Shown piece after piece: positions 1 to 64,000 of a stretch of 64,000 nucleotides of DNA. Position 1 is the stretch's first letter. Each line of letters begins with the position of its first letter. Made by a program: the position numbers and the translations under genes. Under the pieces are notes generated by a model. That model did not search any database. It worked only from the letters and a program-made list of their open reading frames with translations, and was not told where the DNA came from. The stretch is taken from NCBI GenBank assembly GCA_038203635.1, contig JBBRDT010000001.1, positions 22,003-86,002 on the forward strand, written 5' to 3'. The stretch is from Solirubrobacterales bacterium (GTDB taxonomy: Bacteria; Actinomycetota; Thermoleophilia; Solirubrobacterales; JBBDJG01).

Positions 1-1
1 C

Positions 2-478
2 GAGGCCCTCAATCCCTCTGACCCGGCACTGCTGCGCGTGGCCGCTCCGCCGGACCCGGAACAGCTGCGCGGCAACGTCCAGAACGATCTGAATGCACTT
101 TTCCTGCTCCTCGGGGGCGTGTCGCTGCTGGTGGGCGCGCTGGGGATCGCCAACGTCACCCTCGTCTCGGTGCTGGAGCGCGTGGGCGAGATCGGGCTGC
201 GCCGGGCGCTGGGGGCAGCGCGCCGCCACATCGCCGCGCAGTTCCTGATCGAGAGCACGGTGATGGGGCTGCTGGGCGGCATCATCGGCACCAGCCTGGG
301 GATCCTGGTGGTGGTGCTCGTCGCGGCCAGCCGTACGTGGACTCCGGTGCTCGATCCGCTGATTCCTCTGGCGGCGCCGCTCGTGGGAGCGCTGATCGGA
401 CTGCTGTCCGGGACATACCCGTCGTTGCGAGCCGCGGCCATGGAGCCGGTCGAAGCGTTGCGAGCGGGCACAACTTAA
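2..478 (+). CDS. ABC transporter permease, FtsX/MacB-type, C-terminal part (5' end outside window)
   Basis: The frame is open from the window edge. The tail ...LGIANVTLVSVLERVGEIGLRRALGA..QFLIESTVMGLLGG..TYPSLRAAAMEPVEALR matches the last TM helices and closing motif of FtsX-family permeases. Confidence 0.8.
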   Translation, partial: EALNPSDPALLRVAAPPDPEQLRGNVQNDLNALFLLLGGVSLLVGALGIANVTLVSVLERVGEIGLRRALGAARRHIAAQFLIESTVMGLLGGIIGTSLGILVVVLVAASRTWTPVLDPLIPLAAPLVGALIGLLSGTYPSLRAAAMEPVEALRAGTT

Positions 479-558
479 CGCGACAAGACCCCGGATCACT
501 CGATATCTTCAAGCGGACTCAAGCGTCGGCAAGCGAGAAGGCAAAGGGGAGGAACTGA

Positions 559-1473
559 ATGGGCGTGCTGCGTCACCGGCTGCTGGTCATGGCGCTCATG
601 ACGATCGCGGCAATCGCGATCGCGGGGTGTGGCGGCGACGACAAGTCCGCCGAGACACCGCAGGAGCTCGAGGACACGCTCGGGTTCGGCGGCGACAACG
701 CCAAGGAGATCCAGGCGCGCGTCGAGAACCGGATCGGGGAGTGCATGCGGGCACAGGGCTTCGAGTACCAGCCCGTGGACCCGTTCGCAGCGCAGCAGGC
801 CGTCACCGGCAAGGCGCGCATCAGCGACGAGGAGTTCACCAAGCAGTTCGGCTATGGCATCAGCACGCTGTTCGGCAAGGGCAACCAGCAGTCCGATCCC
901 AACGAGCGGATCCGGACCAGCCTGTCGGTGGCCGATCGCGCCGCGTACGACCGCGCGCTCGGGGGTGACAACCCCGGCGTGACCTTTGCGGAGGCCGTCG
1001 ACTCGGGCGACTTCAGCGAGCTCGGCGGTTGCACCAAGGAGGCCAGCGACGCCTCGTTCGGGGGCGCCGCGGTGCTGAACTCGCTGGTCGAGCGGCTGGA
1101 CGGGCTCGACGAGCGCATCATCCAGGACCAGCGGATGGTGAAGGCCAACGAGAAGTGGTCCGCGTGCCTTCAGGAGAAGGGCTACCGCTACGAGGAGCCC
1201 GACGCGATCGACGAGGACCTGACCGAGCGCTTCAAGGCGATCGTCGGCGCCGGCGTCCGGCCCGGGACCTCCACGGTCCCGCCGGGAGCGAGCTTCGACC
1301 GTGCCGCCCTCACCGCGCTTCAGGAAGAGGAGGTCAGGATCGCGAACGCCGACCTCGACTGCGAGAAGCAGGAGATCGAGCCGGTGGAGCGTGCGGTGCG
1401 ACCCCAGTACGAGGAGCAGTTCCGCAAGGAGAACCAGCGGCTGCTCGCACGGGTGCGCCCGGCGAACCAGTAG
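559..1473 (+). CDS. secreted lipoprotein, unknown function
   Basis: ATG is preceded by GGGGAGG. Signal peptide plus lipobox (AIAIAGC|GG). Internal duplication of a C(M/L)xxxG(F/Y)xYxxxD segment. High GC3. Confidence 0.7.
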   Translation: MGVLRHRLLVMALMTIAAIAIAGCGGDDKSAETPQELEDTLGFGGDNAKEIQARVENRIGECMRAQGFEYQPVDPFAAQQAVTGKARISDEEFTKQFGYGISTLFGKGNQQSDPNERIRTSLSVADRAAYDRALGGDNPGVTFAEAVDSGDFSELGGCTKEASDASFGGAAVLNSLVERLDGLDERIIQDQRMVKANEKWSACLQEKGYRYEEPDAIDEDLTERFKAIVGAGVRPGTSTVPPGASFDRAALTALQEEEVRIANADLDCEKQEIEPVERAVRPQYEEQFRKENQRLLARVRPANQ

Positions 1474-1500
1474 TAGAGAACCCGTAGGGAGGGATCGGAC

Positions 1501-2388
1501 GTGCTGCGTTACAGAGTGGCGGCCGTGTTTGCGGCCATGATCGTGATCGTCCTGCCGCTGGCGCTCGGCGCCTGCGGAGGTGACGACGAGGCCCAGGCCA
1601 AGCCGGCGGTGCACACCGACTTCAACGCCGACAGCTTTTCCGACTCGACCAACATAGACAACAGGTACTCGCCGCTCGAGCCCGGGATGCAGTTCATCTT
1701 CGAGGGCCGTTCGAACCGGGGACTCGGCCGCCTTCCGCATCAGGCGATCTTTACCGTCACGGACCTGACGAAGGAGATCAACGGTGTGCGTACGGTCGTG
1801 CTGTGGGATCGCGACGTCAACGCCGGCAAGCTGCTGGAAGGCGAGCTGGCGATGTGGGCGCAGGACGACGACGGGAACGTGTGGCTGCTGGGTGAGTATC
1901 CGGAGGAGTACGACGAGCGTGGGCGGTTCGAGCAGGCGCCAGACACGTGGCTCGCCGGCATCGATCGCTCGCAGGCGGGAATCATGATGCGGGCGGATCC
2001 CAAGGCGGGAACGTCGCGCTACCGCCAGGGACTCGCGCCGGCGATCGGTTTCGCCGACGTGGCGCGAGTCGAGCAGACCGGTCAGCGGAACTGCGTTCCC
2101 ACGGGTTGCTACAAGGACGTCGTGGTCACGAGGGAGACGAATCCCGACGAGCCGGACGACGGCTTTCAACTGAAGTACTACGCCCCGGGAGTGGGGAACA
2201 TCCGCGCCGCACCGCGAGGCGGCAAGGAGAAGGAGATCCTCGTGCTGATCAAGGCGAGGAAGCTGAGCTCGAAGCAGATGGACGAAGTGCGCCGCGAGGC
2301 GATGAAGCTCGACAAGCGCGCCTACCGTACCCGGCCGGCCGTGTGGGGCGATACCACGCCGGCCGAGCGCGCGCCCGACTCGCAGTAG
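1501..2388 (+). CDS. lipoprotein of unknown family (paralog of 27803..28606)
   Basis: GTG start after GGGAGGGA. Lipobox LALGAC|GG. Shares the D(D/K)DGNVW(L/Y)LGE, YRQ and YYAxGVG segments with the minus-strand lipoprotein at 27.8 kb. Confidence 0.7.
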   Translation: MLRYRVAAVFAAMIVIVLPLALGACGGDDEAQAKPAVHTDFNADSFSDSTNIDNRYSPLEPGMQFIFEGRSNRGLGRLPHQAIFTVTDLTKEINGVRTVVLWDRDVNAGKLLEGELAMWAQDDDGNVWLLGEYPEEYDERGRFEQAPDTWLAGIDRSQAGIMMRADPKAGTSRYRQGLAPAIGFADVARVEQTGQRNCVPTGCYKDVVVTRETNPDEPDDGFQLKYYAPGVGNIRAAPRGGKEKEILVLIKARKLSSKQMDEVRREAMKLDKRAYRTRPAVWGDTTPAERAPDSQ

Positions 2389-2496
2389 TTCTCTCGCTCA
2401 CGAGCAGGATGTAAGTCTCCTACCAAAGTAGGTTGCTTTCGCCTGCTGGTTCCCAATAGGATCGTCCCAGCCGAGTGGATTCGGGGCACAAGGACG

Positions 2497-2517
2497 CTCG
2501 CGACAGGCTGTCGCGAG
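2497..2517. promoter_or_regulatory. perfect 10+10 bp palindrome upstream of the giant gene (candidate operator or leader hairpin)
   Basis: ctcgcgacag-g-ctgtcgcgag lies 25-40 nt upstream of the candidate starts at 2542/2557. Function cannot be shown from sequence. Confidence 0.2.
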
Positions 2518-2541
2518 AGCCGTGGGGCAGGGAGCAGCCGT

Positions 2542-5500
2542 TTGAGGCGATGCAGGATGCAAGGCAGGGTGCTGGGGGTGGCTACGTTGGTAGCGGTGGC
2601 CGCGCTTGCCCTGCTGCCCTCCGGTGCATCGGGGGTCTATGACGCGAAGCTGAAGCGCTACCCGTACCTGACCGACCTGGTCGGGACGTCGGTGATGGTC
2701 AATTTCGGTACCGACATCTCCTCGACGAGCGCGCTCGTGAAGTACGGGCCGGTGGGGAACTGCACCGCGAACACCGTCACCGCGACGCGCACGTTCATCC
2801 TCGTCAACGGCGTCTCCGAGTATCAGTGGAAGGGTCAGATCAGCGGTCTCGCGGCGAACACGCAGTACTGCTACCGCATCTTCTTCGGCAGCGCCCAGCT
2901 CGACCTGCTCGGCACGGACGCGAGCCCGATCTTCACGACCCAGATTGCGGCCGGGTCGAACTCGCCGTTCAAGTTTGCGGTCTTCGGCGACTGGGGCAAG
3001 GTCGGCGCAACCGGTAACCCCGACCAGGCGAACGTGCTTGCGCAGATCGCAGCGAGCGGCTCGCGTTTCGCGGTCACGACCGGGGACAACGCGTACGAGA
3101 CGGGCAGCCAGAAGGACTACGGGGACCTCTACCAGACCGGTGCCAACACGAGCGCGGTCTTCGGACCGAGCTTCTGGAAGGTGGCGGGCGCGTCACTGCC
3201 ACTCTTCGCGGCACCCGGCAACCACGACTACAACAACTCCACGATCCTCACGAACTGGCCTCAGGACACGGCCGCCTCCACGTCCGGCGGCCGCTATCAG
3301 ACCGATACGTACTGCTGCCAGAACGGCACGACGTCGGCCGACTACCCCAGCACCTGGTACGCGTTCGACGCCGGACAGGCCCGCTTCTACGTGCTGAACA
3401 CTGCGTGGGACGACACCAACGCCGGCACGACCACCGCGTTCAAGAACGACTTCGACAACCACTGGGGCCCCAATTCGCCGCAGTACCAGTGGCTTGCCAA
3501 CGACCTCGCCACGCACCCGAAAGCGCTGCGATTCGCCTTCTGGCACTACCCACTCAACTCCGACAGCAGCGAGGGCGGGCCCGACACCTACCTGCAGGGT
3601 GCCAACTCGCTCGAGGGGCTGCTGAAGACCTACGACGTGACGGCCAGCTTCAACGGGCATTCCCACAACTACCAGCGCAACACCGCGCCGCCCGGGGGCA
3701 TTCCGGCGCATATCACCGGCGGCGGTGGCGCGAACCTCGAGTCCATCGGTTCCACCAACGGTTGCGGCGCGCAAGACGCGTACGGCATCGGCTGGTCCAA
3801 CACGGCCAACGTGGGCAGCAGGTGCGGCGCCGCACCGACTCCCGCCACCAAGGACCGGGTGCACCACTTCTTGCTCGTGAGCGTGAGCGGCACGTCGGTG
3901 ACGGTCACCCCCACCGACGAGCTCGGGAGGACGTTCGACCCGATCACCTACAACGCACCGGCGCTCAACGCCAACCTGTCGCTGACGAACACCGACGCAC
4001 CCGACCCGGTGCTGGTCGGCCAGCAGGTGACCTACACGCTGACGGTCGGGAACGCGGGCCCGCGGGCCGCGACCGGAACCGTCGTCACGGACACGTTGCC
4101 CGCCGGGATGATCTTCGATTCGGCGACGCCGTCGCAGGGCACCTGCTCCCAGTCGGGGGTCACCGTCACCTGTCAGCTCGGCACGGTCGGCAACGGCGCG
4201 ACCCCAACCATCCAGATCAAGGGGCGGCCGCAATCCACGGGGACCATCAACAACTCGGCCACAGTCGCCTCGAACGTCAACGACCCCACCACCAGCAACA
4301 ACAGCGCGAGCGCGTCGACCGTCGTCAACCCGGCCGCCGACCTGGCCGTGACCAAGACGGGCTCTCCCGACCCGATCGCGGTCGGCACCCAACTCACTTA
4401 CACGGTCGGCGTCAGCAATGCCGGCCCCTCGAGCGCCACCGGCATCACCCTGACCGACACGCTGCCCGCGGGGGTGACGTACAACTCGGCCACGCCCACA
4501 CAGGGCAGCTGCTCGCAGGCGTCGGGCACGGTCACGTGCTCGCTCGGGACGCTGGCAAACGCAGCCAGCGCGAGCGTCTCGATCAAGGTCACGCCTCAGG
4601 CTGAAGGCTCGATCACGAACCAGGCCAACGTGGTCTCGCTGACCGGCGACCCGAACACCGCCAACAACGGGGCGAGCGCCGTGACGACCGTGAACCCGGC
4701 CGCGGACCTGGCCCTGACCAAGACCGATTCGCCCGATCCGGTGCTGGTCGGCCAGCAGCTCACCTACACGCTCACCACTCAAAATGCCGGGCCGTCTGGC
4801 GCGGCAGCCGTGCAGCTGACCGACACGCTCCCGGCCGGTGTGACTTTCGTCTCGGCTGTCCCATCGCAGGGCACATGCTCGCAATCGGCCGGCGTTGTCA
4901 CATGCTCGCTGGGAACGATCGCGAACGCCGCCAACGCCAGCGTCTCGATCAAGGTCACGCCGCAGTCCACGGGCTCGATCACCAACCAGGCGAGCGTCAC
5001 CTCCTCGGTCACCGACCCGAATTCCGCCAACAACACCGCGAGCGCCGCGACGCTTGTGAACCCGGTCGCCGACATGGTGGTGACCAAGACCGACTCGCCC
5101 GACCCGGTGCTGGTCGGCCAACCACTCACCTACACGGTCGGCGTTCAGAATTCCGGTCCGTCGAGCGCCACCAGCGTGTCGATGACCGACACGCTGCCGG
5201 GCGGGGTGACGTTCAACTCGGCCGTTCCCTCGCAGGGCAGCTGCTCGCAGGCGGCGGGCGTTGTCACCTGCCCACTCGGAACGATCGCAAGCGGCGCCGG
5301 CGCCAGCATCCAGATCACGGTCACGCCGCAGTCCACGGGCTCGATCACCAACCAGGCGAGCGCCTCGTCGAGCGTCAGCGATCCGAACTCGGCGAACAAC
5401 ACCGCCAGCGCGGCAACGCTCGTGAACCCCGCCGCCAACCTGTCGCTGACCAAGACCGATTCGCCCGATCCGGTCCTGCAGCGCCAGGAGCTGACGTACT

Positions 5501-8500
5501 CGCTCGGCGTGAGCAACGCCGGCCCCTCGAGCGCCACCAGCGTGGTCGTGACCGACACGCTGCCCTCGGGGGTCACGTACAACTCCGCCACGCCCTCCCA
5601 GGGCAGCTGCGCCAATAGCTCAGGCACCGTCACGTGCTCGCTCGGGACCATCGCCAACGGTGCAAGCGCCACCATCCAGATCAAGATCACGCCGCCGTCC
5701 ACGGGGTCGATCACGAACTCCGCAAGTGCCACGTCCGGGGTCAGCGATCCGACCCCCGCCAACAACTCTGCAAGCGCAAGTACCCTCGTGAACCCGGTCG
5801 CCGACCTGTCGATCACCAAGTCGGACTCGCCCGACCCGGTTTCCTCCGGCCAGCAGCTGACCTACACCCTCGCGCTCCAAAACTCCGGGCCCTCGGGCGC
5901 GACCGGCGTTACCGTCACCGACACACTTCCCGGCGGCGTGACGTACAACTCCGCCACGCCATCGCAGGGCACCTGCTCACAGTCGAGCGGCACGGTCACC
6001 TGCAACCTCGGCGCCGTGGCAAACGGCGCAAATGCGAGCGTGAGCATCGTGGTGACGCCCACCGGGGGAACCACGATCACCAACCAGGCAAGCGTGTCGG
6101 CCGCCACCGCCGACCCGGCCCTTGTCAACAACGCGTCCAGCGCGTCCACCACGGTCGATCCGATCGCCGATCTGAGCCTGACCAACTCGGACGCACCGGA
6201 CCCGGTGCTGTCGGGCAACGAGCTCACCTACACGCTCGGTGTTCACAACTCGGGCCCCGCGAGCGCGCCGAGTGCGTCTCTGAGCGACACCTTCCCGGCC
6301 GGGGTGACATACGTGTCCGCCACCACCACGCAGGGCAGCTGCGCCCGCTCGGGCAACACCGTTATCTGCGCGCTCGGCACGCTCTCCAGCGGCGCCGACG
6401 TGACCGTCACGATCAAGGTCAACACCGGCGCACCGGGAACGATCACGAATGACGCCACCGTCTTGTCCACGGCCACCGACCCAAGCTCCGGCAACAACTC
6501 GGCAAGCGCCGTCACGACCGTCAAGCCGGTCGCCGACCTCGCCTTGACGAAGTCCGATGCGCCGGACCCGGTGCTAGCGGGCCAGCTTCTCACCTACACC
6601 CTCGGGGTCTCCAACGGCGGCCCGCAGGACGCGCCCGGCGTGACGGTGACCGACACCCTGCCGGCCGGGGTGACTTTCGAATCCGCCACGCCGACGCAGG
6701 GCAGCTGCACCCAGTTGGCGGGCACGGTCACCTGCGCGCTCGGCACCGTGGCCAACAGCGGCAGCGCAAGCGTCGACGTCAAGGTCCGGCCGCAGAGCGA
6801 GGGGAGCATCACGAACCAGGCGAGCGTCACCTCCGGCGCAGGGGACCTGAACCCGTCGAACGACTCGGCAAGCGCGCAGACGACTGTCGATCCCGCCGCC
6901 GACCTCGAGCTCACCAAGACCGACTCAGCCGACCCGGTGTACTCGGGCGACGAGCTCACCTACACGCTGGCGGTCCACAACGCCGGTCCGTCGGCCACGA
7001 GCGGGGTCGCGCTGAGCGACACCCTGCCCGCGGGTGCCACGTACGTGTCCTTCACCGCCAGCCAGGGCAGCTGCTTCAGATCCGGAAGCTCGGTGCTCTG
7101 CTCGCTGGGAACGCTCGCCAATCAGGCAAACGCGACCGTCACGATCAAGGTCATAGCCCAGGCCGTGGGCACGCTAACCAACACGGCCAACGTCTTCGGC
7201 ATGAACGCGGACACGGACACCGCTGACAACGCGGCATCGGCCGACACGACCGTCAACCCGTCGGCGAACCTCTCGCTCACCAAGTCCGACTCGCCCGACC
7301 CGGTGGCGGCAGGCGAGCTGCTGACCTATTCGCTTGGAGTCCAGAATGCAGGGCCGCAGGCCGCGACGGGCGTGACGGTGACCGACACGCTGCCCGCCGG
7401 AGTGCTGTTCGAGTCGGCGACAGCGTCCCAGGGCGACTGCACCGAGTCGAGCGGCACCGTGACCTGCGCGCTCGGCACAGTCGCGAACGCGGGGAGCGCA
7501 AGCGTCGAGATAAAGGTGCGCCCGCAGGAAGGCGGCCAGATCACCAATCAGGCGACCGTCGACTCCGATCTCGAAGACCAGGTGCCGGGCAACAATTCGG
7601 CAAGCGCAGTGACGACCGTGGACCCGGCCGCCGACCTCTCGCTGACGAAGACGGACTCCCCCGACCCGGTGCTGGCCGGCGAGCTGCTCACCTACACCCT
7701 CGCCGTCCACAGCGCCGGGCCCTCGAGCGCCACCGCCGTGCAGGTCACCGACAACCTGCCGGCCGGGGTCACCTTCGACTCCGCCGACCCCACCCAGGGC
7801 ACCTGCACCGAGTCGAGCGGCACCGTGACGTGCGCGCTCGGCACGCTGGCCGGCGGGGCCGACGCGGGCGTCGAGATCAAGGTTCGTCCGCAGCAGGGAG
7901 GCTCCATCACGAACGAGGCGAGCGTCAGCTCGGCCGTTCAGGATCCGACCTCCTCGAACAACTCCGCGAGCGCGGAGACGACGGTGGTTCCGGCGGCCGA
8001 CCTCTCGCTCACGAAGACAGATACTCCTGATCCGGCGCTCGAGGACGAGCAGCTCACATACTTGCTGACCGTCCAAAACGCCGGGCCGCAGAGCGCAACG
8101 GGCGTTGCGCTCACCGACAACCTGCCGGCCGGCGTGACATTCGACTCCGCGACCCCGTCACAGGGCACCTGCTCCGAGTCGAGCGGCACGGTCACGTGCG
8201 CGCTCGGGACGATCGCCGACGAGGGCAGCGCGAGCGTCGAGATCAAGGTCACTCCACCGGACCCGGCGACGCTCACCAACGAGGCCAGCGTGAGCTCCGA
8301 CCTGGCGGATCCGGATTCGGCCGACACCACCGCAAGCGCCGAGACCACGGTGCGACCCGTCGCCGACCTCGCACTGACGAAGTCCGACGCTCCGGACCCG
8401 ATCCTGGCGGGCGAGGAGCTCACCTACACCCTGACCGTGGACAACTCAGGGCCACGCAGCGCCACCAGCGTGCAGCTCACCGACACCCTGCCCGCCACGG

Positions 8501-10821
8501 CAACGTTCGTCTCCGCCACGCCCTCACAGGGCGGCTGCTCGGAGACGGCCGGCACGGTCACCTGCGCGCTCGACACGATCGCCGACCAAGGCAGCGCGAC
8601 GGTCGAGATCAAGGTCACGCCACGCGAGGGTGAAGTGATCACGAACGACGCGACCGTTTCCTCCGACGAGGGTGACCCGACCCCCTCGAACAACTCGGAC
8701 AGCGCCGACACGACCGTGAGCCCGGCCGCCGACCTCGAGCTGACCAAGACGGACTCGCCCGACCCGATTCCGGCGGGCGGACTGCTCACCTACACACTCG
8801 CCGTCCACAACGCCGGCCCTTCGAGCGCACCCGCCGTCCAGCTTTCCGACACCCTGCCGGCCGGCGTGACCTTCGTCTCCGCTGAGCCGACGCAGGGCAC
8901 CTGCAGCCAGGCAGCGGGCATCGTGGACTGCGCGCTCGGCACCATCGCCGACCAGGCAACAGCGAACGTCGCGATCAAGGTCAGGCCGCAGGCCCCCGGC
9001 ACGATCACGAACGTCGCCAGCGTCCTCTCCCTCGCGCTCGATGCCGACACGGCTGACAACAACGCGAGCGCCGAGACGACCGTCGGTCAGGCCGCCGACC
9101 TGTCGCTGACCAAGACCGGCTCGCCGGACCCGGTGCTGCCGGGAGCGCAGCTGACCTACATGCTCACGGTGCACAACGCCGGTCCCGAGACCGCCACGGT
9201 GGTGAGCTTGACCGACACCCTGCCGGGTGGCGTGACCTTCGACTCCGCGACCCCGTCGCAGGGCACCTGCTCCGAGTCGAGCGGCACAGTCACCTGCGCG
9301 CTCGGCACACTCGCCGACGAGGGCGGCGCAAGCGTCGAGATCGACGTCACCCCACAGAGCCCCGGGACGATCACGAACCAGGCGAGCGTGTCGTCGGAGG
9401 TGGACGATCCCGAGCCCGCCGACAACTCCGCAAGCGCGGTGACCACGGTGTCTCCGGTCGCAGACCTCTCGGTCTCGAAGTCCGATGCGCCCGACCCGAT
9501 CCTGGTCGAGGAGCTATTGACCTACTCCCTGTCGGTTGAGAACTCCGGGCCGTCCAGCGCCACCGGCACGAGCTTGACCGACACCCTGCCGGCCGGCGTG
9601 ACCTTCGAGTCGGCCACGTCGACGCAGGGCACCTGCTCGGAGTCGAGCGGCACGGTCACCTGCGCGCTCGGCTCTCTCGCCAACGGCGCAATTGTGGATG
9701 TCGAGATCAAGGTGAGGCCGCAGACAGCCGGCGACATCACCAACCAGGCGGACGTGACCTCGGACGAGCATGACCCGGCTTCGGGGAACAACTCCGCCAG
9801 CGCCACGACGACCGTGAACAGGATCGCCAACCTTTCGCTCACCAAGTCCGACTCGCCCGACCCGGCGGTGGTGAACGAGCAGGTCACGTACACGCTCTCG
9901 GTCCAGAACTCCGGTCCCTCGAACGCCACCGGCGTGAGCCTCACGGACACCTTGCCGGGTGGCGTCACGTTCGAGTCGGCCACCCCGACTCAGGGAAGCT
10001 GCACACAGGCCGCCGGCACCGTCAGCTGCGCCCTCGGCACCATCGCGAACGGCGCGGACGCGACCGTGACGGTCCGCATCAGGCCACAGAGCGCGGGCTC
10101 GATCACCAACAACGCACAAGTGAGCTCCGGCGCCACGGACCCGAGTACGGGTGACAACACTGCGAGCGCACAGACGACGGTCAACCCGGCCATCGGGTAC
10201 ACACGCCCGAAGACCGCCACGAAAGTGCGCGTTCCGCTCGTCCCGGCCTATGTGGCGTGCGCAGGGCCCAATGGCTTCCACGGTCCCCCGCTCGGCAGTG
10301 CTTCCTGCAAGCCTCCGACCAGAGTCTCGACATTCGTGACCATCGGGTCCCCGGACGCCAACGGGGCCACGGCGAATTCTTCGGGCTCGGCGCGATTCAA
10401 GGTGATGCTCAACGACCTGAGCATCACCGCAAACATCACGGACATCCGGTGCGGCAACGGGACCAGCGCCTGCGGCGCCGCCAACGCCCAGGACGGCCCC
10501 GACTACTCGGGCCAGCTCCAGCTCGCCCTGCCGCTGCGTATCACCGACAGGTTCAGCGGCTCGGCCGGCGGGGTGGCGGCGACCGTTTCGGACACGTCCT
10601 TCCCGGTGCCGATGGCCTGCTCCGAGGTCGCAAACCAAGCGATCGGCTCCACCTGCAGCGTCACCACCTCCGCCAATGCGGTGCTCCCGGGCGCGATCCA
10701 GACTGGCAGGCGCACCGTCTGGCAGATGGATCGGGTGCAGGTGTTCGACGGAGGCGCGGACGGCGTCGCCTCGACCGCCGGGAACGGGCTCTTCGCAGTG
10801 CAGGGCGTGTTCGTGCCGTAG
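2542..10821 (+). CDS. giant secreted protein: purple-acid-phosphatase-type metallophosphoesterase + 17 DUF11 repeats + ~205-aa Cys-containing C-terminal domain
   Basis: Signal peptide MQGRVLGVATLVAVAALALLPSGASG. PAP motif set GDWG / GDNAY / GNHDY / FWHYP / GHSHNY. Then 17 tandem ~121-aa repeats of the DUF11 type (ADLxLTKTDSPDPV..LTYTLxVxNxGPSxA..TDTLPxGVTFxSAxPxQGxC..VTCxLGT..ITNxAxV..NNxASAxTTVxP). Start is either TTG 2542 or ATG 2557 (GAGG 9 nt upstream). Confidence 0.9.
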   Translation: MRRCRMQGRVLGVATLVAVAALALLPSGASGVYDAKLKRYPYLTDLVGTSVMVNFGTDISSTSALVKYGPVGNCTANTVTATRTFILVNGVSEYQWKGQISGLAANTQYCYRIFFGSAQLDLLGTDASPIFTTQIAAGSNSPFKFAVFGDWGKVGATGNPDQANVLAQIAASGSRFAVTTGDNAYETGSQKDYGDLYQTGANTSAVFGPSFWKVAGASLPLFAAPGNHDYNNSTILTNWPQDTAASTSGGRYQTDTYCCQNGTTSADYPSTWYAFDAGQARFYVLNTAWDDTNAGTTTAFKNDFDNHWGPNSPQYQWLANDLATHPKALRFAFWHYPLNSDSSEGGPDTYLQGANSLEGLLKTYDVTASFNGHSHNYQRNTAPPGGIPAHITGGGGANLESIGSTNGCGAQDAYGIGWSNTANVGSRCGAAPTPATKDRVHHFLLVSVSGTSVTVTPTDELGRTFDPITYNAPALNANLSLTNTDAPDPVLVGQQVTYTLTVGNAGPRAATGTVVTDTLPAGMIFDSATPSQGTCSQSGVTVTCQLGTVGNGATPTIQIKGRPQSTGTINNSATVASNVNDPTTSNNSASASTVVNPAADLAVTKTGSPDPIAVGTQLTYTVGVSNAGPSSATGITLTDTLPAGVTYNSATPTQGSCSQASGTVTCSLGTLANAASASVSIKVTPQAEGSITNQANVVSLTGDPNTANNGASAVTTVNPAADLALTKTDSPDPVLVGQQLTYTLTTQNAGPSGAAAVQLTDTLPAGVTFVSAVPSQGTCSQSAGVVTCSLGTIANAANASVSIKVTPQSTGSITNQASVTSSVTDPNSANNTASAATLVNPVADMVVTKTDSPDPVLVGQPLTYTVGVQNSGPSSATSVSMTDTLPGGVTFNSAVPSQGSCSQAAGVVTCPLGTIASGAGASIQITVTPQSTGSITNQASASSSVSDPNSANNTASAATLVNPAANLSLTKTDSPDPVLQRQELTYSLGVSNAGPSSATSVVVTDTLPSGVTYNSATPSQGSCANSSGTVTCSLGTIANGASATIQIKITPPSTGSITNSASATSGVSDPTPANNSASASTLVNPVADLSITKSDSPDPVSSGQQLTYTLALQNSGPSGATGVTVTDTLPGGVTYNSATPSQGTCSQSSGTVTCNLGAVANGANASVSIVVTPTGGTTITNQASVSAATADPALVNNASSASTTVDPIADLSLTNSDAPDPVLSGNELTYTLGVHNSGPASAPSASLSDTFPAGVTYVSATTTQGSCARSGNTVICALGTLSSGADVTVTIKVNTGAPGTITNDATVLSTATDPSSGNNSASAVTTVKPVADLALTKSDAPDPVLAGQLLTYTLGVSNGGPQDAPGVTVTDTLPAGVTFESATPTQGSCTQLAGTVTCALGTVANSGSASVDVKVRPQSEGSITNQASVTSGAGDLNPSNDSASAQTTVDPAADLELTKTDSADPVYSGDELTYTLAVHNAGPSATSGVALSDTLPAGATYVSFTASQGSCFRSGSSVLCSLGTLANQANATVTIKVIAQAVGTLTNTANVFGMNADTDTADNAASADTTVNPSANLSLTKSDSPDPVAAGELLTYSLGVQNAGPQAATGVTVTDTLPAGVLFESATASQGDCTESSGTVTCALGTVANAGSASVEIKVRPQEGGQITNQATVDSDLEDQVPGNNSASAVTTVDPAADLSLTKTDSPDPVLAGELLTYTLAVHSAGPSSATAVQVTDNLPAGVTFDSADPTQGTCTESSGTVTCALGTLAGGADAGVEIKVRPQQGGSITNEASVSSAVQDPTSSNNSASAETTVVPAADLSLTKTDTPDPALEDEQLTYLLTVQNAGPQSATGVALTDNLPAGVTFDSATPSQGTCSESSGTVTCALGTIADEGSASVEIKVTPPDPATLTNEASVSSDLADPDSADTTASAETTVRPVADLALTKSDAPDPILAGEELTYTLTVDNSGPRSATSVQLTDTLPATATFVSATPSQGGCSETAGTVTCALDTIADQGSATVEIKVTPREGEVITNDATVSSDEGDPTPSNNSDSADTTVSPAADLELTKTDSPDPIPAGGLLTYTLAVHNAGPSSAPAVQLSDTLPAGVTFVSAEPTQGTCSQAAGIVDCALGTIADQATANVAIKVRPQAPGTITNVASVLSLALDADTADNNASAETTVGQAADLSLTKTGSPDPVLPGAQLTYMLTVHNAGPETATVVSLTDTLPGGVTFDSATPSQGTCSESSGTVTCALGTLADEGGASVEIDVTPQSPGTITNQASVSSEVDDPEPADNSASAVTTVSPVADLSVSKSDAPDPILVEELLTYSLSVENSGPSSATGTSLTDTLPAGVTFESATSTQGTCSESSGTVTCALGSLANGAIVDVEIKVRPQTAGDITNQADVTSDEHDPASGNNSASATTTVNRIANLSLTKSDSPDPAVVNEQVTYTLSVQNSGPSNATGVSLTDTLPGGVTFESATPTQGSCTQAAGTVSCALGTIANGADATVTVRIRPQSAGSITNNAQVSSGATDPSTGDNTASAQTTVNPAIGYTRPKTATKVRVPLVPAYVACAGPNGFHGPPLGSASCKPPTRVSTFVTIGSPDANGATANSSGSARFKVMLNDLSITANITDIRCGNGTSACGAANAQDGPDYSGQLQLALPLRITDRFSGSAGGVAATVSDTSFPVPMACSEVANQAIGSTCSVTTSANAVLPGAIQTGRRTVWQMDRVQVFDGGADGVASTAGNGLFAVQGVFVP
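3961..10189 (+). repeat. coding tandem array, 17 units of ~363-366 nt (DUF11 repeats)
   Basis: The ADL(S/A/E)LTK(T/S)D(S/A)PDP repeat-unit start motif recurs 17 times in the translation. Many units share long identical DNA strings such as tcgcccgacccggtgctggtcggccagcag. Confidence 0.9.
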
Positions 10822-10834
10822 ACCGGTAACGGCC

Positions 10835-10848
10835 GGAACGGCCGTTCC
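10835..10848 (+). terminator. GC-rich perfect palindrome 14 nt after the giant gene stop (possible terminator hairpin, no U-tract)
   Basis: ggaacgg|ccgttcc. There is no T-run, so this is weak. Confidence 0.2.
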
Positions 10849-10874
10849 CTCCGGGTGGCCACAGTGGTGCTAGG

Positions 10875-11915
10875 TTGGCACCGACCCGAGGGGGAAGGTG
10901 CGGAGCCGCACGTCGCACCGTGTCGATCGACGACTGGTCACCCGACGGAGCCAAGGTCGCCTTTTACGACACCTGCACGGTGGAGGGCACCTGCTACAGC
11001 GGGATCTCGACACAACCCGCTGACGGATCGTCCCCTCCCACGAAGCTCGAAGACGGCTACGGCACGCATCCGCATTGGTCCCCGGACGGCAAGAAGATCG
11101 TGTTTCGGAGCCCTCGCGAAAACGGCCCCTGCTGCGGCCGCCCCAACTTCCTTTACACCATCAACGCGGACGGAACAGGCCTGTTTCGGGTCACCACCCA
11201 CAACACGGTCGAGTCCTCCTGGCAGCCCATCCCGATCAACTCCTACCCCCGCCCCAAGAGCGCGACACCGTTCGACGTATCGCTGGTGCCCGCCTACACC
11301 CAGTGCACGGCGCCCAACCGCACGCATGGCCCGTCGCTCGGCTTCGGCTCCTGCAACCCGCCCACGACGGCCTCCGACGAGCTCACGCTCGGTGCCCCCG
11401 ACGTAAACGGCAAGCCCGTGCGCGCCACGGGCCTCGTGCAATACGCCGCGCTGGCCGGCGACGTGCGGATCACGGTGGCGCTCAAAGACGTCTACGACCA
11501 GCAGCCGCTGGGCGACTACAGCGGTGAGCTGCGCGTCCGCACCGGACTGCGGATCACCGACAAGCTGAACACACCGCACCCGGGCGGCCCGGGCGCGGCG
11601 ACCGTGTCCGACACCACACTCGGGGCGACCGTGACCTGCACCGTCACCGCCGATCCCGACACAGGTGCGGCGTGCAACCTGCTCACGAGCGCCAACACGC
11701 TCGTCCCCGGCACCGTCACCGCGGGCAAGCGCTCGGTATGGGGGCTGGGCCAGGTGCAGGTGGACGACGGCGGCGCCGACGGGGATGCCTACACGCCGGG
11801 CGACAACACCCTGTCATGGTGCAGGGCGTATTCGTACCGTAGTCGCGTAGACGGCTGTTCTAGTCAGGCGGCCGCGCGGACCGTCGACACTCTTTGTAGA
11901 GAGAGTGATATGTAG
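10875..11915 (+). CDS. PD40/TolB-like repeat fragment fused to the same C-terminal domain as the giant protein; probable 3' frameshift, no signal peptide
   Basis: PD40 signatures DDWSPDGAKVAF, HPHWSPDGKKIVF, YTINADGTGLFRVT. Residues from YPRPKSATPFDVSLVPAY onward align with YTRPKTATKVRVPLVPAY... of the upstream protein. Start is TTG 10875 or GTG 10920. A paralog-predicted stop lies at 11840-11842 in the +1 frame. Confidence 0.6.
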   Translation: MAPTRGGRCGAARRTVSIDDWSPDGAKVAFYDTCTVEGTCYSGISTQPADGSSPPTKLEDGYGTHPHWSPDGKKIVFRSPRENGPCCGRPNFLYTINADGTGLFRVTTHNTVESSWQPIPINSYPRPKSATPFDVSLVPAYTQCTAPNRTHGPSLGFGSCNPPTTASDELTLGAPDVNGKPVRATGLVQYAALAGDVRITVALKDVYDQQPLGDYSGELRVRTGLRITDKLNTPHPGGPGAATVSDTTLGATVTCTVTADPDTGAACNLLTSANTLVPGTVTAGKRSVWGLGQVQVDDGGADGDAYTPGDNTLSWCRAYSYRSRVDGCSSQAAARTVDTLCRESDM

Positions 11916-14045
11916 GTGCCCATCCTTGAAGCTGGACCGCAGCACCGCCCCCGTGCGGCCAGCCTCGCCAACAGCAATCTGACCGTCCACCAGCCGGAGA
12001 CGCTGCCGGCTGCAGTGCGGAACGACGTTCGCGTCGCTCCGCCTGTTGCACCCGTCCTGCAGCTCGCATTGTTCCTGCCGCTGGGGATCGTGGCGGTCGC
12101 AGTCATCGTCTACCTGCTCGGGGTCGGATTCGGGCCGCTCGACGGCTTCATGGGCCGCTGGGCGGTCCTGGTGCTCGAGGTCGGTGGCGCCGTCGCCTGC
12201 CTCTCACGTGCCGCCCTCGTGCGCGAGGAGCGCCGCGCCTGGACGATGATCGGCATCGGGGTGGGACTCTGGGCGGCGGGAGACGCCTACTACCGGACCG
12301 TGCTCTTCGACTCCGAGGTCCCGCCGGTCCCCTCCCCGGCGGATGCCCTCTGGCTCCTTTTCTACCCGTTCGCCTACACGGGCACCGCACTCCTCATCCG
12401 CGCCCGGGCGCGCGACGTGCGCGCGACGGTCTGGATCGACGGATTGATCGCTGCGCTCGCCGTGGCCGCGGTTGCGGCCACGGTCGTCTTCAATGTCGTC
12501 CTGGCCGGCATCGGCGGTACACCGCTCGAGACGGCCACCAACCTGGCTTACCCGCTGATGGACATGCTGCTGCTGGCGTTCGTCGTCGCAGCATTCGCGA
12601 TCACGGGGTGGCGGCTCGACCGCACCTGGATCTGGCTCGCAGTCGGCCTCGCCATCTTCGCGGTGACCGACAGCATCTACCTGTATCAAGTAGCGCGAGG
12701 TACCTACACCCCTGGCGGCGTGCTCGACGCCGGCTGGGGCGCCGCGCTCCTCGTGATGGGGCTCGCTGCCTGGCGCTTCGGGAAGGAGGCTCGACAGGCG
12801 CGAAGAGCCGAGACCTGGCGCTCGATCATCTTGCCGATCCTGTTCGGCGTCCTTGCAGTCGGGATCGAGACCTACGACCACTTCACGCGGGTGACGGTGC
12901 TGGCGCTTGGCTTGACAGGGGCATGCCTGCTGGCGGTCCTGGGCCGGCTGGCAATCACGTTCGCTCAGAACCTGCGTATGTTGCACGTAAGCCGGGAAGA
13001 GGCTGCGACCGACGCGCTGACCGGGCTCGCCAACCGCCGGCAACTCGCGATCGACCTGGACGAGGTGCACTCCAAGCCGGAAACCGAGGTTTGCTGCCTG
13101 CTCATACTGTTCGACCTCAACGGCTTCAAGCTCTACAACGACACCTTCGGCCACCCCGCCGGCGACGCGCTGCTGACGCGACTCGGAGCACGGCTGCAAA
13201 CCAGGGTCGAGGGGCAAGGCACCGCGTACCGGATGGGCGGAGACGAGTTCTGCGTGTTGGTTCCCCGTGACCAGGCGCCTGAGGTCGTGGTGCCTGCGAT
13301 CGCCGCGGCGCTCTGCGAGCGTGGCGAGGCCTTTTACATCGACTGCTCCTTTGGCTGGGCTGCATTGCCGGAGGAAGCACATGACGCCCAGGCCGCACTG
13401 CGGCTCGTCGATCAGCGCATGTATGCCCAGAAGCAGGATGGCCGGGCGAGCGCCAGCGCGCAGAGCAAGGACGTATTGCTCCAGGCGCTGGTCGAGCGCA
13501 GCCCGGCTCTCGGCCCCCACCTCACAGATGTCGCTGAACTGGCAGAGGCGACCGCGCGAGAGCTCGGGCTCACCGATTTGGAGCGCGAGCAAGTGCGTGT
13601 CGCGGGCGAGCTGCACGACATCGGCAAGGTCGCCATACCCGACGCCATCCTCGACAAGCCCGGCCCGCTCGACGACAGCGAGTGGGAGTACGTCAAGCGC
13701 CACTCCGCCGTGGGCGAAAGGATCATCGCCGCGGCCCCCGCGCTTGCCGAGGTCGCGAAGCTCGTGCGCTGCATCCACGAGCGGATCGACGGCACCGGCT
13801 ACCCGGACGGGCTGGCCGGTGACGAGATTCCCCTGGGCGCACGTCTGATCGCCGTTTGCGATGCGTACGCCGCGATGACGAACGAGCGTCCCTACCGTCT
13901 CACCATGGACACTTCCAGCGCGATCGCCGAGCTACGACGAAATGCCGGCACTCAGTTCGACCCCGAGATCGTGCGGGCCTTCTGCGTCGCGTGCGAGCGG
14001 AAGCTGGATGCCGTCCCGCTCAGCCTCGCCGCTGCCGGTGCGTAA
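11916..14045 (+). CDS. membrane-bound GGDEF + HD-GYP c-di-GMP turnover protein
   Basis: Multiple N-terminal TM helices. GGDEF domain (ATDALTGLANRRQL..GGDEFCVL). HD-GYP domain (HDIGKVAIPD..HERIDGTGYPDGL). GTG start abuts the previous ORF, and an internal start is possible. Confidence 0.85.
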   Translation: MPILEAGPQHRPRAASLANSNLTVHQPETLPAAVRNDVRVAPPVAPVLQLALFLPLGIVAVAVIVYLLGVGFGPLDGFMGRWAVLVLEVGGAVACLSRAALVREERRAWTMIGIGVGLWAAGDAYYRTVLFDSEVPPVPSPADALWLLFYPFAYTGTALLIRARARDVRATVWIDGLIAALAVAAVAATVVFNVVLAGIGGTPLETATNLAYPLMDMLLLAFVVAAFAITGWRLDRTWIWLAVGLAIFAVTDSIYLYQVARGTYTPGGVLDAGWGAALLVMGLAAWRFGKEARQARRAETWRSIILPILFGVLAVGIETYDHFTRVTVLALGLTGACLLAVLGRLAITFAQNLRMLHVSREEAATDALTGLANRRQLAIDLDEVHSKPETEVCCLLILFDLNGFKLYNDTFGHPAGDALLTRLGARLQTRVEGQGTAYRMGGDEFCVLVPRDQAPEVVVPAIAAALCERGEAFYIDCSFGWAALPEEAHDAQAALRLVDQRMYAQKQDGRASASAQSKDVLLQALVERSPALGPHLTDVAELAEATARELGLTDLEREQVRVAGELHDIGKVAIPDAILDKPGPLDDSEWEYVKRHSAVGERIIAAAPALAEVAKLVRCIHERIDGTGYPDGLAGDEIPLGARLIAVCDAYAAMTNERPYRLTMDTSSAIAELRRNAGTQFDPEIVRAFCVACERKLDAVPLSLAAAGA

Positions 14046-14103
14046 TGCGTTTGGCCCGGCTCTCATGCGGTTAACGCCTTCGTAACGGGCTCGTAACCGG
14101 GTA

Positions 14104-14466
14104 TTGACAGACCAGACCCCCGGCGGGGGTACCCTGTTCGTGCTAAAGCGAGTTTTCACCCCGCCGATGAGGATCGAGGAGGCGGTACGCCGGCAACCGG
14201 CCGGCAGGCAAGCTTTGTTCGACCACTTGCCCGACATATCTCGATGGCGACCCACCGGATCGCGGCGCTGGGCGCGACCGGAACGACCGTGCGCCACGTT
14301 CCGCAAGCCCTCCCGCACCGTCCGGGTGGAGCCGATCCGCCGCCCCGCCGAGCACGACCGCGCCGCGTCCGAGCCGGCAGAGAGGCCGGACACCGAGAAG
14401 CAACCGGAGCGCCCGCAGCGCTCTTCCCCCACTCCGAGAAAGTCGCCGAGCCGGGCTCGCCAATGA
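14104..14466 (+). CDS. possible small basic, disordered protein translationally coupled to the next gene
   Basis: Its 3' half has high GC3, and its stop overlaps the next start (caATGAtc). No recognisable domain, and the start is uncertain. It could equally be a long leader. Confidence 0.3.
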   Translation: MTDQTPGGGTLFVLKRVFTPPMRIEEAVRRQPAGRQALFDHLPDISRWRPTGSRRWARPERPCATFRKPSRTVRVEPIRRPAEHDRAASEPAERPDTEKQPERPQRSSPTPRKSPSRARQ

Positions 14467-15026
14467 TCGAGGAGATCTCACCTCCGCGCCCCGAGTCGGC
14501 GGACTTCCAGACGCCGGACCTGATCGAGCCGGTCGTGGCCTTTCGCAGCTGGCGATTGGTCGACGGCGCGCTGCGATCCGTCTATCTACCTGTCTTCTGG
14601 ACCGAGAGAGAGGTCGAGGCCACGTGCATGGGCTCCGAGGCACCCGGTACCCACTCCCCCCGGTCCGCTCCCCCCGGTCACGAGGCGCCGGACCGCGGAT
14701 GCACCTGCGGCATCTACGCGTACTACGAGCCCGACAGGAACTTTCCCACCGTCGACCACCGCGGCGTGATCGGGATCGTGAGCCTCTGGGGCACGATCGA
14801 GCTGCACGATGACGGCATGCGCGCACAGCACGCACGCGTCGAGGCGCTGGCGCTCTACTCGCGCTGGACCACGCGGCACATCGAGGCGGTGCGTGAGGTG
14901 GCACGCGAGCTGGGCGTCGACCTGGTCGACCTCGACGAGATCGAGGATGCGGCCCGCCGCTACGGACGGCACATCAGCCGCGAGCTCGTACCCGGCGCCG
15001 GGCGCGAGCCGCAGACGGCCCGCTAA
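14463..15026 (+). CDS. hypothetical protein with C..H..CxC (CTCGIYAYY) putative zinc site
   Basis: ATG 14463 (MIEEISPP...). Conserved-looking core SWRL..G.L.S..W..ATC..GHEAPDRGCTCGIYAYY..IVSLWGTIELHDDGMRAQHARV. High GC3. Confidence 0.55.
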   Translation: MIEEISPPRPESADFQTPDLIEPVVAFRSWRLVDGALRSVYLPVFWTEREVEATCMGSEAPGTHSPRSAPPGHEAPDRGCTCGIYAYYEPDRNFPTVDHRGVIGIVSLWGTIELHDDGMRAQHARVEALALYSRWTTRHIEAVREVARELGVDLVDLDEIEDAARRYGRHISRELVPGAGREPQTAR

Positions 15027-15149
15027 CTAACGGCGCTCGCCGGTAAACGGCGCGGACTGCGGGGCCGCCAGGCAAGGACGCAGGGAGACCGCGTACCGGT
15101 GGTACGTGGTCGACTGAGGACGCAGCATGGCGGTTCCGGAGTCCGCCGT

Positions 15150-17468
15150 TTAGCGGCGACGGACCTTGAAGGTCCTGGTGACGAGTCCGCGGCCGCTGCC
15201 CTTGGACGCATACACCGTGAGCTTGTAGAAGCCGGGCAGCTCGAGGGCGGCGACGTGCAGGTATGCCGTCCCGAGCGTGTTCGTCTTACGCTCCCGCCAC
15301 CGCACCGGCGTCTTGCCGTCTCGCGAGAAGATCTGGAAGAAGAGGTGGCTCTGCGCTGCCGGCGCCCCCGAGCGCTTGAGCTTCGCACGCACCTTGACCG
15401 GCAGCTCGGATCCCACCTGCACGGCCTTGGGCATGTCCAGCGTGACGGAAAGCGGGCCACGGTCCGCCACCGGCGCTGTGCGGCGGCGGCTCGGCTCCCT
15501 TCCCGCTCCCGCCCGGCGGCGGGCCCTCCTGTTGCGCAGGTTCGGCTCGAGGCCGACGGAGGACGCGTAGTTGCCGAAGTTGTCGGTCGCTACCAGCCAG
15601 TACCGGCGCTGAACGTAGTAGGGCGCCACGATCCGGGCGGTGAACGAGCCGTCCTTGTCAGCTTTGTACGTTCCCCGGCTTGCCTGGTGGTAGTACAGGG
15701 TCACGCGAGAGTTGAACCGGAACCCGCGGCCCTTCACGGTCATCCGGTGGGTGCCGCGCCTGAAGGTGATGTGAGGCCGCGCAAGCAGCTTCGTAACCTT
15801 GTAGATCCAGGCCCGTGCCTCGTGGTTGCGGTACACGACGTGCTCCAGGCGCCCGCCGTAGGCTTCGATGAAGCGCCTGAAACGCTCCTGGTGCGACGAG
15901 TCCACGAGGGGGTTCTCCGGTGGGTCGTCGCCCTCGTCGGTGTAATAGACGAGGTAGGAGACCTCGCGACTCCTGACCAGCCGCGGAGGCCAATAGTTGA
16001 CCCAGTCACGTGACGGGCCGTCGGCGGCGGGGTGCGGACTGCGAACGACGCCTCCCGGAAAGATCGTTGCGAGCCGGAACCGGCCGAAGGGATAGGCGTC
16101 ACGATGCGCATAGAACGAGATGGCGTACTGCGCGGAGCCCTTGGAGAGCGTCATCACGCCGTCTTCCGGCTTCGTGTTCGTCTTCAGCCACTTCGCCGCT
16201 TCACGCAGCCCGAAGTACGAGTCCGTGCGCGCCACGTCGACGACCGGTGATGCCATCACCACCGCCGAGCAGAGGCCGGCAAGCAATGCCACCGGCAGCG
16301 CGATCGGCTGTGAGGCGCGCGCCAGCCATCCGACCCTGGGCCGCTGCCCCATCCGCCTCCACCGGTGCGCGATCGCCAGCACGAGGTCGTGCACCGCGCG
16401 CCCCGCCAGGATCGACAGCGGGGGAATGATCGGCAGCAGGTAGTTGAACGCCTTCAGGGGATAGGCCTGGAAGAACAGGGCCACGACGAACACCCAGAAG
16501 AGGAGCAGCCGGTCGCCCGCGCTCCATCGGCGCAACGCGATCGCGATGCCGGCGAGCCAGATCACGGGTGTCACGTAGCCGTCGAAGGCGACGAGCTTTT
16601 CGAGGTAGTAGTACCAGGGGACCTGCGTGGCACGCTGGCCGCTGTCCCCGAGGAACTCGAGCAGCTGGTCCGACTTCAGCGCGATCTGCACCATGACCGG
16701 GATGAAGAACGCGACGAACGCTGCCGAGGCGAGCAGGAAACTGCGCAGGTTCAGGCGCCGCAGCTCTCTGGAGACCAGCAGGTAGTTCAGCGCGATCACC
16801 ACGATCAGCACGCCCGTGACCTTGGCCTGGATCGTCAGCGCCGTGCAGGCCGCGAACCCGTACAACCACGCGTCGCGGCTCGTCGTGATCCATTTCGCAA
16901 AGCAGAACAGGGCCAGCGAGAACAGGAACACGAGCGACGAGTCGAGCAGCGCCAGCCTGCCGAGCAGCACGGAGTAGCCGCTGAGCGCTACGAAGAGTGC
17001 GGCCAGCAGGCCCACGTTGCGCCCATACAGCGTCTTTCCGATGCCGAAGCAGACGAGCACCGTGCCGACGCTGAAGCTGATCGCGACCAGACGGGCAATG
17101 ACGTCGGAGACCCCGAACAGCAGATAGAAGAACGCGACGACCTGCTGGTAGAACAGGAAGTTCGAGTTCCCGCGCGATGCGAGCACGAAGTAGCGGTCGA
17201 GCTGATCGTCGCCGGAGAGCACGGCCGCCTGGCCTGCGTAGACCGCTTCGTCTCCCCGGAGCCCGACGTCTGTGATCGCCCACAGTCGCGGCAGAGCGGC
17301 GATCACGAGAATCGCCCCGAGCATCAGCCTGCCGCGATGACGCCAGAGGAAATGCGTGGTCCGAGCGGCCATGGATTCGAGGGGGCGCCGGCTGCGGCCA
17401 GCCCGGAACAGGGACTCCGCCTCGGAGTCTCGGAGCAGGTGGACGACCGGTCGGAAAGGCGCCTTCAA
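15150..17468 (-). CDS. GT-C glycosyltransferase (family 39 PMT/ArnT-like) with C-terminal extracytoplasmic beta-rich domains
   Basis: About 11 TM helices, with the first-loop DE motif (LRGDEAVYAGQA) typical of PMT_2/ArnT enzymes. About 330-aa soluble tail. Start is TTG 17468 or ATG 17372. Confidence 0.8.
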   Translation of the reverse strand: MKAPFRPVVHLLRDSEAESLFRAGRSRRPLESMAARTTHFLWRHRGRLMLGAILVIAALPRLWAITDVGLRGDEAVYAGQAAVLSGDDQLDRYFVLASRGNSNFLFYQQVVAFFYLLFGVSDVIARLVAISFSVGTVLVCFGIGKTLYGRNVGLLAALFVALSGYSVLLGRLALLDSSLVFLFSLALFCFAKWITTSRDAWLYGFAACTALTIQAKVTGVLIVVIALNYLLVSRELRRLNLRSFLLASAAFVAFFIPVMVQIALKSDQLLEFLGDSGQRATQVPWYYYLEKLVAFDGYVTPVIWLAGIAIALRRWSAGDRLLLFWVFVVALFFQAYPLKAFNYLLPIIPPLSILAGRAVHDLVLAIAHRWRRMGQRPRVGWLARASQPIALPVALLAGLCSAVVMASPVVDVARTDSYFGLREAAKWLKTNTKPEDGVMTLSKGSAQYAISFYAHRDAYPFGRFRLATIFPGGVVRSPHPAADGPSRDWVNYWPPRLVRSREVSYLVYYTDEGDDPPENPLVDSSHQERFRRFIEAYGGRLEHVVYRNHEARAWIYKVTKLLARPHITFRRGTHRMTVKGRGFRFNSRVTLYYHQASRGTYKADKDGSFTARIVAPYYVQRRYWLVATDNFGNYASSVGLEPNLRNRRARRRAGAGREPSRRRTAPVADRGPLSVTLDMPKAVQVGSELPVKVRAKLKRSGAPAAQSHLFFQIFSRDGKTPVRWRERKTNTLGTAYLHVAALELPGFYKLTVYASKGSGRGLVTRTFKVRRR

Positions 17469-17475
17469 CTCGCGG

Positions 17476-19863
17476 CTAGGAGACGGGGCTGCCCATGACC
17501 GCCGGCAATTTCTGCCACCAGTCCATGGTGCTGCTGGCGATCAGAGTCGCCGGGACGCTGCCAAAGGCGCGGGTCACGATGTCGCGCTCCGCGGCCTTCA
17601 GGTCGTGCCCGCTCATCCCCTGCAGGAACTCCTCGATCCTGGAGTAAGGCGGGAAGCCGAAGGCGTCCTCGCAGTTCTCCCTCAGGATCTCGAGCGCCTC
17701 CTCGGTATCCATCTGGATCTGGTAGTCGCCGTCGCGCTGGATGATCACCAGCCCGGCAATCTGAGCCTCGGGAGCGACCCGGGCAGTCGGGATCAGGCGG
17801 TCGATGTCGTACTTGGGCGGTGGAATCAGCCTCTGGACGACCGCGTTGAGCGTCGCCGCCGGGATCCGCATCGCGGCCAGCACCATCGCGAACCGGCGGC
17901 CCGACCGGGAATGAAGGCGGCTCTGTGGAACCAGCTTCACCCGCTCACGCCTCGACAGCAGCGGCGTCTTGACGGCATGCACCGTGTGCCGGCTGATCGT
18001 CAGCGGCTTCGGATACGCCAGCACGCGGCCGTCCGGGCACACGATCGTGAGGTCATCGGAAAGGAACGAGTACGGGAAGTGGTCGAGCAGCTTCAGTGTC
18101 GTGGTCGTCTTGCCGGTGTCGGTGCGGGCGGTGACCATGAACCCCTGATCGCCGTCGGCGAAGCACGCGGCGTGCACGAGCGCGTATCCCTTGCTGGCGA
18201 ACGTCCAGCGCAGGATCGGCTCGACGACGTTGGTGTACAGCACGTGCGGAGAGCGCTGCAAAAGCGGCGCCGCCAGCACCTCGATGCGCTCGCCCAGGTG
18301 AGAGATTTCGCACCCGAAGCCGAAGCCGCCGACACCCTCCGAGTAGCGGAGCGTACGCGGCTTGACGGGACCCAGCTCCGGGAATTCGGCCGTGATGTCC
18401 GAGTCGTGGTGCCCGTTGCCGTTTCCGTTGCCGTTGACGTGTCCGTTTCCGTTGACGTGTCCGTTGCCGTTCGCGTGTCCGTTGCCGTTGCCGTTGGGTG
18501 TCACGTTCCCGTTGCTCTCGGGGCGACCGCGCATGTGGCCGATCCGGACGCGGATCGTCGGGCGGCTGAGAGCCTCCGTCACGAGGAACCGGTGCAGCTC
18601 CGGCAGCCGCACCTCGGACGTGACCGTGACGATGCCGTGGATGTCGTAACTGAACGAGCCCACGTCCCGGCGCTGGGCCTTGGCCCAGATCCACGCATCG
18701 GCGACGCCGAACCGGATGATGGTGAGCGCGACCAGCGAAAGGATGTTCGACGCCAGGTAGTGCATCCCCAGACCGGTCGTCAGCACGAACAGCAGCGGCA
18801 CCCGCAGCACAAGCGCGGCGTTGTTCATGGCGAAGAACATCGCCGCACGACGCCCGCGTGTTCGCTCGTGCTCGCGACCGGCGAACACCCAGCCTTCCGT
18901 GAAGCAGAAGTTCCACAGGGTGGAGCCCTGGGTCGCGAGGATCGCGGCGGCCACGTAGTACAGCCCGGCCACGTCCGCGAACAGCGCCAGCAGCAGGGTG
19001 TTGACGGCCAGGCCCGTGGCCCCCACCACGGTGAAGCGGCCGAACCGCGCCGTCAGCTGACCCAGCTGCAACCGGCCCAGCTGGCCCACGTACCGCAGCG
19101 CCTCGCGCACGGACGCCTTGGTCTCGCCGGCGTGGCGCTCGCCGAACCCGAACGGCACCTCGGACACGGTCAATCCGGGTGTCCGGACGAGGATCTCGAG
19201 CAGGATCTTGAAACCCCGTGGCCGCAGCCGATCGAGGTCGACGGCCTCCCGCCGGACCACGAAGCAACCGCTCATCGGGTCGCTCACGTGCCACAGGCTC
19301 TTCGGGAAGAGCAGCATCGCCGCCCGCGTGGAGACGCTTGACAGGGCCGAGCGCAGCCGCCCGAACGCACCTTTGTCCCCTCCCGCGCAGAACCGGCTCG
19401 CGACCACCAGGTCCGACGCCGTTCCGAGCGCCTCCAGGTACATCTCCTCGAGTATCTCCGGGGGATGCTGCAGGTCGGCGTCCATGACGCACACGAACGG
19501 CGCCCGCGCCTGCCGCATCCCGGCGACCACGGCGCCTCCCAGCCCGCCCTGGCGATCGCCCAGCGGGCGATGGATGAGGTAGACGGCGCGCGAGGACTCG
19601 ATCGCCCGGATCGCGTCCGGGGTGTCGTCGTCGCTGTCGTCGACGAAGATGACCTCCACCGGCAGGTCCGGCAGCACGCGGTCGAGCCGCGAAACTAGCG
19701 GTCCCACGTTCCCTGCCTCGGCCCTGGTCGGGACGATCACCGAGACCGCCGGCGTGGTTCCGTTCAGGCTGCGGCCGGCCGCCAATACGGCGTCCGCAGC
19801 GCCCTTAGAGATGACTCCGTTCTCGCGCGACCGAGCGGCGCGCGACCTGAATGCAATGTTCAA
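17476..19863 (-). CDS. fusion protein: GT2 polyprenol-phosphate glycosyltransferase + GtrA-like TM domain + N/G/H repeat linker + HprK-like P-loop domain
   Basis: GT2 core VSVIVPTRAEAGNVGPL..VIFVDDSDDDTPD..VMDADLQHPP. GtrA-like region RFGRFTVVGATGLAVNTLLL..WNFCFTEGWVF. Linker NGNGNGHANGNGHVNGNGHVNGNGNGNGHH. C-terminal segment LVHAACFADGDQGFMVTARTDTGKTTTTLKLL..FLSDDL resembles HPr-kinase-C-type P-loop proteins. Confidence 0.8.
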   Translation of the reverse strand: MNIAFRSRAARSRENGVISKGAADAVLAAGRSLNGTTPAVSVIVPTRAEAGNVGPLVSRLDRVLPDLPVEVIFVDDSDDDTPDAIRAIESSRAVYLIHRPLGDRQGGLGGAVVAGMRQARAPFVCVMDADLQHPPEILEEMYLEALGTASDLVVASRFCAGGDKGAFGRLRSALSSVSTRAAMLLFPKSLWHVSDPMSGCFVVRREAVDLDRLRPRGFKILLEILVRTPGLTVSEVPFGFGERHAGETKASVREALRYVGQLGRLQLGQLTARFGRFTVVGATGLAVNTLLLALFADVAGLYYVAAAILATQGSTLWNFCFTEGWVFAGREHERTRGRRAAMFFAMNNAALVLRVPLLFVLTTGLGMHYLASNILSLVALTIIRFGVADAWIWAKAQRRDVGSFSYDIHGIVTVTSEVRLPELHRFLVTEALSRPTIRVRIGHMRGRPESNGNVTPNGNGNGHANGNGHVNGNGHVNGNGNGNGHHDSDITAEFPELGPVKPRTLRYSEGVGGFGFGCEISHLGERIEVLAAPLLQRSPHVLYTNVVEPILRWTFASKGYALVHAACFADGDQGFMVTARTDTGKTTTTLKLLDHFPYSFLSDDLTIVCPDGRVLAYPKPLTISRHTVHAVKTPLLSRRERVKLVPQSRLHSRSGRRFAMVLAAMRIPAATLNAVVQRLIPPPKYDIDRLIPTARVAPEAQIAGLVIIQRDGDYQIQMDTEEALEILRENCEDAFGFPPYSRIEEFLQGMSGHDLKAAERDIVTRAFGSVPATLIASSTMDWWQKLPAVMGSPVS
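18406..18516 (-). repeat. coding microsatellite-like repeat (GTT GCC/GTT GAC GTG TCC units) encoding (NG)n/(NGH) linker
   Basis: Plus strand reads ccgttgccgtttccgttgccgttgacgtgtccgtttccgttgacgtgtccgttgccgttcgcgtgtccgttgccgttgccgtt. Confidence 0.85.
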
Positions 19864-20172
19864 GGTCCGCTAACCCGCCGTATCGCCAGGCTCGACGGAG
19901 TGCCTCCCATGACGCTCCGCGCGGCCCGCCTTCCCTGCCGAATCCACCTGCATGTCCGTGCCTCCATCCGTAAAGCAGGCGCAACATAACGCACCTTGCT
20001 CCGGAAACACAAGGGGGTGCTGCAACTTTGTACCGGCGGTCCTACAACCAGCCGCGCTTGCTATCGGCCCCACCGGTGGGTTAGGTTTCACCACAACGGG
20101 ACGTTGCCGGGGCAGCCGGTGCAGTCGCCGCAGGAATGCTTGGAGTCAGGATGGCCGGAGGCGCGGCAAGGA

Positions 20173-23100
20173 ATGCATAAACGGAGGGGGATCGCGTGCG
20201 TCGCGATCGTTGGCGCGCTGTTCGCCCACTTCGGCGCAGCCGGTGCGTCTGCTGCCGACCCGGTGATCGCGGCGGCCGGCGACATCGCCTGCAGCTCCTC
20301 GAGCTCCAACTACAACGGCGGCAACGGGGTGTCCGACCGCTGCCGGCAGAAGTACACGTCCAACCTGATCTTCAACGCAGGCCTCTCGGCGGTCCTCGTG
20401 CTGGGCGACATGCAGTACGAGAGCGCCAGCCTGTCGGGCATCAATAGCTCCTACAACCCGACCTGGGGCCGGGTGAAGTCGATCACCCGCCCGGCGCTTG
20501 GGAACCACGAGTACAAGACGGCCAACGCGGCGGGCTACTTCGACTACTTCAACGGCAGCGGCGCCGCCACGGGCCCGGCCGGCGAGCGCGGCAAGGGCTA
20601 CTACAGCTTCGACGTCGGCACCTGGCATTTGATCGCGCTCAACTCGAGCGACCACTGCACGATCGTGTCGTGCGCGGCCGCCTCGGCACAGGAGGTCTGG
20701 CTGAAGGCCGACCTTGCGGCCAACTCGTCGAAGTACTGCACGCTCGCCTTTTGGCACGACCCGCGCTTCAACTCGGGCCACGACGGCAACGCCGACGAGA
20801 TGAAGCCGCTTTTCCAGGCTCTCTACGACGCGAACGCCGACCTCATGCTCGGCGGGCACGCACACAGCTACGAGCGCTTCGCGCCTCAGAATCCGGCCGG
20901 CGGGCTTGACAATGCGCGCGGCATCCGCCAGTTCGTGGTGGGCACGGGCGGCGCATTCTGGACGAGCATCGGCACGCCGAAGCCCAACAGCGAAGTGCGT
21001 CAAAACAGCACGTACGGCGTGCTGAAACTGACTCTCAGACCCACGGGCTACGACTATCAGTTCGCCCCCGAGGCGGGCAAGACGTTCACCGACTCCGGCA
21101 CGGGCACGTGCCATGGCGGCACGCCGCCCCCGACCGACACGATCAAGCCCTCGATCCCCGGCAACGTGCGCGCCACCGCGGGCACGGGTCAGGTCTCGCT
21201 GCTCTGGAACCAGTCCACGGACAACGTGGGCGTCACGGGGTACCAGGTGTTCCGGGGCGCGACGCAGGTCGCGACGCTCGGCTCGGTCACCTCGTACACC
21301 GACCCCAACCTCGCGCCGGGCACCTACAGCTACACGGTGCGCGCAGTGGACGGCGCGGGCAACGTCTCCGACGCCAGCGCTGCGGCAAGCGCGACGGTCG
21401 CGGACACCACCAAGCCGACGCCGCCGACGCTCACGGCCACGGCGAGCGCGGGACAGGTCGCCCTCAGCTGGCAGGGGGCCACCGACAACGTTGGAGTGAC
21501 CGGGTACCAGCTGTACCGGGGAGCCACGCAGATCGCCACTCTGGGAGGCGCCGTCACGTCGTACACCGACGCAAATCTCGCGGCAGGCGGCTACAGCTAC
21601 ACCGTGCGCGCCGTCGACGCCGCGGGCCTCTCCTCGGACGCCAGCAACACTGCCAGCGCGACCGTGCCCGACACGACCAAGCCGACGACCCCCACCCTGT
21701 CAGCGACCGGCAGCGCGGGGCAGGTCGCGCTGAGCTGGACGGTGTCCACCGACAACGTCGCAGTCACGGGATACGAGGTGTTCCGCGGCTCGGTGCGGAT
21801 CGCGGTCCTCGGCCCCTCCGCCAACTCCTATGCCGACACCGGCCTCTCGCCCGGCACCTACTTCTACGCCGTGCGGTCCTTCGACGCGGCCAACAACTTC
21901 TCGATTTCGAGCAACACCGCGAGCGGGACCGTGCCCGACGGGCTGAAGCCGAGCGCCCCGGGCAACCTGACCGCCTCCGCGCCGACGTCGGCCGCGGTCG
22001 ACCTGAGCTGGGTGGCTTCGACCGACAACGTGGGCGTGACCGGCTACAGGGTCTACCGCGACGGTGCACTGATCGCCAGCCCGGGGGCGGCGGCCACCTC
22101 CTACAGCGACTCGGCTGTCTCCGCGACCGTCACCTATCACTACGTCGTGCGCGCGATCGACGCCGCAGGCAACCTCTCCGACCCCAGCAGCGACGTGCCC
22201 GTGACGGTGCCCGACACCGTCAAGCCCAGCGCTCCGGGGAACCTCCACACGACCGCGGTGACCTCCAGCCAGGTGGACCTCGCCTGGAACGCGTCTACCG
22301 ACAACGTCGCCGTGACCGGCTACCGCGTGTTCCGCAATGACGTGCCGATCGCGGACGTGAGCGCCGCGACCCTGTCTTACTCGGACGGCCCGATCACCCC
22401 GGGCACCTACCGCTACACCGTGCGCGCGGTCGACGGTGCCGGGAACGTCTCGGACGCGAGCACCGAGGTGACGGCCACGGTGCCCGACACGGAGAAGCCC
22501 ACGACCCCCCAGAACCTCGACGCCACCGCCCGAGGCGCTTTCCAGGTCGACCTCACGTGGGACGCATCCACCGACAACGTCGGCGTGGCCAGCTACCTGA
22601 TCTACCGCAACGACGTGCACATCGACACGGTTAGCGGCACGGACACCTCGTACACGGACAACGTGCTCGCCCCGGACCTCTACACGTACTACGTGCGCGC
22701 GGTGGACGACGCGGGGAACCTCTCCGACCCCAGCAACACCGACTCCGCGACTGTCGTCCCGCCGGACGATGAGCTTCCAACGGTGCCGGGCAACCTGACG
22801 GCCGCCTTGAACGGGACGGACCGGGTCGACCTGAACTGGGAGGAGTCGAGCGACAACGTCCTCGTCACCGGGTACCGGATCTACCGCAACGACGAGCTGA
22901 TCAAGACGATCGGCCCGGGATCGTCTTGGTCCGACACCGGGGTCCCCGCGCGTGACCACGAATACCGCGTGCGGGCCGAGGACGCCGCCGGCAACCTTTC
23001 CGACCCGAGCAACCCGGCGGGCGTGATCGTGCCCGACACTGCGCCCCCGTCACCTCCGGGCAACCTCACCGCGAGCGCGCCGGACGGAGGCCCCGTGCTG

Positions 23101-25347
23101 CTCGAGTGGGAGGCCGCGGACGACAACGTCGGGGTCGCCGGATATGAGGTCTACAGGGACGGTGCGTTCATCGCCTCGATCGATCCGGGCACCTCCTACT
23201 CCGACCCGGTCGGCGCAGGGACCTACGCGTACCACCTCAAGGCGATGGATCCGACGGGGAACATGTCGCAGGCGAGCAACACCGCAAACGTGACCGAGCT
23301 CGCGCCGGACACGGAGGACCCCGGTCCGCCGGCAAACCTCCAGGCGCAGGTCGCGGCCGGAAAGGTCGACCTCCTTTGGGACGCCGCCACGGACAACAGG
23401 GCGGTGACGCAATACGAGATCCGCCGCGACGGCGCGGTCGTCGCAACGATCGGGGCCGCCTCGACGTCGTGGTCCGACAGCAACGTCACGGCGCCGGTCA
23501 CGTACGAGTACGACGTACGCGCGCTCGACGCGGCGGCGAACGTGTCGCTGCCCAGCAACACCGCGAGCGCGACGGTGCCCGACACGCAGAAGCCGACGCC
23601 GCCCACGAACCTGACCGCGAACGCCACCGCGAGCCAGGTCGACCTCACGTGGGGTGCGGCGGGCGACGACGTGGCGGTTACGCAATACAGGATCTATCGC
23701 GATGGTGCGGCGATCGCGACGATCGGCCCGGGAACCTCGTGGTCCGACAGCAGTGTCACGGCTCCCGGCTACGAGTATGAGGTGCGGGCGCTCGACGCGG
23801 CCGACAACCTCTCCGACCCCAGCAACAAGGTCACCGCCACCGTGCTCGATGCCCAGAAGCCCACTGCGCCCGGGACCCTGACGGCTACCGCCGCCGGGCC
23901 GAACCAGGTCAACCTCACCTGGACGGCATCAGGCGACAACATCGGCGTGACGGGCTACCGCGTCTACCGTGACACGGCGCCGATCGCGACCATCGGAGCG
24001 GTCACCACCTTCTCTGACACGGGCGTTGCCGGCAGCACCACCTATGCGTACGAGGTCCGCGCCCTGGATGCCGCCGGCAACGTCTCCGATCCGAGCAACA
24101 CCGCCCCGGCGACCACGCCGGCCGCCTCCGCCGTGTTCAACTTCTCACCGGAGGCCGATGCCCGTACCCAGGCCTCGGCGGCCACCACCAACTACGCAAC
24201 GAGCTTCCTGCGGGTCGACGGCGGTACCGACCCGGCCGTGGAGAGCCTGCTGCGGTTCACGGTCACCGGCGCGCCGGCAGGATCAATCCGAAGCGCCAAG
24301 CTGCGCGTGTACGCCTACAGTGGAACCGTGGACGGACCGGCAGTCTTCACCACCAATCCCGCCTGGAACGAGCAGGCGATCAACTGGAACAACCGCCCAC
24401 CGCGCACCAGCGCGACCACCGATGACAAGGGCGCGATCGCGACCAACAGCTGGGTCGAGTACGACGTCACCTCCTTCGTCACGAGCAACGGCACCTACAG
24501 CTTCGGGCTGGCCGGCACCTCCACCGACGGCGTCGACATCTACTCAAAGGAATCCGCGACCCTGCGACCGGAGCTCGTGGTGACGACCGGCGCCCCGGAC
24601 ACGCAGAAGCCCACGCCGCCACCCACCCTCGCCGCGACCGTCATGACCGCGTCGCGGGTCGATCTCTCCTGGCAGCCCGCGGGCGACAACGTCGGGGTGA
24701 CCGGCTACCAGGTCCTGCGCAACGGCAACCAGATCGCGAGCCTCGGGGTGACGACGGCGTACTCCGACACGTCCGTCGCGGCGAACACTTCCTACACCTA
24801 CCAGGTCCGCGCGGTGGACGCCGCCGGCAACGTCTCGGACCCCAGCAACTCCGCGCCGGCCGCGACACCGCCGGTGGCGACGGTGCTGACCCTCTCCCCC
24901 GAGGCGGACGCCCGTACCCAGGAGGCGAACCCGACCACCAACTACGGGACCGCCTACCTGCGCGTGAACGGCGGCTCCGAGCTGGACGTCGAGACCCTCG
25001 TGCGCTTCACCGTGACCGGAGCCCCGGCGGGAAGCGTGGCGAGCGCCAAGCTGCGCCTCTACAACTACAACGGCACCGCGGACGGCCCGGCTCTTTACCC
25101 GACCGTCACATCCTGGAACGAGACCGCGGTCAGCTGGAACACGCGACCGGCCCGCACGAGTGGTACCCCGACGGACGACAAGGGCGCGATCGCGAAAAAC
25201 ACCTGGGTCGAGTACAACGTGACGCCTCTCGTGACCGGGAACGGCACGTACAGCTTCGCCCTGGCCACGACCTCCAGCGACGGCATCGACTTCTACAACC
25301 GCGAGGCGGCAACGCTGCGCCCCGAGCTCGTGGTGACGCTGCGCTAG
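20173..25347 (+). CDS. giant secreted protein: PAP-type metallophosphoesterase + 12 FN3 repeats + 2 DNRLRE-like beta-sandwich modules
   Basis: ATG 20173 gives the signal peptide MHKRRGIACVAIVGALFAHFGAAGASA|ADP. Motifs GDIAC / GDMQY / GNHEY / FWHDP / GHAHSYE. FN3 units read KP(S/T)xPxNLTAxAxxxxxVDLSWxASTDNVGVTGYRVYRDG...YxYxVRAxDAAGNxSDPS. Two ~150-aa modules carry NY(A/G)T..LRV..LxRFTV..AKLR(V/L)Y..W(N)E..(I/V)xWN(N/T)RP..RPELVVT. Confidence 0.9.
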   Translation: MHKRRGIACVAIVGALFAHFGAAGASAADPVIAAAGDIACSSSSSNYNGGNGVSDRCRQKYTSNLIFNAGLSAVLVLGDMQYESASLSGINSSYNPTWGRVKSITRPALGNHEYKTANAAGYFDYFNGSGAATGPAGERGKGYYSFDVGTWHLIALNSSDHCTIVSCAAASAQEVWLKADLAANSSKYCTLAFWHDPRFNSGHDGNADEMKPLFQALYDANADLMLGGHAHSYERFAPQNPAGGLDNARGIRQFVVGTGGAFWTSIGTPKPNSEVRQNSTYGVLKLTLRPTGYDYQFAPEAGKTFTDSGTGTCHGGTPPPTDTIKPSIPGNVRATAGTGQVSLLWNQSTDNVGVTGYQVFRGATQVATLGSVTSYTDPNLAPGTYSYTVRAVDGAGNVSDASAAASATVADTTKPTPPTLTATASAGQVALSWQGATDNVGVTGYQLYRGATQIATLGGAVTSYTDANLAAGGYSYTVRAVDAAGLSSDASNTASATVPDTTKPTTPTLSATGSAGQVALSWTVSTDNVAVTGYEVFRGSVRIAVLGPSANSYADTGLSPGTYFYAVRSFDAANNFSISSNTASGTVPDGLKPSAPGNLTASAPTSAAVDLSWVASTDNVGVTGYRVYRDGALIASPGAAATSYSDSAVSATVTYHYVVRAIDAAGNLSDPSSDVPVTVPDTVKPSAPGNLHTTAVTSSQVDLAWNASTDNVAVTGYRVFRNDVPIADVSAATLSYSDGPITPGTYRYTVRAVDGAGNVSDASTEVTATVPDTEKPTTPQNLDATARGAFQVDLTWDASTDNVGVASYLIYRNDVHIDTVSGTDTSYTDNVLAPDLYTYYVRAVDDAGNLSDPSNTDSATVVPPDDELPTVPGNLTAALNGTDRVDLNWEESSDNVLVTGYRIYRNDELIKTIGPGSSWSDTGVPARDHEYRVRAEDAAGNLSDPSNPAGVIVPDTAPPSPPGNLTASAPDGGPVLLEWEAADDNVGVAGYEVYRDGAFIASIDPGTSYSDPVGAGTYAYHLKAMDPTGNMSQASNTANVTELAPDTEDPGPPANLQAQVAAGKVDLLWDAATDNRAVTQYEIRRDGAVVATIGAASTSWSDSNVTAPVTYEYDVRALDAAANVSLPSNTASATVPDTQKPTPPTNLTANATASQVDLTWGAAGDDVAVTQYRIYRDGAAIATIGPGTSWSDSSVTAPGYEYEVRALDAADNLSDPSNKVTATVLDAQKPTAPGTLTATAAGPNQVNLTWTASGDNIGVTGYRVYRDTAPIATIGAVTTFSDTGVAGSTTYAYEVRALDAAGNVSDPSNTAPATTPAASAVFNFSPEADARTQASAATTNYATSFLRVDGGTDPAVESLLRFTVTGAPAGSIRSAKLRVYAYSGTVDGPAVFTTNPAWNEQAINWNNRPPRTSATTDDKGAIATNSWVEYDVTSFVTSNGTYSFGLAGTSTDGVDIYSKESATLRPELVVTTGAPDTQKPTPPPTLAATVMTASRVDLSWQPAGDNVGVTGYQVLRNGNQIASLGVTTAYSDTSVAANTSYTYQVRAVDAAGNVSDPSNSAPAATPPVATVLTLSPEADARTQEANPTTNYGTAYLRVNGGSELDVETLVRFTVTGAPAGSVASAKLRLYNYNGTADGPALYPTVTSWNETAVSWNTRPARTSGTPTDDKGAIAKNTWVEYNVTPLVTGNGTYSFALATTSSDGIDFYNREAATLRPELVVTLR
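21142..24120 (+). repeat. coding tandem array of 11 FN3 units (~280 nt each); a 12th unit lies at ~24601..24870
   Basis: WxxSTDNVGVTGY(R/Q/E)V(Y/F)R recurs in each unit. Confidence 0.85.
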
Positions 25348-25349
25348 CC

Positions 25350-26300
25350 ATGCGCCTCCTCCCGAACAAGAGAAGGCTGCTGATCGGCGCCATCGCGGCC
25401 GCGATCGTCCTGTCATCCGTCGCTCTCGTGCTGGGCGTGGCCGACTCGGCGTCGCCGCCCGAGTCCGGCCCGAAGGTCGACACGCACGTCGACCACTCAT
25501 ACATCTACACGGTCGACGTTGCCAGCGGACAGCTCGCCCAGGAGACCAATATGCAGGGCGAGGGAGCGCTGGAGCCTTCCTGGTCCGCCCAGGGCGACAT
25601 CGTCTTCAGCACCATGGACTGCGACGAGTGCTCCTCGAGCCTCTCCGAGGTGGACCCCGATGCCCCCATCTCCGTCGAGGCACCGATCGACACGACCGTC
25701 GAGCACGTGTTCCAGCCGTCCTGGGCGCCCGACGGTAAGCAGGTCGCAACGGTGGCACTCGGCCGCGGCATCTACGTCGTCGACTCGCAGACCGGCACGG
25801 CGAAGCGGCTGACGTCCGGCCGGTCGGACGAGGCGCCGGACTGGGCCGCCAGCGGAGACTGGATCGCGTTCCACCGGCAGGTGAGCGGCAGCAACTACGA
25901 CATCTTCGCCGTCAACGCCACCACGAAGGCGGAGCGCAGGCTCACGAACGACAACCGGCAACAGACGAATCCCACCTGGTCGCCGGACGGCAGTCAGGTG
26001 GCTTACGCCGAGCAGCGCTCCAACGGGAAGTGGGCGATCGTCACGATGAACGCCGACGGCACGGGTCGCAAGCGCGTGACGACCGCGGGCATCAGCGCCC
26101 AGGAGCCCACCTGGTCGCCCGATGGCACGAGCATCGCATTCATCTTGCAGGAGCTGGACAAGGCTACGATCGCGGTGATTCCCGCGAGCGGGGGCTCGCC
26201 GAAGCGCCTGACGGACCAGAAGATATTTCCCGCAAAGCCGACCTGGTCGCCGGACAGCAAGACCATTGCGTTCGCCGCGACCGTGGTTCAAACGAATTGA
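25350..26300 (+). CDS. membrane-anchored PD40/TolB-like beta-propeller protein
   Basis: N-terminal anchor LLIGAIAAAIVLSSVALVLG. At least six PD40 signatures (PSWSAQGDIVF, PSWAPDGKQVA, APDWAASGDWIAF, NPTWSPDGSQVAY, EPTWSPDGTSIAF, KPTWSPDSKTIAF). Starts 2 nt after the upstream stop. Confidence 0.8.
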   Translation: MRLLPNKRRLLIGAIAAAIVLSSVALVLGVADSASPPESGPKVDTHVDHSYIYTVDVASGQLAQETNMQGEGALEPSWSAQGDIVFSTMDCDECSSSLSEVDPDAPISVEAPIDTTVEHVFQPSWAPDGKQVATVALGRGIYVVDSQTGTAKRLTSGRSDEAPDWAASGDWIAFHRQVSGSNYDIFAVNATTKAERRLTNDNRQQTNPTWSPDGSQVAYAEQRSNGKWAIVTMNADGTGRKRVTTAGISAQEPTWSPDGTSIAFILQELDKATIAVIPASGGSPKRLTDQKIFPAKPTWSPDSKTIAFAATVVQTN

Positions 26301-26304
26301 GGCA

Positions 26305-27789
26305 ATGACGCTGAGCACGTGGGCGAAGGAACGCCCGGCATCCACAGATCTCGTCGTACTGGTCTTACTCGCCGTCGCATTCGCGGTGGCGGTCCTGCCG
26401 TCACAGGCGCGCGCCGCGGACCCGGTGATCGCGGCGGCCGGCAACATCGCCTGCGACCCTGCCAGCCCGTACTTCGCAGCGGGCGCGGGGACCCCTACCC
26501 GGTGCCGTCAGGCCGAGACCGCGGCGTTGCTGCCGGCCGGCCTCGCGGGCGTGCTGACTCTCGGGGACGCCCAGTACTGCTGCGGCACCCTGTCCGCGTA
26601 CACGGCTTCCTACGAGCCGGCCTGGGGCCCGCTGAAGGCTGTCACGCATCCGGCGCTCGGCAATCGTGACTACACGACGCCGGGCGCAGCCGGGTACTTC
26701 GACTACTTCAACGGGCCGGGAATTGCGGATGGCGCGGCGGGCAACCGGGACCAGGGGTACTACAGCTTCGATCTCGGCGCATGGCATCTCATCGCGCTCA
26801 ACTCGAACTGCGCTCACGTCGCCTGCGCAGCCGGCTCTGCGCAGGAGCGCTGGCTGCGCGCAGACCTCGCTGCCCATCCCAACGCCTGCACGCTTGCATA
26901 CATGCACGCGGGGCGCTACAGCTCCGGACGACCGGGCGGCGCGATCTCGGTGGCGCCTTTCTACAGGGCTCTCTACGAGGCCGGGGCCGACGTGGCCCTG
27001 GCGGGCCACGCACGGCACTACGAGCGGTTCGCGCCCCAGACCTCGGTCGGGCGCAGCCCCGCGTTCGGCATCCGTGAGTTCGTGGTCGGCACGGGCGGGC
27101 ACTCCCTGGGCACGATCGGAGCGCCCAAGAAGTACAGCGAGGTACGCCAGGACTCGACGTTCGGAGCGCTGGAGCTCACGCTACGGGCGACCGGCTACTC
27201 CTGGCGATTCATCGCCCCCGGGGGCGCGAGCTTCTCCGACTCGGGATCGGGTGGGTGTCACGGCCCGCCGCCTCCGCGCAAGCCCAAGAAGAAGCCCAAG
27301 CCCAAGCCCAAGCCGGGGCCCGCAAAGAGCAAGACGAAGTGCACCGTGCTCGGGACCCCGCGCAACGACGTCCTGCGGGGCACCCGTGGCCGGGACGTGC
27401 TCTGCGGCATGGGGGGCAACGACCGCCTCCTGGGCGGCGGCGGCAATGACGTGCTGCGCGGTGGTGACGGCAACGACCGGCTCAGCGGCGGCGCCGGGCG
27501 CGATCGCATGGACGGCAACCGCGGGAACGACGTCCTGCGTGGGGGACGAGGCCGGGACCTGCTCAGCGGAGGCGCCGGCAACGACCTGCTGCGCGGGGGA
27601 GGCGGCGCGGACCGTCTCCGCGGCGACGGCGGGCGCAACCGCGTGTTCGGTGACGCGGGCAACGACTACATCGACGTGTCCCGAAACGGAGCCCGCGACA
27701 TCGTCAACGGCGGGCGCGGCCGGGACAGGGCGAAGGCCCAACGCCGCGACAAGGTGCGCAGCATCGAGCGGCTGATCCGCCGCAAGTAG
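26305..27789 (+). CDS. secreted PAP-type metallophosphoesterase paralog with substituted active-site residues + basic KP linker + RTX-type Ca-binding nonapeptide repeats
   Basis: Signal peptide ..AVLPSQARA|ADPVIAAAGNIAC, the same mature N-terminus as the 20173 protein. Motifs GNIAC / GDAQY / GNRDY / YMHAG / GHARHYE. KPKKKPKPKPKPGP linker. About 10 GGxGxDxLx repeats. Confidence 0.85.
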   Translation: MTLSTWAKERPASTDLVVLVLLAVAFAVAVLPSQARAADPVIAAAGNIACDPASPYFAAGAGTPTRCRQAETAALLPAGLAGVLTLGDAQYCCGTLSAYTASYEPAWGPLKAVTHPALGNRDYTTPGAAGYFDYFNGPGIADGAAGNRDQGYYSFDLGAWHLIALNSNCAHVACAAGSAQERWLRADLAAHPNACTLAYMHAGRYSSGRPGGAISVAPFYRALYEAGADVALAGHARHYERFAPQTSVGRSPAFGIREFVVGTGGHSLGTIGAPKKYSEVRQDSTFGALELTLRATGYSWRFIAPGGASFSDSGSGGCHGPPPPRKPKKKPKPKPKPGPAKSKTKCTVLGTPRNDVLRGTRGRDVLCGMGGNDRLLGGGGNDVLRGGDGNDRLSGGAGRDRMDGNRGNDVLRGGRGRDLLSGGAGNDLLRGGGGADRLRGDGGRNRVFGDAGNDYIDVSRNGARDIVNGGRGRDRAKAQRRDKVRSIERLIRRK

Positions 27790-27802
27790 GACCCGCAGCG
27801 CC

Positions 27803-28606
27803 CTACTTGCTGAAGCTCACCAGTTCTTCGCGCCCGCCGCCATCCTTGGTGGTCCGCAACACGTGCCCGACGCCCCGGGCGTAGTACTTGTATTCCAGGA
27901 CCCCCGGCTCGAGCCGGGTCGTGTCCGCTGTCTTCACGGAATTCTCGAAGGTGCCGAACGGCACGGTGACCTTCGCATCCACGCTCACCACCTTGGCGGC
28001 GTCCTCGGCCTGGCCCGCGTAGTACTCCTGCCGGTAGGACAGCCCGGACCGCGGCTTCGCCGGCATGATGACCCCGGCATAGGCGCCGTCCACGCCGTGC
28101 TCCCAGGACCCCTTGGTCGACGAGACCGTCCCGTCCTTGTACTCCTTGGTGTCCTCGCCCAGATACCAGACATTGCCGTCCTTGTCCTGGGCATACCAGT
28201 CATCCGTGACCTCCACGAAGCCGCCGCCGTCGCGCTGGGTGACGGTGTCGCGCAGGACGAGGGCCTCGACGCCCTTGATCCGCTTCTTGCGGTTCGTCAC
28301 CTCGACGACGATCCGCTCCGAATCCGACGTGTAGACCCACCTCGCGCCCCGCGGCATCGGCCAGTAGGGGTGCTCGATCTTCGTCGTGAAGTCCGCGGGG
28401 TCGAGCTCGACCGGCTCGCCGCCCTGCGGCAGGTCGGCAGTGCTGTCGGCGGAGGTCGTCTCGGTCGTGGCGGTCGGGGGCGCCGCGGTCGTGGTCTGAG
28501 CAGCATTGTCGTCGCTGTCAGACCCGCAGCCCGCGACGAGCAACCCCGCCGTGAGCGCCAGTGCGAGCGCTCCGCCGACGATCAAGAGCATCGGGCGTCT
28601 CGTCAC
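27803..28606 (-). CDS. lipoprotein of unknown family (paralog of 1501..2388)
   Basis: GTG 28606 (or ATG 28591) gives VTRRPMLLIVGGALALALTAGLLVAGC|GS. The upstream Arg-rich ORF extension was rejected. DDWYAQDKDGNVWYLGE and YYARGVGHV match the 1.5-kb paralog. Confidence 0.7.
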   Translation of the reverse strand: MTRRPMLLIVGGALALALTAGLLVAGCGSDSDDNAAQTTTAAPPTATTETTSADSTADLPQGGEPVELDPADFTTKIEHPYWPMPRGARWVYTSDSERIVVEVTNRKKRIKGVEALVLRDTVTQRDGGGFVEVTDDWYAQDKDGNVWYLGEDTKEYKDGTVSSTKGSWEHGVDGAYAGVIMPAKPRSGLSYRQEYYAGQAEDAAKVVSVDAKVTVPFGTFENSVKTADTTRLEPGVLEYKYYARGVGHVLRTTKDGGGREELVSFSK

Positions 28607-28613
28607 CTGCGTG

Positions 28614-28958
28614 TCACCGCTCCGGATCAGGACCGTAGCCCTCGACCCTGGCCTGCAGCCAGTGGAAGTCGCGGTCCAGGTACACCGCGATGATCGGGCC
28701 CTTGTCGGAGCCGTCCAGGGCCTGGGTCGGCTTGAAGACCCTGACCTTCCAGGCGGCCATGCCTGCGTTGTCGTGCGCGACCGATACGACCTTCCCGCGC
28801 TTGGTGACCTCGAGCGCGGCCCGCTCGGCCCGCTCGGTTTGGGCATCTGCGACCTTGGTGTCGGACTCGCCGTCCACGGCCTGTGCGATGCCGACTGCGC
28901 CCGCGCTCAGCGCGACGGCCAGCATTCCGGCAATCAATATTTTGTGAATTCGTGTCAT
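28614..28958 (-). CDS. PepSY domain secreted protein
   Basis: Signal peptide MTRIHKILIAGMLAVALSAGAVGIAQA. The size and the ..AALEVTKRGKVVSVAHDN..AWKVRV.. pattern are typical of PepSY. Sits downstream of a two-component system. Confidence 0.7.
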   Translation of the reverse strand: MTRIHKILIAGMLAVALSAGAVGIAQAVDGESDTKVADAQTERAERAALEVTKRGKVVSVAHDNAGMAAWKVRVFKPTQALDGSDKGPIIAVYLDRDFHWLQARVEGYGPDPER

Positions 28959-29005
28959 GTACTCAGTGTGCCCCGGACACTGAGATGGACATGAGAGCGG
29001 CGAAA

Positions 29006-30358
29006 TCAGTTCGCGGAGCGCGCCGCGATCGGCACGCGCAGCCGCACCGTAGCGCCGTTTGACGCGGTGTCGACGATTTCCGCGGTTCCTCCGTGAGCCT
29101 CGGCGATCACCCGCACGATCGCGAGCCCGATACCCGTTCCGCCGCGTGTGCGGGCGCCGTCGCCGCGTGAGAATCGCTCGAACGCGTGCGGCTCCAGCTC
29201 CGCGGGAAAACCGGCACCCTCGTCGCTGACGTCGATCTCGACCGCCTCTCCGTTGCCGCGGGCGGTGAGGCGGATCTCACCGGCGCCGTAGCGCAGGGCG
29301 TTGTCGACGAGGTTCCAGAGCGCCTGGCGACTGCGCAGCGGGTCCATCGCGACCCGCAGGTCATGCGGCGCGTCGACGTGGATCCGGCGGCCCTGCTCCC
29401 CGGCCCGGTCCGCGAAGCGCTGACCGGTGCGCTCGAGCAGGTCATGAAGCTGCACGTCTTCCGGACGGACGGGTAGCTGGCCGTCCGCAGAGCGCGCGAT
29501 CAGCAGCAGGTCCTCCGCCAGCTGGGCGAGATGGTCGGTCTCCTCGAGGGCGGCAACCAGCGACTCGCGCACGTTGCCGCCACTTCGCTCCGCCCGCATC
29601 GCCGCCTCGAGCTCGGCCTTCACGACCGCCAGCGGTGTGCGCATCTCGTGGCTTGCGTCCGCGACGAACCGCCGCTCCCGGACGAACGATGCCTGGAGCC
29701 GCGCGAGCATGTCATTGAGCGTCTCCCCGAGCCGCCGGATCTCGTCGTGCGCGTCAGGCAGCGGCAGCCGCTCGCCGTCACGCGTGAGCGAGATCCGCTT
29801 GGCCCGCTGGCGCATCGCCTCCACCGGCCGGAAGCCGATCGTCGCGAGCATGTAACCGATGCCCGAGGCGAGCAGCACCGCGATCGGCCCCCCGATGAGG
29901 AACGACTTCGACAGCGTCGTGAGCGTGTCGTCGCGGTCGGACAGCGAGGCGCCGGTGACGACCACCAGGGTTCTGCCCTGCGAGCTTGCCGGCCGCGCGA
30001 GGATCCGCGCCGGCCCATCGACACCTGCCACATGACGCCCGAGCATCAACGGGCTGCGCGCGGCCCTCCGCGCCTCGCCGGGACGGAGCGCCGGCACGCG
30101 ATTCTGGGTCGTGCCGTCCAGCAATCGCCCTCTGGGCGTGAGGATCTGGATGAACCCCTCGTCCGACTCGACCAGTCGAGGCCCGCCGACCACGGAGCGA
30201 GTCGTGTCGCTCGACCGCACGAGCGCGGCGACGTCGTCCGACCGCGAACGCAACGACGTCTCGACGATCTCGTCGAGCTGCGTTTCCTGCCGTTCGTACA
30301 CGAACACGCCCATCGCGGCGATCACCAGCGCCATCGCAAGCGCGAACGCGACCGTCAA
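29006..30358 (-). CDS. sensor histidine kinase (2 TM, HAMP, HisKA, HATPase_c)
   Basis: H-box FVADASHEMRTPLAV. N, G1 and G2 boxes (LWNLVDNALRYG, DEGAGFP, GGTGIGLAIV). Confidence 0.9.
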   Translation of the reverse strand: MTVAFALAMALVIAAMGVFVYERQETQLDEIVETSLRSRSDDVAALVRSSDTTRSVVGGPRLVESDEGFIQILTPRGRLLDGTTQNRVPALRPGEARRAARSPLMLGRHVAGVDGPARILARPASSQGRTLVVVTGASLSDRDDTLTTLSKSFLIGGPIAVLLASGIGYMLATIGFRPVEAMRQRAKRISLTRDGERLPLPDAHDEIRRLGETLNDMLARLQASFVRERRFVADASHEMRTPLAVVKAELEAAMRAERSGGNVRESLVAALEETDHLAQLAEDLLLIARSADGQLPVRPEDVQLHDLLERTGQRFADRAGEQGRRIHVDAPHDLRVAMDPLRSRQALWNLVDNALRYGAGEIRLTARGNGEAVEIDVSDEGAGFPAELEPHAFERFSRGDGARTRGGTGIGLAIVRVIAEAHGGTAEIVDTASNGATVRLRVPIAARSAN

Positions 30359-30381
30359 CCGGACCCGGATCGGCAGTCTTC

Positions 30382-31062
30382 CTAAGATCCTCCGTCCCTT
30401 CGCAGCCGGTAGCCGGCGCCTCGCACGGTCTCGAGCGACTTCACGCCGAACGGCCGGTCGATCTTCTCGCGCAGGTAGCGGACGTAGACCTCGACGACGT
30501 TTGATCGGTTCTCATAGTCGTAGTCCCATGCGTGCTCCAGGAGCTGATACCGGCTGAGGAGCTCCCCGGGCCGGCGCATGAACGTCTCCAGCAACGCGAA
30601 CTCTTTCGGGGAGAGCGCGATCTCCTCCTTCCCACGCCACGCCTGCTGCGTGGCAGGGTCCAGGCGCAGGTCGCCGACCTCGAGCACCGGCGGGCGCTCG
30701 ACGGGACCGCGGCGCGCGAGCGCGCGCAGTCGCGCGAGCAGCTCCGCCAGCGAGAAGGGCTTGGTCAGATAGTCGTCGGCGCCCTCGTCGAGCCCCAGGA
30801 CGCGATCGTCGACCGAGTCGCGCGCCGTCACCATGATGATCGGCGCCCAGATCCCGTCCTCACGGAGGCGCCGGCACGTCACGAAGCCGTCGATGCCGGG
30901 CAGCATCACGTCCAGCACGACCGCGTCGAACTCCGTCGCGGCGGCCATCCACAGTGCGTCCTCACCGTTCGAGGCGAGGTCGGCCACGATGCCCTCCGCC
31001 TGCAGGCCCCGTCTCACGGCCGCGGCCATCCGCTTGTCGTCCTCCACGATCAGAACGCGCAC
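30382..31062 (-). CDS. OmpR-family response regulator
   Basis: MRVLIVEDD..DAVVLDVMLPGIDGF receiver domain. Winged-helix C-terminus ..VEVYVRYLREKID..LETVRGAGYRL. Confidence 0.95.
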   Translation of the reverse strand: MRVLIVEDDKRMAAAVRRGLQAEGIVADLASNGEDALWMAAATEFDAVVLDVMLPGIDGFVTCRRLREDGIWAPIIMVTARDSVDDRVLGLDEGADDYLTKPFSLAELLARLRALARRGPVERPPVLEVGDLRLDPATQQAWRGKEEIALSPKEFALLETFMRRPGELLSRYQLLEHAWDYDYENRSNVVEVYVRYLREKIDRPFGVKSLETVRGAGYRLRRDGGS

Positions 31063-31151
31063 GTAGCGAATTTCACCGCCAGAAGATGAGAGGTGCCTGA
31101 GAAAAACGGCTTGATAATGGGGCGAATGACCGGGTTACTGCCTAACTTGTC

Positions 31152-31397
31152 GTGGGTAGTCGACCGTCTATGGAACGGATGCACTCCAACTCCGCGACCG
31201 CCTCTCCTCTCAAGGCGGTGTTCGAATCGGCCAAGCACTTTGGCCTGAGCGACGACGACGTTCTGCGTACGCTCGACGAGACGCTGTGGGCAGTTGGCGA
31301 GGACGCCACGATGTCCGAGTATCTCGACGAGTTGAACGGGACACTGGCACGATGCATCCTCGCCAGGGAGCGGGACCGCTCCCGGCGCGGCTGCTAG
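31152..31397 (+). CDS. possible small acidic hypothetical protein
   Basis: 81-codon ORF with moderate GC3 (internal ATG at 31170). It sits in the gap between the divergent RR and PPK2 genes. No recognisable domain. Confidence 0.35.
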   Translation: MGSRPSMERMHSNSATASPLKAVFESAKHFGLSDDDVLRTLDETLWAVGEDATMSEYLDELNGTLARCILARERDRSRRGC

Positions 31398-31423
31398 CCG
31401 AGTCCCACCCCCAGACCGCGCGC

Positions 31424-32209
31424 TCACCCCTCCGGCATGTCGACCGGTTCGATGCCGCGCTCGCGCATGCCCCGCTCCATCTGCGCGATCGCCGTCTCGA
31501 TCACCTTCACGCGCGCATAGCGCTTCGACTCCGCCTCGACGAGCTGCCAGTGCGCGAGCTCGTGGTCGGTGCGGGCGAGCACGTCCTCGACGGCGTCCTC
31601 GTATTGCGGCCGGAGCGCGCGATTGCGCCAGTCGTCATCGGTCAGCTTCCACCGCTTGAGCGGGTCCTGCGCGCGCTGCTCGAACCGCCTCCGCTGCTCC
31701 GCCGCGGAGATGTGCAGCCAGAACTTGACGATGATCACTCCCTCGCGCGCGAGCATCCGCTCGAACGCCACGATTTCGTCGTAGGCGCGGGACCACTGGT
31801 CCACGCTGACGAGGCCCTCGACTCGCTCCACGAGCACTCGCCCGTACCAGGAGCGGTCGAGCACCGACATGTCGCCCAAGCCTGGCAGCACCGGCTCGAA
31901 CCGCCACAGGAAGTGATGGCGGCGCTCTTCGTCGATGGGCGCCCCGAATGCCGCGACGCGCACGTGGCGCGGATCGAGCGGGGCGACCAGCCGCTTGATC
32001 GCGCCGCCCTTCCCGGCTGCGTCCCACCCCTCGAACAGCAGGCAGACCGCCGGGCCCAGCCGGCCGTCGCCGAGCTTGCCGCCGATCTGCAGCCGCAGCG
32101 CCAGCAGGCGCCGCTGAGCCGCCTCGAGCCGCTTGGCCTCCTCGGTCTTCGACAGCGCCAGCGTGAGGTCGAGGTCGTGCAGCGAGAGCGCGGCCATGGA
32201 AGCAGTCAT
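31424..32209 (-). CDS. ppk2: polyphosphate kinase 2 family protein
   Basis: VCLLFEGWDAAGKGGAIKRL (Walker A of PPK2). FLWRF..P..G....LDRSWYGRVLVERVEG. About 260 aa. Confidence 0.9.
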   Translation of the reverse strand: MTASMAALSLHDLDLTLALSKTEEAKRLEAAQRRLLALRLQIGGKLGDGRLGPAVCLLFEGWDAAGKGGAIKRLVAPLDPRHVRVAAFGAPIDEERRHHFLWRFEPVLPGLGDMSVLDRSWYGRVLVERVEGLVSVDQWSRAYDEIVAFERMLAREGVIIVKFWLHISAAEQRRRFEQRAQDPLKRWKLTDDDWRNRALRPQYEDAVEDVLARTDHELAHWQLVEAESKRYARVKVIETAIAQMERGMRERGIEPVDMPEG

Positions 32210-32212
32210 CTC

Positions 32213-33016
32213 CTAGTCGGCGAACTCGGCGGACCGCTTCTCGAGGTACGCGCCGATCGCCTCGGCGGGCGCCGCCCCGTGCAGCGCCATGATCTGCTGG
32301 CGGTCCTCGTACTCGACGGCCGTCTGCTGGGAGGGGATCTCGAGCGCCGCCCACATGCCCTGCTTGGTGAGCCGCGTGCCCCACGGTGCCCAGGCGGCCA
32401 CCTGCTCGGCTCCCTCGAGCGCGCGCGCGAGCAGCCGATCGTCGTCCACCACGTCCGCGACCAGGCCGATGCTCGCCGCCTCGTCAGCGTCGAGACGCCG
32501 GCCGGTGAGCATCAGCTCGTGGGCGCGGGAGGCGCCGACCAGCCGCGGCAGCAGCCAGCTCGTGGCCATGTCGCAGTTCGACAGGCCGATGTTGATGAAC
32601 GCGGCGCGGAACACGGCGCTGCGCGCCGCGTAGCGGATGTCGCTCGCGCACGCGAGCGCGATCCCGAAGCCCGCCGCTCCCCCGTTCACCGCGGCGATCA
32701 CCGGCTGCGGTGTCGCGCGTACCTGCAGGATCAGCCGCGACATGTGCTCCTGGTTGCCGAAGTGATCCCGCGCGGGGTCGCTGCCGTCGTTACCCGGCGC
32801 CTGGCCATAGCCGCGCAGATCGACACCGGCGCAGAACCCACGCCCCGCGCCGGTCAGGACGACCACCCTGCAGGAGCGGTCGGCCGCGATCGAGCGCAGC
32901 TCTTCGTGCAGGGCCGCGCACAGATCTGTGTTGATCGCGTTCAGCTGCTCGGGCCGGTTGAGCGTCACGAGCCTCACTTGCGGTGCGGGGCGCTCGCTCA
33001 GGACAACTTCACTCAT
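32213..33016 (-). CDS. enoyl-CoA hydratase/isomerase (crotonase) family protein
   Basis: VTLNRPEQLNA..VVVLTGAGRGFCAGVDL..PVIAAVNGGAAGFG. Its stop lies 3 nt before the ppk2 start. Confidence 0.9.
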   Translation of the reverse strand: MSEVVLSERPAPQVRLVTLNRPEQLNAINTDLCAALHEELRSIAADRSCRVVVLTGAGRGFCAGVDLRGYGQAPGNDGSDPARDHFGNQEHMSRLILQVRATPQPVIAAVNGGAAGFGIALACASDIRYAARSAVFRAAFINIGLSNCDMATSWLLPRLVGASRAHELMLTGRRLDADEAASIGLVADVVDDDRLLARALEGAEQVAAWAPWGTRLTKQGMWAALEIPSQQTAVEYEDRQQIMALHGAAPAEAIGAYLEKRSAEFAD

Positions 33017-33156
33017 CGGTGCTCCTCTCGTCGCTCGTCGGCGCGCGCGATCCTATGCGCTGAGCCGCCGCCGAAGAGCAATATGAGTACGCCATTCGTG
33101 CCGATATCGTGTTTGGAAGTTGGAAGGACGGCCTAAACTGCCGATAGGCCCAGGGG

Positions 33157-33987
33157 ATGGATCCCAATACTCACAAGTCCCGGCGGCGGCTCGTGCGAGC
33201 GGCCGTGTACGGGGTCGCGACGGTCGCGATCCTGGCCGTCGGCATCACACAGGTCCTGCTCGCCGACGGCGAGGCCCGGTGTGTCGGCGCCTGCAAGCCC
33301 CCGCCGTTCGAGGCCGCCTGGACCTACCAGCTCCAGGGCACGCCACAGATCACGCGGGCAGTCGTGTACGACGTGGACGGGTTCGACACTCCCGCGTCGT
33401 TCGTGTCGCGCCTGCACAAGTTCGGACGTTACGCCGTCTGTTACATCAGCGCGGGAACGTGGGAGGACTGGCGTCCCGACCGGAGCCGCTTCCCCGACTC
33501 CGTGCTGGGCCGCAGCAACGGCTGGCCCGGCGAGCGTTGGCTCGACATCCGGCGGATCGACGTGCTGACCCCGATCATGCGCGACCGCATCTCCATCTGC
33601 AAGAGCAAGGGATTCGATGCCGTGGAGCCGGACAACGTCGACGGCTTCACCAACGACACGGGCTTCCCGCTGACGGACAGACATCAGGTCCGCTACAACA
33701 AGCGCCTGGCCCTGCTTGCCCACAACGCCGGCATGGCGGTCGGGCTGAAGAACGATCTCGAGCAGGTCACCGCGCTGCGTAACGACTTCGACTTCGCGGT
33801 GGTCGAGCAGTGCTTCCAGTATCAGGCGTGCGGCAAGCTGGTGCCGTTCATCGACGCAGGCAAGCCGGTGTTCGAGGTGGAGTACGAGCTGCCCAGGTCC
33901 AGCTTCTGCGACCGTGCACGCAAGCTGCGCATCAACGCGCAGCGCACCAACGTCGACCTCTCGAAGGTCGGCGCTGTCTGCCGGTAG
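33157..33987 (+). CDS. glycoside hydrolase family 114-like (endo-alpha-1,4-polygalactosaminidase-like), membrane-anchored or secreted
   Basis: N-terminal anchor. YDVDGFD..AVCYISAGTWEDWRPD..GWPGERWLDIR..GFDAVEPDNVDGF..GLKND..DFAVVEQCFQY is the GH114 (Ega3-type) pattern. Confidence 0.8.
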   Translation: MDPNTHKSRRRLVRAAVYGVATVAILAVGITQVLLADGEARCVGACKPPPFEAAWTYQLQGTPQITRAVVYDVDGFDTPASFVSRLHKFGRYAVCYISAGTWEDWRPDRSRFPDSVLGRSNGWPGERWLDIRRIDVLTPIMRDRISICKSKGFDAVEPDNVDGFTNDTGFPLTDRHQVRYNKRLALLAHNAGMAVGLKNDLEQVTALRNDFDFAVVEQCFQYQACGKLVPFIDAGKPVFEVEYELPRSSFCDRARKLRINAQRTNVDLSKVGAVCR

Positions 33988-33999
33988 CCGCGGCCGGCG

Positions 34000-34368
34000 C
34001 TAACGCTCGCGGATCGTGATGCGCCAGCTGCTCGGCGCGCTCGCGCTCAGGCGCCGGTAGGTGCCGCGCCGGACCGTGATCTTGCCGCGCCGGGAACGCG
34101 TCTCGAGCAGGCGAAATCCACGCGTGCCGGTTATCCGGAGCGTGCCGCGGCCCTTCGTCCAGCGCAGCGTCGCCGTGTGGCGCAGCCGGACCGTGCCGAT
34201 GCGCTTCGTGCCGCGACCACTGAAGGTCCACGTCTTGGCGGCCCTCACCTGCAATGCATCTGCGGCCGTCGCGGTACCGGCGCTTGCAAGCGAGACCTGC
34301 GCCAGCAGCGCCGCCGCCAAGAGACAGCCGACGAGCACGAAGGTCCGCGTCGGGGTCAGCGTCCTCAT
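34000..34368 (-). CDS. small secreted, extremely Arg/Thr-rich beta-strand protein
   Basis: ATG 34368 overlaps the upstream stop (ATGA). Signal peptide MRTLTPTRTFVLVGCLLAAALLAQVSLASA. The longer 279-aa ORF version was rejected. Confidence 0.55.
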   Translation of the reverse strand: MRTLTPTRTFVLVGCLLAAALLAQVSLASAGTATAADALQVRAAKTWTFSGRGTKRIGTVRLRHTATLRWTKGRGTLRITGTRGFRLLETRSRRGKITVRRGTYRRLSASAPSSWRITIRER

Positions 34369-35672
34369 GCGATCCAGACCGCCGTCGCGAGCGCCCGGCC
34401 GGGACGCAGGAAGAGCTTTACCAGCGGCGGGATGGCGATGATCGACGCGATCACGCCGCCGGCGACCAGGCCGCTGCCCGGCTGCGCCAGCGCTGCCGGC
34501 AGCTCGACCCAGACCTCGACGAGCACCGCGGCCGAGACGGCGACCAGGGCCCACGTCATGCGCCCGAGCGACACCAGCAGGCTGACGAAAAGCGTTGCGA
34601 GCGCGAGGCAGCCGAATCCCACAAACAGACTTGTAGCGATCGTGCCCGACGTCCACGGGCTGACCAGCATGCAGAGGCCCGACAGGACGGCGGTTCCAAG
34701 GGTGAGTCGCAGGATGGCTCCCGCGAGGATCACCAGCCCCGGGCCGCCGAGGTCGACCTTGTCGGCACGTGCAACCGGCGTCTCTCGCAGCGCCCGCGGC
34801 AACTCCACGTGGACACTTGACAGGTAACGCCCGCCCCACAGGCCGCCCACGGCGGATGGGATCAGCGCGAGCGCGGGCAGCGCGCCGTAAAAGCCCCAGC
34901 CGATCGTGTGGTCCGTGACCAGCAGCGCGCCGAGCCCGGCACCGATCACTCCCACCACGAGCGCCTGCACCCAGCCGCCGGTCGACGACGCGGCCGGGCC
35001 GGAGGTCGCGACCGCCGCGCCCACCGCCGCGATCGAGAAAAGCGCCGCGCCGACCAGCAGGGCAAAGGGATCAAGCTCGAATCCGAGACCGAGCCCGACG
35101 GACGCCAGTACGAGCGCATACAGGAGACCCCAGCCGCGGCTCATCAGCACCGTGCCGCTGGTCCACGTGACCAGCAGCAACGCCGCGACCGCACCGGCGT
35201 CGCCGAGCGACACCAGCAGGGCGGCGATCGCGGCAAGGCCGACGATCCCCGCCGGCCCCTCGCGGCGGAGGGATCCCAGCCCCTCCCCCTTGCTCAAGTG
35301 CCTGCTCCAGAGGATCCACTGCAAAGCGAAGGTCAAGGGCAGGGCGATTCGCACCGCCGTGTCCCACACGGCCGCGCCCAGCATGGAGTTGAGAGGCGAC
35401 GCCCACATCGCCACGGCAAGAATCGCGAGCACCAGCGACATGCCCTCCGCCATCGCGCTGCGTCCCGAGGTCTCCTGCTCCTCGATGTGGCGACGGCGCG
35501 GGGCAGGAGCGCCGACGTGTCCGATCAGCTTGCGGCCGCGGTCGATCGCTTCGCGGGCCTGCAGCCCGCACCACGCTTCGAGCACCACGGCGGCCTCGAG
35601 ACTGTCCTGCACGGGCCGGCCGAGGCGGGCCTCGACGACGGCACATGCGCGGCGGGCGTCGAGCGCCTTCAT
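34365..35672 (-). CDS. polytopic (10-12 TM) membrane protein, candidate exopolysaccharide export/polymerisation component (PelG-position)
   Basis: ATG 35672 overlaps the pelF-like stop (ATGA). About 75-aa soluble head, then Ala/Gly/Leu-rich TM helices. No motif was recognised. The 801-aa ORF version was rejected because its N-terminus is out-of-frame read-through of pelF. Confidence 0.7.
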   Translation of the reverse strand: MKALDARRACAVVEARLGRPVQDSLEAAVVLEAWCGLQAREAIDRGRKLIGHVGAPAPRRRHIEEQETSGRSAMAEGMSLVLAILAVAMWASPLNSMLGAAVWDTAVRIALPLTFALQWILWSRHLSKGEGLGSLRREGPAGIVGLAAIAALLVSLGDAGAVAALLLVTWTSGTVLMSRGWGLLYALVLASVGLGLGFELDPFALLVGAALFSIAAVGAAVATSGPAASSTGGWVQALVVGVIGAGLGALLVTDHTIGWGFYGALPALALIPSAVGGLWGGRYLSSVHVELPRALRETPVARADKVDLGGPGLVILAGAILRLTLGTAVLSGLCMLVSPWTSGTIATSLFVGFGCLALATLFVSLLVSLGRMTWALVAVSAAVLVEVWVELPAALAQPGSGLVAGGVIASIIAIPPLVKLFLRPGRALATAVWIA

Positions 35673-37153
35673 GCCGCCACCAAGTGGGTCGTCATGTGGC
35701 CGAACAGCTCGCGGTAGCCGCCGAGGCAGGTTTCCTTGGTGAACCTGCGCGCAACCCGCTGGTGGCCGCGCTTGCCGAGACGGGAGGCCAGAGCAGGATC
35801 GCTCAGGATGGTCGTCGTCGCCACCGCGATGGCGTGCACGTCGCAGGGCGGCGCCACGATTCCGCAGCCGCGGAGCACCTCGGGCACTCCGCCGACCGAG
35901 GTCGCGACGACCGGGCGGCCCTGCGCCAGCGCCTCGAGGATGCCCATCGGCAGGCCTTCGGAGATGCTCGTCATCAAGAGCATGTCGGCCGCGTGCAGCG
36001 CACCCGTCACGTCCCGTGTGCTGCCCATGAACTTGAAGCGCTCGTCCAGCCCGAGCTGACGGTGCAGGTCCTCGCACGACTTGGCGTAGGCCTCCTGCTC
36101 GGGAGAGGAGGGCCCGTAGTAGAGGAACCGTGCGTGCGGCAACCTTTCGAGGACCTCGACCGCGACGCGCAGCATGGTGTGCACGTCCTTCAGCGGGTCG
36201 ATACGTCCGATCGCGACGACCGTCGCGGTGTCCGGGAGCGGCTGGGGCTGCTCGGGCTCGCCGATGCCGTTGTGGATCACCTTGACCTTGGCCGGGTCCA
36301 CGCCCATCGCCACGGCCCACTTCGCGTTGGCCTCGGACACGGGTGAGATCACGTCGGCCGCCGCGTAGGTGGCGAGGGCAAGCCCCCGCGCGAGTCGCGT
36401 CGACACGAAGCGCTGGCCAGGGGCAGACCGGCTGCGGGCGGCCGCGAGGTAGCTCTCGCGCACGTAGACGCCGTGCTCCGTGAGCAGGATCGGCGTGCCA
36501 TGGATTGCCTTGTGCACCAGCGCGGGGACCGCAGCCCAGCCCGCGCACGTGACGTGCAGCAGATCGGTCTCGGGCGTCGGGGTGCTCGCGGTGCGAGCTA
36601 CCCAGTAAAGGGTCTGATAGAGCGTTGCGGCCTCGACCGTGTCGAGCTCGGGAGCAGGGGCGGAGCCGTGGGTCTGCTCGGCGAGCACCTCCTGCAGCGC
36701 GCGCAGGAACTGCTCCCAGCCGCGCCGGCTGCGAAATGCCGACCGGACTCCGTCGGGGTGGCGCCGGCACCAGACCAGCGCGTCGATCAAAGCTTGGTGG
36801 TCACCGTCCCAGCCGATCAGGGTCCGCACGAGCGTGCTCGCAAGCGCGGCATTCGCCTTGCCCGGGCGGCGCTTGCGGGGAGGCGCGTCGCCCGACCAGA
36901 GGTCGATGCTCGGGAGGAGCTCGGCGTGCGCCGGCACCTCGAAGGAACGACGGTCGCGGTCAGAGGCCGCGACGATCGGGAGAACCTGCCAGTGGATCTC
37001 GGGGATCCCGTCGATCAGCAGGTCGCACCAGGAGCTCACCCCGCCGATCACGTGGGGGTACGTTCCCTCGGTGATCAGCAGGACGCGGGCACCCGGCCGG
37101 GCCGAACGGGACGGGGCACGCGGCGGCCGAATCGATGTGTCGATCGGCACCAC
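35669..37153 (-). CDS. pelF: PelF-like GT4 glycosyltransferase with N-terminal DUF3492 domain
   Basis: VLLITEGTYPHVIGGVSSWCDLLI is the DUF3492/PelF N-terminal signature. C-terminal GT4 motif SISEGLPMGILEALAQGRPVVATSVGGVPE. Confidence 0.8.
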   Translation of the reverse strand: MVPIDTSIRPPRAPSRSARPGARVLLITEGTYPHVIGGVSSWCDLLIDGIPEIHWQVLPIVAASDRDRRSFEVPAHAELLPSIDLWSGDAPPRKRRPGKANAALASTLVRTLIGWDGDHQALIDALVWCRRHPDGVRSAFRSRRGWEQFLRALQEVLAEQTHGSAPAPELDTVEAATLYQTLYWVARTASTPTPETDLLHVTCAGWAAVPALVHKAIHGTPILLTEHGVYVRESYLAAARSRSAPGQRFVSTRLARGLALATYAAADVISPVSEANAKWAVAMGVDPAKVKVIHNGIGEPEQPQPLPDTATVVAIGRIDPLKDVHTMLRVAVEVLERLPHARFLYYGPSSPEQEAYAKSCEDLHRQLGLDERFKFMGSTRDVTGALHAADMLLMTSISEGLPMGILEALAQGRPVVATSVGGVPEVLRGCGIVAPPCDVHAIAVATTTILSDPALASRLGKRGHQRVARRFTKETCLGGYRELFGHMTTHLVAA

Positions 37154-37188
37154 GTACCCCGTTCGCTCAGTCCGTTGCTACTCGACGC

Positions 37189-39006
37189 CTAGGGAAGGAG
37201 CTTGGCGTTGAGCTGCAGTGTCTTGCCCGGAGCAATCGACGCGTAACCGGACGTCGTGCCTCCGTACAGGGTGCCCAGGCCGGTTGCACCGGCGAGCGGG
37301 ACCTGCAGCGTGGAGGTTGCGTTGGACTTGACTGTGACCTTGCCGTTCTGCATGAACGCCTCGACCTGCGGTGAGAGGGACTCCCACTGGGTCTGGGTCG
37401 TGATCAGACCGGCGGCTTCCTTGTGAATCGGCTGAACCAGCTCCGGCTTGAAGTACGACCGGTAGCGCTTCAGGACCTCGTCCATCACGGAGTACATGAC
37501 TCCGTCCTTGGCCAGGTTGGCCTGGTGCATGTAGTGAGGCCGCGGGTCGTTGCCGAGCACGTGGCGCAGCACCTGCGAGGCCTCTCTGTCGATGTACTCG
37601 CTCCACGTGGCCGGCTTCGAGAAGCAGGTCGTCGTGGACGAGTTGACGCACGCGCCTCCGAGCTCCGGCGGCAAGTACAGGTAGTTGTACTCGTCGAGCT
37701 GCTCTTTGCGGGTTGCGGTGTTGTAGTACACGTTCGTCGGGTACCGCGGCAGGCTCATTGCGGGGCCGAGCTGCCACTGCGCCGGACGACGCGAGTTGTC
37801 GTCACCGAACGTCCTGATGCCGGTGTCGGTGAACACCTGAGCCATGTTCGGGTTGAACAGGCCGGAGTGCTCGCCGGTGACCAGCTCGGTCGGGTCGATC
37901 GGCAGGCCCTTGCTCTTCGCCCACGCGACGTTCTTCTGGATCTCGTCCTTGATCTGGGCGTACGTGAGGTCGTCCAGGTTCGGATGACTGTAGGTGTGGT
38001 TGATCCAGTAGAAGTACTTCTTGGCGCTCAGCAGTGCTGCAGTGAGCCGGTCTCTGCTTCCGGCTTCGACAGCGCCCTCACCGTTGAAGGCCATGTCGAT
38101 ACGGAAGTCGTGCACCTGTGACCAGACGACGGCCCGGAGGACGTCGAACTGAGTCATCCGGTTCGGCCTGACCTCGGTCTCGGCGTTCGCCACCGTGTCC
38201 CAGCGCGCGCTGCCCTGGAAGACGTCGTCCACCTGGACCGTGAGGTAGTTGCGCTCGGTACCGAGGTACACACCGCGCGTGACCCAGCTCAGCATCCCGT
38301 GACGCAGGAGCTGGTTCTGGAGCTGGTACTGGTTCGAGTCGAACGTCGAGACCATCTCCTCGCGACCGTCAGGGCGCGTGTTGATGCCGACCAGGGCGGA
38401 GTTGCCCGGGCCCGTGACGAGCGTCTTGAACTTCGAGCCAGTCGCAGGTGTGGCCTGGTAGCCCCACGTGTACTGGTCGATCGGCACGTTGCCCTTGAGG
38501 TAGGGGAACGTGGTCAGCCCCTGGGCCGTCAGCTTGCCGACGACGCCGCCGAGCTCGCCGCTGACCGTGGGGGTGTTGAGGCCGTACTCGGCCGACGGGT
38601 AGACGACCCCGGTGACCTGACGGATGCCGTACTTGACCTCGAAGTCGGCCAGCGCGGCCCACTCCTCGGTGCTGAGCGCCGACGGGTAGGTGCCGTTGCT
38701 CTCGTAGACGAGACCGCCGGTTGCGACGATCACGGCCTCGTACTTCGCACGCGGCGCGCCGTCCACCGTGTCGGCGAACGTGGAAGCCGTGTAAGGCTCG
38801 TCGTTGGTGGCGATCTTCTTCTCGTAGGGGACGCCTTCGCGCTTCATGGCTGCCTCCCAGGCGGAGGTTGAGGGCTCCGTCCCGTTCGCCGACAGCAGCA
38901 GGACCTTCAGGTCCGTGCGCTGGTTCGGCATCGCAGCCGAGGCCGCCGAAGGGACCATGAGGAAAATGGCGACGACCATCATCGCCAGGGGGGTGAGTCT
39001 TTTCAC
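37189..39006 (-). CDS. secreted 605-aa protein, candidate polysaccharide deacetylase (CE4-superfamily / Agd3-like)
   Basis: GTG start after AAGGAGG. Signal peptide MKRLTPLAMMVVAIFLMVPSAASA. VQVDDVF (DD) lies about 76 residues before INHTYSHPNL (H-x3-H), the CE4-type metal triad arrangement. The function call is tentative. Confidence 0.55.
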   Translation of the reverse strand: MKRLTPLAMMVVAIFLMVPSAASAAMPNQRTDLKVLLLSANGTEPSTSAWEAAMKREGVPYEKKIATNDEPYTASTFADTVDGAPRAKYEAVIVATGGLVYESNGTYPSALSTEEWAALADFEVKYGIRQVTGVVYPSAEYGLNTPTVSGELGGVVGKLTAQGLTTFPYLKGNVPIDQYTWGYQATPATGSKFKTLVTGPGNSALVGINTRPDGREEMVSTFDSNQYQLQNQLLRHGMLSWVTRGVYLGTERNYLTVQVDDVFQGSARWDTVANAETEVRPNRMTQFDVLRAVVWSQVHDFRIDMAFNGEGAVEAGSRDRLTAALLSAKKYFYWINHTYSHPNLDDLTYAQIKDEIQKNVAWAKSKGLPIDPTELVTGEHSGLFNPNMAQVFTDTGIRTFGDDNSRRPAQWQLGPAMSLPRYPTNVYYNTATRKEQLDEYNYLYLPPELGGACVNSSTTTCFSKPATWSEYIDREASQVLRHVLGNDPRPHYMHQANLAKDGVMYSVMDEVLKRYRSYFKPELVQPIHKEAAGLITTQTQWESLSPQVEAFMQNGKVTVKSNATSTLQVPLAGATGLGTLYGGTTSGYASIAPGKTLQLNAKLLP

Positions 39007-39665
39007 CGTCGTGCCTCCTTGAGGTGTCCGTGTGAGCGGGGTCCGTTGGGGGTTGGGTTGTCCATCAGTTGGCCTGACGGCGTGAGTCCTGCGAGCCGTG
39101 CTTCGAGGCCGGCCATCACCTGGCCGATCTCGCTGCAGACCTCCAGGAGTGCGTTGCGCATCACGATCGCCTCGGTGAGGACGTGCAGGGCTTCGTCGCC
39201 TTGCTCCGCGTGCTCAGCGTGCTCCTGGTTCGAAGGGCCGTGCTCCTCCTCGGGAGTCGAGGAAGGAGTGGGGAGCGCCCGCAGGCGCTCGATCACGTGC
39301 CCGACGTTCGGCGGCGCTTCGAGCTTGACCCGCAAGCGGGCGTTCTCTTCGCGCAGCAAAAGTGCGTCGGCCTCGAGCGCGTCGACAATCTCGCCGCTCC
39401 GGCCTTCGGTGCGCCGCGTCAGCCGGCGAAGCGAACGAAACGGGTCGCGCGGGGCGCGCTCCGTTGCAGCGTCAGCCGTGCCGGTCTGCGGCGCGTCAAA
39501 TATGGGGTTAGGGGTAGCTTGGGCCGGAGACGGGGCGCCCTTGGAGGAGGGCGGATTCCAGTCCACGTCCAGGCTTGGATTCCGTTCCAAGATCCTGCGA
39601 CTCCATCGTGCTCGGGGGAGAGCGGGGACGCACTCCAATGTATGGACGAATGGTCTACGGCGCAA
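39003..39665 (-). CDS. hypothetical protein with coiled-coil-like and acidic/His-rich segments; start uncertain
   Basis: Its stop overlaps the next start (GTGA), and the RBS of the next gene lies in its 3' end. ALEADALLLREENARLRVKLEA. The 5' third has low GC3, so the true start may be internal. Confidence 0.45.
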   Translation of the reverse strand: MRRRPFVHTLECVPALPRARWSRRILERNPSLDVDWNPPSSKGAPSPAQATPNPIFDAPQTGTADAATERAPRDPFRSLRRLTRRTEGRSGEIVDALEADALLLREENARLRVKLEAPPNVGHVIERLRALPTPSSTPEEEHGPSNQEHAEHAEQGDEALHVLTEAIVMRNALLEVCSEIGQVMAGLEARLAGLTPSGQLMDNPTPNGPRSHGHLKEARR

Positions 39666-39679
39666 ACGAAAGTTAAAGG

Positions 39680-39715
39680 GGCCGTCATTTGCTCAGCCGC
39701 AAATGACGGGTGCTC
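39680..39715. repeat. 36-nt hairpin element, copy 1 (11-bp stem ccgtcatttgc / gcaaatgacgg)
   Basis: ggccgtcatttgctcagccgcaaatgacgggtgctc. Its reverse complement matches copy 2 at 34/36 positions. Confidence 0.85.
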
Positions 39716-39755
39716 CGTGCTACGGCCGCGTGGTTGTCGGATAAGGTCGCCGCGA

Positions 39756-41237
39756 ATGGCCGCGAGCACCCAGAACGGGAGACCGTCCAGATCGCCCACG
39801 GTGGCCATCGTGGGAGCCGGCATGTCCGGCATCTGCATGGGCATCAAGCTCAAGCAGGCCGGCATCGAGTCCTTCACGATCTACGAGAAGGCCGCGCGGG
39901 TCGGCGGGACCTGGCGCGAGAACACCTACCCGGGGCTCGAATGCGACGTTCCGTCCCGCTTCTACTCGTACTCGTTCGAGCCGAATCCCGACTGGACCAA
40001 GTACTACTCACCCGGGAGCGAGATCCAGCGGTACTTCGAAGGAGTCGCCGACAGGTATGGCATGCACTCCCACACCCGCTTCGGCAAGGAGGTCGAGCGT
40101 GCGGAGTTCGAGGATGGATCCTGGCGGATCAGGATGCGCGACGGAGAGGAAACCGAGGCCGACTTCCTGATCTCCGCGTGCGGCGTCCTCCACCATCCGC
40201 GGTACCCGAGCATCCCCGGCCTGGAGAGCTTTGCCGGCGACGTCTTCCATTCCGCCCGGTGGGATCACGACGTGGCGCTCGAGGGGCGGCGCATCGGGAT
40301 GATCGGCACCGGCTCGACCGGCGTCCAGATCACGTGTGCGCTGTCGGAGGTCGCCGGCCGCCTCGAGATCTTCCAGCGCACGGCGCAGTGGGTGTTTCCC
40401 GGGCAGAACCCCAGCTATCGCGCGCTGACGCGGCGGATCATGCGCCGCTTTCCGATCCTGAACCGCCTCTCCTACCGGTTCTGGCAGAAGTACTTCGAGC
40501 ATCTGATCGGACGGGCCGTGGTTCAGCCTGGCTGGCAGCGGCGGTTCGTCGACACGCTGTGCCGGCTGAATCTCAGGAGGGTCCGCGACCCGCTGCTCCG
40601 CGCAAAGCTGACGCCCGACTACGACCCCATGTGCAAGCGGCTGGTGGTGTCGGCGAACTTCTACAAGGCCGTCCAGCAGCCGAACGTCGACGTGGTCACG
40701 AAGGCGATCGACCGCGTCGAGCCGGAGGGCATCGTGACCCGGGACGGCAAGCTCCATCCCCTCGACGTGCTCGTGCTCGCCACCGGCTTCGACGCCCACG
40801 CGTACCTGCGCCCGATCGCACTGACGGGACCGGACGGGAACACGCTCGACGACGCCTGGCGGGACGGCCCGCGCGCCTACCGCACGGTCGGGGTGCCGGG
40901 CTTTCCGAATTTCTTCATGCTGATGGGGCCCCACAGCCCGATCGGCAACCAGTCGCTCGTGATCGTCGCCGAGACGCAGGCCGACTACGTGATGCAGCTG
41001 ATCCAGATGTTCCGCGAGGGCCGCATCGACTCGGCGGCGCCGACCGCCGAGGCGACCGAGCGCTTCAACCGGCAGATGCGCGACGCGATGCCGGCGACGG
41101 CCTGGGTGACCGGCTGCAACAGCTGGTATCTCGGCAAGGACGGCCTGCCGGAGCTGTGGCCGTGGACGCCAGAACGCCACCGCGAGATGCTGCGGACCCC
41201 CGAGCTCGGGGAGTTCGAGCTCGACCCGGCTATATGA
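39756..41237 (+). CDS. class B flavin-containing (Baeyer-Villiger type) monooxygenase
   Basis: ATG 39756. VAIVGAGMSGICMGIKLKQAG (FAD GxGxxG), GGTWRENTYPGLECDVPS, GMIGTGSTGVQ (NADP GxGxxG). The 684-aa ORF extension was rejected. Confidence 0.9.
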   Translation: MAASTQNGRPSRSPTVAIVGAGMSGICMGIKLKQAGIESFTIYEKAARVGGTWRENTYPGLECDVPSRFYSYSFEPNPDWTKYYSPGSEIQRYFEGVADRYGMHSHTRFGKEVERAEFEDGSWRIRMRDGEETEADFLISACGVLHHPRYPSIPGLESFAGDVFHSARWDHDVALEGRRIGMIGTGSTGVQITCALSEVAGRLEIFQRTAQWVFPGQNPSYRALTRRIMRRFPILNRLSYRFWQKYFEHLIGRAVVQPGWQRRFVDTLCRLNLRRVRDPLLRAKLTPDYDPMCKRLVVSANFYKAVQQPNVDVVTKAIDRVEPEGIVTRDGKLHPLDVLVLATGFDAHAYLRPIALTGPDGNTLDDAWRDGPRAYRTVGVPGFPNFFMLMGPHSPIGNQSLVIVAETQADYVMQLIQMFREGRIDSAAPTAEATERFNRQMRDAMPATAWVTGCNSWYLGKDGLPELWPWTPERHREMLRTPELGEFELDPAI

Positions 41238-41248
41238 CGCGCACTACA

Positions 41249-41284
41249 GAGCTCCCGTCATTTGCGGCTAAGCAAATGACGGCC
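41249..41284. repeat. 36-nt hairpin element, copy 2 (inverted relative to copy 1)
   Basis: gagctcccgtcatttgcggctaagcaaatgacggcc, sitting between convergent gene ends. Confidence 0.85.
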
Positions 41285-41286
41285 TA

Positions 41287-43272
41287 TCAAGCCACTTCGC
41301 GCGCGGCCACGGCGACGGTGCCGCTGGAGGCAAGCCACGTCGTGAAGTCCTGCGGCGGCAGCGGGCGGCTCAGGTGGAACCCCTGGGCCACGTTGCAGCC
41401 AAGCCCCGCCAACTCGTCCATGGTCGCCTGGTCCTCCACGCCCTCGGCCACGACCTGCAGGCTGAGGTTGTGGGCCAGGTCGATGGTGGAGCGCACGATG
41501 AAGGCGTCGCCCCTGTTCGAGGTCATCGCCTCGACAAAGGTGCGGTCGATCTTCAGCTCGTTGACGGGCAGCTCCTTCAGGTACGAGAGCGACGAGTAGC
41601 CGGTGCCGAAGTCGTCGATCGAAAGCGCGATGCCCATGTTGTGGAGGCGCTTCAGCACCTCCAGCGAGCGCTGGGGATCGACCATCATGGTGCTCTCGGT
41701 GATCTCCAGCTCGACCGACGAGGCGGGCAGCCGCCACCGCGAAAGCAGTTGCGATACGTCCTGCGGAAGATGCGGGTCGAGCAGGTCGCGAGTGGAGAGG
41801 TTGACCGAGACCTTCAGATCCATGCCCTCGTCGCGCCACTCGCGGCACTGGGAAAGCGCCATGTTCAGGACGTAGCGGCTCAACGGCTTGATCAGCCCCG
41901 TGTGCTCGGCCATCGGGACGAACTCGGCAGGAGGCAGGAGACCCCGCGTGGGGTGCTGCCAGCGGACCAGCGCCTCGGCGCCGACGATCTTGCCTGTCTC
42001 GAGGTCGACCTTCGGCTGGTAGTGGAGCAGGACCTGGTTTTCCTGGAGGCCCTTCTTCAGCTCCCCGACCATCGCCAGCCGGACCGGGTTGTAGGGGTCG
42101 TGGTCGACGGAGTAGACCTCGTACCCGGTGTGCTTCTTCTTGGCCTCGTACATGGCGACGTCGGCGTGCTGCAGAAGCATGTCGACGTCCTCCCCGTGCT
42201 CCGGGTAAAGGGCGATGCCGACGCTCGCGTCGATGTGGACGGGAAGCTCGTCCACCACGAAGTCGTGATCGAGCGCGGAGCGGATCTTCTTCGCCGCGTC
42301 GGTCGCGCCGCCGGCGTGGCCGAGGCCGGGAAGCAGGACGCCGAACTCGTCGCCACCGAGGCGGGCGATCGTGTCGCTGTCACGCAGCGTTGCCCGCAGG
42401 CGCAGCCCGATCTCCTTGAGCAGGTGATCCCCTTTCTGATGGCCGAGGGTGTCGTTGACCTCCTTGAAGCGATCGAGGTCGATCAGCAGCACAGCGCCGA
42501 GCACGCGCTCCCGCCGTCCATGTCGCAGCGCCTGCTCGATGCGGTCATGGAACAGAGTCCGGTTCGGCAGGTCGGTGAGCGAATCGTGCAGCGCCTGGTG
42601 ACGGTTCTCGGCCGCGTGGCGCCGCAGGCGGCGGGATGCGGAGACGACGATGCGGAACAGCACTAGATACAGCAGCGCGAGGCCGCCAAAGAGGATCAGG
42701 TAGAGCTTCTTGGTATCGCGATTGATGGCGGCGGCGATGGGGTCGTAGGGCATGTAGATCTCGAACGCCCCGGCGGGAACGCCCGCCGCCCCGAACTCGA
42801 GCGGCACGTACACCTCGAGCAGCCGGCCGAATCCCCGCTCCTCCGCGTTCTCGACCTCGTCCGCGCCGGTGACCTCCGACGACACCTCCCCGTCGAGCGC
42901 CTCTTCGAGGTCCCCTCCCAGGGGGAACTTGCGATTCACGATCTTGGAGTCGTCCGAGTAGACGACCCGGCCGGAACGGTTCCACAGCTTGATGCGGGCG
43001 ATTCGCTCGGAGACCTGGCTGTTCCGCAGCTCGCCGTTGAGCACTCTCAGCTCCTCGCGGCTCAGCCCATCACGAACGTCGCCCGGTGTCAGGTGCTGCT
43101 GGACCGACGACTGCGAGATGAGCTGCGCGGTCTCCTCGGCATTCGCGAGGCTCCGGGATGTCACCTGGTCCTTCACGGTGCGGGCCAGCACAACCCCGAG
43201 CAGGACGATGGGAATCAGGCTCATCACGCTGAATCGCCCGACCAGGCCGAGTTTGGGCAGCCGCCGGCGCAT
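41287..43272 (-). CDS. membrane sensor GGDEF-EAL c-di-GMP turnover protein
   Basis: N-terminal TM, about 150-aa extracytoplasmic segment, second TM. HDSLTDLPNR..GGDEFGVLL. EALVRWQHP..EITES..DDFGTGYSSLSYL. Confidence 0.9.
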   Translation of the reverse strand: MRRRLPKLGLVGRFSVMSLIPIVLLGVVLARTVKDQVTSRSLANAEETAQLISQSSVQQHLTPGDVRDGLSREELRVLNGELRNSQVSERIARIKLWNRSGRVVYSDDSKIVNRKFPLGGDLEEALDGEVSSEVTGADEVENAEERGFGRLLEVYVPLEFGAAGVPAGAFEIYMPYDPIAAAINRDTKKLYLILFGGLALLYLVLFRIVVSASRRLRRHAAENRHQALHDSLTDLPNRTLFHDRIEQALRHGRRERVLGAVLLIDLDRFKEVNDTLGHQKGDHLLKEIGLRLRATLRDSDTIARLGGDEFGVLLPGLGHAGGATDAAKKIRSALDHDFVVDELPVHIDASVGIALYPEHGEDVDMLLQHADVAMYEAKKKHTGYEVYSVDHDPYNPVRLAMVGELKKGLQENQVLLHYQPKVDLETGKIVGAEALVRWQHPTRGLLPPAEFVPMAEHTGLIKPLSRYVLNMALSQCREWRDEGMDLKVSVNLSTRDLLDPHLPQDVSQLLSRWRLPASSVELEITESTMMVDPQRSLEVLKRLHNMGIALSIDDFGTGYSSLSYLKELPVNELKIDRTFVEAMTSNRGDAFIVRSTIDLAHNLSLQVVAEGVEDQATMDELAGLGCNVAQGFHLSRPLPPQDFTTWLASSGTVAVAAREVA

Positions 43273-43337
43273 TACGACCGTTATCGGACGATCGGCGGGG
43301 GGCCGTTAGCCGTTTCGGAGCGTTGCAGCAGCTCGAG

Positions 43338-44486
43338 CTAGACGCCGAGCGAGCGGCCGACGATCTCCTTCATGATCTCGGTCGTGCCGCCGTAGATGCG
43401 CGTGATGCGTGCGTCGTTGTAGTAGCGGGCGATCGGGTACTCGAGCATGTAGCCGTAGCCACCGTGCAGCTGCAGGCACTTGTCGACGACCCGGCCCTGG
43501 AGCTCGGTCGACCACCACTTGGCCATTGCGGCGTCCTCCGGGGAGAGCTCGCCGGCGTTGAGCGCCATCACCGCCTGGTCGACGAAAACCGTCGCCAGCT
43601 CGATCTCGGTCTTCATCTCGGCGAGCGCGAACCGCGACGCCTGGAACGAGCCGACGGGCTGGCCGAACGCGGTGCGTTCCTTCACGTACTCCAGCGTGAT
43701 GTCGAATGCGGCCTGGGCGGACGAGACGGCGGCGATCGCGATCGACATCCGCTCCTGCGCGAGGTTGGAGACCAGGTGCAGGAAGCCCTTGCCTTCCTCC
43801 CCCAGCAGGTTCTCGGCGGGTACGGGCACGTCGTTGAAGAACAGCTCGGCGGTGTCCTGCGCGTGCATCCCGATCTTCTCGAAATTCCGGCCCCGCTCAA
43901 AGCCGTCCATGCCTCGCTCAAGAACCACCAGGCTCATGCCGGCGTGGCGCTGAATGGGATCGGTCTTCACCGCCGTGATCACGAGGTCGGCGTTGATCCC
44001 GTTCGTGATGAAGGTCTTCGTGCCGTTGACGACGTAGTGCCCGTTGTCGCGCCGCGCGGTCGCGGACATCGATGCGAGGTCCGAGCCGATGCCGGGCTCG
44101 GTCATCGCGAGCGCCGTGATCAGCGACCCGTCGGCGATCCCCGGCAGCCAGCGCCGGCGCTGCTCGTCGGTGCAGTATTCGAGGAAGTAGGGCATGCAGA
44201 CGTCGTTGTGCAGCGTGATGCCGAGGCCCGATCCGGCGACGCCGGCATATCCGACCTCCTCGACGACGATCTGGTTGAAGCGGAAGTCGTCGATGCCGAG
44301 CCCGCCGAACGCCTCGGGCACGCCCATCGCAAGCATCCCCTTGTCCGCGGCCTTCGCGAACAGCTCGCGCGGCACGAGCCCTTCCGCTTCCCACTGCTCG
44401 TGGTTCGGGACGACCTCCTCGGCGAGGAATCGCCGCACGGACTCGCGGTAGTCCTTGTGCTCGGACTCGAAGATCGCGCGCTTCAC
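43338..44486 (-). CDS. acyl-CoA dehydrogenase
   Basis: Typical ACAD layout (..LAMTEPGIGSDL..TFITNG..HGGYGYMLEYPIARYYNDARITRIYGGTTEIMKEIVGR). Confidence 0.95.
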   Translation of the reverse strand: MKRAIFESEHKDYRESVRRFLAEEVVPNHEQWEAEGLVPRELFAKAADKGMLAMGVPEAFGGLGIDDFRFNQIVVEEVGYAGVAGSGLGITLHNDVCMPYFLEYCTDEQRRRWLPGIADGSLITALAMTEPGIGSDLASMSATARRDNGHYVVNGTKTFITNGINADLVITAVKTDPIQRHAGMSLVVLERGMDGFERGRNFEKIGMHAQDTAELFFNDVPVPAENLLGEEGKGFLHLVSNLAQERMSIAIAAVSSAQAAFDITLEYVKERTAFGQPVGSFQASRFALAEMKTEIELATVFVDQAVMALNAGELSPEDAAMAKWWSTELQGRVVDKCLQLHGGYGYMLEYPIARYYNDARITRIYGGTTEIMKEIVGRSLGV

Positions 44487-44511
44487 GATCGGCGCACGTT
44501 ATCCGACGGCG

Positions 44512-45915
44512 TCAGGCCGACGGGCTTATGTTCTGGTTCAGCCGGAACAGGTTGTCCGGGTCCCACTTGTCCTTCAGCTCGACGAGCCGGCCGTACTTGT
44601 CCTCACCGTAGGAGGCACGCAGCCGCGCGTTGCCCTCGTCCGGCTCGATGAAGTTCGGGAGAGCCTTGCCCACCCCGAACGCCTGCATCGCCTCGGCGAA
44701 ACCTCGCGCCCAGGCGGTGTTGCGCTCGTCCTCGGCCGGATCCATCCACATCGACAGGCAGAAGTAGCACCAGGGCGCGTCGGGAATCGTGAGCGCACGC
44801 GTGCTGCTGTCGGTGTGCCCGACAGCCCCTCCCATCCGCCCCAGGATCAGTTGTCCGAACGGTGCCGGCAACTGCTCCGCCTGCTCGACGATGATGTCGA
44901 TCGCCTCGTCCGGCAGCGAGCCGAGGTAGTCGACCTTGAAGTACTCGCGGATCCCGTGCGGGTTGCCCGCGTCGAGCATCTGCTGGAGCGCCGTGTACGG
45001 CATCGGCTGCACAATGTCGAGCACCGGGTCGGGCAGGGCATCGCGCAGCGGCTGCAGAGCCGCCGCGCCCTCCTCGGGCGGTCCGACGTAGCAGTAGACG
45101 ATGCCGACGGCCGGCTGTCCGCGCGCCGGTTCGGGAACAAAGTCCTCCGGCGGAGCGGTGATCAGCGCCAGGCCTCCGCACACCTCCTTCGGCGCCTGCT
45201 CCATGAAGTCGCGGTACGCGCGGATGATCTCACGCGCCTGGGGACGCGGGAATGCGAGCATTCCGCCCATCACAATGGGCCCGACCGGGTGCAGGTCGAA
45301 CTCGAACTCGGTGACGGCGCCGAAGTTCCCGCCGCCGCCTTTCAGTCCCCAGAAGAGGTCCGGGTTCTCGTCGGCGCTTGCGCGCACGACGCTGCCGTCG
45401 GCGGTCACGACCTCCGCGGAGCGCATGCTCTCGCAGGTCGCCCCGTACGGCCGCTCGAGCCAGCCGCTGCCGCTGCCGAGCGCCAGGCCACCGACGCCGG
45501 TGTCCGACACACGGCCGCCGGTGACGGCAAGGCCGTGCTCCTGGGTGGCGCCGTCGAGATCGGCCCACTTCGCACCGCCCTGGACGCGCGCCGTCGCTGC
45601 CGCGGGATCGACCTCGACGCCGTTCATCGGCTGCAGGTCGATCACGATTCCGCCCTCACAGGTGCTGTAGCCGGGGGTCGAGTGCGCCCCGCCCCGCACG
45701 GAGACGACCAGGTCGTGCTCGCGGCCGAAGTTGACCGCGGCCACCACGTCGTCGGTCGACTCGCACCGCACGATCAACGCCGGGTGGGCGTCGATCATGC
45801 CGTTCCAGACCTTGCGCAGCTCGTCATACGCCGCGTCCTCGGGGGCGACCACCTCACCGTCGACCGCGGACCGCAGCCCCTCGATCGTGGCGTCGTCAAT
45901 TGCCAGCTGACTCAT
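44512..45915 (-). CDS. FAD-linked oxidase (FAD_binding_4 + BBE-like C-terminus)
   Basis: LVVSVRGGAHS..GVGGLALGSGSGWL. C-terminal KDKWDPDNLFRLNQNI. Confidence 0.9.
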   Translation of the reverse strand: MSQLAIDDATIEGLRSAVDGEVVAPEDAAYDELRKVWNGMIDAHPALIVRCESTDDVVAAVNFGREHDLVVSVRGGAHSTPGYSTCEGGIVIDLQPMNGVEVDPAAATARVQGGAKWADLDGATQEHGLAVTGGRVSDTGVGGLALGSGSGWLERPYGATCESMRSAEVVTADGSVVRASADENPDLFWGLKGGGGNFGAVTEFEFDLHPVGPIVMGGMLAFPRPQAREIIRAYRDFMEQAPKEVCGGLALITAPPEDFVPEPARGQPAVGIVYCYVGPPEEGAAALQPLRDALPDPVLDIVQPMPYTALQQMLDAGNPHGIREYFKVDYLGSLPDEAIDIIVEQAEQLPAPFGQLILGRMGGAVGHTDSSTRALTIPDAPWCYFCLSMWMDPAEDERNTAWARGFAEAMQAFGVGKALPNFIEPDEGNARLRASYGEDKYGRLVELKDKWDPDNLFRLNQNISPSA

Positions 45916-46013
45916 GTTTTTCCCCTTTCTGTGCGAGCGGTCACAGTCACTCTGTGCACCCCTGACCCGCGGAATCTAGCGCGAAACGGGCGGGCGGAGT
46001 ACCCCTCCCTGCG

Positions 46014-46220
46014 TCAGGGAAAGATGGTCTCGCCCGTGTCGGCGTCGACGACGCTGATCGCCGACGAAGGGCATCCACGCGCGGCCTCGAGGATCAGGTC
46101 GGATGAGCCGTCGCCGATCACGACGGCGACGTCATCGAGCGCGAAGACGGCGGGCGCGATGTCGACGCAGTCGCCGTGGGCGGCGCACGCGCTCTCGTCG
46201 ATGATGGGAACCAGGGTCAT
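46014..46220 (-). CDS. small single-cluster ferredoxin
   Basis: 68 aa with IDESACAAHGDCVDIAPAVF...ARGCPSSAI (CxxHxxC...CP pattern). Its start overlaps the apbE stop by 4 nt. Confidence 0.85.
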   Translation of the reverse strand: MTLVPIIDESACAAHGDCVDIAPAVFALDDVAVVIGDGSSDLILEAARGCPSSAISVVDADTGETIFP

Positions 46221-47212
46221 GCCACGCGCGTTCGTGTGGGAAGCACGAAGCGCACCCGCTCGGGCGTGAGCTCACGCAGGCCCACCCGCTCGACCTTGCC
46301 GCTGTCGTGCACCAGGATCCCGCCGTGCTGCGCGAGCCACTCCCGCGCGGCCTCGGGGCCGGACAGCAGCGCCGCCTTGGCCAGAGTCTCCGCCTCCAGC
46401 GCCGTGGACGCAAGCGCGGTCACGCCGGCGAGCCCGGTCCAGGCCGGTTTGCCGGTCGCCGGGTCGAGCAGGTGGTGCGCGAAGCGACCGGCTTCCGTGC
46501 GCCACAGCCGGACGTTGATGCCGGAGGTAGCCACGCCGCCGGCCGCGACCCGCAGCACGAGCACGCGCTCGCGGGTCAGCGGATGCTCGACCTCGATCTC
46601 GTACCGGTCGTCCTCGGCGCCGGGGCCGCCGACCCGCAGGTCACCGCCGCAGTCGACGACGAAACGCGCGTACCCGCGTAGCAGCCGGGTCGCCATGTCG
46701 GCGGCCAGTCCCTTCCCTGCGCCGCCGCTGTCGAGCCGCACGCCGGGCGGGCGCACCACGGTGCCGGTCGCGTCGTTGACACAGATCTCGCGCCAGCGGC
46801 TGTGCGGGTTGGGCTGCGCCGGGCACCGGGGTGGCGCGGCGGCGATCGCCTCGGACACGGTTGCGGGCGCCATGCCGTCGCGCGAGTCCGCGTAGCCGAG
46901 CTGCTCGAGCTCACCCACGAGCGTGGGATCGACAAGCCCGCCGCTGCGCTCCGCGGCCCAGGATGCCGCCCGGGCGGCATTCCGGAGCAGCTCCGAGGCC
47001 GGCACCACGAACCGCGAATCGCGATTCAGCGCCGACAGCTCGCTGTCGAGCCGGAAGCGCGAGAGCCGCTGGTCGAAGTCCACGAGGAACGCGCGCACAG
47101 CCTCGGCCGCGGCAGCCGGTCCGGGCAGGGCCGGCTCCAGCGGCTCGCCGACCAGGACGCGCATGTCGCTACCCATGCAGCGAAAGCTCAGGTCGTGTTC
47201 GGCGCCGGTCAC
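46217..47212 (-). CDS. apbE: FAD:protein FMN transferase (ApbE family), no signal peptide or lipobox
   Basis: FRCMGSDMRVLV, RLDSGGAGKGLAADM, VATSGINVRLW, AHHLLDPATGKPA are the ApbE family motifs. GTG start overlaps the upstream stop (GTGA). Confidence 0.85.
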   Translation of the reverse strand: MTGAEHDLSFRCMGSDMRVLVGEPLEPALPGPAAAAEAVRAFLVDFDQRLSRFRLDSELSALNRDSRFVVPASELLRNAARAASWAAERSGGLVDPTLVGELEQLGYADSRDGMAPATVSEAIAAAPPRCPAQPNPHSRWREICVNDATGTVVRPPGVRLDSGGAGKGLAADMATRLLRGYARFVVDCGGDLRVGGPGAEDDRYEIEVEHPLTRERVLVLRVAAGGVATSGINVRLWRTEAGRFAHHLLDPATGKPAWTGLAGVTALASTALEAETLAKAALLSGPEAAREWLAQHGGILVHDSGKVERVGLRELTPERVRFVLPTRTRVA

Positions 47213-47547
47213 GACGACCTCGTGACCGGCGCCGCGGGCGCGGGCGCCGGCTGCACCGGCGCCGGGTTGACGGGGGCCGGAGTGGCAGGCGCCGGGTCGG
47301 CCGTCCGGGCCGGCGCCGGTCCCGCGGTGTCCGCAGGGGCATCGGTGACGATCACGCGGCGCACGACTACGCGGCGCTTGACGACCATGCGCGAAGTCTG
47401 CGCCGCGACCGTGGGCTTGACGACCGGATCCTTGCCGGCTCGCATCTGCAGGCCGAGGATCACCAGCACGATCAGGAAGCCGCCGAGCGCCGTCACGATC
47501 ACCGGCATCGCACCCGGCCCGTGTCCGGCCTGCGATTGCTCAGTCAT
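47209..47547 (-). CDS. small single-TM Pro/Ala-rich protein (B2; paralog of 49726..49938)
   Basis: ATG 47547 is nested in the last codons of B1 (GATGACTGA). TM helix MPVIVTALGGFLIVLVILGLQMRAGKDP shares the L(Q)xRAG(H/K)DP motif with A2. Confidence 0.5.
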   Translation of the reverse strand: MTEQSQAGHGPGAMPVIVTALGGFLIVLVILGLQMRAGKDPVVKPTVAAQTSRMVVKRRVVVRRVIVTDAPADTAGPAPARTADPAPATPAPVNPAPVQPAPAPAAPVTRSS

Positions 47548-47896
47548 CGCCGCCCTCGCCCTCGTGCTCGTGCTCGCCTCCGGCACCGCCACCGCCGCTC
47601 GTGCGAGTGCGCACGGGCGCGGATGCCGGTGCCGAAGTGGAAGGCTGCGCGATGAGCACAGCGCGGGCAGGCGGAGCGGAAGCGGGCGCTGCCGCGCGCG
47701 GCGGAGGCTTCGGCGCCTTCGGCTTGCGGTGGATCCTGACGGTGTGCCGGATCACCTCCGTGCGCACCTCGACCGGAGGCGGCGTCTGTTTGCTTGCCGT
47801 CGCGTCGCCGTGCGGCGCACCGAGGGCGAAGCCCGCCAGGCCGCCGAGCGCCACAAGCGCGAGGGCCGTGATGATTCTCATTGCGTGTTTGGTCAT
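47540..47896 (-). CDS. small N-terminally anchored Pro-rich protein with acidic His/Glu/Gly/Asp tail ending DD (B1; paralog of 49931..50152)
   Basis: ATG overlaps the FdR stop (ATGA). The anchor ITALALVALGGLAGFALG matches A1 (VGLTIVALGGLAGLALS). Tail GGGGAGGEHEHEGEGGDD. Confidence 0.5.
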   Translation of the reverse strand: MTKHAMRIITALALVALGGLAGFALGAPHGDATASKQTPPPVEVRTEVIRHTVRIHRKPKAPKPPPRAAAPASAPPARAVLIAQPSTSAPASAPVRTRTSGGGGAGGEHEHEGEGGDD

Positions 47897-49101
47897 GCCG
47901 TCTCCTTCAGGTATTCAGTGCCGGAAAAGATCTGTGAGCCCGACTCGATCGACCGCCGCACTTCGGGCAGCGCATGCGGCCGGCCCACCAGCAGCGCTGC
48001 GACGGGCCTGCCCGCCCGCCGGTAGACAGCCGTGAAGTCCCGCTCCGCGGGCACGCCGTCGATCTCGACCACGTCCCCGTCGCGCGCATGTCCCACGTAC
48101 TGGATGCGCAGCCCGTACTGGTCAGACCAGAAGCTGGACTGCGTGTGACGGCCCGGCTCTAGCCCGAGCATCGCCCTTGCCGCATCGGTGCCCGCGCGCG
48201 CGGCCGCCTCCCAATGCTCGCTGCGGACGTGGGCGCCGGCGTGCTCGTCGAACGGCGACGCCACGTCCCCCGCCGCATAGACATGCGGCAGGGCCGTGCG
48301 GCCGCCGGCGGCGACGGGGATGCCGCCCGCCGCGGGGAGCCCCGATCCCTGCAGCCACTCGGTGGCGGGCACGACGCCGATGCCCACGACGACCGCGTCG
48401 CAAGGCAGGCGCCGGCCGTCCGCCAGCTCGATCTCCTCGACCGCATCGCGGCCGTGGAACACCGAAACCGTGGTGGCGCACAGGACCCGCACGCCCTCGT
48501 CGCGATGAAGTTGGCTGAACCAGTGACCGAGGTCGCTGCCGAGCAGCGCATCCAGAGGAGCGGCCGCCGCCTCGACGATCGTGACCTCGGCTCCCAGCGA
48601 CCGCGCGGTCGCCGCGACCTCCTGCCCGATGAACCCCGCGCCGATCACGGCGAGGTGCGCACCCGGCCGTATGACCGCCCGCCGCAGCGCCCGGGCGTCC
48701 GCCAGGTCGCGCAGCATATGGACGTTCGCGAATCCCTCCGCGTCCGGCAGCCGGCGCGCGCGTGACCCGGTGGCAATCAGCAGGTCGTCATAGCGCAGCT
48801 CGCTTCCGCCGTCGACGTGCAGGCGGCGCCGCGCCGCGTCGAGTCCCACGGCCCGGCGGCCGAGCAGCAGCTCCACCTGCTGGTCGCGGTACCAGCCCAG
48901 GGGCCGGTACGCGAGGGAGGCCCCGTCGACCTCCCCCGCGAGCAGCTCCTTCGACAGCGGCGGGCGGTCATACGGCGCGACCGGCTCGGCGGCGGCGATG
49001 CGGATCCGCCCGCCGTAACCCTTCCGCCGCAACGTCTCGGCACAGCGCTGAGCCGCGAGGCCGCCGCCGGCGATCACCACACCGTCGCGCGCGGCTCGCA
49101 T
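47893..49101 (-). CDS. FAD/NAD(P)H ferredoxin reductase-type pyridine nucleotide-disulfide oxidoreductase
   Basis: VVIAGGGLAAQRCAETLR..YDRPPLSKE..LLIATGSRARRLP..LAVIGAGFIGQEVAA..YAAGDVA (putidaredoxin/rhodocoxin reductase-like layout). Confidence 0.9.
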   Translation of the reverse strand: MRAARDGVVIAGGGLAAQRCAETLRRKGYGGRIRIAAAEPVAPYDRPPLSKELLAGEVDGASLAYRPLGWYRDQQVELLLGRRAVGLDAARRRLHVDGGSELRYDDLLIATGSRARRLPDAEGFANVHMLRDLADARALRRAVIRPGAHLAVIGAGFIGQEVAATARSLGAEVTIVEAAAAPLDALLGSDLGHWFSQLHRDEGVRVLCATTVSVFHGRDAVEEIELADGRRLPCDAVVVGIGVVPATEWLQGSGLPAAGGIPVAAGGRTALPHVYAAGDVASPFDEHAGAHVRSEHWEAAARAGTDAARAMLGLEPGRHTQSSFWSDQYGLRIQYVGHARDGDVVEIDGVPAERDFTAVYRRAGRPVAALLVGRPHALPEVRRSIESGSQIFSGTEYLKETA

Positions 49102-49721
49102 CAGCCCTGCCCCTCTGCCATCGCGGACGCGGGAACCTGCGCCGGACGGTGACGCACCGGGCGGGCGCGTTCAGCCTCGCGCCTGCGGCGCGGCAGTATC
49201 CGCACGAGCAGCAGGAACACGATTGGCGCACCGGTCACCAGCAGGAACGCCCTCAGCCAGGTAGTCGAGGCGTCCGTCCCGGCGCCGAGCGCGTGCACGA
49301 CCCCGAGGACGTACACCGCAGACGTCGCGCGGTGCAGCTTGCGCCACAGGCGGGTCCCGATGCGACGGCGCGCGTAGAAGGACAGCCCGAGTAGCGCCGC
49401 GAGGTAGCCGGCGACGATGCCGAGCCCCGTGAACAGCGGGCGATAGGACATCGTGAACGGCACCAGCACGCCGCCGACACCCGGGTTCAGCCAGGAGTCC
49501 CCGAGCAGGGTGATGCCGTGCACCGCGATCGCCACGAGCCCCGTCAGCGCCAGGTGCTCGTGCAGCTTCACGAGCACGCGGTTGAGGCCGGGGCGGCGCA
49601 GTAGCTTCGTCGCCATCAGCAACCCGATGCCCACCGAGGCGGTCACCAGGCCGAGCGCGACGACGCCGGAGGCCCTGCTCGAGAGCCACCAGATGTAGTC
49701 GTACGGATTGGGGCCGGTCAT
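49101..49721 (-). CDS. stand-alone ferric-reductase-domain (MsrQ/NOX-type) di-heme b membrane protein
   Basis: Six predicted TM helices. His pairs spaced H-x13-H (LHEHLALTGLVAIAVHG) and H-x12-H (LHRATSAVYVLGVVHALG). Its stop overlaps the FdR start by 1 nt. Confidence 0.8.
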   Translation of the reverse strand: MTGPNPYDYIWWLSSRASGVVALGLVTASVGIGLLMATKLLRRPGLNRVLVKLHEHLALTGLVAIAVHGITLLGDSWLNPGVGGVLVPFTMSYRPLFTGLGIVAGYLAALLGLSFYARRRIGTRLWRKLHRATSAVYVLGVVHALGAGTDASTTWLRAFLLVTGAPIVFLLLVRILPRRRREAERARPVRHRPAQVPASAMAEGQG

Positions 49722-49725
49722 GCGC

Positions 49726-49938
49726 TCAGCCTCCGCCGGACGACTTGGTCACCAGTGGGGCGGCGCTGTCGTGGCCTTGAGCCGGGGCGGTCGCCTGCTT
49801 GGCGGCCACCGGAATGGCTGCCAGTCCCGGATCGTGTCCGGCGCGCAGCTGTGCCGCGAGGAATACGACGATCACCAGGAAGACACACGCGGCGGTGCTT
49901 GCGATCGTGGCTACGCTCGGCGTTGCGCGCCTAGTCAT
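49726..49938 (-). CDS. small single-TM protein (A2; paralog of B2)
   Basis: ATG 49938 is nested in the end of A1 (GATGACTAG). TM helix IASTAACVFLVIVVFLAAQLRAGHDP. Ends 4 nt before the FRD gene. Confidence 0.45.
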   Translation of the reverse strand: MTRRATPSVATIASTAACVFLVIVVFLAAQLRAGHDPGLAAIPVAAKQATAPAQGHDSAAPLVTKSSGGG

Positions 49939-50152
49939 CTGCCCCACCGCCATCGTCATCGGCGAAGGCTGCCTGCGGGGCGGCGGGGTTGACGGGCGCG
50001 GCCGCGCTGTGGACCTGCGTCGCGCGCGGCGGCGCCTGCGGGTGGCTGAGCGCGAGCCCGGCAAGGCCGCCGAGCGCCACGATCGTGAGCCCTACAGCGA
50101 TCTTGGGCCGCAACTGCGACATGGCGTTCTCCTTTCGGCGAATCTCGGTCAA
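49931..50152 (-). CDS. small N-terminally anchored protein with acidic tail ending DD (A1; paralog of B1)
   Basis: Start is 50152 or ATG 50122 (MSQLRPKIAVGLTIVALGGLAGLALS). Tail FADDDGGGADD. Confidence 0.45.
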   Translation of the reverse strand: MTEIRRKENAMSQLRPKIAVGLTIVALGGLAGLALSHPQAPPRATQVHSAAAPVNPAAPQAAFADDDGGGADD

Positions 50153-50258
50153 GACACCGTCAATGGTCGCGGGGCGATGTCCAAGGCCGGGGAAAAACCG
50201 AGCAAAGCATCGGTAAAACCCGGACGAGGAGACGGCGACTGCCTACTACGATCGGATC

Positions 50259-50978
<720 letters not shown>

Positions 50979-51019
50979 GCCTCCGGATCCGCCTACTGCT
51001 CGCGCTGGCCTATGTCCTG

Positions 51020-52366
51020 GTGCTGGCGATCGTCTCCCTGGAGGTACCGCTCGCACTGCAGCTCGGCCGGCGCGTCGACGCCGAGGTGCGCTCGCAGTCG
51101 ACCAACCAGGCCGACGTGATCGCGGCGACCGCCGCCGAGCCGCTGCGCACCGGCCGGTCTCGCGCGCTCGCCGAGCTGGCCCGCACCGCGGGGCGCTCGG
51201 CGCGCGGGCGCGTTGTGATCGTCGACCGGCGGGGGCGCCTGATCGCCGACAGCGCCGGCGCGGCGGCGCCCGGCTCGGACTACGGCAACCGGCCCGAGAT
51301 CGCCGCGGCGCTCGCGGGGCGGGGATTCCAGGACACGCGCCGCAGCCAGACTTTGCAAGCCGAGATCCTTGCAACCGCGGCCCCGGTCCTGCGGGGCAAA
51401 CGGATCGAGGGCGCGGTGCGCATCACCCAGAGCGTCGCCGCCGTGCACCACGCGGTGCGCCGCAACGTGCTCGGCCTGGCGCTGATCGGATTGCTCGTGC
51501 TCGCGATCGGGCTCGGGGTCGGCGCGCTGATCGCGGGCCAGTTCGCGCGGCCGGTGAGGCGACTTGACAGGGCCGCGCGACGTATCGCCGAGGGAGACCT
51601 CGACGTGCGCGCGCCGGTGGAAGGGAGCTCGGAGCAACGCTCGCTGTCGCACTCGTTCAACGAGATGACGGATCGGCTGAGCCGCGCGATCCGCGCTCAG
51701 CAGAGATTCGTGGCCGATGCGTCACATCAGCTGCGCACACCGCTTACCGGCCTGCGGCTACGCCTGGAGGAGGCCCGTGACGGTGGAGTCAGCGACGAGG
51801 CCGCGCGCGGGCTCGAGGCCGGCGACCGAGAGATCGAGCGTCTCGCACGCACCATCGACGAGCTGCTCGTGTTGAGCCGTGCCGGTGAGCACGATGCCCC
51901 CGGCGAGGTCGTAATTCTGGAGCGTGCCGCCGCGGATGCGATCGAACGGTGGAACACGTTTGCCGCGGAGCATGGGCAGCAACTCGAACTGCGCGATGGA
52001 GCGGCCGCGCGCACGTGGGCCGCGCGCACCGACGTCGACCGCGCGCTCGACGCGCTGATCGAGAACGCGGTCCTCTATTCCGCGCCGGGGACGCGCGTCG
52101 TCGTCAGGCTCGGCGAGGGCGTGATCGCTGTCGAGGACGAGGGCCCCGGTCTCTCGGAAGGAGAGGAAGACGAGGTGTTCGAGCGGTTCCATCGCGGGCG
52201 CGCGGGCGCCGAGGGCCCGCCGGGCACCGGCCTCGGCCTTCCGATCGCGCGCGAGCTCGCCCGTCGCTGGGGCGGCGAGGCGACGATCGAGAACCGCAAC
52301 GGCCGCGGTGCGCGGGCGATTCTCAGGTTCCCTGACTTTACGAGCCGTTCACCCGGAGGTGGCTAG
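51020..52366 (+). CDS. sensor histidine kinase (HAMP-HisKA-HATPase_c); true start probably upstream at a non-canonical codon
   Basis: H-box FVADASHQLRTPLTG. ATPase boxes LIENAVLYS, DEGPGL, GTGLGLPIA. The frame stays open back to ~50975 and encodes LRIRLLLALAYVLVLAIV (TM1), but there is no ATG/GTG/TTG before 51020. Confidence 0.85.
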   Translation: MLAIVSLEVPLALQLGRRVDAEVRSQSTNQADVIAATAAEPLRTGRSRALAELARTAGRSARGRVVIVDRRGRLIADSAGAAAPGSDYGNRPEIAAALAGRGFQDTRRSQTLQAEILATAAPVLRGKRIEGAVRITQSVAAVHHAVRRNVLGLALIGLLVLAIGLGVGALIAGQFARPVRRLDRAARRIAEGDLDVRAPVEGSSEQRSLSHSFNEMTDRLSRAIRAQQRFVADASHQLRTPLTGLRLRLEEARDGGVSDEAARGLEAGDREIERLARTIDELLVLSRAGEHDAPGEVVILERAAADAIERWNTFAAEHGQQLELRDGAAARTWAARTDVDRALDALIENAVLYSAPGTRVVVRLGEGVIAVEDEGPGLSEGEEDEVFERFHRGRAGAEGPPGTGLGLPIARELARRWGGEATIENRNGRGARAILRFPDFTSRSPGGG

Positions 52367-52367
52367 C

Positions 52368-52679
52368 GTGCAACGTGTGCGCCGCGAGACGCTTGCATGG
52401 ATCCTGGCCGCCCTGCTCGGACTGGCGGTCGCCGCCGGCGTGATGGCGGCCGCAAGTCACCTGTCGAGCCAGCGGGTCGGGCTGGCGTCGGAGCCGCCGT
52501 CCGCGGGGGCGCGGCTGGCACCGGCCGGCGAGCCGGCGCCGAGCCCGCCCACGCGCCGGCCGCGCCGGCCGGCCGGCAATGCCCCGCCAAAGAAGGTCAC
52601 GACGACCACGACGCCGAGCACGCCCGCACCGCCGCCCAATGAGGCAACCGGCGACGGCGATGGCGACGCCGACGACTGA
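52368..52679 (+). CDS. small N-terminally anchored Pro-rich protein with acidic tail ending DD (C1; same architecture as A1/B1)
   Basis: GTG 52368 follows GGAGGTGG, 1 nt after the kinase stop. Anchor LAWILAALLGLAVAAGVMAAA. Pro-rich middle. Tail EATGDGDGDADD. Confidence 0.45.
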   Translation: MQRVRRETLAWILAALLGLAVAAGVMAAASHLSSQRVGLASEPPSAGARLAPAGEPAPSPPTRRPRRPAGNAPPKKVTTTTTPSTPAPPPNEATGDGDGDADD

Positions 52680-52712
52680 ATGCGCACGCATTTCCACAGC
52701 GAAGGAGGACAC

Positions 52713-53621
52713 GTGAGCTACGAGACCCTGCTGTACGAGACACACGGGCCGATCGCGACGATCACGCTGAACCGGCCGGACACGCTGAACACGATCGTCC
52801 CGCCGATGCCCGACGAGGTGGAGTCGAGCGTCGAGGAGGCGGTGCGTGACGACGCCGTGAAGGTGATCGTGCTGCGCGGTGCCGGCCGTTCCTTCTGTGC
52901 CGGCTACGACTTCGGCGAGGGCTTCCATCACTGGGACGAAGCCATCAACACCAATGGGCGCTGGGATCCGGGCAAGGACTTCGTGATGGCCACGACGCCG
53001 TCCGCCTCCCCGACACAGAAGCTCTTCAGCATCTGGCGCTCGCCCAAGCCGGTGATCGCCCAGGTGCACGGCTGGTGCGTGGGCGGCGGCAGCGACTTCG
53101 CGCTGGGCGCAGACATCGTGATCGCGTCCGAGGACGCGCGCATCGGCACACCCTACGCGCGGATGTGGGGCGCATATCTGTCGGGCATGTGGATCTACCG
53201 CCTGGGCCTCGCGCGAGTGAAGTGGCACGGCCTCACCGGCCGGCCGCTGAGCGGGCGCGAGGCAGCGGACGTCGAGCTCATCAACTTCGCCGTGCCCTTC
53301 GAAGACCTCGAGGCCGAGGTCTGGAAGACCGCACGCGAGCTGGCCTCCGTACCGTCATCGCAGCTCGCGGCGATGAAGCTGGTGATCAACCACGCCTACG
53401 AGAACATGGGGTTGGCATCGACGCAGACGCTAGGCCCGATCCTCGACGGCCTGATGCGCAATACCCCGGATGCCGAGGGGTTCATCGGACTTGCGGAGCG
53501 CGACGGAGTGCGGGCGGCCGTGACGGAGAGAGACGGCCCGTTTGCCGACTACAGCCAGGGTGGCCCGGCGGACAAGCCCGACCCCACGAACGTCATCCAA
53601 GCCGAGAGCCGGCCTTCCTGA
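52713..53621 (+). CDS. enoyl-CoA hydratase/isomerase family protein
   Basis: GTG 52713 follows GAAGGAGGA (the ORF opens at 52680). ATITLNRPDTLN..VIVLRGAGRSFCAGYD..PVIAQVHGWCVGGG. Confidence 0.85.
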   Translation: MSYETLLYETHGPIATITLNRPDTLNTIVPPMPDEVESSVEEAVRDDAVKVIVLRGAGRSFCAGYDFGEGFHHWDEAINTNGRWDPGKDFVMATTPSASPTQKLFSIWRSPKPVIAQVHGWCVGGGSDFALGADIVIASEDARIGTPYARMWGAYLSGMWIYRLGLARVKWHGLTGRPLSGREAADVELINFAVPFEDLEAEVWKTARELASVPSSQLAAMKLVINHAYENMGLASTQTLGPILDGLMRNTPDAEGFIGLAERDGVRAAVTERDGPFADYSQGGPADKPDPTNVIQAESRPS

Positions 53622-53685
53622 AAACCCGCTGGCCGGATGTTCCGGGCCACTAACATCTCTCGCCCCGAGGCGCGGAGGCAATCGA

Positions 53686-54297
53686 ATGAGCGGCTTTATC
53701 TCGAGAGGCTTCAAGGGACTGCGGCGCACGCCCGAGGAACTGGCCGACCGTATTCCGCCCGGCCAATATTTCGAGCGCGGCTTCCCGGTCCTGACCGCGG
53801 GCCCCACGCCCGACGTGCCGCTCGGCAAGTGGAGCCTGCGGATCGACGGCATGGTCGCCGAGACCCGCGAATGGACGTGGGAGGAGTTCGGCGCGCTGCC
53901 CTTCGAAGCGGTCCCGTGCGACATCCACTGCGTCACCAAGTGGTCGAAGATCGGCACAAGCTTCGGCGGTGTGTCCGTGGACACCCTGCTGGAGGACGCC
54001 GAGCCCCTCGGCGCCTTCGTCATGGCCTACTCCCATGGCGGATACACGACCAACCTGCCGGTCGAGGACATCACCGACGGCAAGGCATGGGTCGTCACCG
54101 AGCACGAGGGCGAGCCACTCCCCCGGGAACATGGCGGTCCCGCGCGCCTGCTCGTTCCACATCTGTACTTCTGGAAGACCGCGAAGTGGATCGCCGGCCT
54201 GCGCGTGATGGATCACGACGAGCCGGGTTTCTGGGAGGCGAACGGCTACCACAACCGCGGCGACCCCTGGCGCGAGGAGCGCTATTGGAACGACTAG
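53686..54297 (+). CDS. sulfite-oxidase-family molybdopterin oxidoreductase (YedY/MsrP catalytic fold), no signal peptide
   Basis: ATG 53686 follows GGAGG. W.L.IDG.V....W.W.EF..LP......DIHCVTKWS....F.GV..DTLL...HGGP.RL..P.LY.WK..KW. The 251-aa ORF extension was rejected. Confidence 0.85.
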   Translation: MSGFISRGFKGLRRTPEELADRIPPGQYFERGFPVLTAGPTPDVPLGKWSLRIDGMVAETREWTWEEFGALPFEAVPCDIHCVTKWSKIGTSFGGVSVDTLLEDAEPLGAFVMAYSHGGYTTNLPVEDITDGKAWVVTEHEGEPLPREHGGPARLLVPHLYFWKTAKWIAGLRVMDHDEPGFWEANGYHNRGDPWREERYWND

Positions 54298-54299
54298 GA

Positions 54300-55013
54300 G
54301 TGACGCCGGTCGAGCAGCGGGCGCCCGGTCGCTGGCAGGTCGGCACCGTCGCGGCGGTCAAGCAGGAGACTCCGCGCGTCAAGTCGTTCCGGATCTCGCT
54401 GGCGATGTGGATGCCGCACCTGCCCGGCCAGCACTACGACGTGCGCCTCACCGCGCCGGACGGCTACAGCGCGCAGCGTTCGTACTCGATCGCCTCCTCG
54501 CCGCTTGACGAAGGAGAGATCGAGTTGACCATCGACCGGCTCGACGACGGCGAGGTGTCCCCGTACTTCCATGACGTCGTGGCCGTGGGTGACCAGGTCG
54601 AGGTCCGCGGGCCGTTTGCGTCCTACTTCGTGTGGCGGGGTGAGCAGCCGGTGCTCCTCGTGGGGGGAGGATCAGGCGTCGTTCCCCTGATGGCGATGCT
54701 GCGGCACCGCAGGCGCACGATGCCTGAGTTGGCGATGCGGCTCGTGTACTCCGTCCGGTCGGCCGAGGACGTGATCTACGCCGACGAGCTGTGGGACGAC
54801 GCGGTGCTCACCTACACGCGGCAGCCGCCCTCGGGTTGGACGGGCCACACGGGGCGCATCGACGCCGCGCTGATCGCTGCGGCGGACGCCGCCTCCGGGA
54901 CGGCTTTCGTTTGCGGGTCGAATGGGTTCGTCGAATCGGCCGCCGGCCTGCTCCTCGATGCGGGCATCGCGGCCGAGAGCATCCGTACCGAGCGCTTCGG
55001 GCCCACCGGCTAG
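54300..55013 (+). CDS. FNR-like FAD/NAD(P)-binding reductase
   Basis: GTG 54300 lies 2 nt after the upstream stop. RSYSIASSP (FAD RxYS motif), LVGGGSGVVPLMAML (NAD GGxGxxP), C-terminal FVCGSNGFVE..ERFGP. Confidence 0.85.
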   Translation: MTPVEQRAPGRWQVGTVAAVKQETPRVKSFRISLAMWMPHLPGQHYDVRLTAPDGYSAQRSYSIASSPLDEGEIELTIDRLDDGEVSPYFHDVVAVGDQVEVRGPFASYFVWRGEQPVLLVGGGSGVVPLMAMLRHRRRTMPELAMRLVYSVRSAEDVIYADELWDDAVLTYTRQPPSGWTGHTGRIDAALIAAADAASGTAFVCGSNGFVESAAGLLLDAGIAAESIRTERFGPTG

Positions 55014-55439
55014 ACCGGCCTGGCTGTCTAGCGCTGGAGTGGCGCCTCGAGGGGGCACGCGTACGCCGCGTAGCCTGCATTTTGCGACAGAGTCGATCTG
55101 ATCGGCCGGGACGAGCTGATGCGCGTGGGCACCGTAGCCCTGCTCGTCGTCCGGGAAGGGCAACGGCTGCGTGGTCGCGGCAACCACCTTTCCGTCCCCG
55201 TCGAGACACTCGAGCTTCACGTCCCGACCGTTCTTCGCGGTCTTCCGGTTGTTCAGCCGCTCCGCGATCGTCACGGTCAGCAGCGGATCCCCTCCCTTGG
55301 ACGGGTCCCACTCGACGGTCAGGTCAGGATTGCTGTCTGATCCGCTGCCGGAGGACGCAGACCAGATTGCCAGCGGAATCACCATGATCGCGAGGAGGGC
55401 CGCCGCCGGCCCGATCGTCTTGATGTCGAAACGCTGCAT
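54672..55439 (-). CDS. hypothetical N-terminally anchored protein; only the first ~135 codons look genuine, and the 3' part runs antisense through the FNR-like gene
   Basis: MQRFDIKTIGPAAALLAIMVIPLAIWSA anchor followed by a plausible domain up to ..SVAKCRLRG. Downstream residues are Arg/Gly/Pro-rich, typical of antisense translation. Confidence 0.4.
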   Translation of the reverse strand: MQRFDIKTIGPAAALLAIMVIPLAIWSASSGSGSDSNPDLTVEWDPSKGGDPLLTVTIAERLNNRKTAKNGRDVKLECLDGDGKVVAATTQPLPFPDDEQGYGAHAHQLVPADQIDSVAKCRLRGVRVPPRGATPALDSQAGLAGGPEALGTDALGRDARIEEQAGGRFDEPIRPANESRPGGGVRRSDQRGVDAPRVARPTRGRLPRVGEHRVVPQLVGVDHVLGRPDGVHEPHRQLRHRAPAVPQHRHQGNDA

Positions 55440-55545
55440 TCGCCGGATCTATCGGCACAGGGCACCCGGGCATCGAGCCCCATCGACCGACGCGCCCGAC
55501 GCGCCGTAGGCTAGGTTTCCAGGGTCGCGAGAAAGGAATGCACCG

Positions 55546-57870
55546 ATGAACCGGCGGGCGCTCTTGATCTCGAAAGGATGGGTGCAAGCCGTCCTGCTCG
55601 TGGTGCTGTTCGGTTTCTTCGTGCTCGGCCTGCTGGCCTATCGCACGTACCAGGCCAAGCCGCCGACGCCACTGCGTGTCGTCGACCCGCAGGGTCAGCT
55701 TCTCTACACGGCCTCCGACATCCGCAAGGGCCAGCAGGTCTTCCTCCACAACGGGCTGATGGAGTACGGCTCGGTCTTCGGCCATGGGGCCTACCTCGGG
55801 CCTGACTTCACCGCGGACTACCTGCGCCGCGCATCGGACCTCGTACGGCGCACCTACGGCGGAGCGGGCTCAGACGCAGCGGCCCGCCGGACGATCCATG
55901 ACTTCCGCACGAACCGCTACGACGAGGCGAGCGGAACCCTTACTCTGTCCGCGCCGCAGGCCGCGGCGCACCGCCGGCTCGTGGGCCACTACTCGCGCTT
56001 CTTCTCCGAGCCGACGTCCAAGCACGGGTTGCGGCCCAACGCGATCACGGATCGCACGGAGCTGCGCCAGCTCACCGCGTTCTTCGGATGGACCGCCTGG
56101 GCGGGCTCGACCAACCGCCCGGGCCACAACTACTCCTACACCAACAACTGGCCGCCCGAGCCACGAGTCGACAACCGGCCCACCGCCAACGTGATCGTCT
56201 GGAGCGTGCTCTCGCTGATCGCGCTGCTGGGTGGCATCGGGATCCTGTTCGGCGTCTTCGGGCGCTGGCGGTTCCTGGGCTGGCACGGTCGCGAGCAGGC
56301 GAGCCTGTCATTCCGCGCCCCCGGGGACGTGGCCCTGACGCCTGCTCAACGGGCGTGCGCGTGGTTCTTCTTCGTGATGGCCGCGCTGTTCCTGCTCCAG
56401 ACGGTCGTCGGCGCCGCCTCCCAGCACTACCGGGCCGAGATCGACAGCTTCTTCGGTATCGATCTCGCGCAAATCCTTCCGTACAACCTTTTGCGCACCT
56501 GGCATGTCCAGCTCGCCCTGTTCTGGGTCGCCACGTCGTTCGTAGCTGCGGGCATCTTCCTGGCGCCGATGATCGCCCGTCGCGAGCCCAAGCATCAGGG
56601 CAAGCTCGCCTTCGCGCTGCTCGGCGCCCTGGCGGTGGTCGTCTTCGGCACGCTGATCGGCTCGTACCTGGGAATCCACGGCACTCTCCAGGGCGCTGCC
56701 TCGAACTGGTTCGGGCTCCAAGGCTTCGAGTACCTCGACCTCGCCCGGATCTGGCAGGTGCTTCTAACCGTCGGGCTGATCGTGTGGGCTTTCATGCTCT
56801 TCCGGGTGCTGCGCGTACGGCTGCGCAGCGATCACCCCGGCAACATGCCGTGGCTGTTCTTCCTGGCTGCCTGCGCGATCCCCGCCTTCTACGCCGTCGG
56901 GCTGATCGCGCGCACCGGTGACCACTTCACGGTCGCCGAGTTCTGGCGCTTCTGGGTGGTGCACCTCTGGGTGGAGGACTTCCTCGAGCTGTTCACCACG
57001 GTGATGGTCGCCTACATGTTCGTGCTGCTCGGGGTGGTCCGCGAAAGGGTTGCGCTGACGGTCGTGTTCCTGGACATCATCCTGTACTCGTTCGGCGGAG
57101 TGATCGGCACGATGCACCACCTGTACTTCTCCGGGGAGCCGGCCGAGCACATGGCGCTCGGCGCCTTCTTCTCCGCCGCCGAGGTCATCCCCCTCACCTT
57201 CCTGACTGTCGAGGCCTGGTCGTTCCTCCAGCTCGGCGCGGCGCAGCAGTCGCGGGCCGGCACGCCGTTCCCGCACCGCTGGGCGGTGATGTTCCTCGTC
57301 GCCGTGGGGTTCTGGAACTTCCTCGGCGCCGGCATCTTCGGCTTCCTCATCAACCTGCCGGTCGTCTCCTACTACGAGATCGGGACCGCGCTGACGGCCA
57401 ATCACGGCCACGCGGCGATGATGGGCGTCTACGGGATGCTCGCCATCGGACTGGCGCTGTTCTGCCTGCGCTACCTGATCCCGGCCGAGCGCTGGCCGGA
57501 GAAGTGGGCGCGGATCAGCTTCTGGTCGACCAACATCGGCCTCGCCTGGATGTGCTTCGCGACGCTGCTGCCACTGGGCATCCTGCAGCTCTACGAGTCG
57601 GTGAACAACGGGTATTTCGAAGCGCGCGAGCCGAAGTTCCTGACCAACGACACGAACGCGTTGATCGAGTGGCTGCGCCTGCCCGGCGACATGATCTTCA
57701 TCGCGGGCGGTGCTCTGCCGACGCTCTACATCGCCTATGTGGGCATCCGCCACACGGTCAAACGCGTGACCCTCGATGAGCCGGAGGACATCCTCTTCAC
57801 CGAGGTGGTTGAACCCGAAGGTGTGCCGGCGATGGGTGACGATGAGGCCGCCGCCGCGAGGCTGACGTGA
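55546..57870 (+). CDS. norZ: quinol-dependent nitric oxide reductase large subunit (qNOR, NorZ/NorB type)
   Basis: 774 aa. The N-terminal extension with GQQVFLHNGLMEYGSVFGHGAYLGPDFTADYL is characteristic of qNOR. Heme-copper-oxidase-like 12-TM core with conserved His (HLWVEDF, HHLYF, GHAAMMG). Confidence 0.9.
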   Translation: MNRRALLISKGWVQAVLLVVLFGFFVLGLLAYRTYQAKPPTPLRVVDPQGQLLYTASDIRKGQQVFLHNGLMEYGSVFGHGAYLGPDFTADYLRRASDLVRRTYGGAGSDAAARRTIHDFRTNRYDEASGTLTLSAPQAAAHRRLVGHYSRFFSEPTSKHGLRPNAITDRTELRQLTAFFGWTAWAGSTNRPGHNYSYTNNWPPEPRVDNRPTANVIVWSVLSLIALLGGIGILFGVFGRWRFLGWHGREQASLSFRAPGDVALTPAQRACAWFFFVMAALFLLQTVVGAASQHYRAEIDSFFGIDLAQILPYNLLRTWHVQLALFWVATSFVAAGIFLAPMIARREPKHQGKLAFALLGALAVVVFGTLIGSYLGIHGTLQGAASNWFGLQGFEYLDLARIWQVLLTVGLIVWAFMLFRVLRVRLRSDHPGNMPWLFFLAACAIPAFYAVGLIARTGDHFTVAEFWRFWVVHLWVEDFLELFTTVMVAYMFVLLGVVRERVALTVVFLDIILYSFGGVIGTMHHLYFSGEPAEHMALGAFFSAAEVIPLTFLTVEAWSFLQLGAAQQSRAGTPFPHRWAVMFLVAVGFWNFLGAGIFGFLINLPVVSYYEIGTALTANHGHAAMMGVYGMLAIGLALFCLRYLIPAERWPEKWARISFWSTNIGLAWMCFATLLPLGILQLYESVNNGYFEAREPKFLTNDTNALIEWLRLPGDMIFIAGGALPTLYIAYVGIRHTVKRVTLDEPEDILFTEVVEPEGVPAMGDDEAAAARLT

Positions 57871-58466
57871 GCACCGAGGTCTTCCTCTTCGCCGGGTACG
57901 CGGTGCTCCTGCTGGCTGCCGCCGGGCTGCTGGAGTGGCTGTCGGCGCACACCCACCGCCGCTCTCTGCGCTACCGGACCGCGGGTTTCGACTACGACGC
58001 GGACCATGACCATTGGCGGTGCCCCGAGGGCCAGTATCTGTGGCCGCACGAGCTCGACCACGAGCGCCGCCTCGTCCGGTACCGGGCCCAGGCACGCGTC
58101 TGCAACGCCTGCCCGCGCAAGGAGGCGTGCACCGACTCGACCACCGGGCGCGAGGTTGTCCGGCCGCTCGATCCGTGGCCGCACTCGGAGGCCGGGCGCT
58201 TCCACCGAGGGCTGTCGCTCGTGCTCGTCGCCCTGTCGCTCCTCATGCTGGTCGCCGCCGGTGCGCGCAACCACGACCCGGGAGAGGCTGCGCTGTTGGG
58301 CGCCCTACTCATCGCGGCGCTCCTGGTCGGCCGAATGCTGGGGAACGACCTCCGCGCTCACCCGTCGAACTTCCCCGCGCCTGCTGCCGCGAAGAGAGTC
58401 CGAATGACGGTCACCGGCGCCGACGGGCGCGCCCAGGTAGGCGGGCGCACGCGCCGTACGCCATGA
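57867..58466 (+). CDS. small membrane protein with a Cys4 module resembling the FxYDxxxDxxxCPxG...CxxCPxKxxCT segment of IS1182/IS5-type transposases
   Basis: GTG overlaps the norZ stop (GTGA). One TM helix, then FDYDADHDHWRCPEGQYLW..YRAQARVCNACPRKEACTDSTTGREVVR, then two more TM helices. Confidence 0.5.
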   Translation: MSTEVFLFAGYAVLLLAAAGLLEWLSAHTHRRSLRYRTAGFDYDADHDHWRCPEGQYLWPHELDHERRLVRYRAQARVCNACPRKEACTDSTTGREVVRPLDPWPHSEAGRFHRGLSLVLVALSLLMLVAAGARNHDPGEAALLGALLIAALLVGRMLGNDLRAHPSNFPAPAAAKRVRMTVTGADGRAQVGGRTRRTP

Positions 58467-58474
58467 AACCGCGA

Positions 58475-58521
58475 AAGCGGACGACGGGCCTCGAACCCGC
58501 GACCTTCGGCTTGGGAAGCCG
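58475..58521 (-). repeat. 47-nt copy of the 3' half (anticodon stem to discriminator) of tRNA-Gly(CCC): att-type direct repeat
   Basis: aagcggacgacgggcctcgaacccgcgaccttcggcttgggaagccg matches 61159..61205 at 45/47 positions in the same orientation. Confidence 0.85.
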
Positions 58522-58809
58522 CGCCGACACTGACGACGCAAGACGACGAAGGACGACGACTCCCGCTTGTAGCCACGGGTTGCGGCCGATGCGGCGACGG
58601 TCAACCGCACGGCGATCCTGATCGTCTTGGCGGCGTTTGGGCCACTACCGGGCCACACGCGGTGGGCTCGCGGTGCGTCGACGCCCTGGTCCGCCACGAC
58701 GTGGCGAGGAACGGACCCGGTCGGAAACCCGGCGGCGCTGAAGTCTTTGCGCGGCGCGGCCCCAACTGAGCTATGCGCCCTCGAGCCGGCAATTCTAGGC
58801 GCTCTGCCC

Positions 58810-59751
58810 ATGCTCCCGATCTACCATGGCGCCATGAGCTCCGAGGTTGCGCTGTTCGACGGCCGCCGTGCGGCCGACGATGGAAAGGTGATGGAGGGCA
58901 GGGACGGCTGGCTGTTCCTGGACCACGACGCGGCCGAGTTCGTCAAGCAACTCACCGGCGAGATTCTGCTCACCCAGGACGAGCTGGAGAGCTGGCGCAC
59001 AACGCTCGAGCGACGCAGCGCCCGCCTTGCGGCGCTGGGCATCCCCTACTTCTTCCTGATCTCTCCGGAGGCGCACTCGGTCTATCCGGAGAAGCTGCCT
59101 GCCCACGTGCGCCCCGCGCCCCAGCGTCCCGTCACCCAGCTGCTCGCATATCTCGAGGCGAGCACATGTCCGCTGAAACCGCTCTACCCACTCACACAGC
59201 TGCTGGATGCGAAGCGCGAGCATCCCGTCTATTCGCAGACCGACACCCACTGGAACGCTCACGGCGCCTTCATCGGCTACCAAGTGCTTGCAGATCAGCT
59301 GGAGCGCTCGGTCCCGATCCGGCGCGTCGCGAAGGATTCACTCGGGCTGCGTGAGTTTTAGCAGGCCGGCGACCTCGGACTCAAGCTCACACCGGAGCGT
59401 GCTTCGCTGCAGGTCCGCTACGAGCTCGAGGACCGCCGCCGCCACTTCGTCGCCACCAACGGGCGCTTCGGGGTCGGGCGAATGATCGCGTTCGGTTGCG
59501 GGGAGGCGCCGGACACGCGGTGCGTCCTGTTCGGCGACTCCGCCGCCGCATGGACCTCGCCGCCGTTGAGCGCCAGCTTCCGCCGGCTGGTGATCGCCTA
59601 CGACGCCGGCGTGGACCTCGAGCTCGTGAAGCGCGAGCGCGCCGACGTCGTGATCTCACTTCAGACGGAGCGAAGGATGCGATTCGTGCCCGCCGACCCT
59701 CCGGACGGGGAGGAACGCTTCGCCTGGCCCGCCGAGACGGAGAAGGCGTAA
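58810..59751 (+). pseudogene. AlgJ/AlgX-like (DHHW/SGNH-like) O-acyltransferase family gene interrupted by an in-frame TAG
   Basis: ..GWLFL..PEAHSVYPEKLP..YSQTDTHWNAHGAF.. then TAG at 59359-59361. The same frame continues QAGDLGLKL..CVLFGDSAAAW.., so the Asp-His and the Ser of the triad are split. Confidence 0.6.
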
Positions 59752-59842
59752 CGCGCCTCGGCTTGTGCGAAGCGCTCGGCCAGAGCCCTGAGATCGGCCT
59801 CGCCGGGAGGCGGGGCCGGCACTTAGCTGGCTGCGTTGTCCG

Positions 59843-60202
59843 CAGCGCACTCAACTGGGTCCCGGAATACGGGCGCGGTTGCACTCGCGTCGATGAGCCA
59901 GCCGGTGGCCGGATTTCGCGCATGGCAAGCAGCGTTTCGGCGCTGATGAAACCTTGCCGGTAAAGCCAGGCGTAAAACGAGCGAGCGATCACTAGCCACT
60001 TGCGGACCGTGTTCGGATGGAAGCCGTCAGCGATGCTGCCATCGAGGAACGCCTGAATGTCATCGGCGGTCGCCTCTACGAGAGAGCGAGGCGAGAGGCT
60101 GCGCTCGAAGGCGGTGAGAAGGCGCGACTGCGCCGCGCGTCGTGCCGGGCCATTCCCTCGCGCGTCCAGAAACCGGCGCACCAGCAGGTTGCTCTCATCC
60201 AC
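59843..60202 (-). pseudogene. tyrosine recombinase/integrase, N-terminal SAM-like domain only (catalytic domain missing)
   Basis: ..LSPRSLVEATADDIQAFLDGSIADGFHPNTVRKWLVIARSFYAWLYRQGFISAETLL.. then the frame degenerates into Arg/Pro/Ser-rich read-through. Confidence 0.6.
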
Positions 60203-60293
60203 TCACGTCAGGTTGGCATGGAGCGCGGCGGACACCACCCGATGTCCCAACTCCCCTTCCCACCATCCCGACCTGCGGGATACTGCGCGGACG

Positions 60294-60713
60294 ATGTCGC
60301 GGGAGAACATGGAGATCGTGAAGCGCGCGGTTGCAGCGATCAACGAGCGGGATATCGACCGCTACCTCGACTGCTGCACTGAGGACATCGAGCTGACGAT
60401 CGTGGCCATGACCGCCGTTGGCGGGGTGTACTCGGGCCAAGACGCGATTCAAAGGTTCTGGACCGACATCGCTGACACTGCTCCCGACTTCCGAATCGAG
60501 CTTGAACGCTTGGACGCGATTGACGCGGGCCGAGTGCTCGCCTTTTTGCGAATTACCGCAACCGGACGAGCCAGCGGCCTCCCCGCCGCCAGCGATATGC
60601 CGACCGCGAACGTCTATGAACTCACCGAGGGCAAGATCAGGCGCGTCCGAATCTTCCTCGACCGCCAAGAGGCCCTCGAAGCCGTGGGGTTGTCGGAGCA
60701 GCCGTCCGACTGA
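60294..60713 (+). CDS. SnoaL/NTF2-like small protein
   Basis: MSRENMEIVKRAVAAINERDIDRYLDCCTEDIEL..GQDAIQRFW..ANVYELTEGKIRRVRIFLDRQEALEAVGL is the typical SnoaL-like layout. Confidence 0.7.
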   Translation: MSRENMEIVKRAVAAINERDIDRYLDCCTEDIELTIVAMTAVGGVYSGQDAIQRFWTDIADTAPDFRIELERLDAIDAGRVLAFLRITATGRASGLPAASDMPTANVYELTEGKIRRVRIFLDRQEALEAVGLSEQPSD

Positions 60714-60767
60714 CTTCTGAAGCTCGATGCGATGCCGCCCAACGGCAGTCGGAGATAACTTGGTCGC

Positions 60768-61079
60768 ATGGAACTATCGGACCTGTTGCGGCAGTTCGAT
60801 CCTCGCTCAGATGTCAGAGGGCGACAGTTCGAGTTGCTCTGCCGCTGGTACCTGCGAAACGCCCCCGAATACCGTGGGCGCTTCAAGGAGGTATGGCTCT
60901 GGAGGGACTGGCCGGAAGCCTGGGCAGCGGACGCCGGGATCGATCTTGTCGCGGAGGAACACGACGGATCGCTCTGGGCAGTTCAGGCAAAGGCTTACGG
61001 CGAGAACTACGCGATTAAGAAGGCAGACGTTGACTCGTTCCTGAGCGAGTCCAGCCGTCCCCACTTCTCGTACCCATGA
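60768..61079 (+). pseudogene. N-terminal Mrr/restriction-endonuclease-like domain, truncated (usually the head of a large helicase/restriction protein)
   Basis: ..FELLCRWYL..GIDLVAEEHDGSLWAVQAKAYGENYAIKKADVDSFLSES.. and the ORF stops after 103 codons, 80 nt from the tRNA. Confidence 0.45.
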
Positions 61080-61159
61080 GCGGTACCCGCGCGAGGAGAC
61101 GGGGTGTAGCGACGCTCTCTACAACTCAGAAAGCCCCATCGCAGCGCGGTTCCCTGGCA

Positions 61160-61232
61160 AGCGGACGACGGGGGTCGAACCCGCGACCTTCGGCTTGGGA
61201 AGCCGACGCTCTACCAACTGAGCTACGTCCGC
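61160..61232 (-). tRNA. tRNA-Gly(CCC): tRNA-Gly (anticodon CCC)
   Basis: The minus strand folds as a cloverleaf. Acceptor GCGGACG/CGTCCGC. D arm GCTC-AGTTGGTA-GAGC. Anticodon arm TCGGC-TTCCCAA-GCCGA. Variable AGGTC. T arm GCGGG-TTCGACC-CCCGT. Discriminator U. No encoded CCA. Confidence 0.9.
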
Positions 61233-61564
61233 GCGGGTCAGATTGTAGTCCCGGGCATGACCTGCCGATCAGGCGCCGGATCGGCTTCCCAAGCCAAAAA
61301 ACCGGCCACTCCGCAAGGATCTTCAAAAACGTCCGACGGTTCGCGCAAGTTTCTGGGTGGCACTACGTCTTAGAGGGTGTAGGCGGCAGAGCGCGCCGCC
61401 TCTTTAGGGACGCGGGGGCCACGGATGGCCCACGCGCCCGCTTCGGGAGACACTTTTCTCCCGTCGTCTGATGTGGATACGACCGCCCCCGGCGCGCCCC
61501 CGCCGGGGGTTGGTTCCTTTCTTGGCACGGTCATGGTGCTGCCCGGACTCCCCGCGGCGGTACC

Positions 61565-62035
61565 GTGTCCGTGATGAAACTGCTGCTCTTGACGGCGGCC
61601 GCGCTGGCGACCCTGGCTGTCCTCACCGTCGCGGCGGCCGGCGCCCCGCAGGCATCGCTACCCGACATCGAGGACGAGGTGATGTGCCCGACGTGCGGGC
61701 TACCGCTGAGCCATTCCTTCTCCCCGCAGGCGGAGCGGGAACGCGAGTTCATCCTCACGCAGATCGAGAGCGGGAAGGACAAGGACCAGATCAAGCAGGC
61801 CCTGGTCGCTGAGTTCGGATCCGAAATCCTCGCCGAGCCGGACGCCGGCGAGAGCGGGTTCGACGCCGCCGCGTTTCTCGTGCCCGCGGGCGTTGTGGGC
61901 GGCGGCATGGTGGCGATCTGGGTCGCCGTGGCGCGGTGGCGCCGGCGCGAGCGCGCCGACGGCGAGCCGGCGGTCGAGTTGAACGCGGCTGACTCCGCAC
62001 GCGTCGACCGAGACCTCTCGCGCTACGACCCGTAG
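61565..62035 (+). CDS. ccmH: CcmH/NrfF-like cytochrome c biogenesis (heme lyase accessory) protein
   Basis: Signal peptide, CPTC motif (EVMCPTCGLPLSHSFSPQAEREREFI..GKDKDQIKQALVAEFGSEILAEP), C-terminal TM helix. Start is GTG 61565 or ATG 61574. Confidence 0.75.
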   Translation: MSVMKLLLLTAAALATLAVLTVAAAGAPQASLPDIEDEVMCPTCGLPLSHSFSPQAEREREFILTQIESGKDKDQIKQALVAEFGSEILAEPDAGESGFDAAAFLVPAGVVGGGMVAIWVAVARWRRRERADGEPAVELNAADSARVDRDLSRYDP

Positions 62036-62044
62036 CGCCCAGCG

Positions 62045-62800
62045 GTGCTGGTGATCGCCGACAGCACGCCCAGCATCGGCCTCGCGTTCGCGGCGGGGCT
62101 GGCATCGTTCCTGTCCCCCTGCGTCCTGCCGCTCGTGCCCGGCTACCTGTCGACCGTCTGCGGGCTGACGCCCGGCGAGCTGCGCGCAACGCGCGGCGCG
62201 CAGTTGCGCGGGGTCGTGACCCGCTCCGGCCTGTTCATCCTGACCTTCAGCGCGATCTTCATCCTGCTCGGGATGACCGCGACCGGTCTCGGCAGCGCGC
62301 TGTCCGACAACCGGCAGACGCTCGAGAAGGTCTCGGGCGTCGCGATCATCGCGATGGGCGTCCTGTTCCTGCTGGCGCTGTTCGTGCCGATGTTGAATCG
62401 CGAGTGGCGGATCAATGCGCTCGCACAGCGCGCGGGGAGCGGCGGACCGCTGGTCGCCGGCGCCGCGTTCGCGATCGCGTGGACGCCGTGCGTCGGGCCG
62501 GCGCTGGCCTCGATCCTCGGGCTGGCTGCGACGCAGGACTCGGTCGCCGAGGGCGGAGGCCTGCTCGCCGTGTACTCGCTCGGGCTCGCCGTGCCCTTCC
62601 TCATCACCGCGGTCGCTTTCACGCGCGCGACGACCGCGTTCGGCTGGATCCGCCGCCACTACGCGCTGATCAACGGAGTCGCCGGCGCCCTCCTGATCGC
62701 GATCGGAGTGCTCGTGTTCACGGGAGAGCTCTTCCGCCTGAACATCGAAGCCCAGCAACTGCTCAACGACTGGGGCCTCAACTTCTGGCAGGACATCTGA
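62045..62800 (+). CDS. ccdA: cytochrome c biogenesis thiol-disulfide transporter CcdA (DsbD-beta family)
   Basis: FAAGLASFLSPCVLPLVPGYLS and AFAIAWTPCVGPALASILG are the two conserved Cys-containing helices. Six TM helices. Confidence 0.9.
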   Translation: MLVIADSTPSIGLAFAAGLASFLSPCVLPLVPGYLSTVCGLTPGELRATRGAQLRGVVTRSGLFILTFSAIFILLGMTATGLGSALSDNRQTLEKVSGVAIIAMGVLFLLALFVPMLNREWRINALAQRAGSGGPLVAGAAFAIAWTPCVGPALASILGLAATQDSVAEGGGLLAVYSLGLAVPFLITAVAFTRATTAFGWIRRHYALINGVAGALLIAIGVLVFTGELFRLNIEAQQLLNDWGLNFWQDI

Positions 62801-62801
62801 A

Positions 62802-63305
62802 TCAGCGCCGACCTCGGAACGGCCGTGGGGGTCTTTCCTTCTCGGCGTAGCGCACCACGCTGCGCGCCAGCAGGTCGTGCAGGCCACGGCGGTCGTCACG
62901 CAGGAGGATCAGCAGGTAGCCGGCGAACAACGGCAGGGCGGCGAGCGCCATGCCCACGACCCGCACGAGCGAGCGCCCCACGCGCAGCCGTTCACCTGCG
63001 CAGGTCGTTACCTCGATCCCCAGCGCTCGCATGCCGGGCGTCTGGCCGGTCAGCGACCAGAAAGCCGCGCAGTAGATCGTGAACGCGAGGATCCAAATGC
63101 TGGCCGCGCCAACGATCGTCTCCACGTCGCCATCCAGGTTGAAGTTGCTGAACGCTCCGATGATCAGCGCCACCACGACGCCGATCAGGAACAGGATCGC
63201 CTGCACGATCGCGACGTCGATCGCGAATGCGACGGCCCGCGTGACGAGTCCGGCATAGGCGGTCGCCGCGGCCGGATAGGTCCGTGCCTCGACTGCGACG
63301 TTCAC
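62802..63305 (-). CDS. RDD family membrane protein
   Basis: YAGLVTRAVAFAIDVAI.. and ..LLILLRDDRRGLHDLLARSVV (RDD motif). Three TM helices. Confidence 0.85.
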   Translation of the reverse strand: MNVAVEARTYPAAATAYAGLVTRAVAFAIDVAIVQAILFLIGVVVALIIGAFSNFNLDGDVETIVGAASIWILAFTIYCAAFWSLTGQTPGMRALGIEVTTCAGERLRVGRSLVRVVGMALAALPLFAGYLLILLRDDRRGLHDLLARSVVRYAEKERPPRPFRGRR

Positions 63306-63994
63306 GTGTCGCCGGGCGGCGGCAGCCCACCGTCCCCTCGCGGCAGCGCCGCCTGCTCCTTGCGCTGAGAGCGCCGCAGCACCTTACGTGTGATCCGTTC
63401 GGCCACGTCGTCGGCGACGATCGTCCGGCGGCGCACCTGATCGGCGACCTCGCCGGCGAGGCTCGCGCTGCCTGCGGTGATCGCCTCCATCACCTCGGGG
63501 CTGTGGGCGATCTCGTCCACGAGGCGCCACAGCTCCTGGCTCGCGAGCACCCGGTTGACGACGTCGTCGTACAGCGGTCCCTCGAACCAGCGCGTCAGGA
63601 GGCGTTCGACAGTTCGCTCGACCGAGTCGTCCGCGAGCGCCCGGGTCACGACCTCGTCGAGCAAACCCGCCTCGAGAACCTGCGTAACGAGGTGCGCGGG
63701 TACTTCTGCGGCGATCAACTCGGCGGTGGCGCGCTCGACCACCCGCGCCTCTATGAGCGCCACGACGATCCGGTCGACCGCGGGTCCGTCGAGCAGGCGC
63801 CGCAGCGCTGCGTCGGCCTGCGGGCTCATCAACAGCCGCTCGGTGAGCTCTCCCGCCCAGCGCGATGCGAGCGCACGGTGTAGCGCGGCGTCCAGTCCGA
63901 GCTCGGCGGTTTCGCGAACCCGCTGCTGCTCCCGCCGCCCGATCTCCTCCAGCAGGTCGAGCGACCGCGAGGCAAGCGGCAGGCGTGCCGCCAC
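63302..63994 (-). CDS. helical hypothetical protein upstream of the RDD gene (frame still open at window end; may be 5'-partial)
   Basis: Its stop overlaps the RDD start by 4 nt. High GC3. Leu/Ala/Glu/Arg-rich helical repeats. No motif was recognised. Confidence 0.5.
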   Translation of the reverse strand: MAARLPLASRSLDLLEEIGRREQQRVRETAELGLDAALHRALASRWAGELTERLLMSPQADAALRRLLDGPAVDRIVVALIEARVVERATAELIAAEVPAHLVTQVLEAGLLDEVVTRALADDSVERTVERLLTRWFEGPLYDDVVNRVLASQELWRLVDEIAHSPEVMEAITAGSASLAGEVADQVRRRTIVADDVAERITRKVLRRSQRKEQAALPRGDGGLPPPGDT

Positions 63995-64000
63995 GCGGGC

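Follow-up and report, generated by a model that had tools for sequence, protein, structure and literature searches.

Why would a soil bacterium keep a secreted phosphoesterase-like protein whose catalytic residues have been replaced? The question is raised by the gene at 26305–27789 of the window, the 64,000-nucleotide stretch of a Solirubrobacterales contig analysed here. Although its product, the 26305 protein, has lost key catalytic and metal-binding residues, it is strongly conserved among the Solirubrobacterales of soil; most likely, then, it is not the product of a broken gene but, judging from sequence comparison, the non-catalytic partner of the active enzyme and the beta-propeller encoded just upstream. 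The overall best explanation, to which we give a probability of roughly 0.6, is that it is a secreted pseudoenzyme serving as the adaptor or anchor part of a three-gene surface module. The relevant features, in window coordinates, are these:

20173..25347, + strand: first gene of the operon, encoding a giant secreted protein with an intact head (7/7 ligands), about 13 FN3 and 2 CBM96 modules
25350..26300, + strand: PD40 gene, 316 aa, with an N-terminal hydrophobic anchor or signal and a TolB-like PD40 beta-propeller
26305..27789, + strand: coding sequence of the degenerate PAP-like/RTX protein, 494 aa plus stop (reading frame and translation)
26305..26415, + strand: predicted Sec-type signal peptide, residues 1–37, cleaved after ARA and before ADPVIAAAG
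26416..27264, + strand: PAP-like metallophosphoesterase-fold head, residues 38–320, catalytically degenerate (AF2, Foldseek)
26443..26445, + strand: N47 (AAC) in place of the motif I Asp, an Fe/M1-site ligand (codon and clade comparison)
26578..26583, + strand: vicinal cysteine pair C92–C93, right behind GDAQY (clade residue counts)
26665..26667, + strand: R121 (CGT) in place of the GNH catalytic His (codon and clade comparison)
27013..27015, + strand: R237 (CGG) in place of the second His of GHxH, an Fe/M1-site ligand (codon and clade comparison)
27265..27339, + strand: polybasic Pro/Lys linker PPPPRKPKKKPKPKPKPGPAKSKTK, residues 321–345 (pI 11.6, charge +11)
27340..27786, + strand: RTX beta-roll and conserved basic C-terminus, GGRGRDRA...VER..RRK (PF00353, repeat parse, AF2)

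The reading frame opens with an ATG at 26305 and ends with the stop codon at 27787–27789, and this start is backed by the N-termini of orthologs (MTLSTWAKERP or MKLSTGAKERL). The putative signal peptide combines a hydrophobic core (LVVLVLLAVAFAVAVL) with an A-x-A site. A look-up of the exact protein sequence found none on record. The AF2 model has a mean pLDDT of 91.6, with most of the head above 90 and low values for helix 14–29 and the linker, and its head has the alpha/beta sandwich fold of metallophosphoesterases (MPEs). The top Foldseek matches in the PDB are purple acid phosphatases (PAPs; E 1e-10, probability 1.00), and the matches also include GAP50 (3tgh, rank 28) and Vps29 (8sym, 1z2w). 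The RTX block (PF00353, E = 6.8e-37) holds 12 in-phase GGxGxDxUx nonapeptides and two invariant cysteines, Cys346 and Cys367, has a pI of 11.3 (clade median about 10.5) and matches the RTX blocks of CyaA, lipases and serralysins, with a CyaA profile match of up to E 6e-45. In the model it forms one short beta-strand per nine residues at pLDDT 95–97, which predicts a beta-roll.

The comparison with the paralogs in the window defines what has been replaced. The preliminary description had called this gene the third paralog, correctly, as the 2542 protein carries a classical PAP head (GDWG/GDNAY/GNHD/GHSH). The heads of the 26305 and 20173 proteins are 56–57% identical over about 300 aa (tblastn, 2e-96), and their motifs correspond: GDIAC (GAC), GDMQY, GNHEY (CAC), WH and GHAHSYE (CAC) in the 20173 paralog, and GNIAC (N47), GDAQY (D88), GNRDY (R121), MH (H201) and GHARHYE (R237) in the 26305 protein. 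The three substitutions first described from the DNA, D47N (GAC>AAC), H121R (CAC>CGT) and H237R (CAC>CGG), proved right to the codon, and the translations bear out an intact 494-aa frame as well as a signal peptide and ADPVIAAAG in both proteins. Three marks of a competent PAP are missing from the 26305 protein: the full ligand set (five of seven kept), the GNH His and a gathering-level PF00149 score. It had no match to PF00149 (Pfam Metallophos) at E <= 0.01; measured against the cut-off of 21.5 bits, its ortholog P0002 scores 17.1, below it, and the intact 20173 paralog 23.6, above it.

The ligand roles are assigned by the seven-residue PAP consensus (PMC7642983). The alignment to characterised PAPs that the preliminary description had proposed went part of the way: motifs II–V of the 20173 head (GDxxY/GNHE/H/GHxH) fall in register with plant PAP structures, but motif I was not reached. 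It aligned to no solved PAP or Pfam model in phmmer searches of both heads against the PDB, in a search of the PDB with a 119-sequence profile, in Pfam scans of intact relatives or in hhalign against the classical PAP head of 2542, because a family-specific insertion of about 40 residues makes all such alignments start at motif II. The motif I assignment therefore draws on topology and conservation, and placing the Asp position at residue 47 rests on the beta-1 topology of the model and on 100% Asp in the active clade.

The substitutions are not private to this genome. They recur in a clade of about 54 protein clusters, 59–87% identical and all from Solirubrobacterales or soil metagenomes, which carries Asn, Arg and Arg at these positions (the N/R/R clade) and is monophyletic in an NJ tree; all relatives compared are MAG or metagenome sequences. 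Position 47 is Asn in 48/51 sequences of the clade, position 121 is Arg in 49, Leu in 3 and Val in 2, and position 237 is Arg in 50, Lys in 3 and Pro in 1, whereas Asp, His and His respectively occupy them in 61/61 active relatives and in nearly all other family ORFs from species-representative genomes. Since all 61 intact relatives keep D/H/H, the N/R/R of 26305 is more than chance. Across the head, both clades are at least 80% conserved, but each on a different residue, at just four positions, namely 47, 121, 237 and 269.

Three catalytic-residue changes in one gene could in principle point to a decaying pseudogene, a recent inactivation private to the genome or a sequencing artefact, and two MAG orthologs (L018, L025) do look frame-shifted. 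However, the MAG assemblies behind those copies have further long genes in pieces, such as the giant gene in L004, whereas in 26305 the 494-aa frame is intact and the same substitutions occur in the roughly 54 clusters down to 59% identity. Moreover, the signal peptide, cysteine pattern, linker, RTX part and C-terminus are all conserved across the clade, the mature N-terminus ADPV(I/V)AAAG throughout. The dN/dS of the N/R/R heads is 0.11–0.15 (NG86) or 0.02–0.07 (ML), and that of the active giant heads in the same genome pairs 0.09–0.24 (NG86) or about 0.002–0.06 (ML); dS is saturated (>1 by ML), so these omega values are imprecise and of upper-bound style, yet all lie far below 1. Because the heads evolve under a dN/dS as low as that of the active paralog, 26305 is not a pseudogene, and clade conservation together with dN/dS refutes that hypothesis, leaving it next to no probability. 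Going by these comparisons, the protein is almost certainly maintained by selection.

How much of the metal site survives differs among the members of the clade. The 26305 copy keeps five of the seven canonical ligands and its orthologs in the clade one to five, while 57/61 active relatives have all seven. Eighteen members keep only 2/7, and the further losses vary in combination among orthologs, with changes at the M2 site such as D88S (in 18), N120T/S/A/H and H235Y/Q/G/D/S/F. Residues conserved in the active clade (R109, W200, H202 and N120) are relaxed in the N/R/R clade, and R204 is invariant. In a sister clade (P0056/62/72/74), found at the same operon position (L004), the M2 ligands were lost instead.

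The five residual ligands leave room for the head to be an enzyme still, either a mononuclear (M2-only) or an Arg-assisted phosphoesterase, by analogy with LpxH. Every M2-site ligand (D88, N120, H201 and H235) is present in the 26305 copy along with Tyr91, so a mononuclear site would be possible for this protein itself, and its closest relatives retain the same residues. UDP-2,3-diacylglucosamine hydrolase (LpxH) has a natural His-to-Arg change in its GNH(D/E) block, giving GNR, and is active (PMC3087551), so that this change alone is not inactivating. His238, beside R237, might replace a ligand in the subclade of 26305 and occurs in 25/54 clade members, and the protein is under purifying selection no weaker than that on the active paralog. 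LpxH, however, retains all its metal ligands and 26305 has lost two, and Arg in a metal-ligand position normally excludes metal. Furthermore, M2 ligands are freely replaced within the same orthologous, syntenic clade, down to the 18 members with 2/7, and the conserved function therefore cannot depend on them. An altered enzyme thus appears improbable, and the head is very probably not a dimetal hydrolase, as far as its residues can tell. The preliminary description had read the protein as maintained but non-catalytic, rather than as a pseudogene, and had suggested a comparison of dN/dS between the paralogs; that reading is upheld at the sequence level by clade-fixed substitutions, additional ligand losses, relaxed active-clade residues, a dN/dS far below 1 on a head resembling its active paralog in this respect, and a preserved operon position. 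Its terms 'binding protein' and 'stalk' go further and describe a putative role.

The genomic setting suggests what a non-catalytic head could be for. The gaps of 2 nt (25348–25349) and 4 nt (26301–26304) within the operon are as first described, and 26305 is indeed the last gene of the + strand run, since the next gene (27803–28846) is convergent. Neighbours named in the window are GT2/GtrA, PMT, HK and RR, and an Rfam scan of the window gave one tRNA only and no riboswitch near the operon. The PD40 protein matches PF07676 (6e-28) and the TIGR02800 TolB propeller (5.7e-40, under its cut-off), and NCBIfam matches are confined to sub-threshold RTX and TolB models. The PD40 gene lies directly upstream of the N/R/R gene in L001–L004, and the order giant, PD40, N/R/R head with RTX is kept at every locus with enough flank (L001–L004, L007–L010, L018 and L025); the orthologs of the giant protein in L001–L010 and L018 have intact heads. 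Other Thermoleophilia (L031, L060, L062 and L072) have fusion proteins with PD40 on the N-terminal side of an intact head of this family, which matches the order of the PD40 and 26305 genes across their 4-nt gap. Fusion and synteny together suggest that the 26305 head docks to PD40, although the fusions carry active heads, not degenerate ones. The polybasic linker is specific to the N/R/R clade (median charge +7 versus +1 in active RTX-bearing relatives).

We therefore propose, as a model, that the 26305 head has kept the PAP fold while its dimetal centre was dismantled. Both Fe(III)/M1-exclusive ligands whose loss spares the bridging Asp are replaced (D47N and H237R), and Arg stands where GNH has its catalytic His. 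In the model, purifying selection keeps the protein as the third product of a conserved surface module, in which a giant active phosphoesterase, carried on an FN3/CBM96 stalk, stands beside a TolB-like PD40 propeller and the putatively inactive head with its RTX part. The head may act as a docking or adaptor domain for the PD40 propeller, and perhaps also for the active head of the paralog, and the polybasic linker and basic, Ca2+-stabilised RTX beta-roll may tether this assembly to the anionic cell envelope or matrix. Ligand loss, conservation throughout the clade, selection, synteny, fold and the PD40–MPE fusions can be seen in the sequences themselves; that the protein lacks activity, docks physically and attaches to the envelope is what we infer. 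The mechanism in this exact wording is tentative, with odds somewhat below even.

It is also conceivable that the head is a metal-free receptor in which R121 and R237, with the invariant R204, H201 and Tyr91, replace the cations and bind an anionic polymer without cleaving it. The bound group could be phosphate, sulfate or carboxylate, on a teichoic-acid-like polymer, a phospho-glycan, eDNA or an anionic exopolysaccharide, and the protein would work as a substrate-trap lectin beside the active giant enzyme. The replacements are conserved rather than random (R237 in 50/54, R121 in 49/54, R204 in all), new clade-typical residues line the former active-site loops (C92–C93, Y/H266 and G269), and the giant partner bears CBM96 modules, a family defined on an alginate-binding, that is, anionic polysaccharide-binding, module (PMC9971899). 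On the other hand, several of the nearest relatives (P0001, P0006, P0008 and P0012) have Leu or Val at position 121, which weakens R121 as an essential anion-binding residue, and the likeliest ancestral substrate-holding residues (R109, H202 and W200) are relaxed. Cys occupies both positions 92 and 93 in 41/54 clade sequences, where the active clade has D/E/N and S/T; the pair is missing from L008, L009 and L010, and we have downgraded it as a defining feature of the clade. An anion-binding receptor is accordingly an unlikely role, and we are equally doubtful of the broader version, in which a whole lineage of soil Actinobacteria would use a metal-free PAP-derived module, with two conserved Arg in the former dimetal site, as the subunit for tethering or reception in a cell-surface machine of three parts, the other two being the giant active phosphoesterase and the TolB-like propeller. 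If this broader version is true, the pairing of propeller and MPE, found elsewhere as gene fusions, would represent a general and so far undescribed way of processing extracellular phosphoesters in Thermoleophilia.

An adaptor or anchor within the surface module remains the reading that we favour. The clade is of interest beyond this locus as well. An active and a degenerate paralog within one operon make a clean natural experiment, in which ligand loss is stepwise and lineage-specific, affecting the M1 site in one branch and the M2 site in its sister, with conserved replacement residues. In the sources, such proteins are labelled 'acid phosphatase type 7' or 'RTX toxin-like', and both names mislead when metagenomes are used to infer soil phosphorus-cycling potential. 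Since the Solirubrobacterales concerned are uncultured, we rate the impact as moderate pending a demonstrated function.

Among known systems, PAPs (kidney bean, sweet potato, wheat PAPhy, pig and human ACP5; PDB 4dhl, 1xzw, 6git, 1ute and 2bq8) share the fold of 26305, with a target-normalised TM of 0.7 for mammalian PAPs (Foldseek), and the PAP-type Tyr of GDxxY. They differ in having the motif I Asp, the GNH His and the second His of GHxH, all missing from 26305, which also lacks the PAP N-terminal domain, is only 15–20% identical and adds the disulfide-rich insertion between motifs I and II and a C-terminal RTX module. Rv2577/MmpE of Mycobacterium tuberculosis, a PAP-like phosphatase/diesterase with the seven-residue consensus (PMC7642983), also comes from an actinobacterium, is secreted and PAP-type, and invites comparison with the 2542 and 20173 heads; it is active with all seven ligands, which on sequence grounds 26305 would not be. 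LpxH shares the Arg at the GNH His, but its other blocks are all intact; it is a functional Mn enzyme, cytoplasmic or membrane-associated, and belongs to an unrelated subfamily. The tandem GGxGxDxUx nonapeptides and predicted beta-roll place 26305 among RTX proteins, as in substrates of Gram-negative type I secretion (CyaA, serralysins and lipases). Such substrates lack an N-terminal signal and have acidic repeats, whereas 26305 has a predicted N-terminal Sec signal, basic repeats, a monoderm actinobacterial host and a conserved Arg-rich C-terminus where the T1SS signal would be.

MPE-derived pseudoenzymes are known from eukaryotes (GAP50, Vps29 and polymerase B subunits), and Vps29 is an MPE fold that serves as a protein–protein scaffold. 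Like these, 26305 has kept the fold while losing catalytic and metal residues, under purifying selection across species (dN/dS, 54 clusters and synteny). Vps29 of retromer and retriever, one of several inactive MPE-fold scaffolds, has a minimal domain of about 180 aa, is cytosolic and eukaryotic, and is about 10% identical to 26305. GAP50 (3tgh) is the closest functional analogy to the adaptor or anchor reading: it has a PAP fold with mostly unconserved catalytic residues, recombinant TgGAP50 has no detected phosphatase activity, and in Apicomplexa it is the membrane anchor of a larger machine (PMC2172186). Unlike 26305, it is eukaryotic, is anchored by a C-terminal transmembrane helix, and has neither RTX nor an adjacent active paralog gene. 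An identity of 16% between the two indicates independent origin; the likeness to GAP50 and Vps29 is at the level of fold only (10–16% identity) rather than of common descent, and since the N/R/R clade arises within a bacterial family of active enzymes, its ligand loss is independent of theirs. A bacterial, secreted MPE pseudoenzyme did not turn up in full-text searches of the literature. The 26305 clade is a new, bacterial variant of the known MPE-fold pseudoenzymes, for which GAP50 and Vps29 are the precedents.

The protein encoded at 26305 joins a purple acid phosphatase (PAP)-like head to an RTX module of calcium-binding-type nonapeptide repeats, and the reading of it as a real pseudoenzyme is well supported by comparison with its relatives. 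Its parts are as follows.

26305-27789 (+): ORF of 494 aa, ATG at 26305, stop at 27787-27789
N-terminus: signal peptide ending ...PSQARA, mature protein starting ADPVIAAAG
Head: ~285 residues
Linker: PPPPRKPKKKPKPKPKPGPAKSKTK
Tail: twelve GGxGxDxUx nonapeptides, all in phase
C-terminus: Arg-rich

The RTX repeats (PF00353, E 6.8e-37) are all that Pfam recovers in this protein; it finds no Metallophos domain. The head shares 56-57% identity over ~300 residues (tblastn 2e-96) with that of the 20173 paralog, a giant FN3/CBM96 protein (20173..25347, +) with an intact active site. An AlphaFold2 model (mean pLDDT 91.6) has plant and mammalian PAPs as its best PDB matches (E ~1e-10; target-normalised TM ~0.7 to the mammalian enzymes), with GAP50 and Vps29 further down the list. 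The preliminary description had lined up the motifs of the two heads one-to-one, and a codon check bears this out.

Active-site motifs of the 20173 head and their counterparts in the 26305 protein
Motif I: GDIAC to GNIAC (GAC>AAC, N47)
Motif II: GDMQY to GDAQY (Asp and Tyr retained)
GNH motif: GNHEY to GNRDY (CAC>CGT, R121)
Lone His motif: WH to MH (His retained)
GHxH motif: GHAHSYE to GHARHYE (CAC>CGG, R237)

In PAP structures such as kidney bean PAP and uteroferrin, the ligands of Fe(III) (M1) are Asp of motif I, Tyr of motif II and the second GHxH His, those of the M2 ion are the GNH Asn, His of motif IV and the first GHxH His, and Asp of motif II bridges both ions; the GNH His is a catalytic or second-shell residue. 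On this scheme, the window protein lacks two of the three M1-only ligands and the catalytic His, with all M2 ligands present. The earlier assignment of these sites to canonical PAP residues holds from motif II onward, where GDxxY, GNHE, the lone His and GHxHxYER of the intact 20173 head are in register with wheat, sweet potato and kidney bean PAPs. Motif I is reached by no sequence alignment of the family heads to PAPs or Pfam, because the family carries a ~40-residue disulfide-rich insertion between motifs I and II. Topology and conservation nevertheless suggest that N47 occupies the motif I Asp position: the site directly follows the first beta-strand (E41-45 in the AlphaFold2 model), resembles the beta-strand-GD pattern (FAVFGDWG) of the 2542 protein, and is Asp in 61/61 intact relatives among the best 117 of ~8000 relatives plus the two window heads. 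The 2542 protein, a classical PAP (GDWG/GDNAY/GNHD/GHSH), is the further PAP-like head that makes 26305 the third paralog in the window. Compared with a competent PAP, the 26305 protein is deficient in its ligands, its catalytic His and its Pfam score, which stays below threshold.

The substitutions are shared by a whole lineage. A search with the head yielded ~8000 relatives, the best 117 of which were aligned with the two window heads; in this alignment 61 sequences have D/H/H at the three positions (the active clade), 54 have N (rarely D), R (rarely L/V) and R (rarely K/P), and 4 form a separate, differently degenerate group. The 54 sequences, here termed the dead clade, share 59-87% identity with the window head, are monophyletic in a neighbour-joining tree and, except for a few fragments, all carry an RTX tail; where taxa are assigned, they are Solirubrobacterales or unclassified Actinomycetota MAGs, and their source annotations read 'hypothetical', 'acid phosphatase type 7' or 'RTX toxin-like'. 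Exactly four head positions are at least 80% conserved in both clades on different residues, namely 47 (N/D), 121 (R/H), 237 (R/H) and 269 (G/T; dead/active). As the three residues first noticed are three of only these four, they are the signature of the dead clade.

Loss has gone further elsewhere in the dead clade, which retains 1-5 of the seven ligands (only 2 in 18 members), with the window copy at the maximum of 5/7; all 7 are present in 57/61 active relatives. Additional losses comprise D88>S (18), N120>T/S/A/H/R and H235>Y/Q/G/D/S/F, and R109 (60/61), W200 (56/61), H202 (51/61) and the ligand N120 (59/61) are conserved in the active clade and variable in the dead one. The sister group (P0056, P0062, P0072, P0074) keeps every M1-only ligand and has lost two or three M2-only ligands together with the GNH His. 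Two branches have dismantled the metal centre by different routes, a pattern expected after catalysis lost importance. Residual or altered catalysis in the window copy is possible, as it keeps the M2 ligands and LpxH is active with an Arg in its GNH block (PMC3087551), but is hard to square with orthologs retaining 2/7 ligands. A rival reading is a metal-free anion receptor with a pocket of R121, R204 and R237; it is favoured by the conservation of the arginines and weakened by R121>L/V in close relatives and by the relaxation of R109, H202 and W200 in the dead clade.

Directly behind the GDxQY motif (window 26578-26583) lies a vicinal C92-C93 pair, found in 41/54 dead-clade proteins and the sister clade and in 0/61 active relatives (best 117 of ~8000 aligned), and absent from loci L008, L009 and L010; the two cysteines may be bonded as a vicinal disulfide on the rim of the former active site. 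The same MAGs hold a second RTX-bearing paralog clade (L012, L013, L015, L016, L017, L019, L021, L023, L024, L057; match near 9001-10400 in most loci) in which the first GHxH His is Asp (GDAHDYERF / ADAHSYERF); L012 additionally has Gln in motif I and Ile in place of the GNH Asn. These proteins may have an altered metal site or represent another route to degeneration.

From codon-level alignment of the window gene and its orthologs in eight MAG loci, the following ratios were obtained, which are imprecise as dS is at or beyond saturation; none is near 1.

dN/dS in pairwise codon comparisons
Dead head, closest pairs: NG86 0.11-0.15, ML 0.02-0.07
Active giant head, same genome pairs: NG86 0.09-0.24, ML ~0.002-0.06
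RTX part: NG86 somewhat higher, 0.2-0.45

In dN/dS the dead head is close to the active giant head, and its dN is only modestly higher (e.g. window-L009, 0.148 vs 0.099). The orthologs also share six cysteines, and they conserve the cleavage site of the signal peptide, the linker, Cys346/Cys367, the Asp in every RTX repeat and the C-terminal GGRGRDRA...VER..RR. Low dN/dS and this conserved architecture exclude a pseudogene, in agreement with the initial view of a maintained protein. In L018 and L025 the dead-head gene is truncated or carries a frameshift, and the giant gene at L004:3102-8995 is broken into four or more called genes; both probably reflect faulty assembly and not true pseudogenes.

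The gene also keeps its neighbours. As first described, gaps of 2 and 4 nt separate the giant gene, the TolB-like PD40 propeller gene (25350..26300, +) and 26305, which ends the run, the next gene being convergent. All ten orthologous loci with enough upstream sequence, nine from the dead clade plus L004 from the sister clade (L001/L006, L002/L010, L003, L004, L007, L008, L009, L018, L025), have the giant gene, the PD40 gene and the window-gene ortholog in this order, and their giant heads are intact (DIAC ... GHAHxYERF). A GT2+GtrA fusion and a PMT-family glycosyltransferase lie upstream and divergent, and a histidine kinase, a response regulator and PPK2 downstream; the window matches this layout up to the response regulator. 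The third gene of L004 (10001-11539, P0056), a sister-group member at the same operon position, is only 57-61% identical to the others, and the giant head there (2991-5534) is 84-89% identical to other giant heads, indicating either much faster evolution of the third gene or its replacement by a paralog. The PMT-family and GT2+GtrA genes (window 15150-17468 and 17476-19863, both -, divergent from the giant gene) are conserved as a pair in L001-L003, and repeated Thr/Pro-rich linkers (VPDTxKPTxP) connect the giant's FN3 domains; we infer that the pair could serve specifically to O-glycosylate the giant protein. At gathering threshold, Rfam matches a single feature of the window, a tRNA at 61160-61232 (-).

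The window's other giant PAP-headed gene likewise precedes a PD40-like gene, in a parallel operon.

2542-10821 (+): 2759-aa protein, Pur_ac_phosph_N + Metallophos head, 17 DUF11 repeats
10875-11915 (+): PD40-like gene
11916-14045 (+): GGDEF + HD-GYP protein

This operon (2542-14045) suggests that surface giants are linked with c-di-GMP signalling. In other Thermoleophilia, an N-terminal PD40 propeller is fused to an intact family head in a single ORF (Pfam PD40 + Metallophos; L031:7927-9891, L060:7987-9870, L062:8053-9885, L072:672-2669), the domain order being the order of PD40 and 26305, genes 4 nt apart; further candidate fusions occur in L037, L046, L063, L070, L078 and L080. This propeller-phosphoesterase architecture is recurrent in Thermoleophilia and mirrors the split pair, and such fusion is classical though indirect evidence of physical cooperation between propeller and head.

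The tail matches the RTX blocks of CyaA, lipase and serralysin and has the repeats and beta-roll features of an RTX protein, but, with its Sec signal and its basic repeats, departs from RTX proteins exported by type I secretion, whose classical repeat blocks are acidic. Across the actinobacterial family, RTX modules stand behind Sec signal peptides and are strongly basic (pI 11.3 at window 27340-27786; median ~10.5, dead and active alike). A strongly polybasic linker is restricted to the dead clade (median charge +7 vs +1 in active members).

At the sequence level, the comparisons show that the dimetal centre is degenerate, that purifying selection acts on the fold and the whole architecture, and that the protein is part of a conserved module of three genes, the other two encoding an active paralog and a propeller. 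In the mechanism that we propose, the dead head would be the docking or adaptor part to which the propeller, and perhaps also the active head of the paralog, binds, and the assembly would be held on the anionic envelope or matrix by the positively charged linker together with the basic beta-roll, stabilised by Ca2+. In the neighbour-joining tree, the lineage arises within a family of secreted bacterial enzymes that are active. A full-text literature search found no description of bacterial metallophosphoesterase pseudoenzymes; given that the hosts are uncultured and that the role is so far inferred, we regard the significance as only moderate. In function, the 26305 protein may be likened to the metallophosphoesterase-fold pseudoenzymes GAP50 and Vps29, to which it is related by fold only. 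GAP50, a PAP-fold anchor without conserved catalytic residues or detected activity (PMC2172186), offers a functional precedent for an adaptor or anchor role of the 26305 head.

Follow-up and report, generated by a model that had tools for sequence, protein, structure and literature searches.

The two hairpins on either side of a flavin monooxygenase gene in the analysed stretch of Solirubrobacterales DNA (the window, 64,000 nt) are very likely independent members of a Solirubrobacterales-specific family of intergenic palindromes of about 50 nt, which resemble REP or TRIT elements. The inverted-repeat comparison of the window aligned the arms 39680-39718 and 41246-41284 over 39 nt with 92% complementarity. 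Re-comparison confirmed the original prediction that 39680-39715 and 41249-41284 are reverse complements at 34 of 36 positions and that each copy contains a perfect 11-bp stem, here closing a 6-nt loop; the mismatches within the 36-nt arms lie in the loop (TCAGCC vs TTAGCC) and at the first base of the tail. The weaker similarity noticed further towards the gene is also real and represents the conserved 3' tail of the family. The perfect CCGTCATTTGC-N6-GCAAATGACGG hairpin of each copy (39682-39709 and 41255-41282) has a predicted folding energy of about -18 kcal/mol, and the motif was found exactly twice in the 64 kb, as compared to 0 expected from 100 shuffles. The locus is composed of the following features.

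39003-39590, minus strand: small conserved ORF of about 195 aa, first gene of an Agd3-type polysaccharide operon and divergent from the monooxygenase gene (GC3 and gene calls of relatives).
39674-39681, plus strand: leader of copy 1, purine-rich TAAAGGGG, starting with a stop triplet; the family profile has a conserved A-rich leader ending in GG here, and the leader is missing from the empty site of L068.
39682-39709, plus strand: hairpin of copy 1 (HP1), CCGTCATTTGC / loop TCAGCC / GCAAATGACGG; the corresponding sites of L067 and L071 carry the same hairpin, those of L068-70 none.
39710-39739, plus strand: 3' tail of copy 1, beginning GTGCTCCGTGCTACGGCCGC, and the rest of the segment inserted relative to L068 (nhmmer match and alignment A1).
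39742-39747, plus strand: putative -10 box TAAGGT, 8 nt 5' of the monooxygenase ATG.
39756-41237, plus strand: FMO-like flavin monooxygenase CDS of 493 aa, the "bracketed" gene (Pfam FMO-like, Pyr_redox_3).
41241-41254, minus strand: 3' tail of copy 2, reading GAGCTCTGTAGTGC on the minus strand (nhmmer match).
41255-41282, minus strand: hairpin of copy 2 (HP1), CCGTCATTTGC / TTAGCC / GCAAATGACGG on the minus strand; present in L067, absent in L071.
41283-41289, minus strand: leader of copy 2 (TAGG), immediately 3' of the TGA stop of the GGDEF-EAL gene; the leader side lies 4 nt from the stop, the typical position in the family.
41287-43272, minus strand: GGDEF-EAL gene, convergent with the monooxygenase (FMO) gene and the variable gene of the locus (Pfam GGDEF, EAL).

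The nhmmer matches to the family profile cover 39674-39724 for copy 1 and 41241-41288 on the minus strand for copy 2. As originally predicted, copy 1 is located in a divergent intergenic region (START/START), with no gene upstream on either strand, and copy 2 where the FMO gene (stop at 41237) and the GGDEF-EAL gene (stop at 41287) converge. The small minus-strand ORF on the other side of copy 1 shows GC3 of the coding type between 39003 and about 39500, and gene calling recovered it in all relatives (190-194 aa in L067, L068 and L071); it had no match in Pfam. The START/START position of copy 1 is atypical of the family. The promoter scan found no sigma-70 consensus upstream of the FMO gene. 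The motif TA(A/G)GGT-N8-ATG is kept in the window, in L067, in L071 and in the element-free L068, and the spacing of the putative -10 box suggests a leaderless FMO mRNA.

The orthologous loci L067-71 point to separate histories of the two copies. The FMO orthologues are 84-95% identical and lie in the same synteny in all of them, with both hairpins in L067 as in the window, with only the upstream hairpin (copy 1) in L071 and with no hairpin in L068-70. In alignment A1 the filled and empty sites differ by a clean insertion of 51-62 nt, the right junction of the copy 1 insertion lying just 5' of ATAAGGTC; at the 84%-level divergence of this comparison no target-site duplication was discernible, and the exact target was likewise not definable. 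The GGDEF-EAL gene was found in the window and L067 and is absent from L068-71; in L071, which has no copy 2, a remnant of this gene abuts the FMO stop, and the FMO stop of L067 falls within the hairpin loop. In this history copy 1, which the window, L067 and L071 have in common, entered immediately 5' of the -10 region of the FMO gene, and copy 2, restricted to the window and L067, came later, where the FMO and GGDEF-EAL genes converge. One FMO CDS (39756-41237) is indeed flanked by the hairpins, but the significance that had been given to this enclosure did not hold; the gene is enclosed as a result of the element having settled in both intergenic gaps beside it. In view of the TTAGCC loop and GAGCTCTGTA-type tail that they share, copy 2 may be a local daughter of copy 1, but a copy in L026 is equally similar.

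These loci also bear on the proposal that the inverted 11-6-11 sites are recombination termini, similar to those of pdif modules, which would make the monooxygenase a mobile, minimal gene cassette. In their 28-bp 11-6-11 geometry and inverted orientation the two sites agree with pdif modules (PMC6449649), and other inward-facing pairs bracket a variable segment or a gene, i.e., a 2.4-kb ABC module in L026 that is missing from the window and an alpha/beta-hydrolase in L049; half-copies, which start exactly at the loop boundary, also occur in the family. However, the synteny of the FMO gene is unchanged with no site (L068-70) or with one (L071), and the ABC module stands at the same site in L076 without hairpins, so that neither is gained or lost together with its flanking sites. 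Moreover, most copies are solitary and lie beside housekeeping genes, no recombinase was found nearby, the plasmid and phage collections searched with the hairpin gave no match, and the arms covary whereas the spacer (loop) is conserved, which is the reverse of the pattern of recombinase sites. A cassette is therefore extremely improbable. The single match on a viral contig (L133, the same contig as L087) was a chance match without the stem. Integron attC sites carry R''/R' cores (RYYYAAC/GTTRRRY) at the base of the stem and form arrays of the same orientation near intI/attI. An attC-like site was rejected, as TTAGGC resembles TTRRRY but occupies the loop and follows a C where attC has G; the examined loci contained neither an array of differing cassettes nor an integrase.

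The REP/MITE-like family that had been offered as one possible explanation was borne out. Exact copies of the hairpin are present at about 27 loci in one 3.9-Mb Solirubrobacterales chromosome (OY970293.1), further copies in five other Solirubrobacterales MAGs and also in soil metagenomes, and stem variants exist as well. The unit of about 50 nt is composed of a purine-rich leader, an 11-bp stem, a 6-nt loop TTAGGC/TTAGCC and a 3' tail, GAGCTCCGAGGGCTCG or a variant of it, with GAGCTC(C/T)G... as the conserved sequence. Between relatives these units are gained or lost as discrete indels of about 50-60 nt. Most copies are single, and direct tandem copies occur in L002, L005, L020 and L110; one adjacent inverted doublet was seen (L032). 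The L002 array consists of four units with a 73-bp period, identical including the intervening sequence, and a CRISPR-like array was rejected because its "spacers" are the same in all four units and not unique. The element is retained at the same gene end in L030 and L033 at about 81% flanking identity, with an intact stem to which one C-G pair has been added. A MITE is defined by terminal inverted repeats and a target-site duplication; the two ends of the unit described here are not inverted repeats of each other. The Rfam search with the hairpin gave no match and no REP family described for Solirubrobacterales was found in the literature, and the hairpin family is apparently undescribed until now.

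The stem of the family covaries, while the loop and the tail are constant. In the first set of copies, helix 1 was 99.1% paired, five of the 11 pairs were changed on both sides, and the covariation score was reached by none of 500 shuffles. An unbiased set was obtained by searching on the loop and tail only, with the stem left unspecified: 47 of the 57 matches had a stem with 9-11 of 11 positions complementary, and at least 14 stem sequences were present with the same loop and tail. The second hairpin, in the tail, was 67.5% paired and is weakly supported. Wobble pairs favoured the leader-to-tail strand in about five copies and the other strand in two, a difference that is not significant. The invariance of the loop and tail beside a covarying stem points to a specific recognition partner, and the hairpin may be recognised as a folded single strand, either as DNA during spread or as RNA in function. 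A coding role (the ATG in the right arm; a TTG...TGA mini-ORF overlapping as ATGA) was rejected, as there are stem variants without ATG. The right-arm ATG shares its reading frame with the downstream ORF at some loci (L011, L059).

The same covariation weighs on the proposal of paired operators, according to which a palindrome-binding transcription factor, possibly with DNA looping, would bind both sites and regulate the monooxygenase. In favour of operators, each site is a perfect 11-bp inverted repeat and the putative FMO -10 box is next to copy 1, but the Pfam scan of the window genes found no regulator gene adjoining the hairpins, and relatives with the same gene arrangement have no sites. 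Operators have conserved half-sites near the regulated promoter or the cognate regulator; here the half-sites vary yet stay complementary, most copies are at gene 3' ends, and the whole unit of about 50 nt, including the non-palindromic leader and tail, follows dozens of unrelated genes and occurs in tandem arrays. Stem variants carry other arm sequences with loop and tail unchanged. Covarying arms with a conserved loop are the reverse of the pattern expected from a dimeric DNA-binding protein that reads the sequence. The operator explanation is disfavoured and is considered highly improbable.

All copies are intergenic or at gene ends. They adjoin ordinary and unrelated housekeeping genes, usually with the leader side 1-12 nt past the stop codon. 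In the first set the leader side faced a gene end in 30 of 43 copies, about 20 of these lying within 12 nt, and it was within 15 nt of a stop codon in about 20 of the 43; in an independent set it faced an END in 24 copies and a START in 12, 16 of 43 were within 15 nt of a stop, and at least one side faced an END in 36 of 43. A stop triplet was found no more than 16 nt from the leader in 35 of 45 copies, as compared to 21% at random positions. About 15% of the copies are in START/START regions. A replication-strand bias was rejected, the orientation being mixed in both halves of OY970293.1.

Such positions could also be expected of ordinary intrinsic terminators, i.e., hairpins of independent origin, each selected for termination, that do not descend from one element. 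The association with gene 3' ends is strong, in many copies the stem is followed on one strand by a CCTTTT(C) tract, and copy 2 sits between convergent genes. A canonical intrinsic terminator is a GC-rich stem followed by a U-tract of 7-9 nt, downstream of the gene it terminates. The sequence after copy 2 on the FMO strand is CCTATCAAG, without the canonical 7-9 nt U-tract, and the terminator scan of 39300-41500 called neither window hairpin; in the family as a whole the U-rich side is on the strand opposite to the closely abutting upstream gene, and the leader of the most abundant metagenomic subfamily (AACAATT) gives a poor U-tract. Stem, loop, leader and tail are near-identical over dozens of loci and across species, which means common descent and not independent origin; the discrete indels, the tandem arrays and half-copies and the START/START copies, copy 1 among them, also speak against independent terminators, which are very improbable here. 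The original prediction had named a ubiquitous terminator as the result that would overturn it. In essence this result was obtained, since the hairpins do follow many unrelated genes and are unpaired as a rule, except that they are not canonical U-tract terminators.

For the preferred explanation, a dispersed family of independent members, the position of the copies suggests a role for those that are retained. They may act as 3'-end stem-loops, i.e., as mRNA stabilisers, terminators or insulators, and judged from sequence the family function is probably that of a 3'-end RNA hairpin. The stem-loop of copy 2 would serve both convergent genes, FMO and GGDEF-EAL. Copy 1, lying in a promoter region, would be an off-type insertion; the FMO transcript probably does not include it, and its effect is probably neutral or promoter-modulating.

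How the family spreads is addressed by a specific version of the same explanation, in which a RAYT (Y1 HUH transposase), encoded by a single-copy gene at another site of the genome, mobilises the elements. In REP/REPIN systems the cognate RAYT gene typically has REPs on its flanks. A conserved-flank hairpin with a covarying stem fits the recognition of single-stranded DNA by HUH Y1 enzymes (PMC3116915, PMC5581495), the elements are extragenic, and the inverted doublet of L032 is in line with REPINs. Nevertheless, phmmer with E. coli RayT as the single seed found no RAYT-like ORF in 567 kb of sequence, in which about 5% of the reference chromosome is represented, and no Y1_Tnp (Y1/RAYT) or integrase was found among the genes between copies. 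In addition, most copies are singlets or direct tandems and not REPIN doublets, and the copy number is low (tens). RAYT-REPIN systems have been described mainly in Proteobacteria. Mobilisation by a RAYT in this strict sense is considered unlikely.

A more far-reaching possibility, which we regard as tentative, is that the family is the substrate of a dedicated Thermoleophilia factor that reads the UUAGGC loop and the GAGCUCCGAGGG tail on the folded single strand, while the insertions actively remodel gene ends. The factor would be a new hairpin-specific mobilising enzyme, analogous to RAYT, or alternatively an RNA-binding 3'-end or termination factor, as proposed for mycobacterial TRITs. The insertions may have supplied stop codons (the FMO stop of L067, in the loop) and N-terminal codons (the ABC ATPase of L026), and may have displaced promoter -35 regions (copy 1).

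For the window, neither a mini-cassette nor a dedicated regulatory palindrome surrounds the monooxygenase, which removes a tempting reading of this locus. At the same time, a REP/TRIT-like structured repeat family is documented in Solirubrobacterales, an abundant but little-studied order of soil actinobacteria, and its stem covariation with an invariant loop and tail is unusually clear. Such families may serve as transcript-end markers for annotation and as strain-typing loci, and they may help to explain how mRNA 3' ends are set in those high-GC Actinobacteria that have few canonical terminators.

As compared to the known systems, the family is similar to the proteobacterial REP (repetitive extragenic palindromic)/REPIN sequences in being short, multi-copy, lineage-restricted extragenic palindromes that often lie just past stop codons, sometimes form clusters or arrays, persist vertically and are believed to act in the stabilisation or termination of mRNAs at the 3' end. 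Many short palindromic extragenic repeats per genome, the mark of REPs, were found here at a modest copy number (tens, whereas REPs number hundreds). REPINs replicate as a pair of inverted REPs that fold into one larger hairpin, which is not what is found here: the copies are mostly single hairpins or direct tandems, with no GTAG-type 5' tetranucleotide. With canonical intrinsic terminators the family has in common the stable stem-loop at the 3' end of genes and, in many copies, a short T-rich stretch on one flank. Its members differ from them in their common ancestry, in a relatively AT-rich stem and in a U-tract that is short, missing or, with respect to the abutting gene, on the "wrong" strand, and some lie in promoter regions. 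In the pdif/dif modules of Acinetobacter, XerC/D sites flank gene modules (PMC6449649, PMC5790767). The 28-bp geometry is alike and genes may sit between inversely oriented sites, but in pdif the conserved parts, bound by protein, are the arms, and sites and modules travel together, whereas here it is the central 6 nt that are conserved. TRITs (Tuberculosis Rho-independent terminators) of Mycobacterium are about 147 sequence-conserved palindromic copies in one genus, with very narrow positions relative to the stop codon, mostly overlapping the end of the CDS (around -8), and their authors proposed an unknown factor that reads the conserved sequence (PMC3152330); most are bidirectional because they are palindromic (PMC3152330, the RNIE paper). 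The hosts in both cases are actinobacterial, and a conserved palindromic hairpin tightly placed at stop codons was found here too. However, sequence and host clade differ, and the Solirubrobacterales elements start 1-12 nt after the stop, their leader and tail are asymmetric, and their stems clearly covary. By this comparison, with TRIT restricted to Mycobacterium, the Solirubrobacterales family is an analogue of TRIT and not a member of it.

A repeat search of the window recovered two inverted arms of 39 nt each (39680-39718 and 41246-41284) that were 92% complementary, and confirmed the originally predicted match of two 36-nt copies as reverse complements at 34 of 36 positions. Both arms include a perfect hairpin, CCGTCATTTGC-N6-GCAAATGACGG, at 39682-39709 (copy 1) and 41255-41282 (copy 2), with a folding energy of about -18 kcal/mol in a window of about 68% G+C. 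Across the 64 kb of the window there are exactly two occurrences of the motif, where shuffled sequences gave an expectation of none, and the family profile also found copies 1 and 2 only. The weaker similarity reported on the gene-proximal side was real and corresponds to the 3' tail of a repeat family. The genes at the locus are as follows.

39003 to about 39590, minus strand: small ORF, the divergent left neighbour and first gene of an Agd3-type polysaccharide operon
39756-41237: the enclosed CDS, a monooxygenase as predicted, of the FMO-like flavin type (FMO)
41287-43272, minus strand: GGDEF-EAL gene, the right neighbour, convergent with FMO

The database version of the FMO protein (P0001, 471 aa) starts at 39822, 22 codons after the ATG at 39756; the 493-aa form is more plausible because a start at 39822 would cut into the GxGxxG FAD-binding strand. 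The cluster at 34365-39006 resembles a galactosaminogalactan/Pel-like exopolysaccharide system: it holds an Agd3-type deacetylase with CBM87 and a GT4 glycosyltransferase with DUF3492, and in relatives also a Glyco_hydro_114 gene. Upstream of the minus-strand small ORF and this operon, a block of about 60 nt (39591-39650, GATCCTGCGACTCCATCGTGCTCGGGGGAGAGCGGGGACGCACTCCAATGTATGGACG) is nearly invariant in the window and in three related loci (L067, L068 and L071), while the adjoining intergenic sequence has diverged; it had no Rfam match and is a candidate promoter or regulatory 5'-UTR element.

The original prediction of a REP/MITE-like element family was right, since dispersed copies are present across Solirubrobacterales genomes. 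One genome per species, a set that did not include the window's own genome, was scanned with the pattern CGTCATTTGC-N3-9-GCAAATGACG, and 66 stretches matched, about 27 of them on one complete Solirubrobacterales chromosome (OY970293.1, 3.88 Mb) and further ones in five other Solirubrobacterales MAGs and one Actinomycetota MAG. Matches in other phyla were rejected as family members, as their loop lengths and flanks differ and they look like chance. Put in one orientation, the copies defined an asymmetric unit of about 50 nt with the following parts.

Leader: purine-rich, consensus AAaAGG
Stem: 11 bp
Loop: TTAGGC or TTAGCC
3' tail: GAGCTCCGAGGGCTCG, or variants such as GAGCTCTGTACTACGG

Direct tandem copies were found at L002 (four, 73-bp period) and at L005 and L020 (45-nt periods), together with half-copies beginning at the loop. 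The four tandem units of L002 (5378-5651; OY970293.1, about 13.4 kb) are identical, each consisting of the element and a portion of the genuine GC-rich terminator next to it (AGAAAGAAGGCGGCC...GGCCGCCTTCTTTCT + TTTG). The unit matched no Rfam family and nothing in plasmid and phage collections, and a literature search for such repeats in Solirubrobacter found no paper. The family appears to be undescribed.

Searching the loci with the loop only revealed units with other stems, e.g. CCGGTTTTTGC, CCGGAATTTCC, CCGGTTTTCGC, CCGTGATTTGC and CCGTCATTTCC, all perfectly self-complementary and with loop and tail unchanged. Across 42 distinct copies the 11-bp helix was 99.1% paired, five helix positions had changes on both sides, no internal pair was broken, and none of 500 shuffles reached the observed covariation score. 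Because these 42 copies had been chosen for pairing, the test was repeated without specifying the stem, by scanning metagenome contigs for TTAGGC-N11-GAGCTCCGAGGG. Of 57 matches, 47 had an 11-bp stem immediately around the loop with 9-11 of 11 positions complementary, representing at least 14 different stem sequences, and the remainder were evident chance hits. The tail contains a further small hairpin (GAGCUC-CGA-GGGCUC), which had a pairing of only 67.5%, is missing in part from one locus, L030, and was not relied on. As judged from these copies, the conserved feature of the family is its structure.

The original prediction also considered the hairpins as termini of a minimal gene cassette. 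Monooxygenase orthologues were searched on long contigs, and all of those found have the same synteny as the window.

L067: FMO 95% identical; hairpin upstream and downstream; GGDEF-EAL present
L071: FMO 84% identical; hairpin upstream only; GGDEF-EAL absent (33-nt remnant)
L068-70: FMO 84% identical; no hairpin upstream or downstream; GGDEF-EAL absent

Even in L068-70 the gene order (Agd3 operon, small ORF, FMO, acyl-CoA dehydrogenase, BBE oxidase) is retained. The occurrence of a syntenic FMO gene with two, one or no hairpins rules out a cassette and shows that copies 1 and 2 were acquired at different times. In the alignment of the upstream site (A1), the window, L067 and L071 each have a clean filled site, in which a unit of 51-62 nt separates ...CGAAAnTT from ATAGGGTC, and L068 runs through uninterrupted as an empty site. 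The variable gene at the locus is GGDEF-EAL, not the monooxygenase; in L071 (7405-7473) its 33-nt 3'-end remnant directly abuts the FMO stop and is fused to it by an overlapping CTAG, so that a deletion is indicated at this locus. In L067 (7394-7421) the FMO reading frame enters the downstream element and ends at a TAA within the hairpin loop, so the element has rewritten the C-terminus of the protein.

The cassette idea was also tested on a second bracketed segment and failed. L026, a locus of one scanned genome whose synteny with the window at about 77% nucleotide identity assigns the window to Solirubrobacterales, carries a 2.4-kb ABC-transporter module (3404-5771) that is absent from the window at position 27789/27803 and from L074, L075 and L077, and its edges carry an inward-facing pair, one standard and one stem-variant unit, like the FMO arrangement. 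In L076 (5797-8013) the module occupies the same site with a hairpin at neither junction, thus the elements colonised both junctions independently of the module. Inward-facing pairs arise because, as a rule, the leader side comes to lie next to an outer gene's stop codon. The module is an ABC-2 exporter operon (ATPase, permease, secreted protein) whose presence between two convergent genes varies among close relatives; in its place the window has just 13 nt of spacer (27789-27803). The only in-frame start codon of the L026 ATPase lies within the leader of the stem-variant unit (5722-5771), and the ORF continues through the entire hairpin (MNGISLGGNSGSSDVRIEARGL...); the element-free L076 orthologue has a different 5' end. 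The reading frame of the L026 ATPase seems to be broken by a frameshift at a run of G, which probably reflects an assembly error. Elsewhere, several segments of window 20250-24600 match one L026 stretch (283-964) at 66-83% identity, indicating internal repeats, probably of Ig-like/CBM96 domains in a very large secreted protein.

Gene context was analysed with genes called by a GC3-based method. In the first set of 43 copies, the leader side faced a gene end in 30, with about 20 of these lying no more than 12 nt from the stop codon; the tail side faced a start in 24 and an end in 17. In an independent metagenomic set, ends outnumbered starts on both the leader side (24 vs 12; 16 within 15 nt) and the tail side (23 vs 12), and at least one side faced an end in 36 of 43 copies. 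A stop triplet lay within 16 nt of the leader in 35 of 45 copies, compared with 21% of random positions. Copy 2 is a typical member: its leader begins 4 nt past the stop codon of GGDEF-EAL, and the FMO stop lies 17 nt from its tail side. Copy 1, between two gene starts, belongs to an atypical minority (about 15% of copies). The flanking genes are unrelated and ordinary (citrate synthase, PfkB kinase, MlaE, TetR regulator, prephenate dehydratase next to gyrA, alpha/beta-hydrolase), and unit orientation showed no correspondence with replichore.

Copy 1 has the same 22 stem bases in the window as in L067, and one change among them in L071, with loop and tail diverged. L030 and L033, at about 81% flanking identity, carry the same element at the same gene end, its stem intact with one added C-G pair. 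This retention of stems argues for constraint on the hairpin or homogenisation of the copies. At one orthologous intergenic site (L046:2100-2240 and L058:6440-6510, 84.5% identity) the unit lies in opposite orientations, and L046 has an extra half-copy and still carries the other orientation's tail in reverse complement, which suggests turnover at a hotspot by re-insertion or flipping.

Comparison of the copies demonstrated a family whose members are discrete units of about 50 nt situated at gene ends; relatives differ by their gain and loss, and the stem stays paired, with an invariant loop and tail. The unit would be recognised as a folded single strand, and retained copies would serve as 3'-end stem-loops; copy 2, between two convergent genes, could protect or terminate both transcripts. 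Neither window copy qualifies as a canonical U-tract terminator. Directly downstream of copy 1 is TA(A/G)GGT-N8-ATG, conserved with or without the element. TA(A/G)GGT is read as the putative -10 box of an FMO mRNA without a leader; copy 1 would then take the place of the -35 region and lie outside the FMO transcript, making 5'-3' RNA pairing of the two copies unlikely. The paired operators of the original prediction were not supported.

Acinetobacter pdif sites (PMC6449649) share the 11-6-11 geometry, but the hairpin family fails both tests of their defining features, conserved arms and co-mobility with a module. Unlike REPIN-RAYT systems (PMC3116915, PMC5581495), the copies are mostly singlets or direct tandems, their number is low, and a RAYT was not found in the sequence searched: no Y1/RAYT transposase or integrase lay between copy pairs, and an E. 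coli RayT query had no match in 567 kb, a small fraction of any one genome. By analogy, REP elements and the mycobacterial TRIT motif come closest to the family. TRIT comprises 147 conserved palindromic copies in one genus only, tightly placed at stop codons, and its authors suggested that an unknown factor reads the conserved sequence (PMC3152330). The family belongs to a kind of system already known and is a neat case of structure-constrained repeats in an understudied order.
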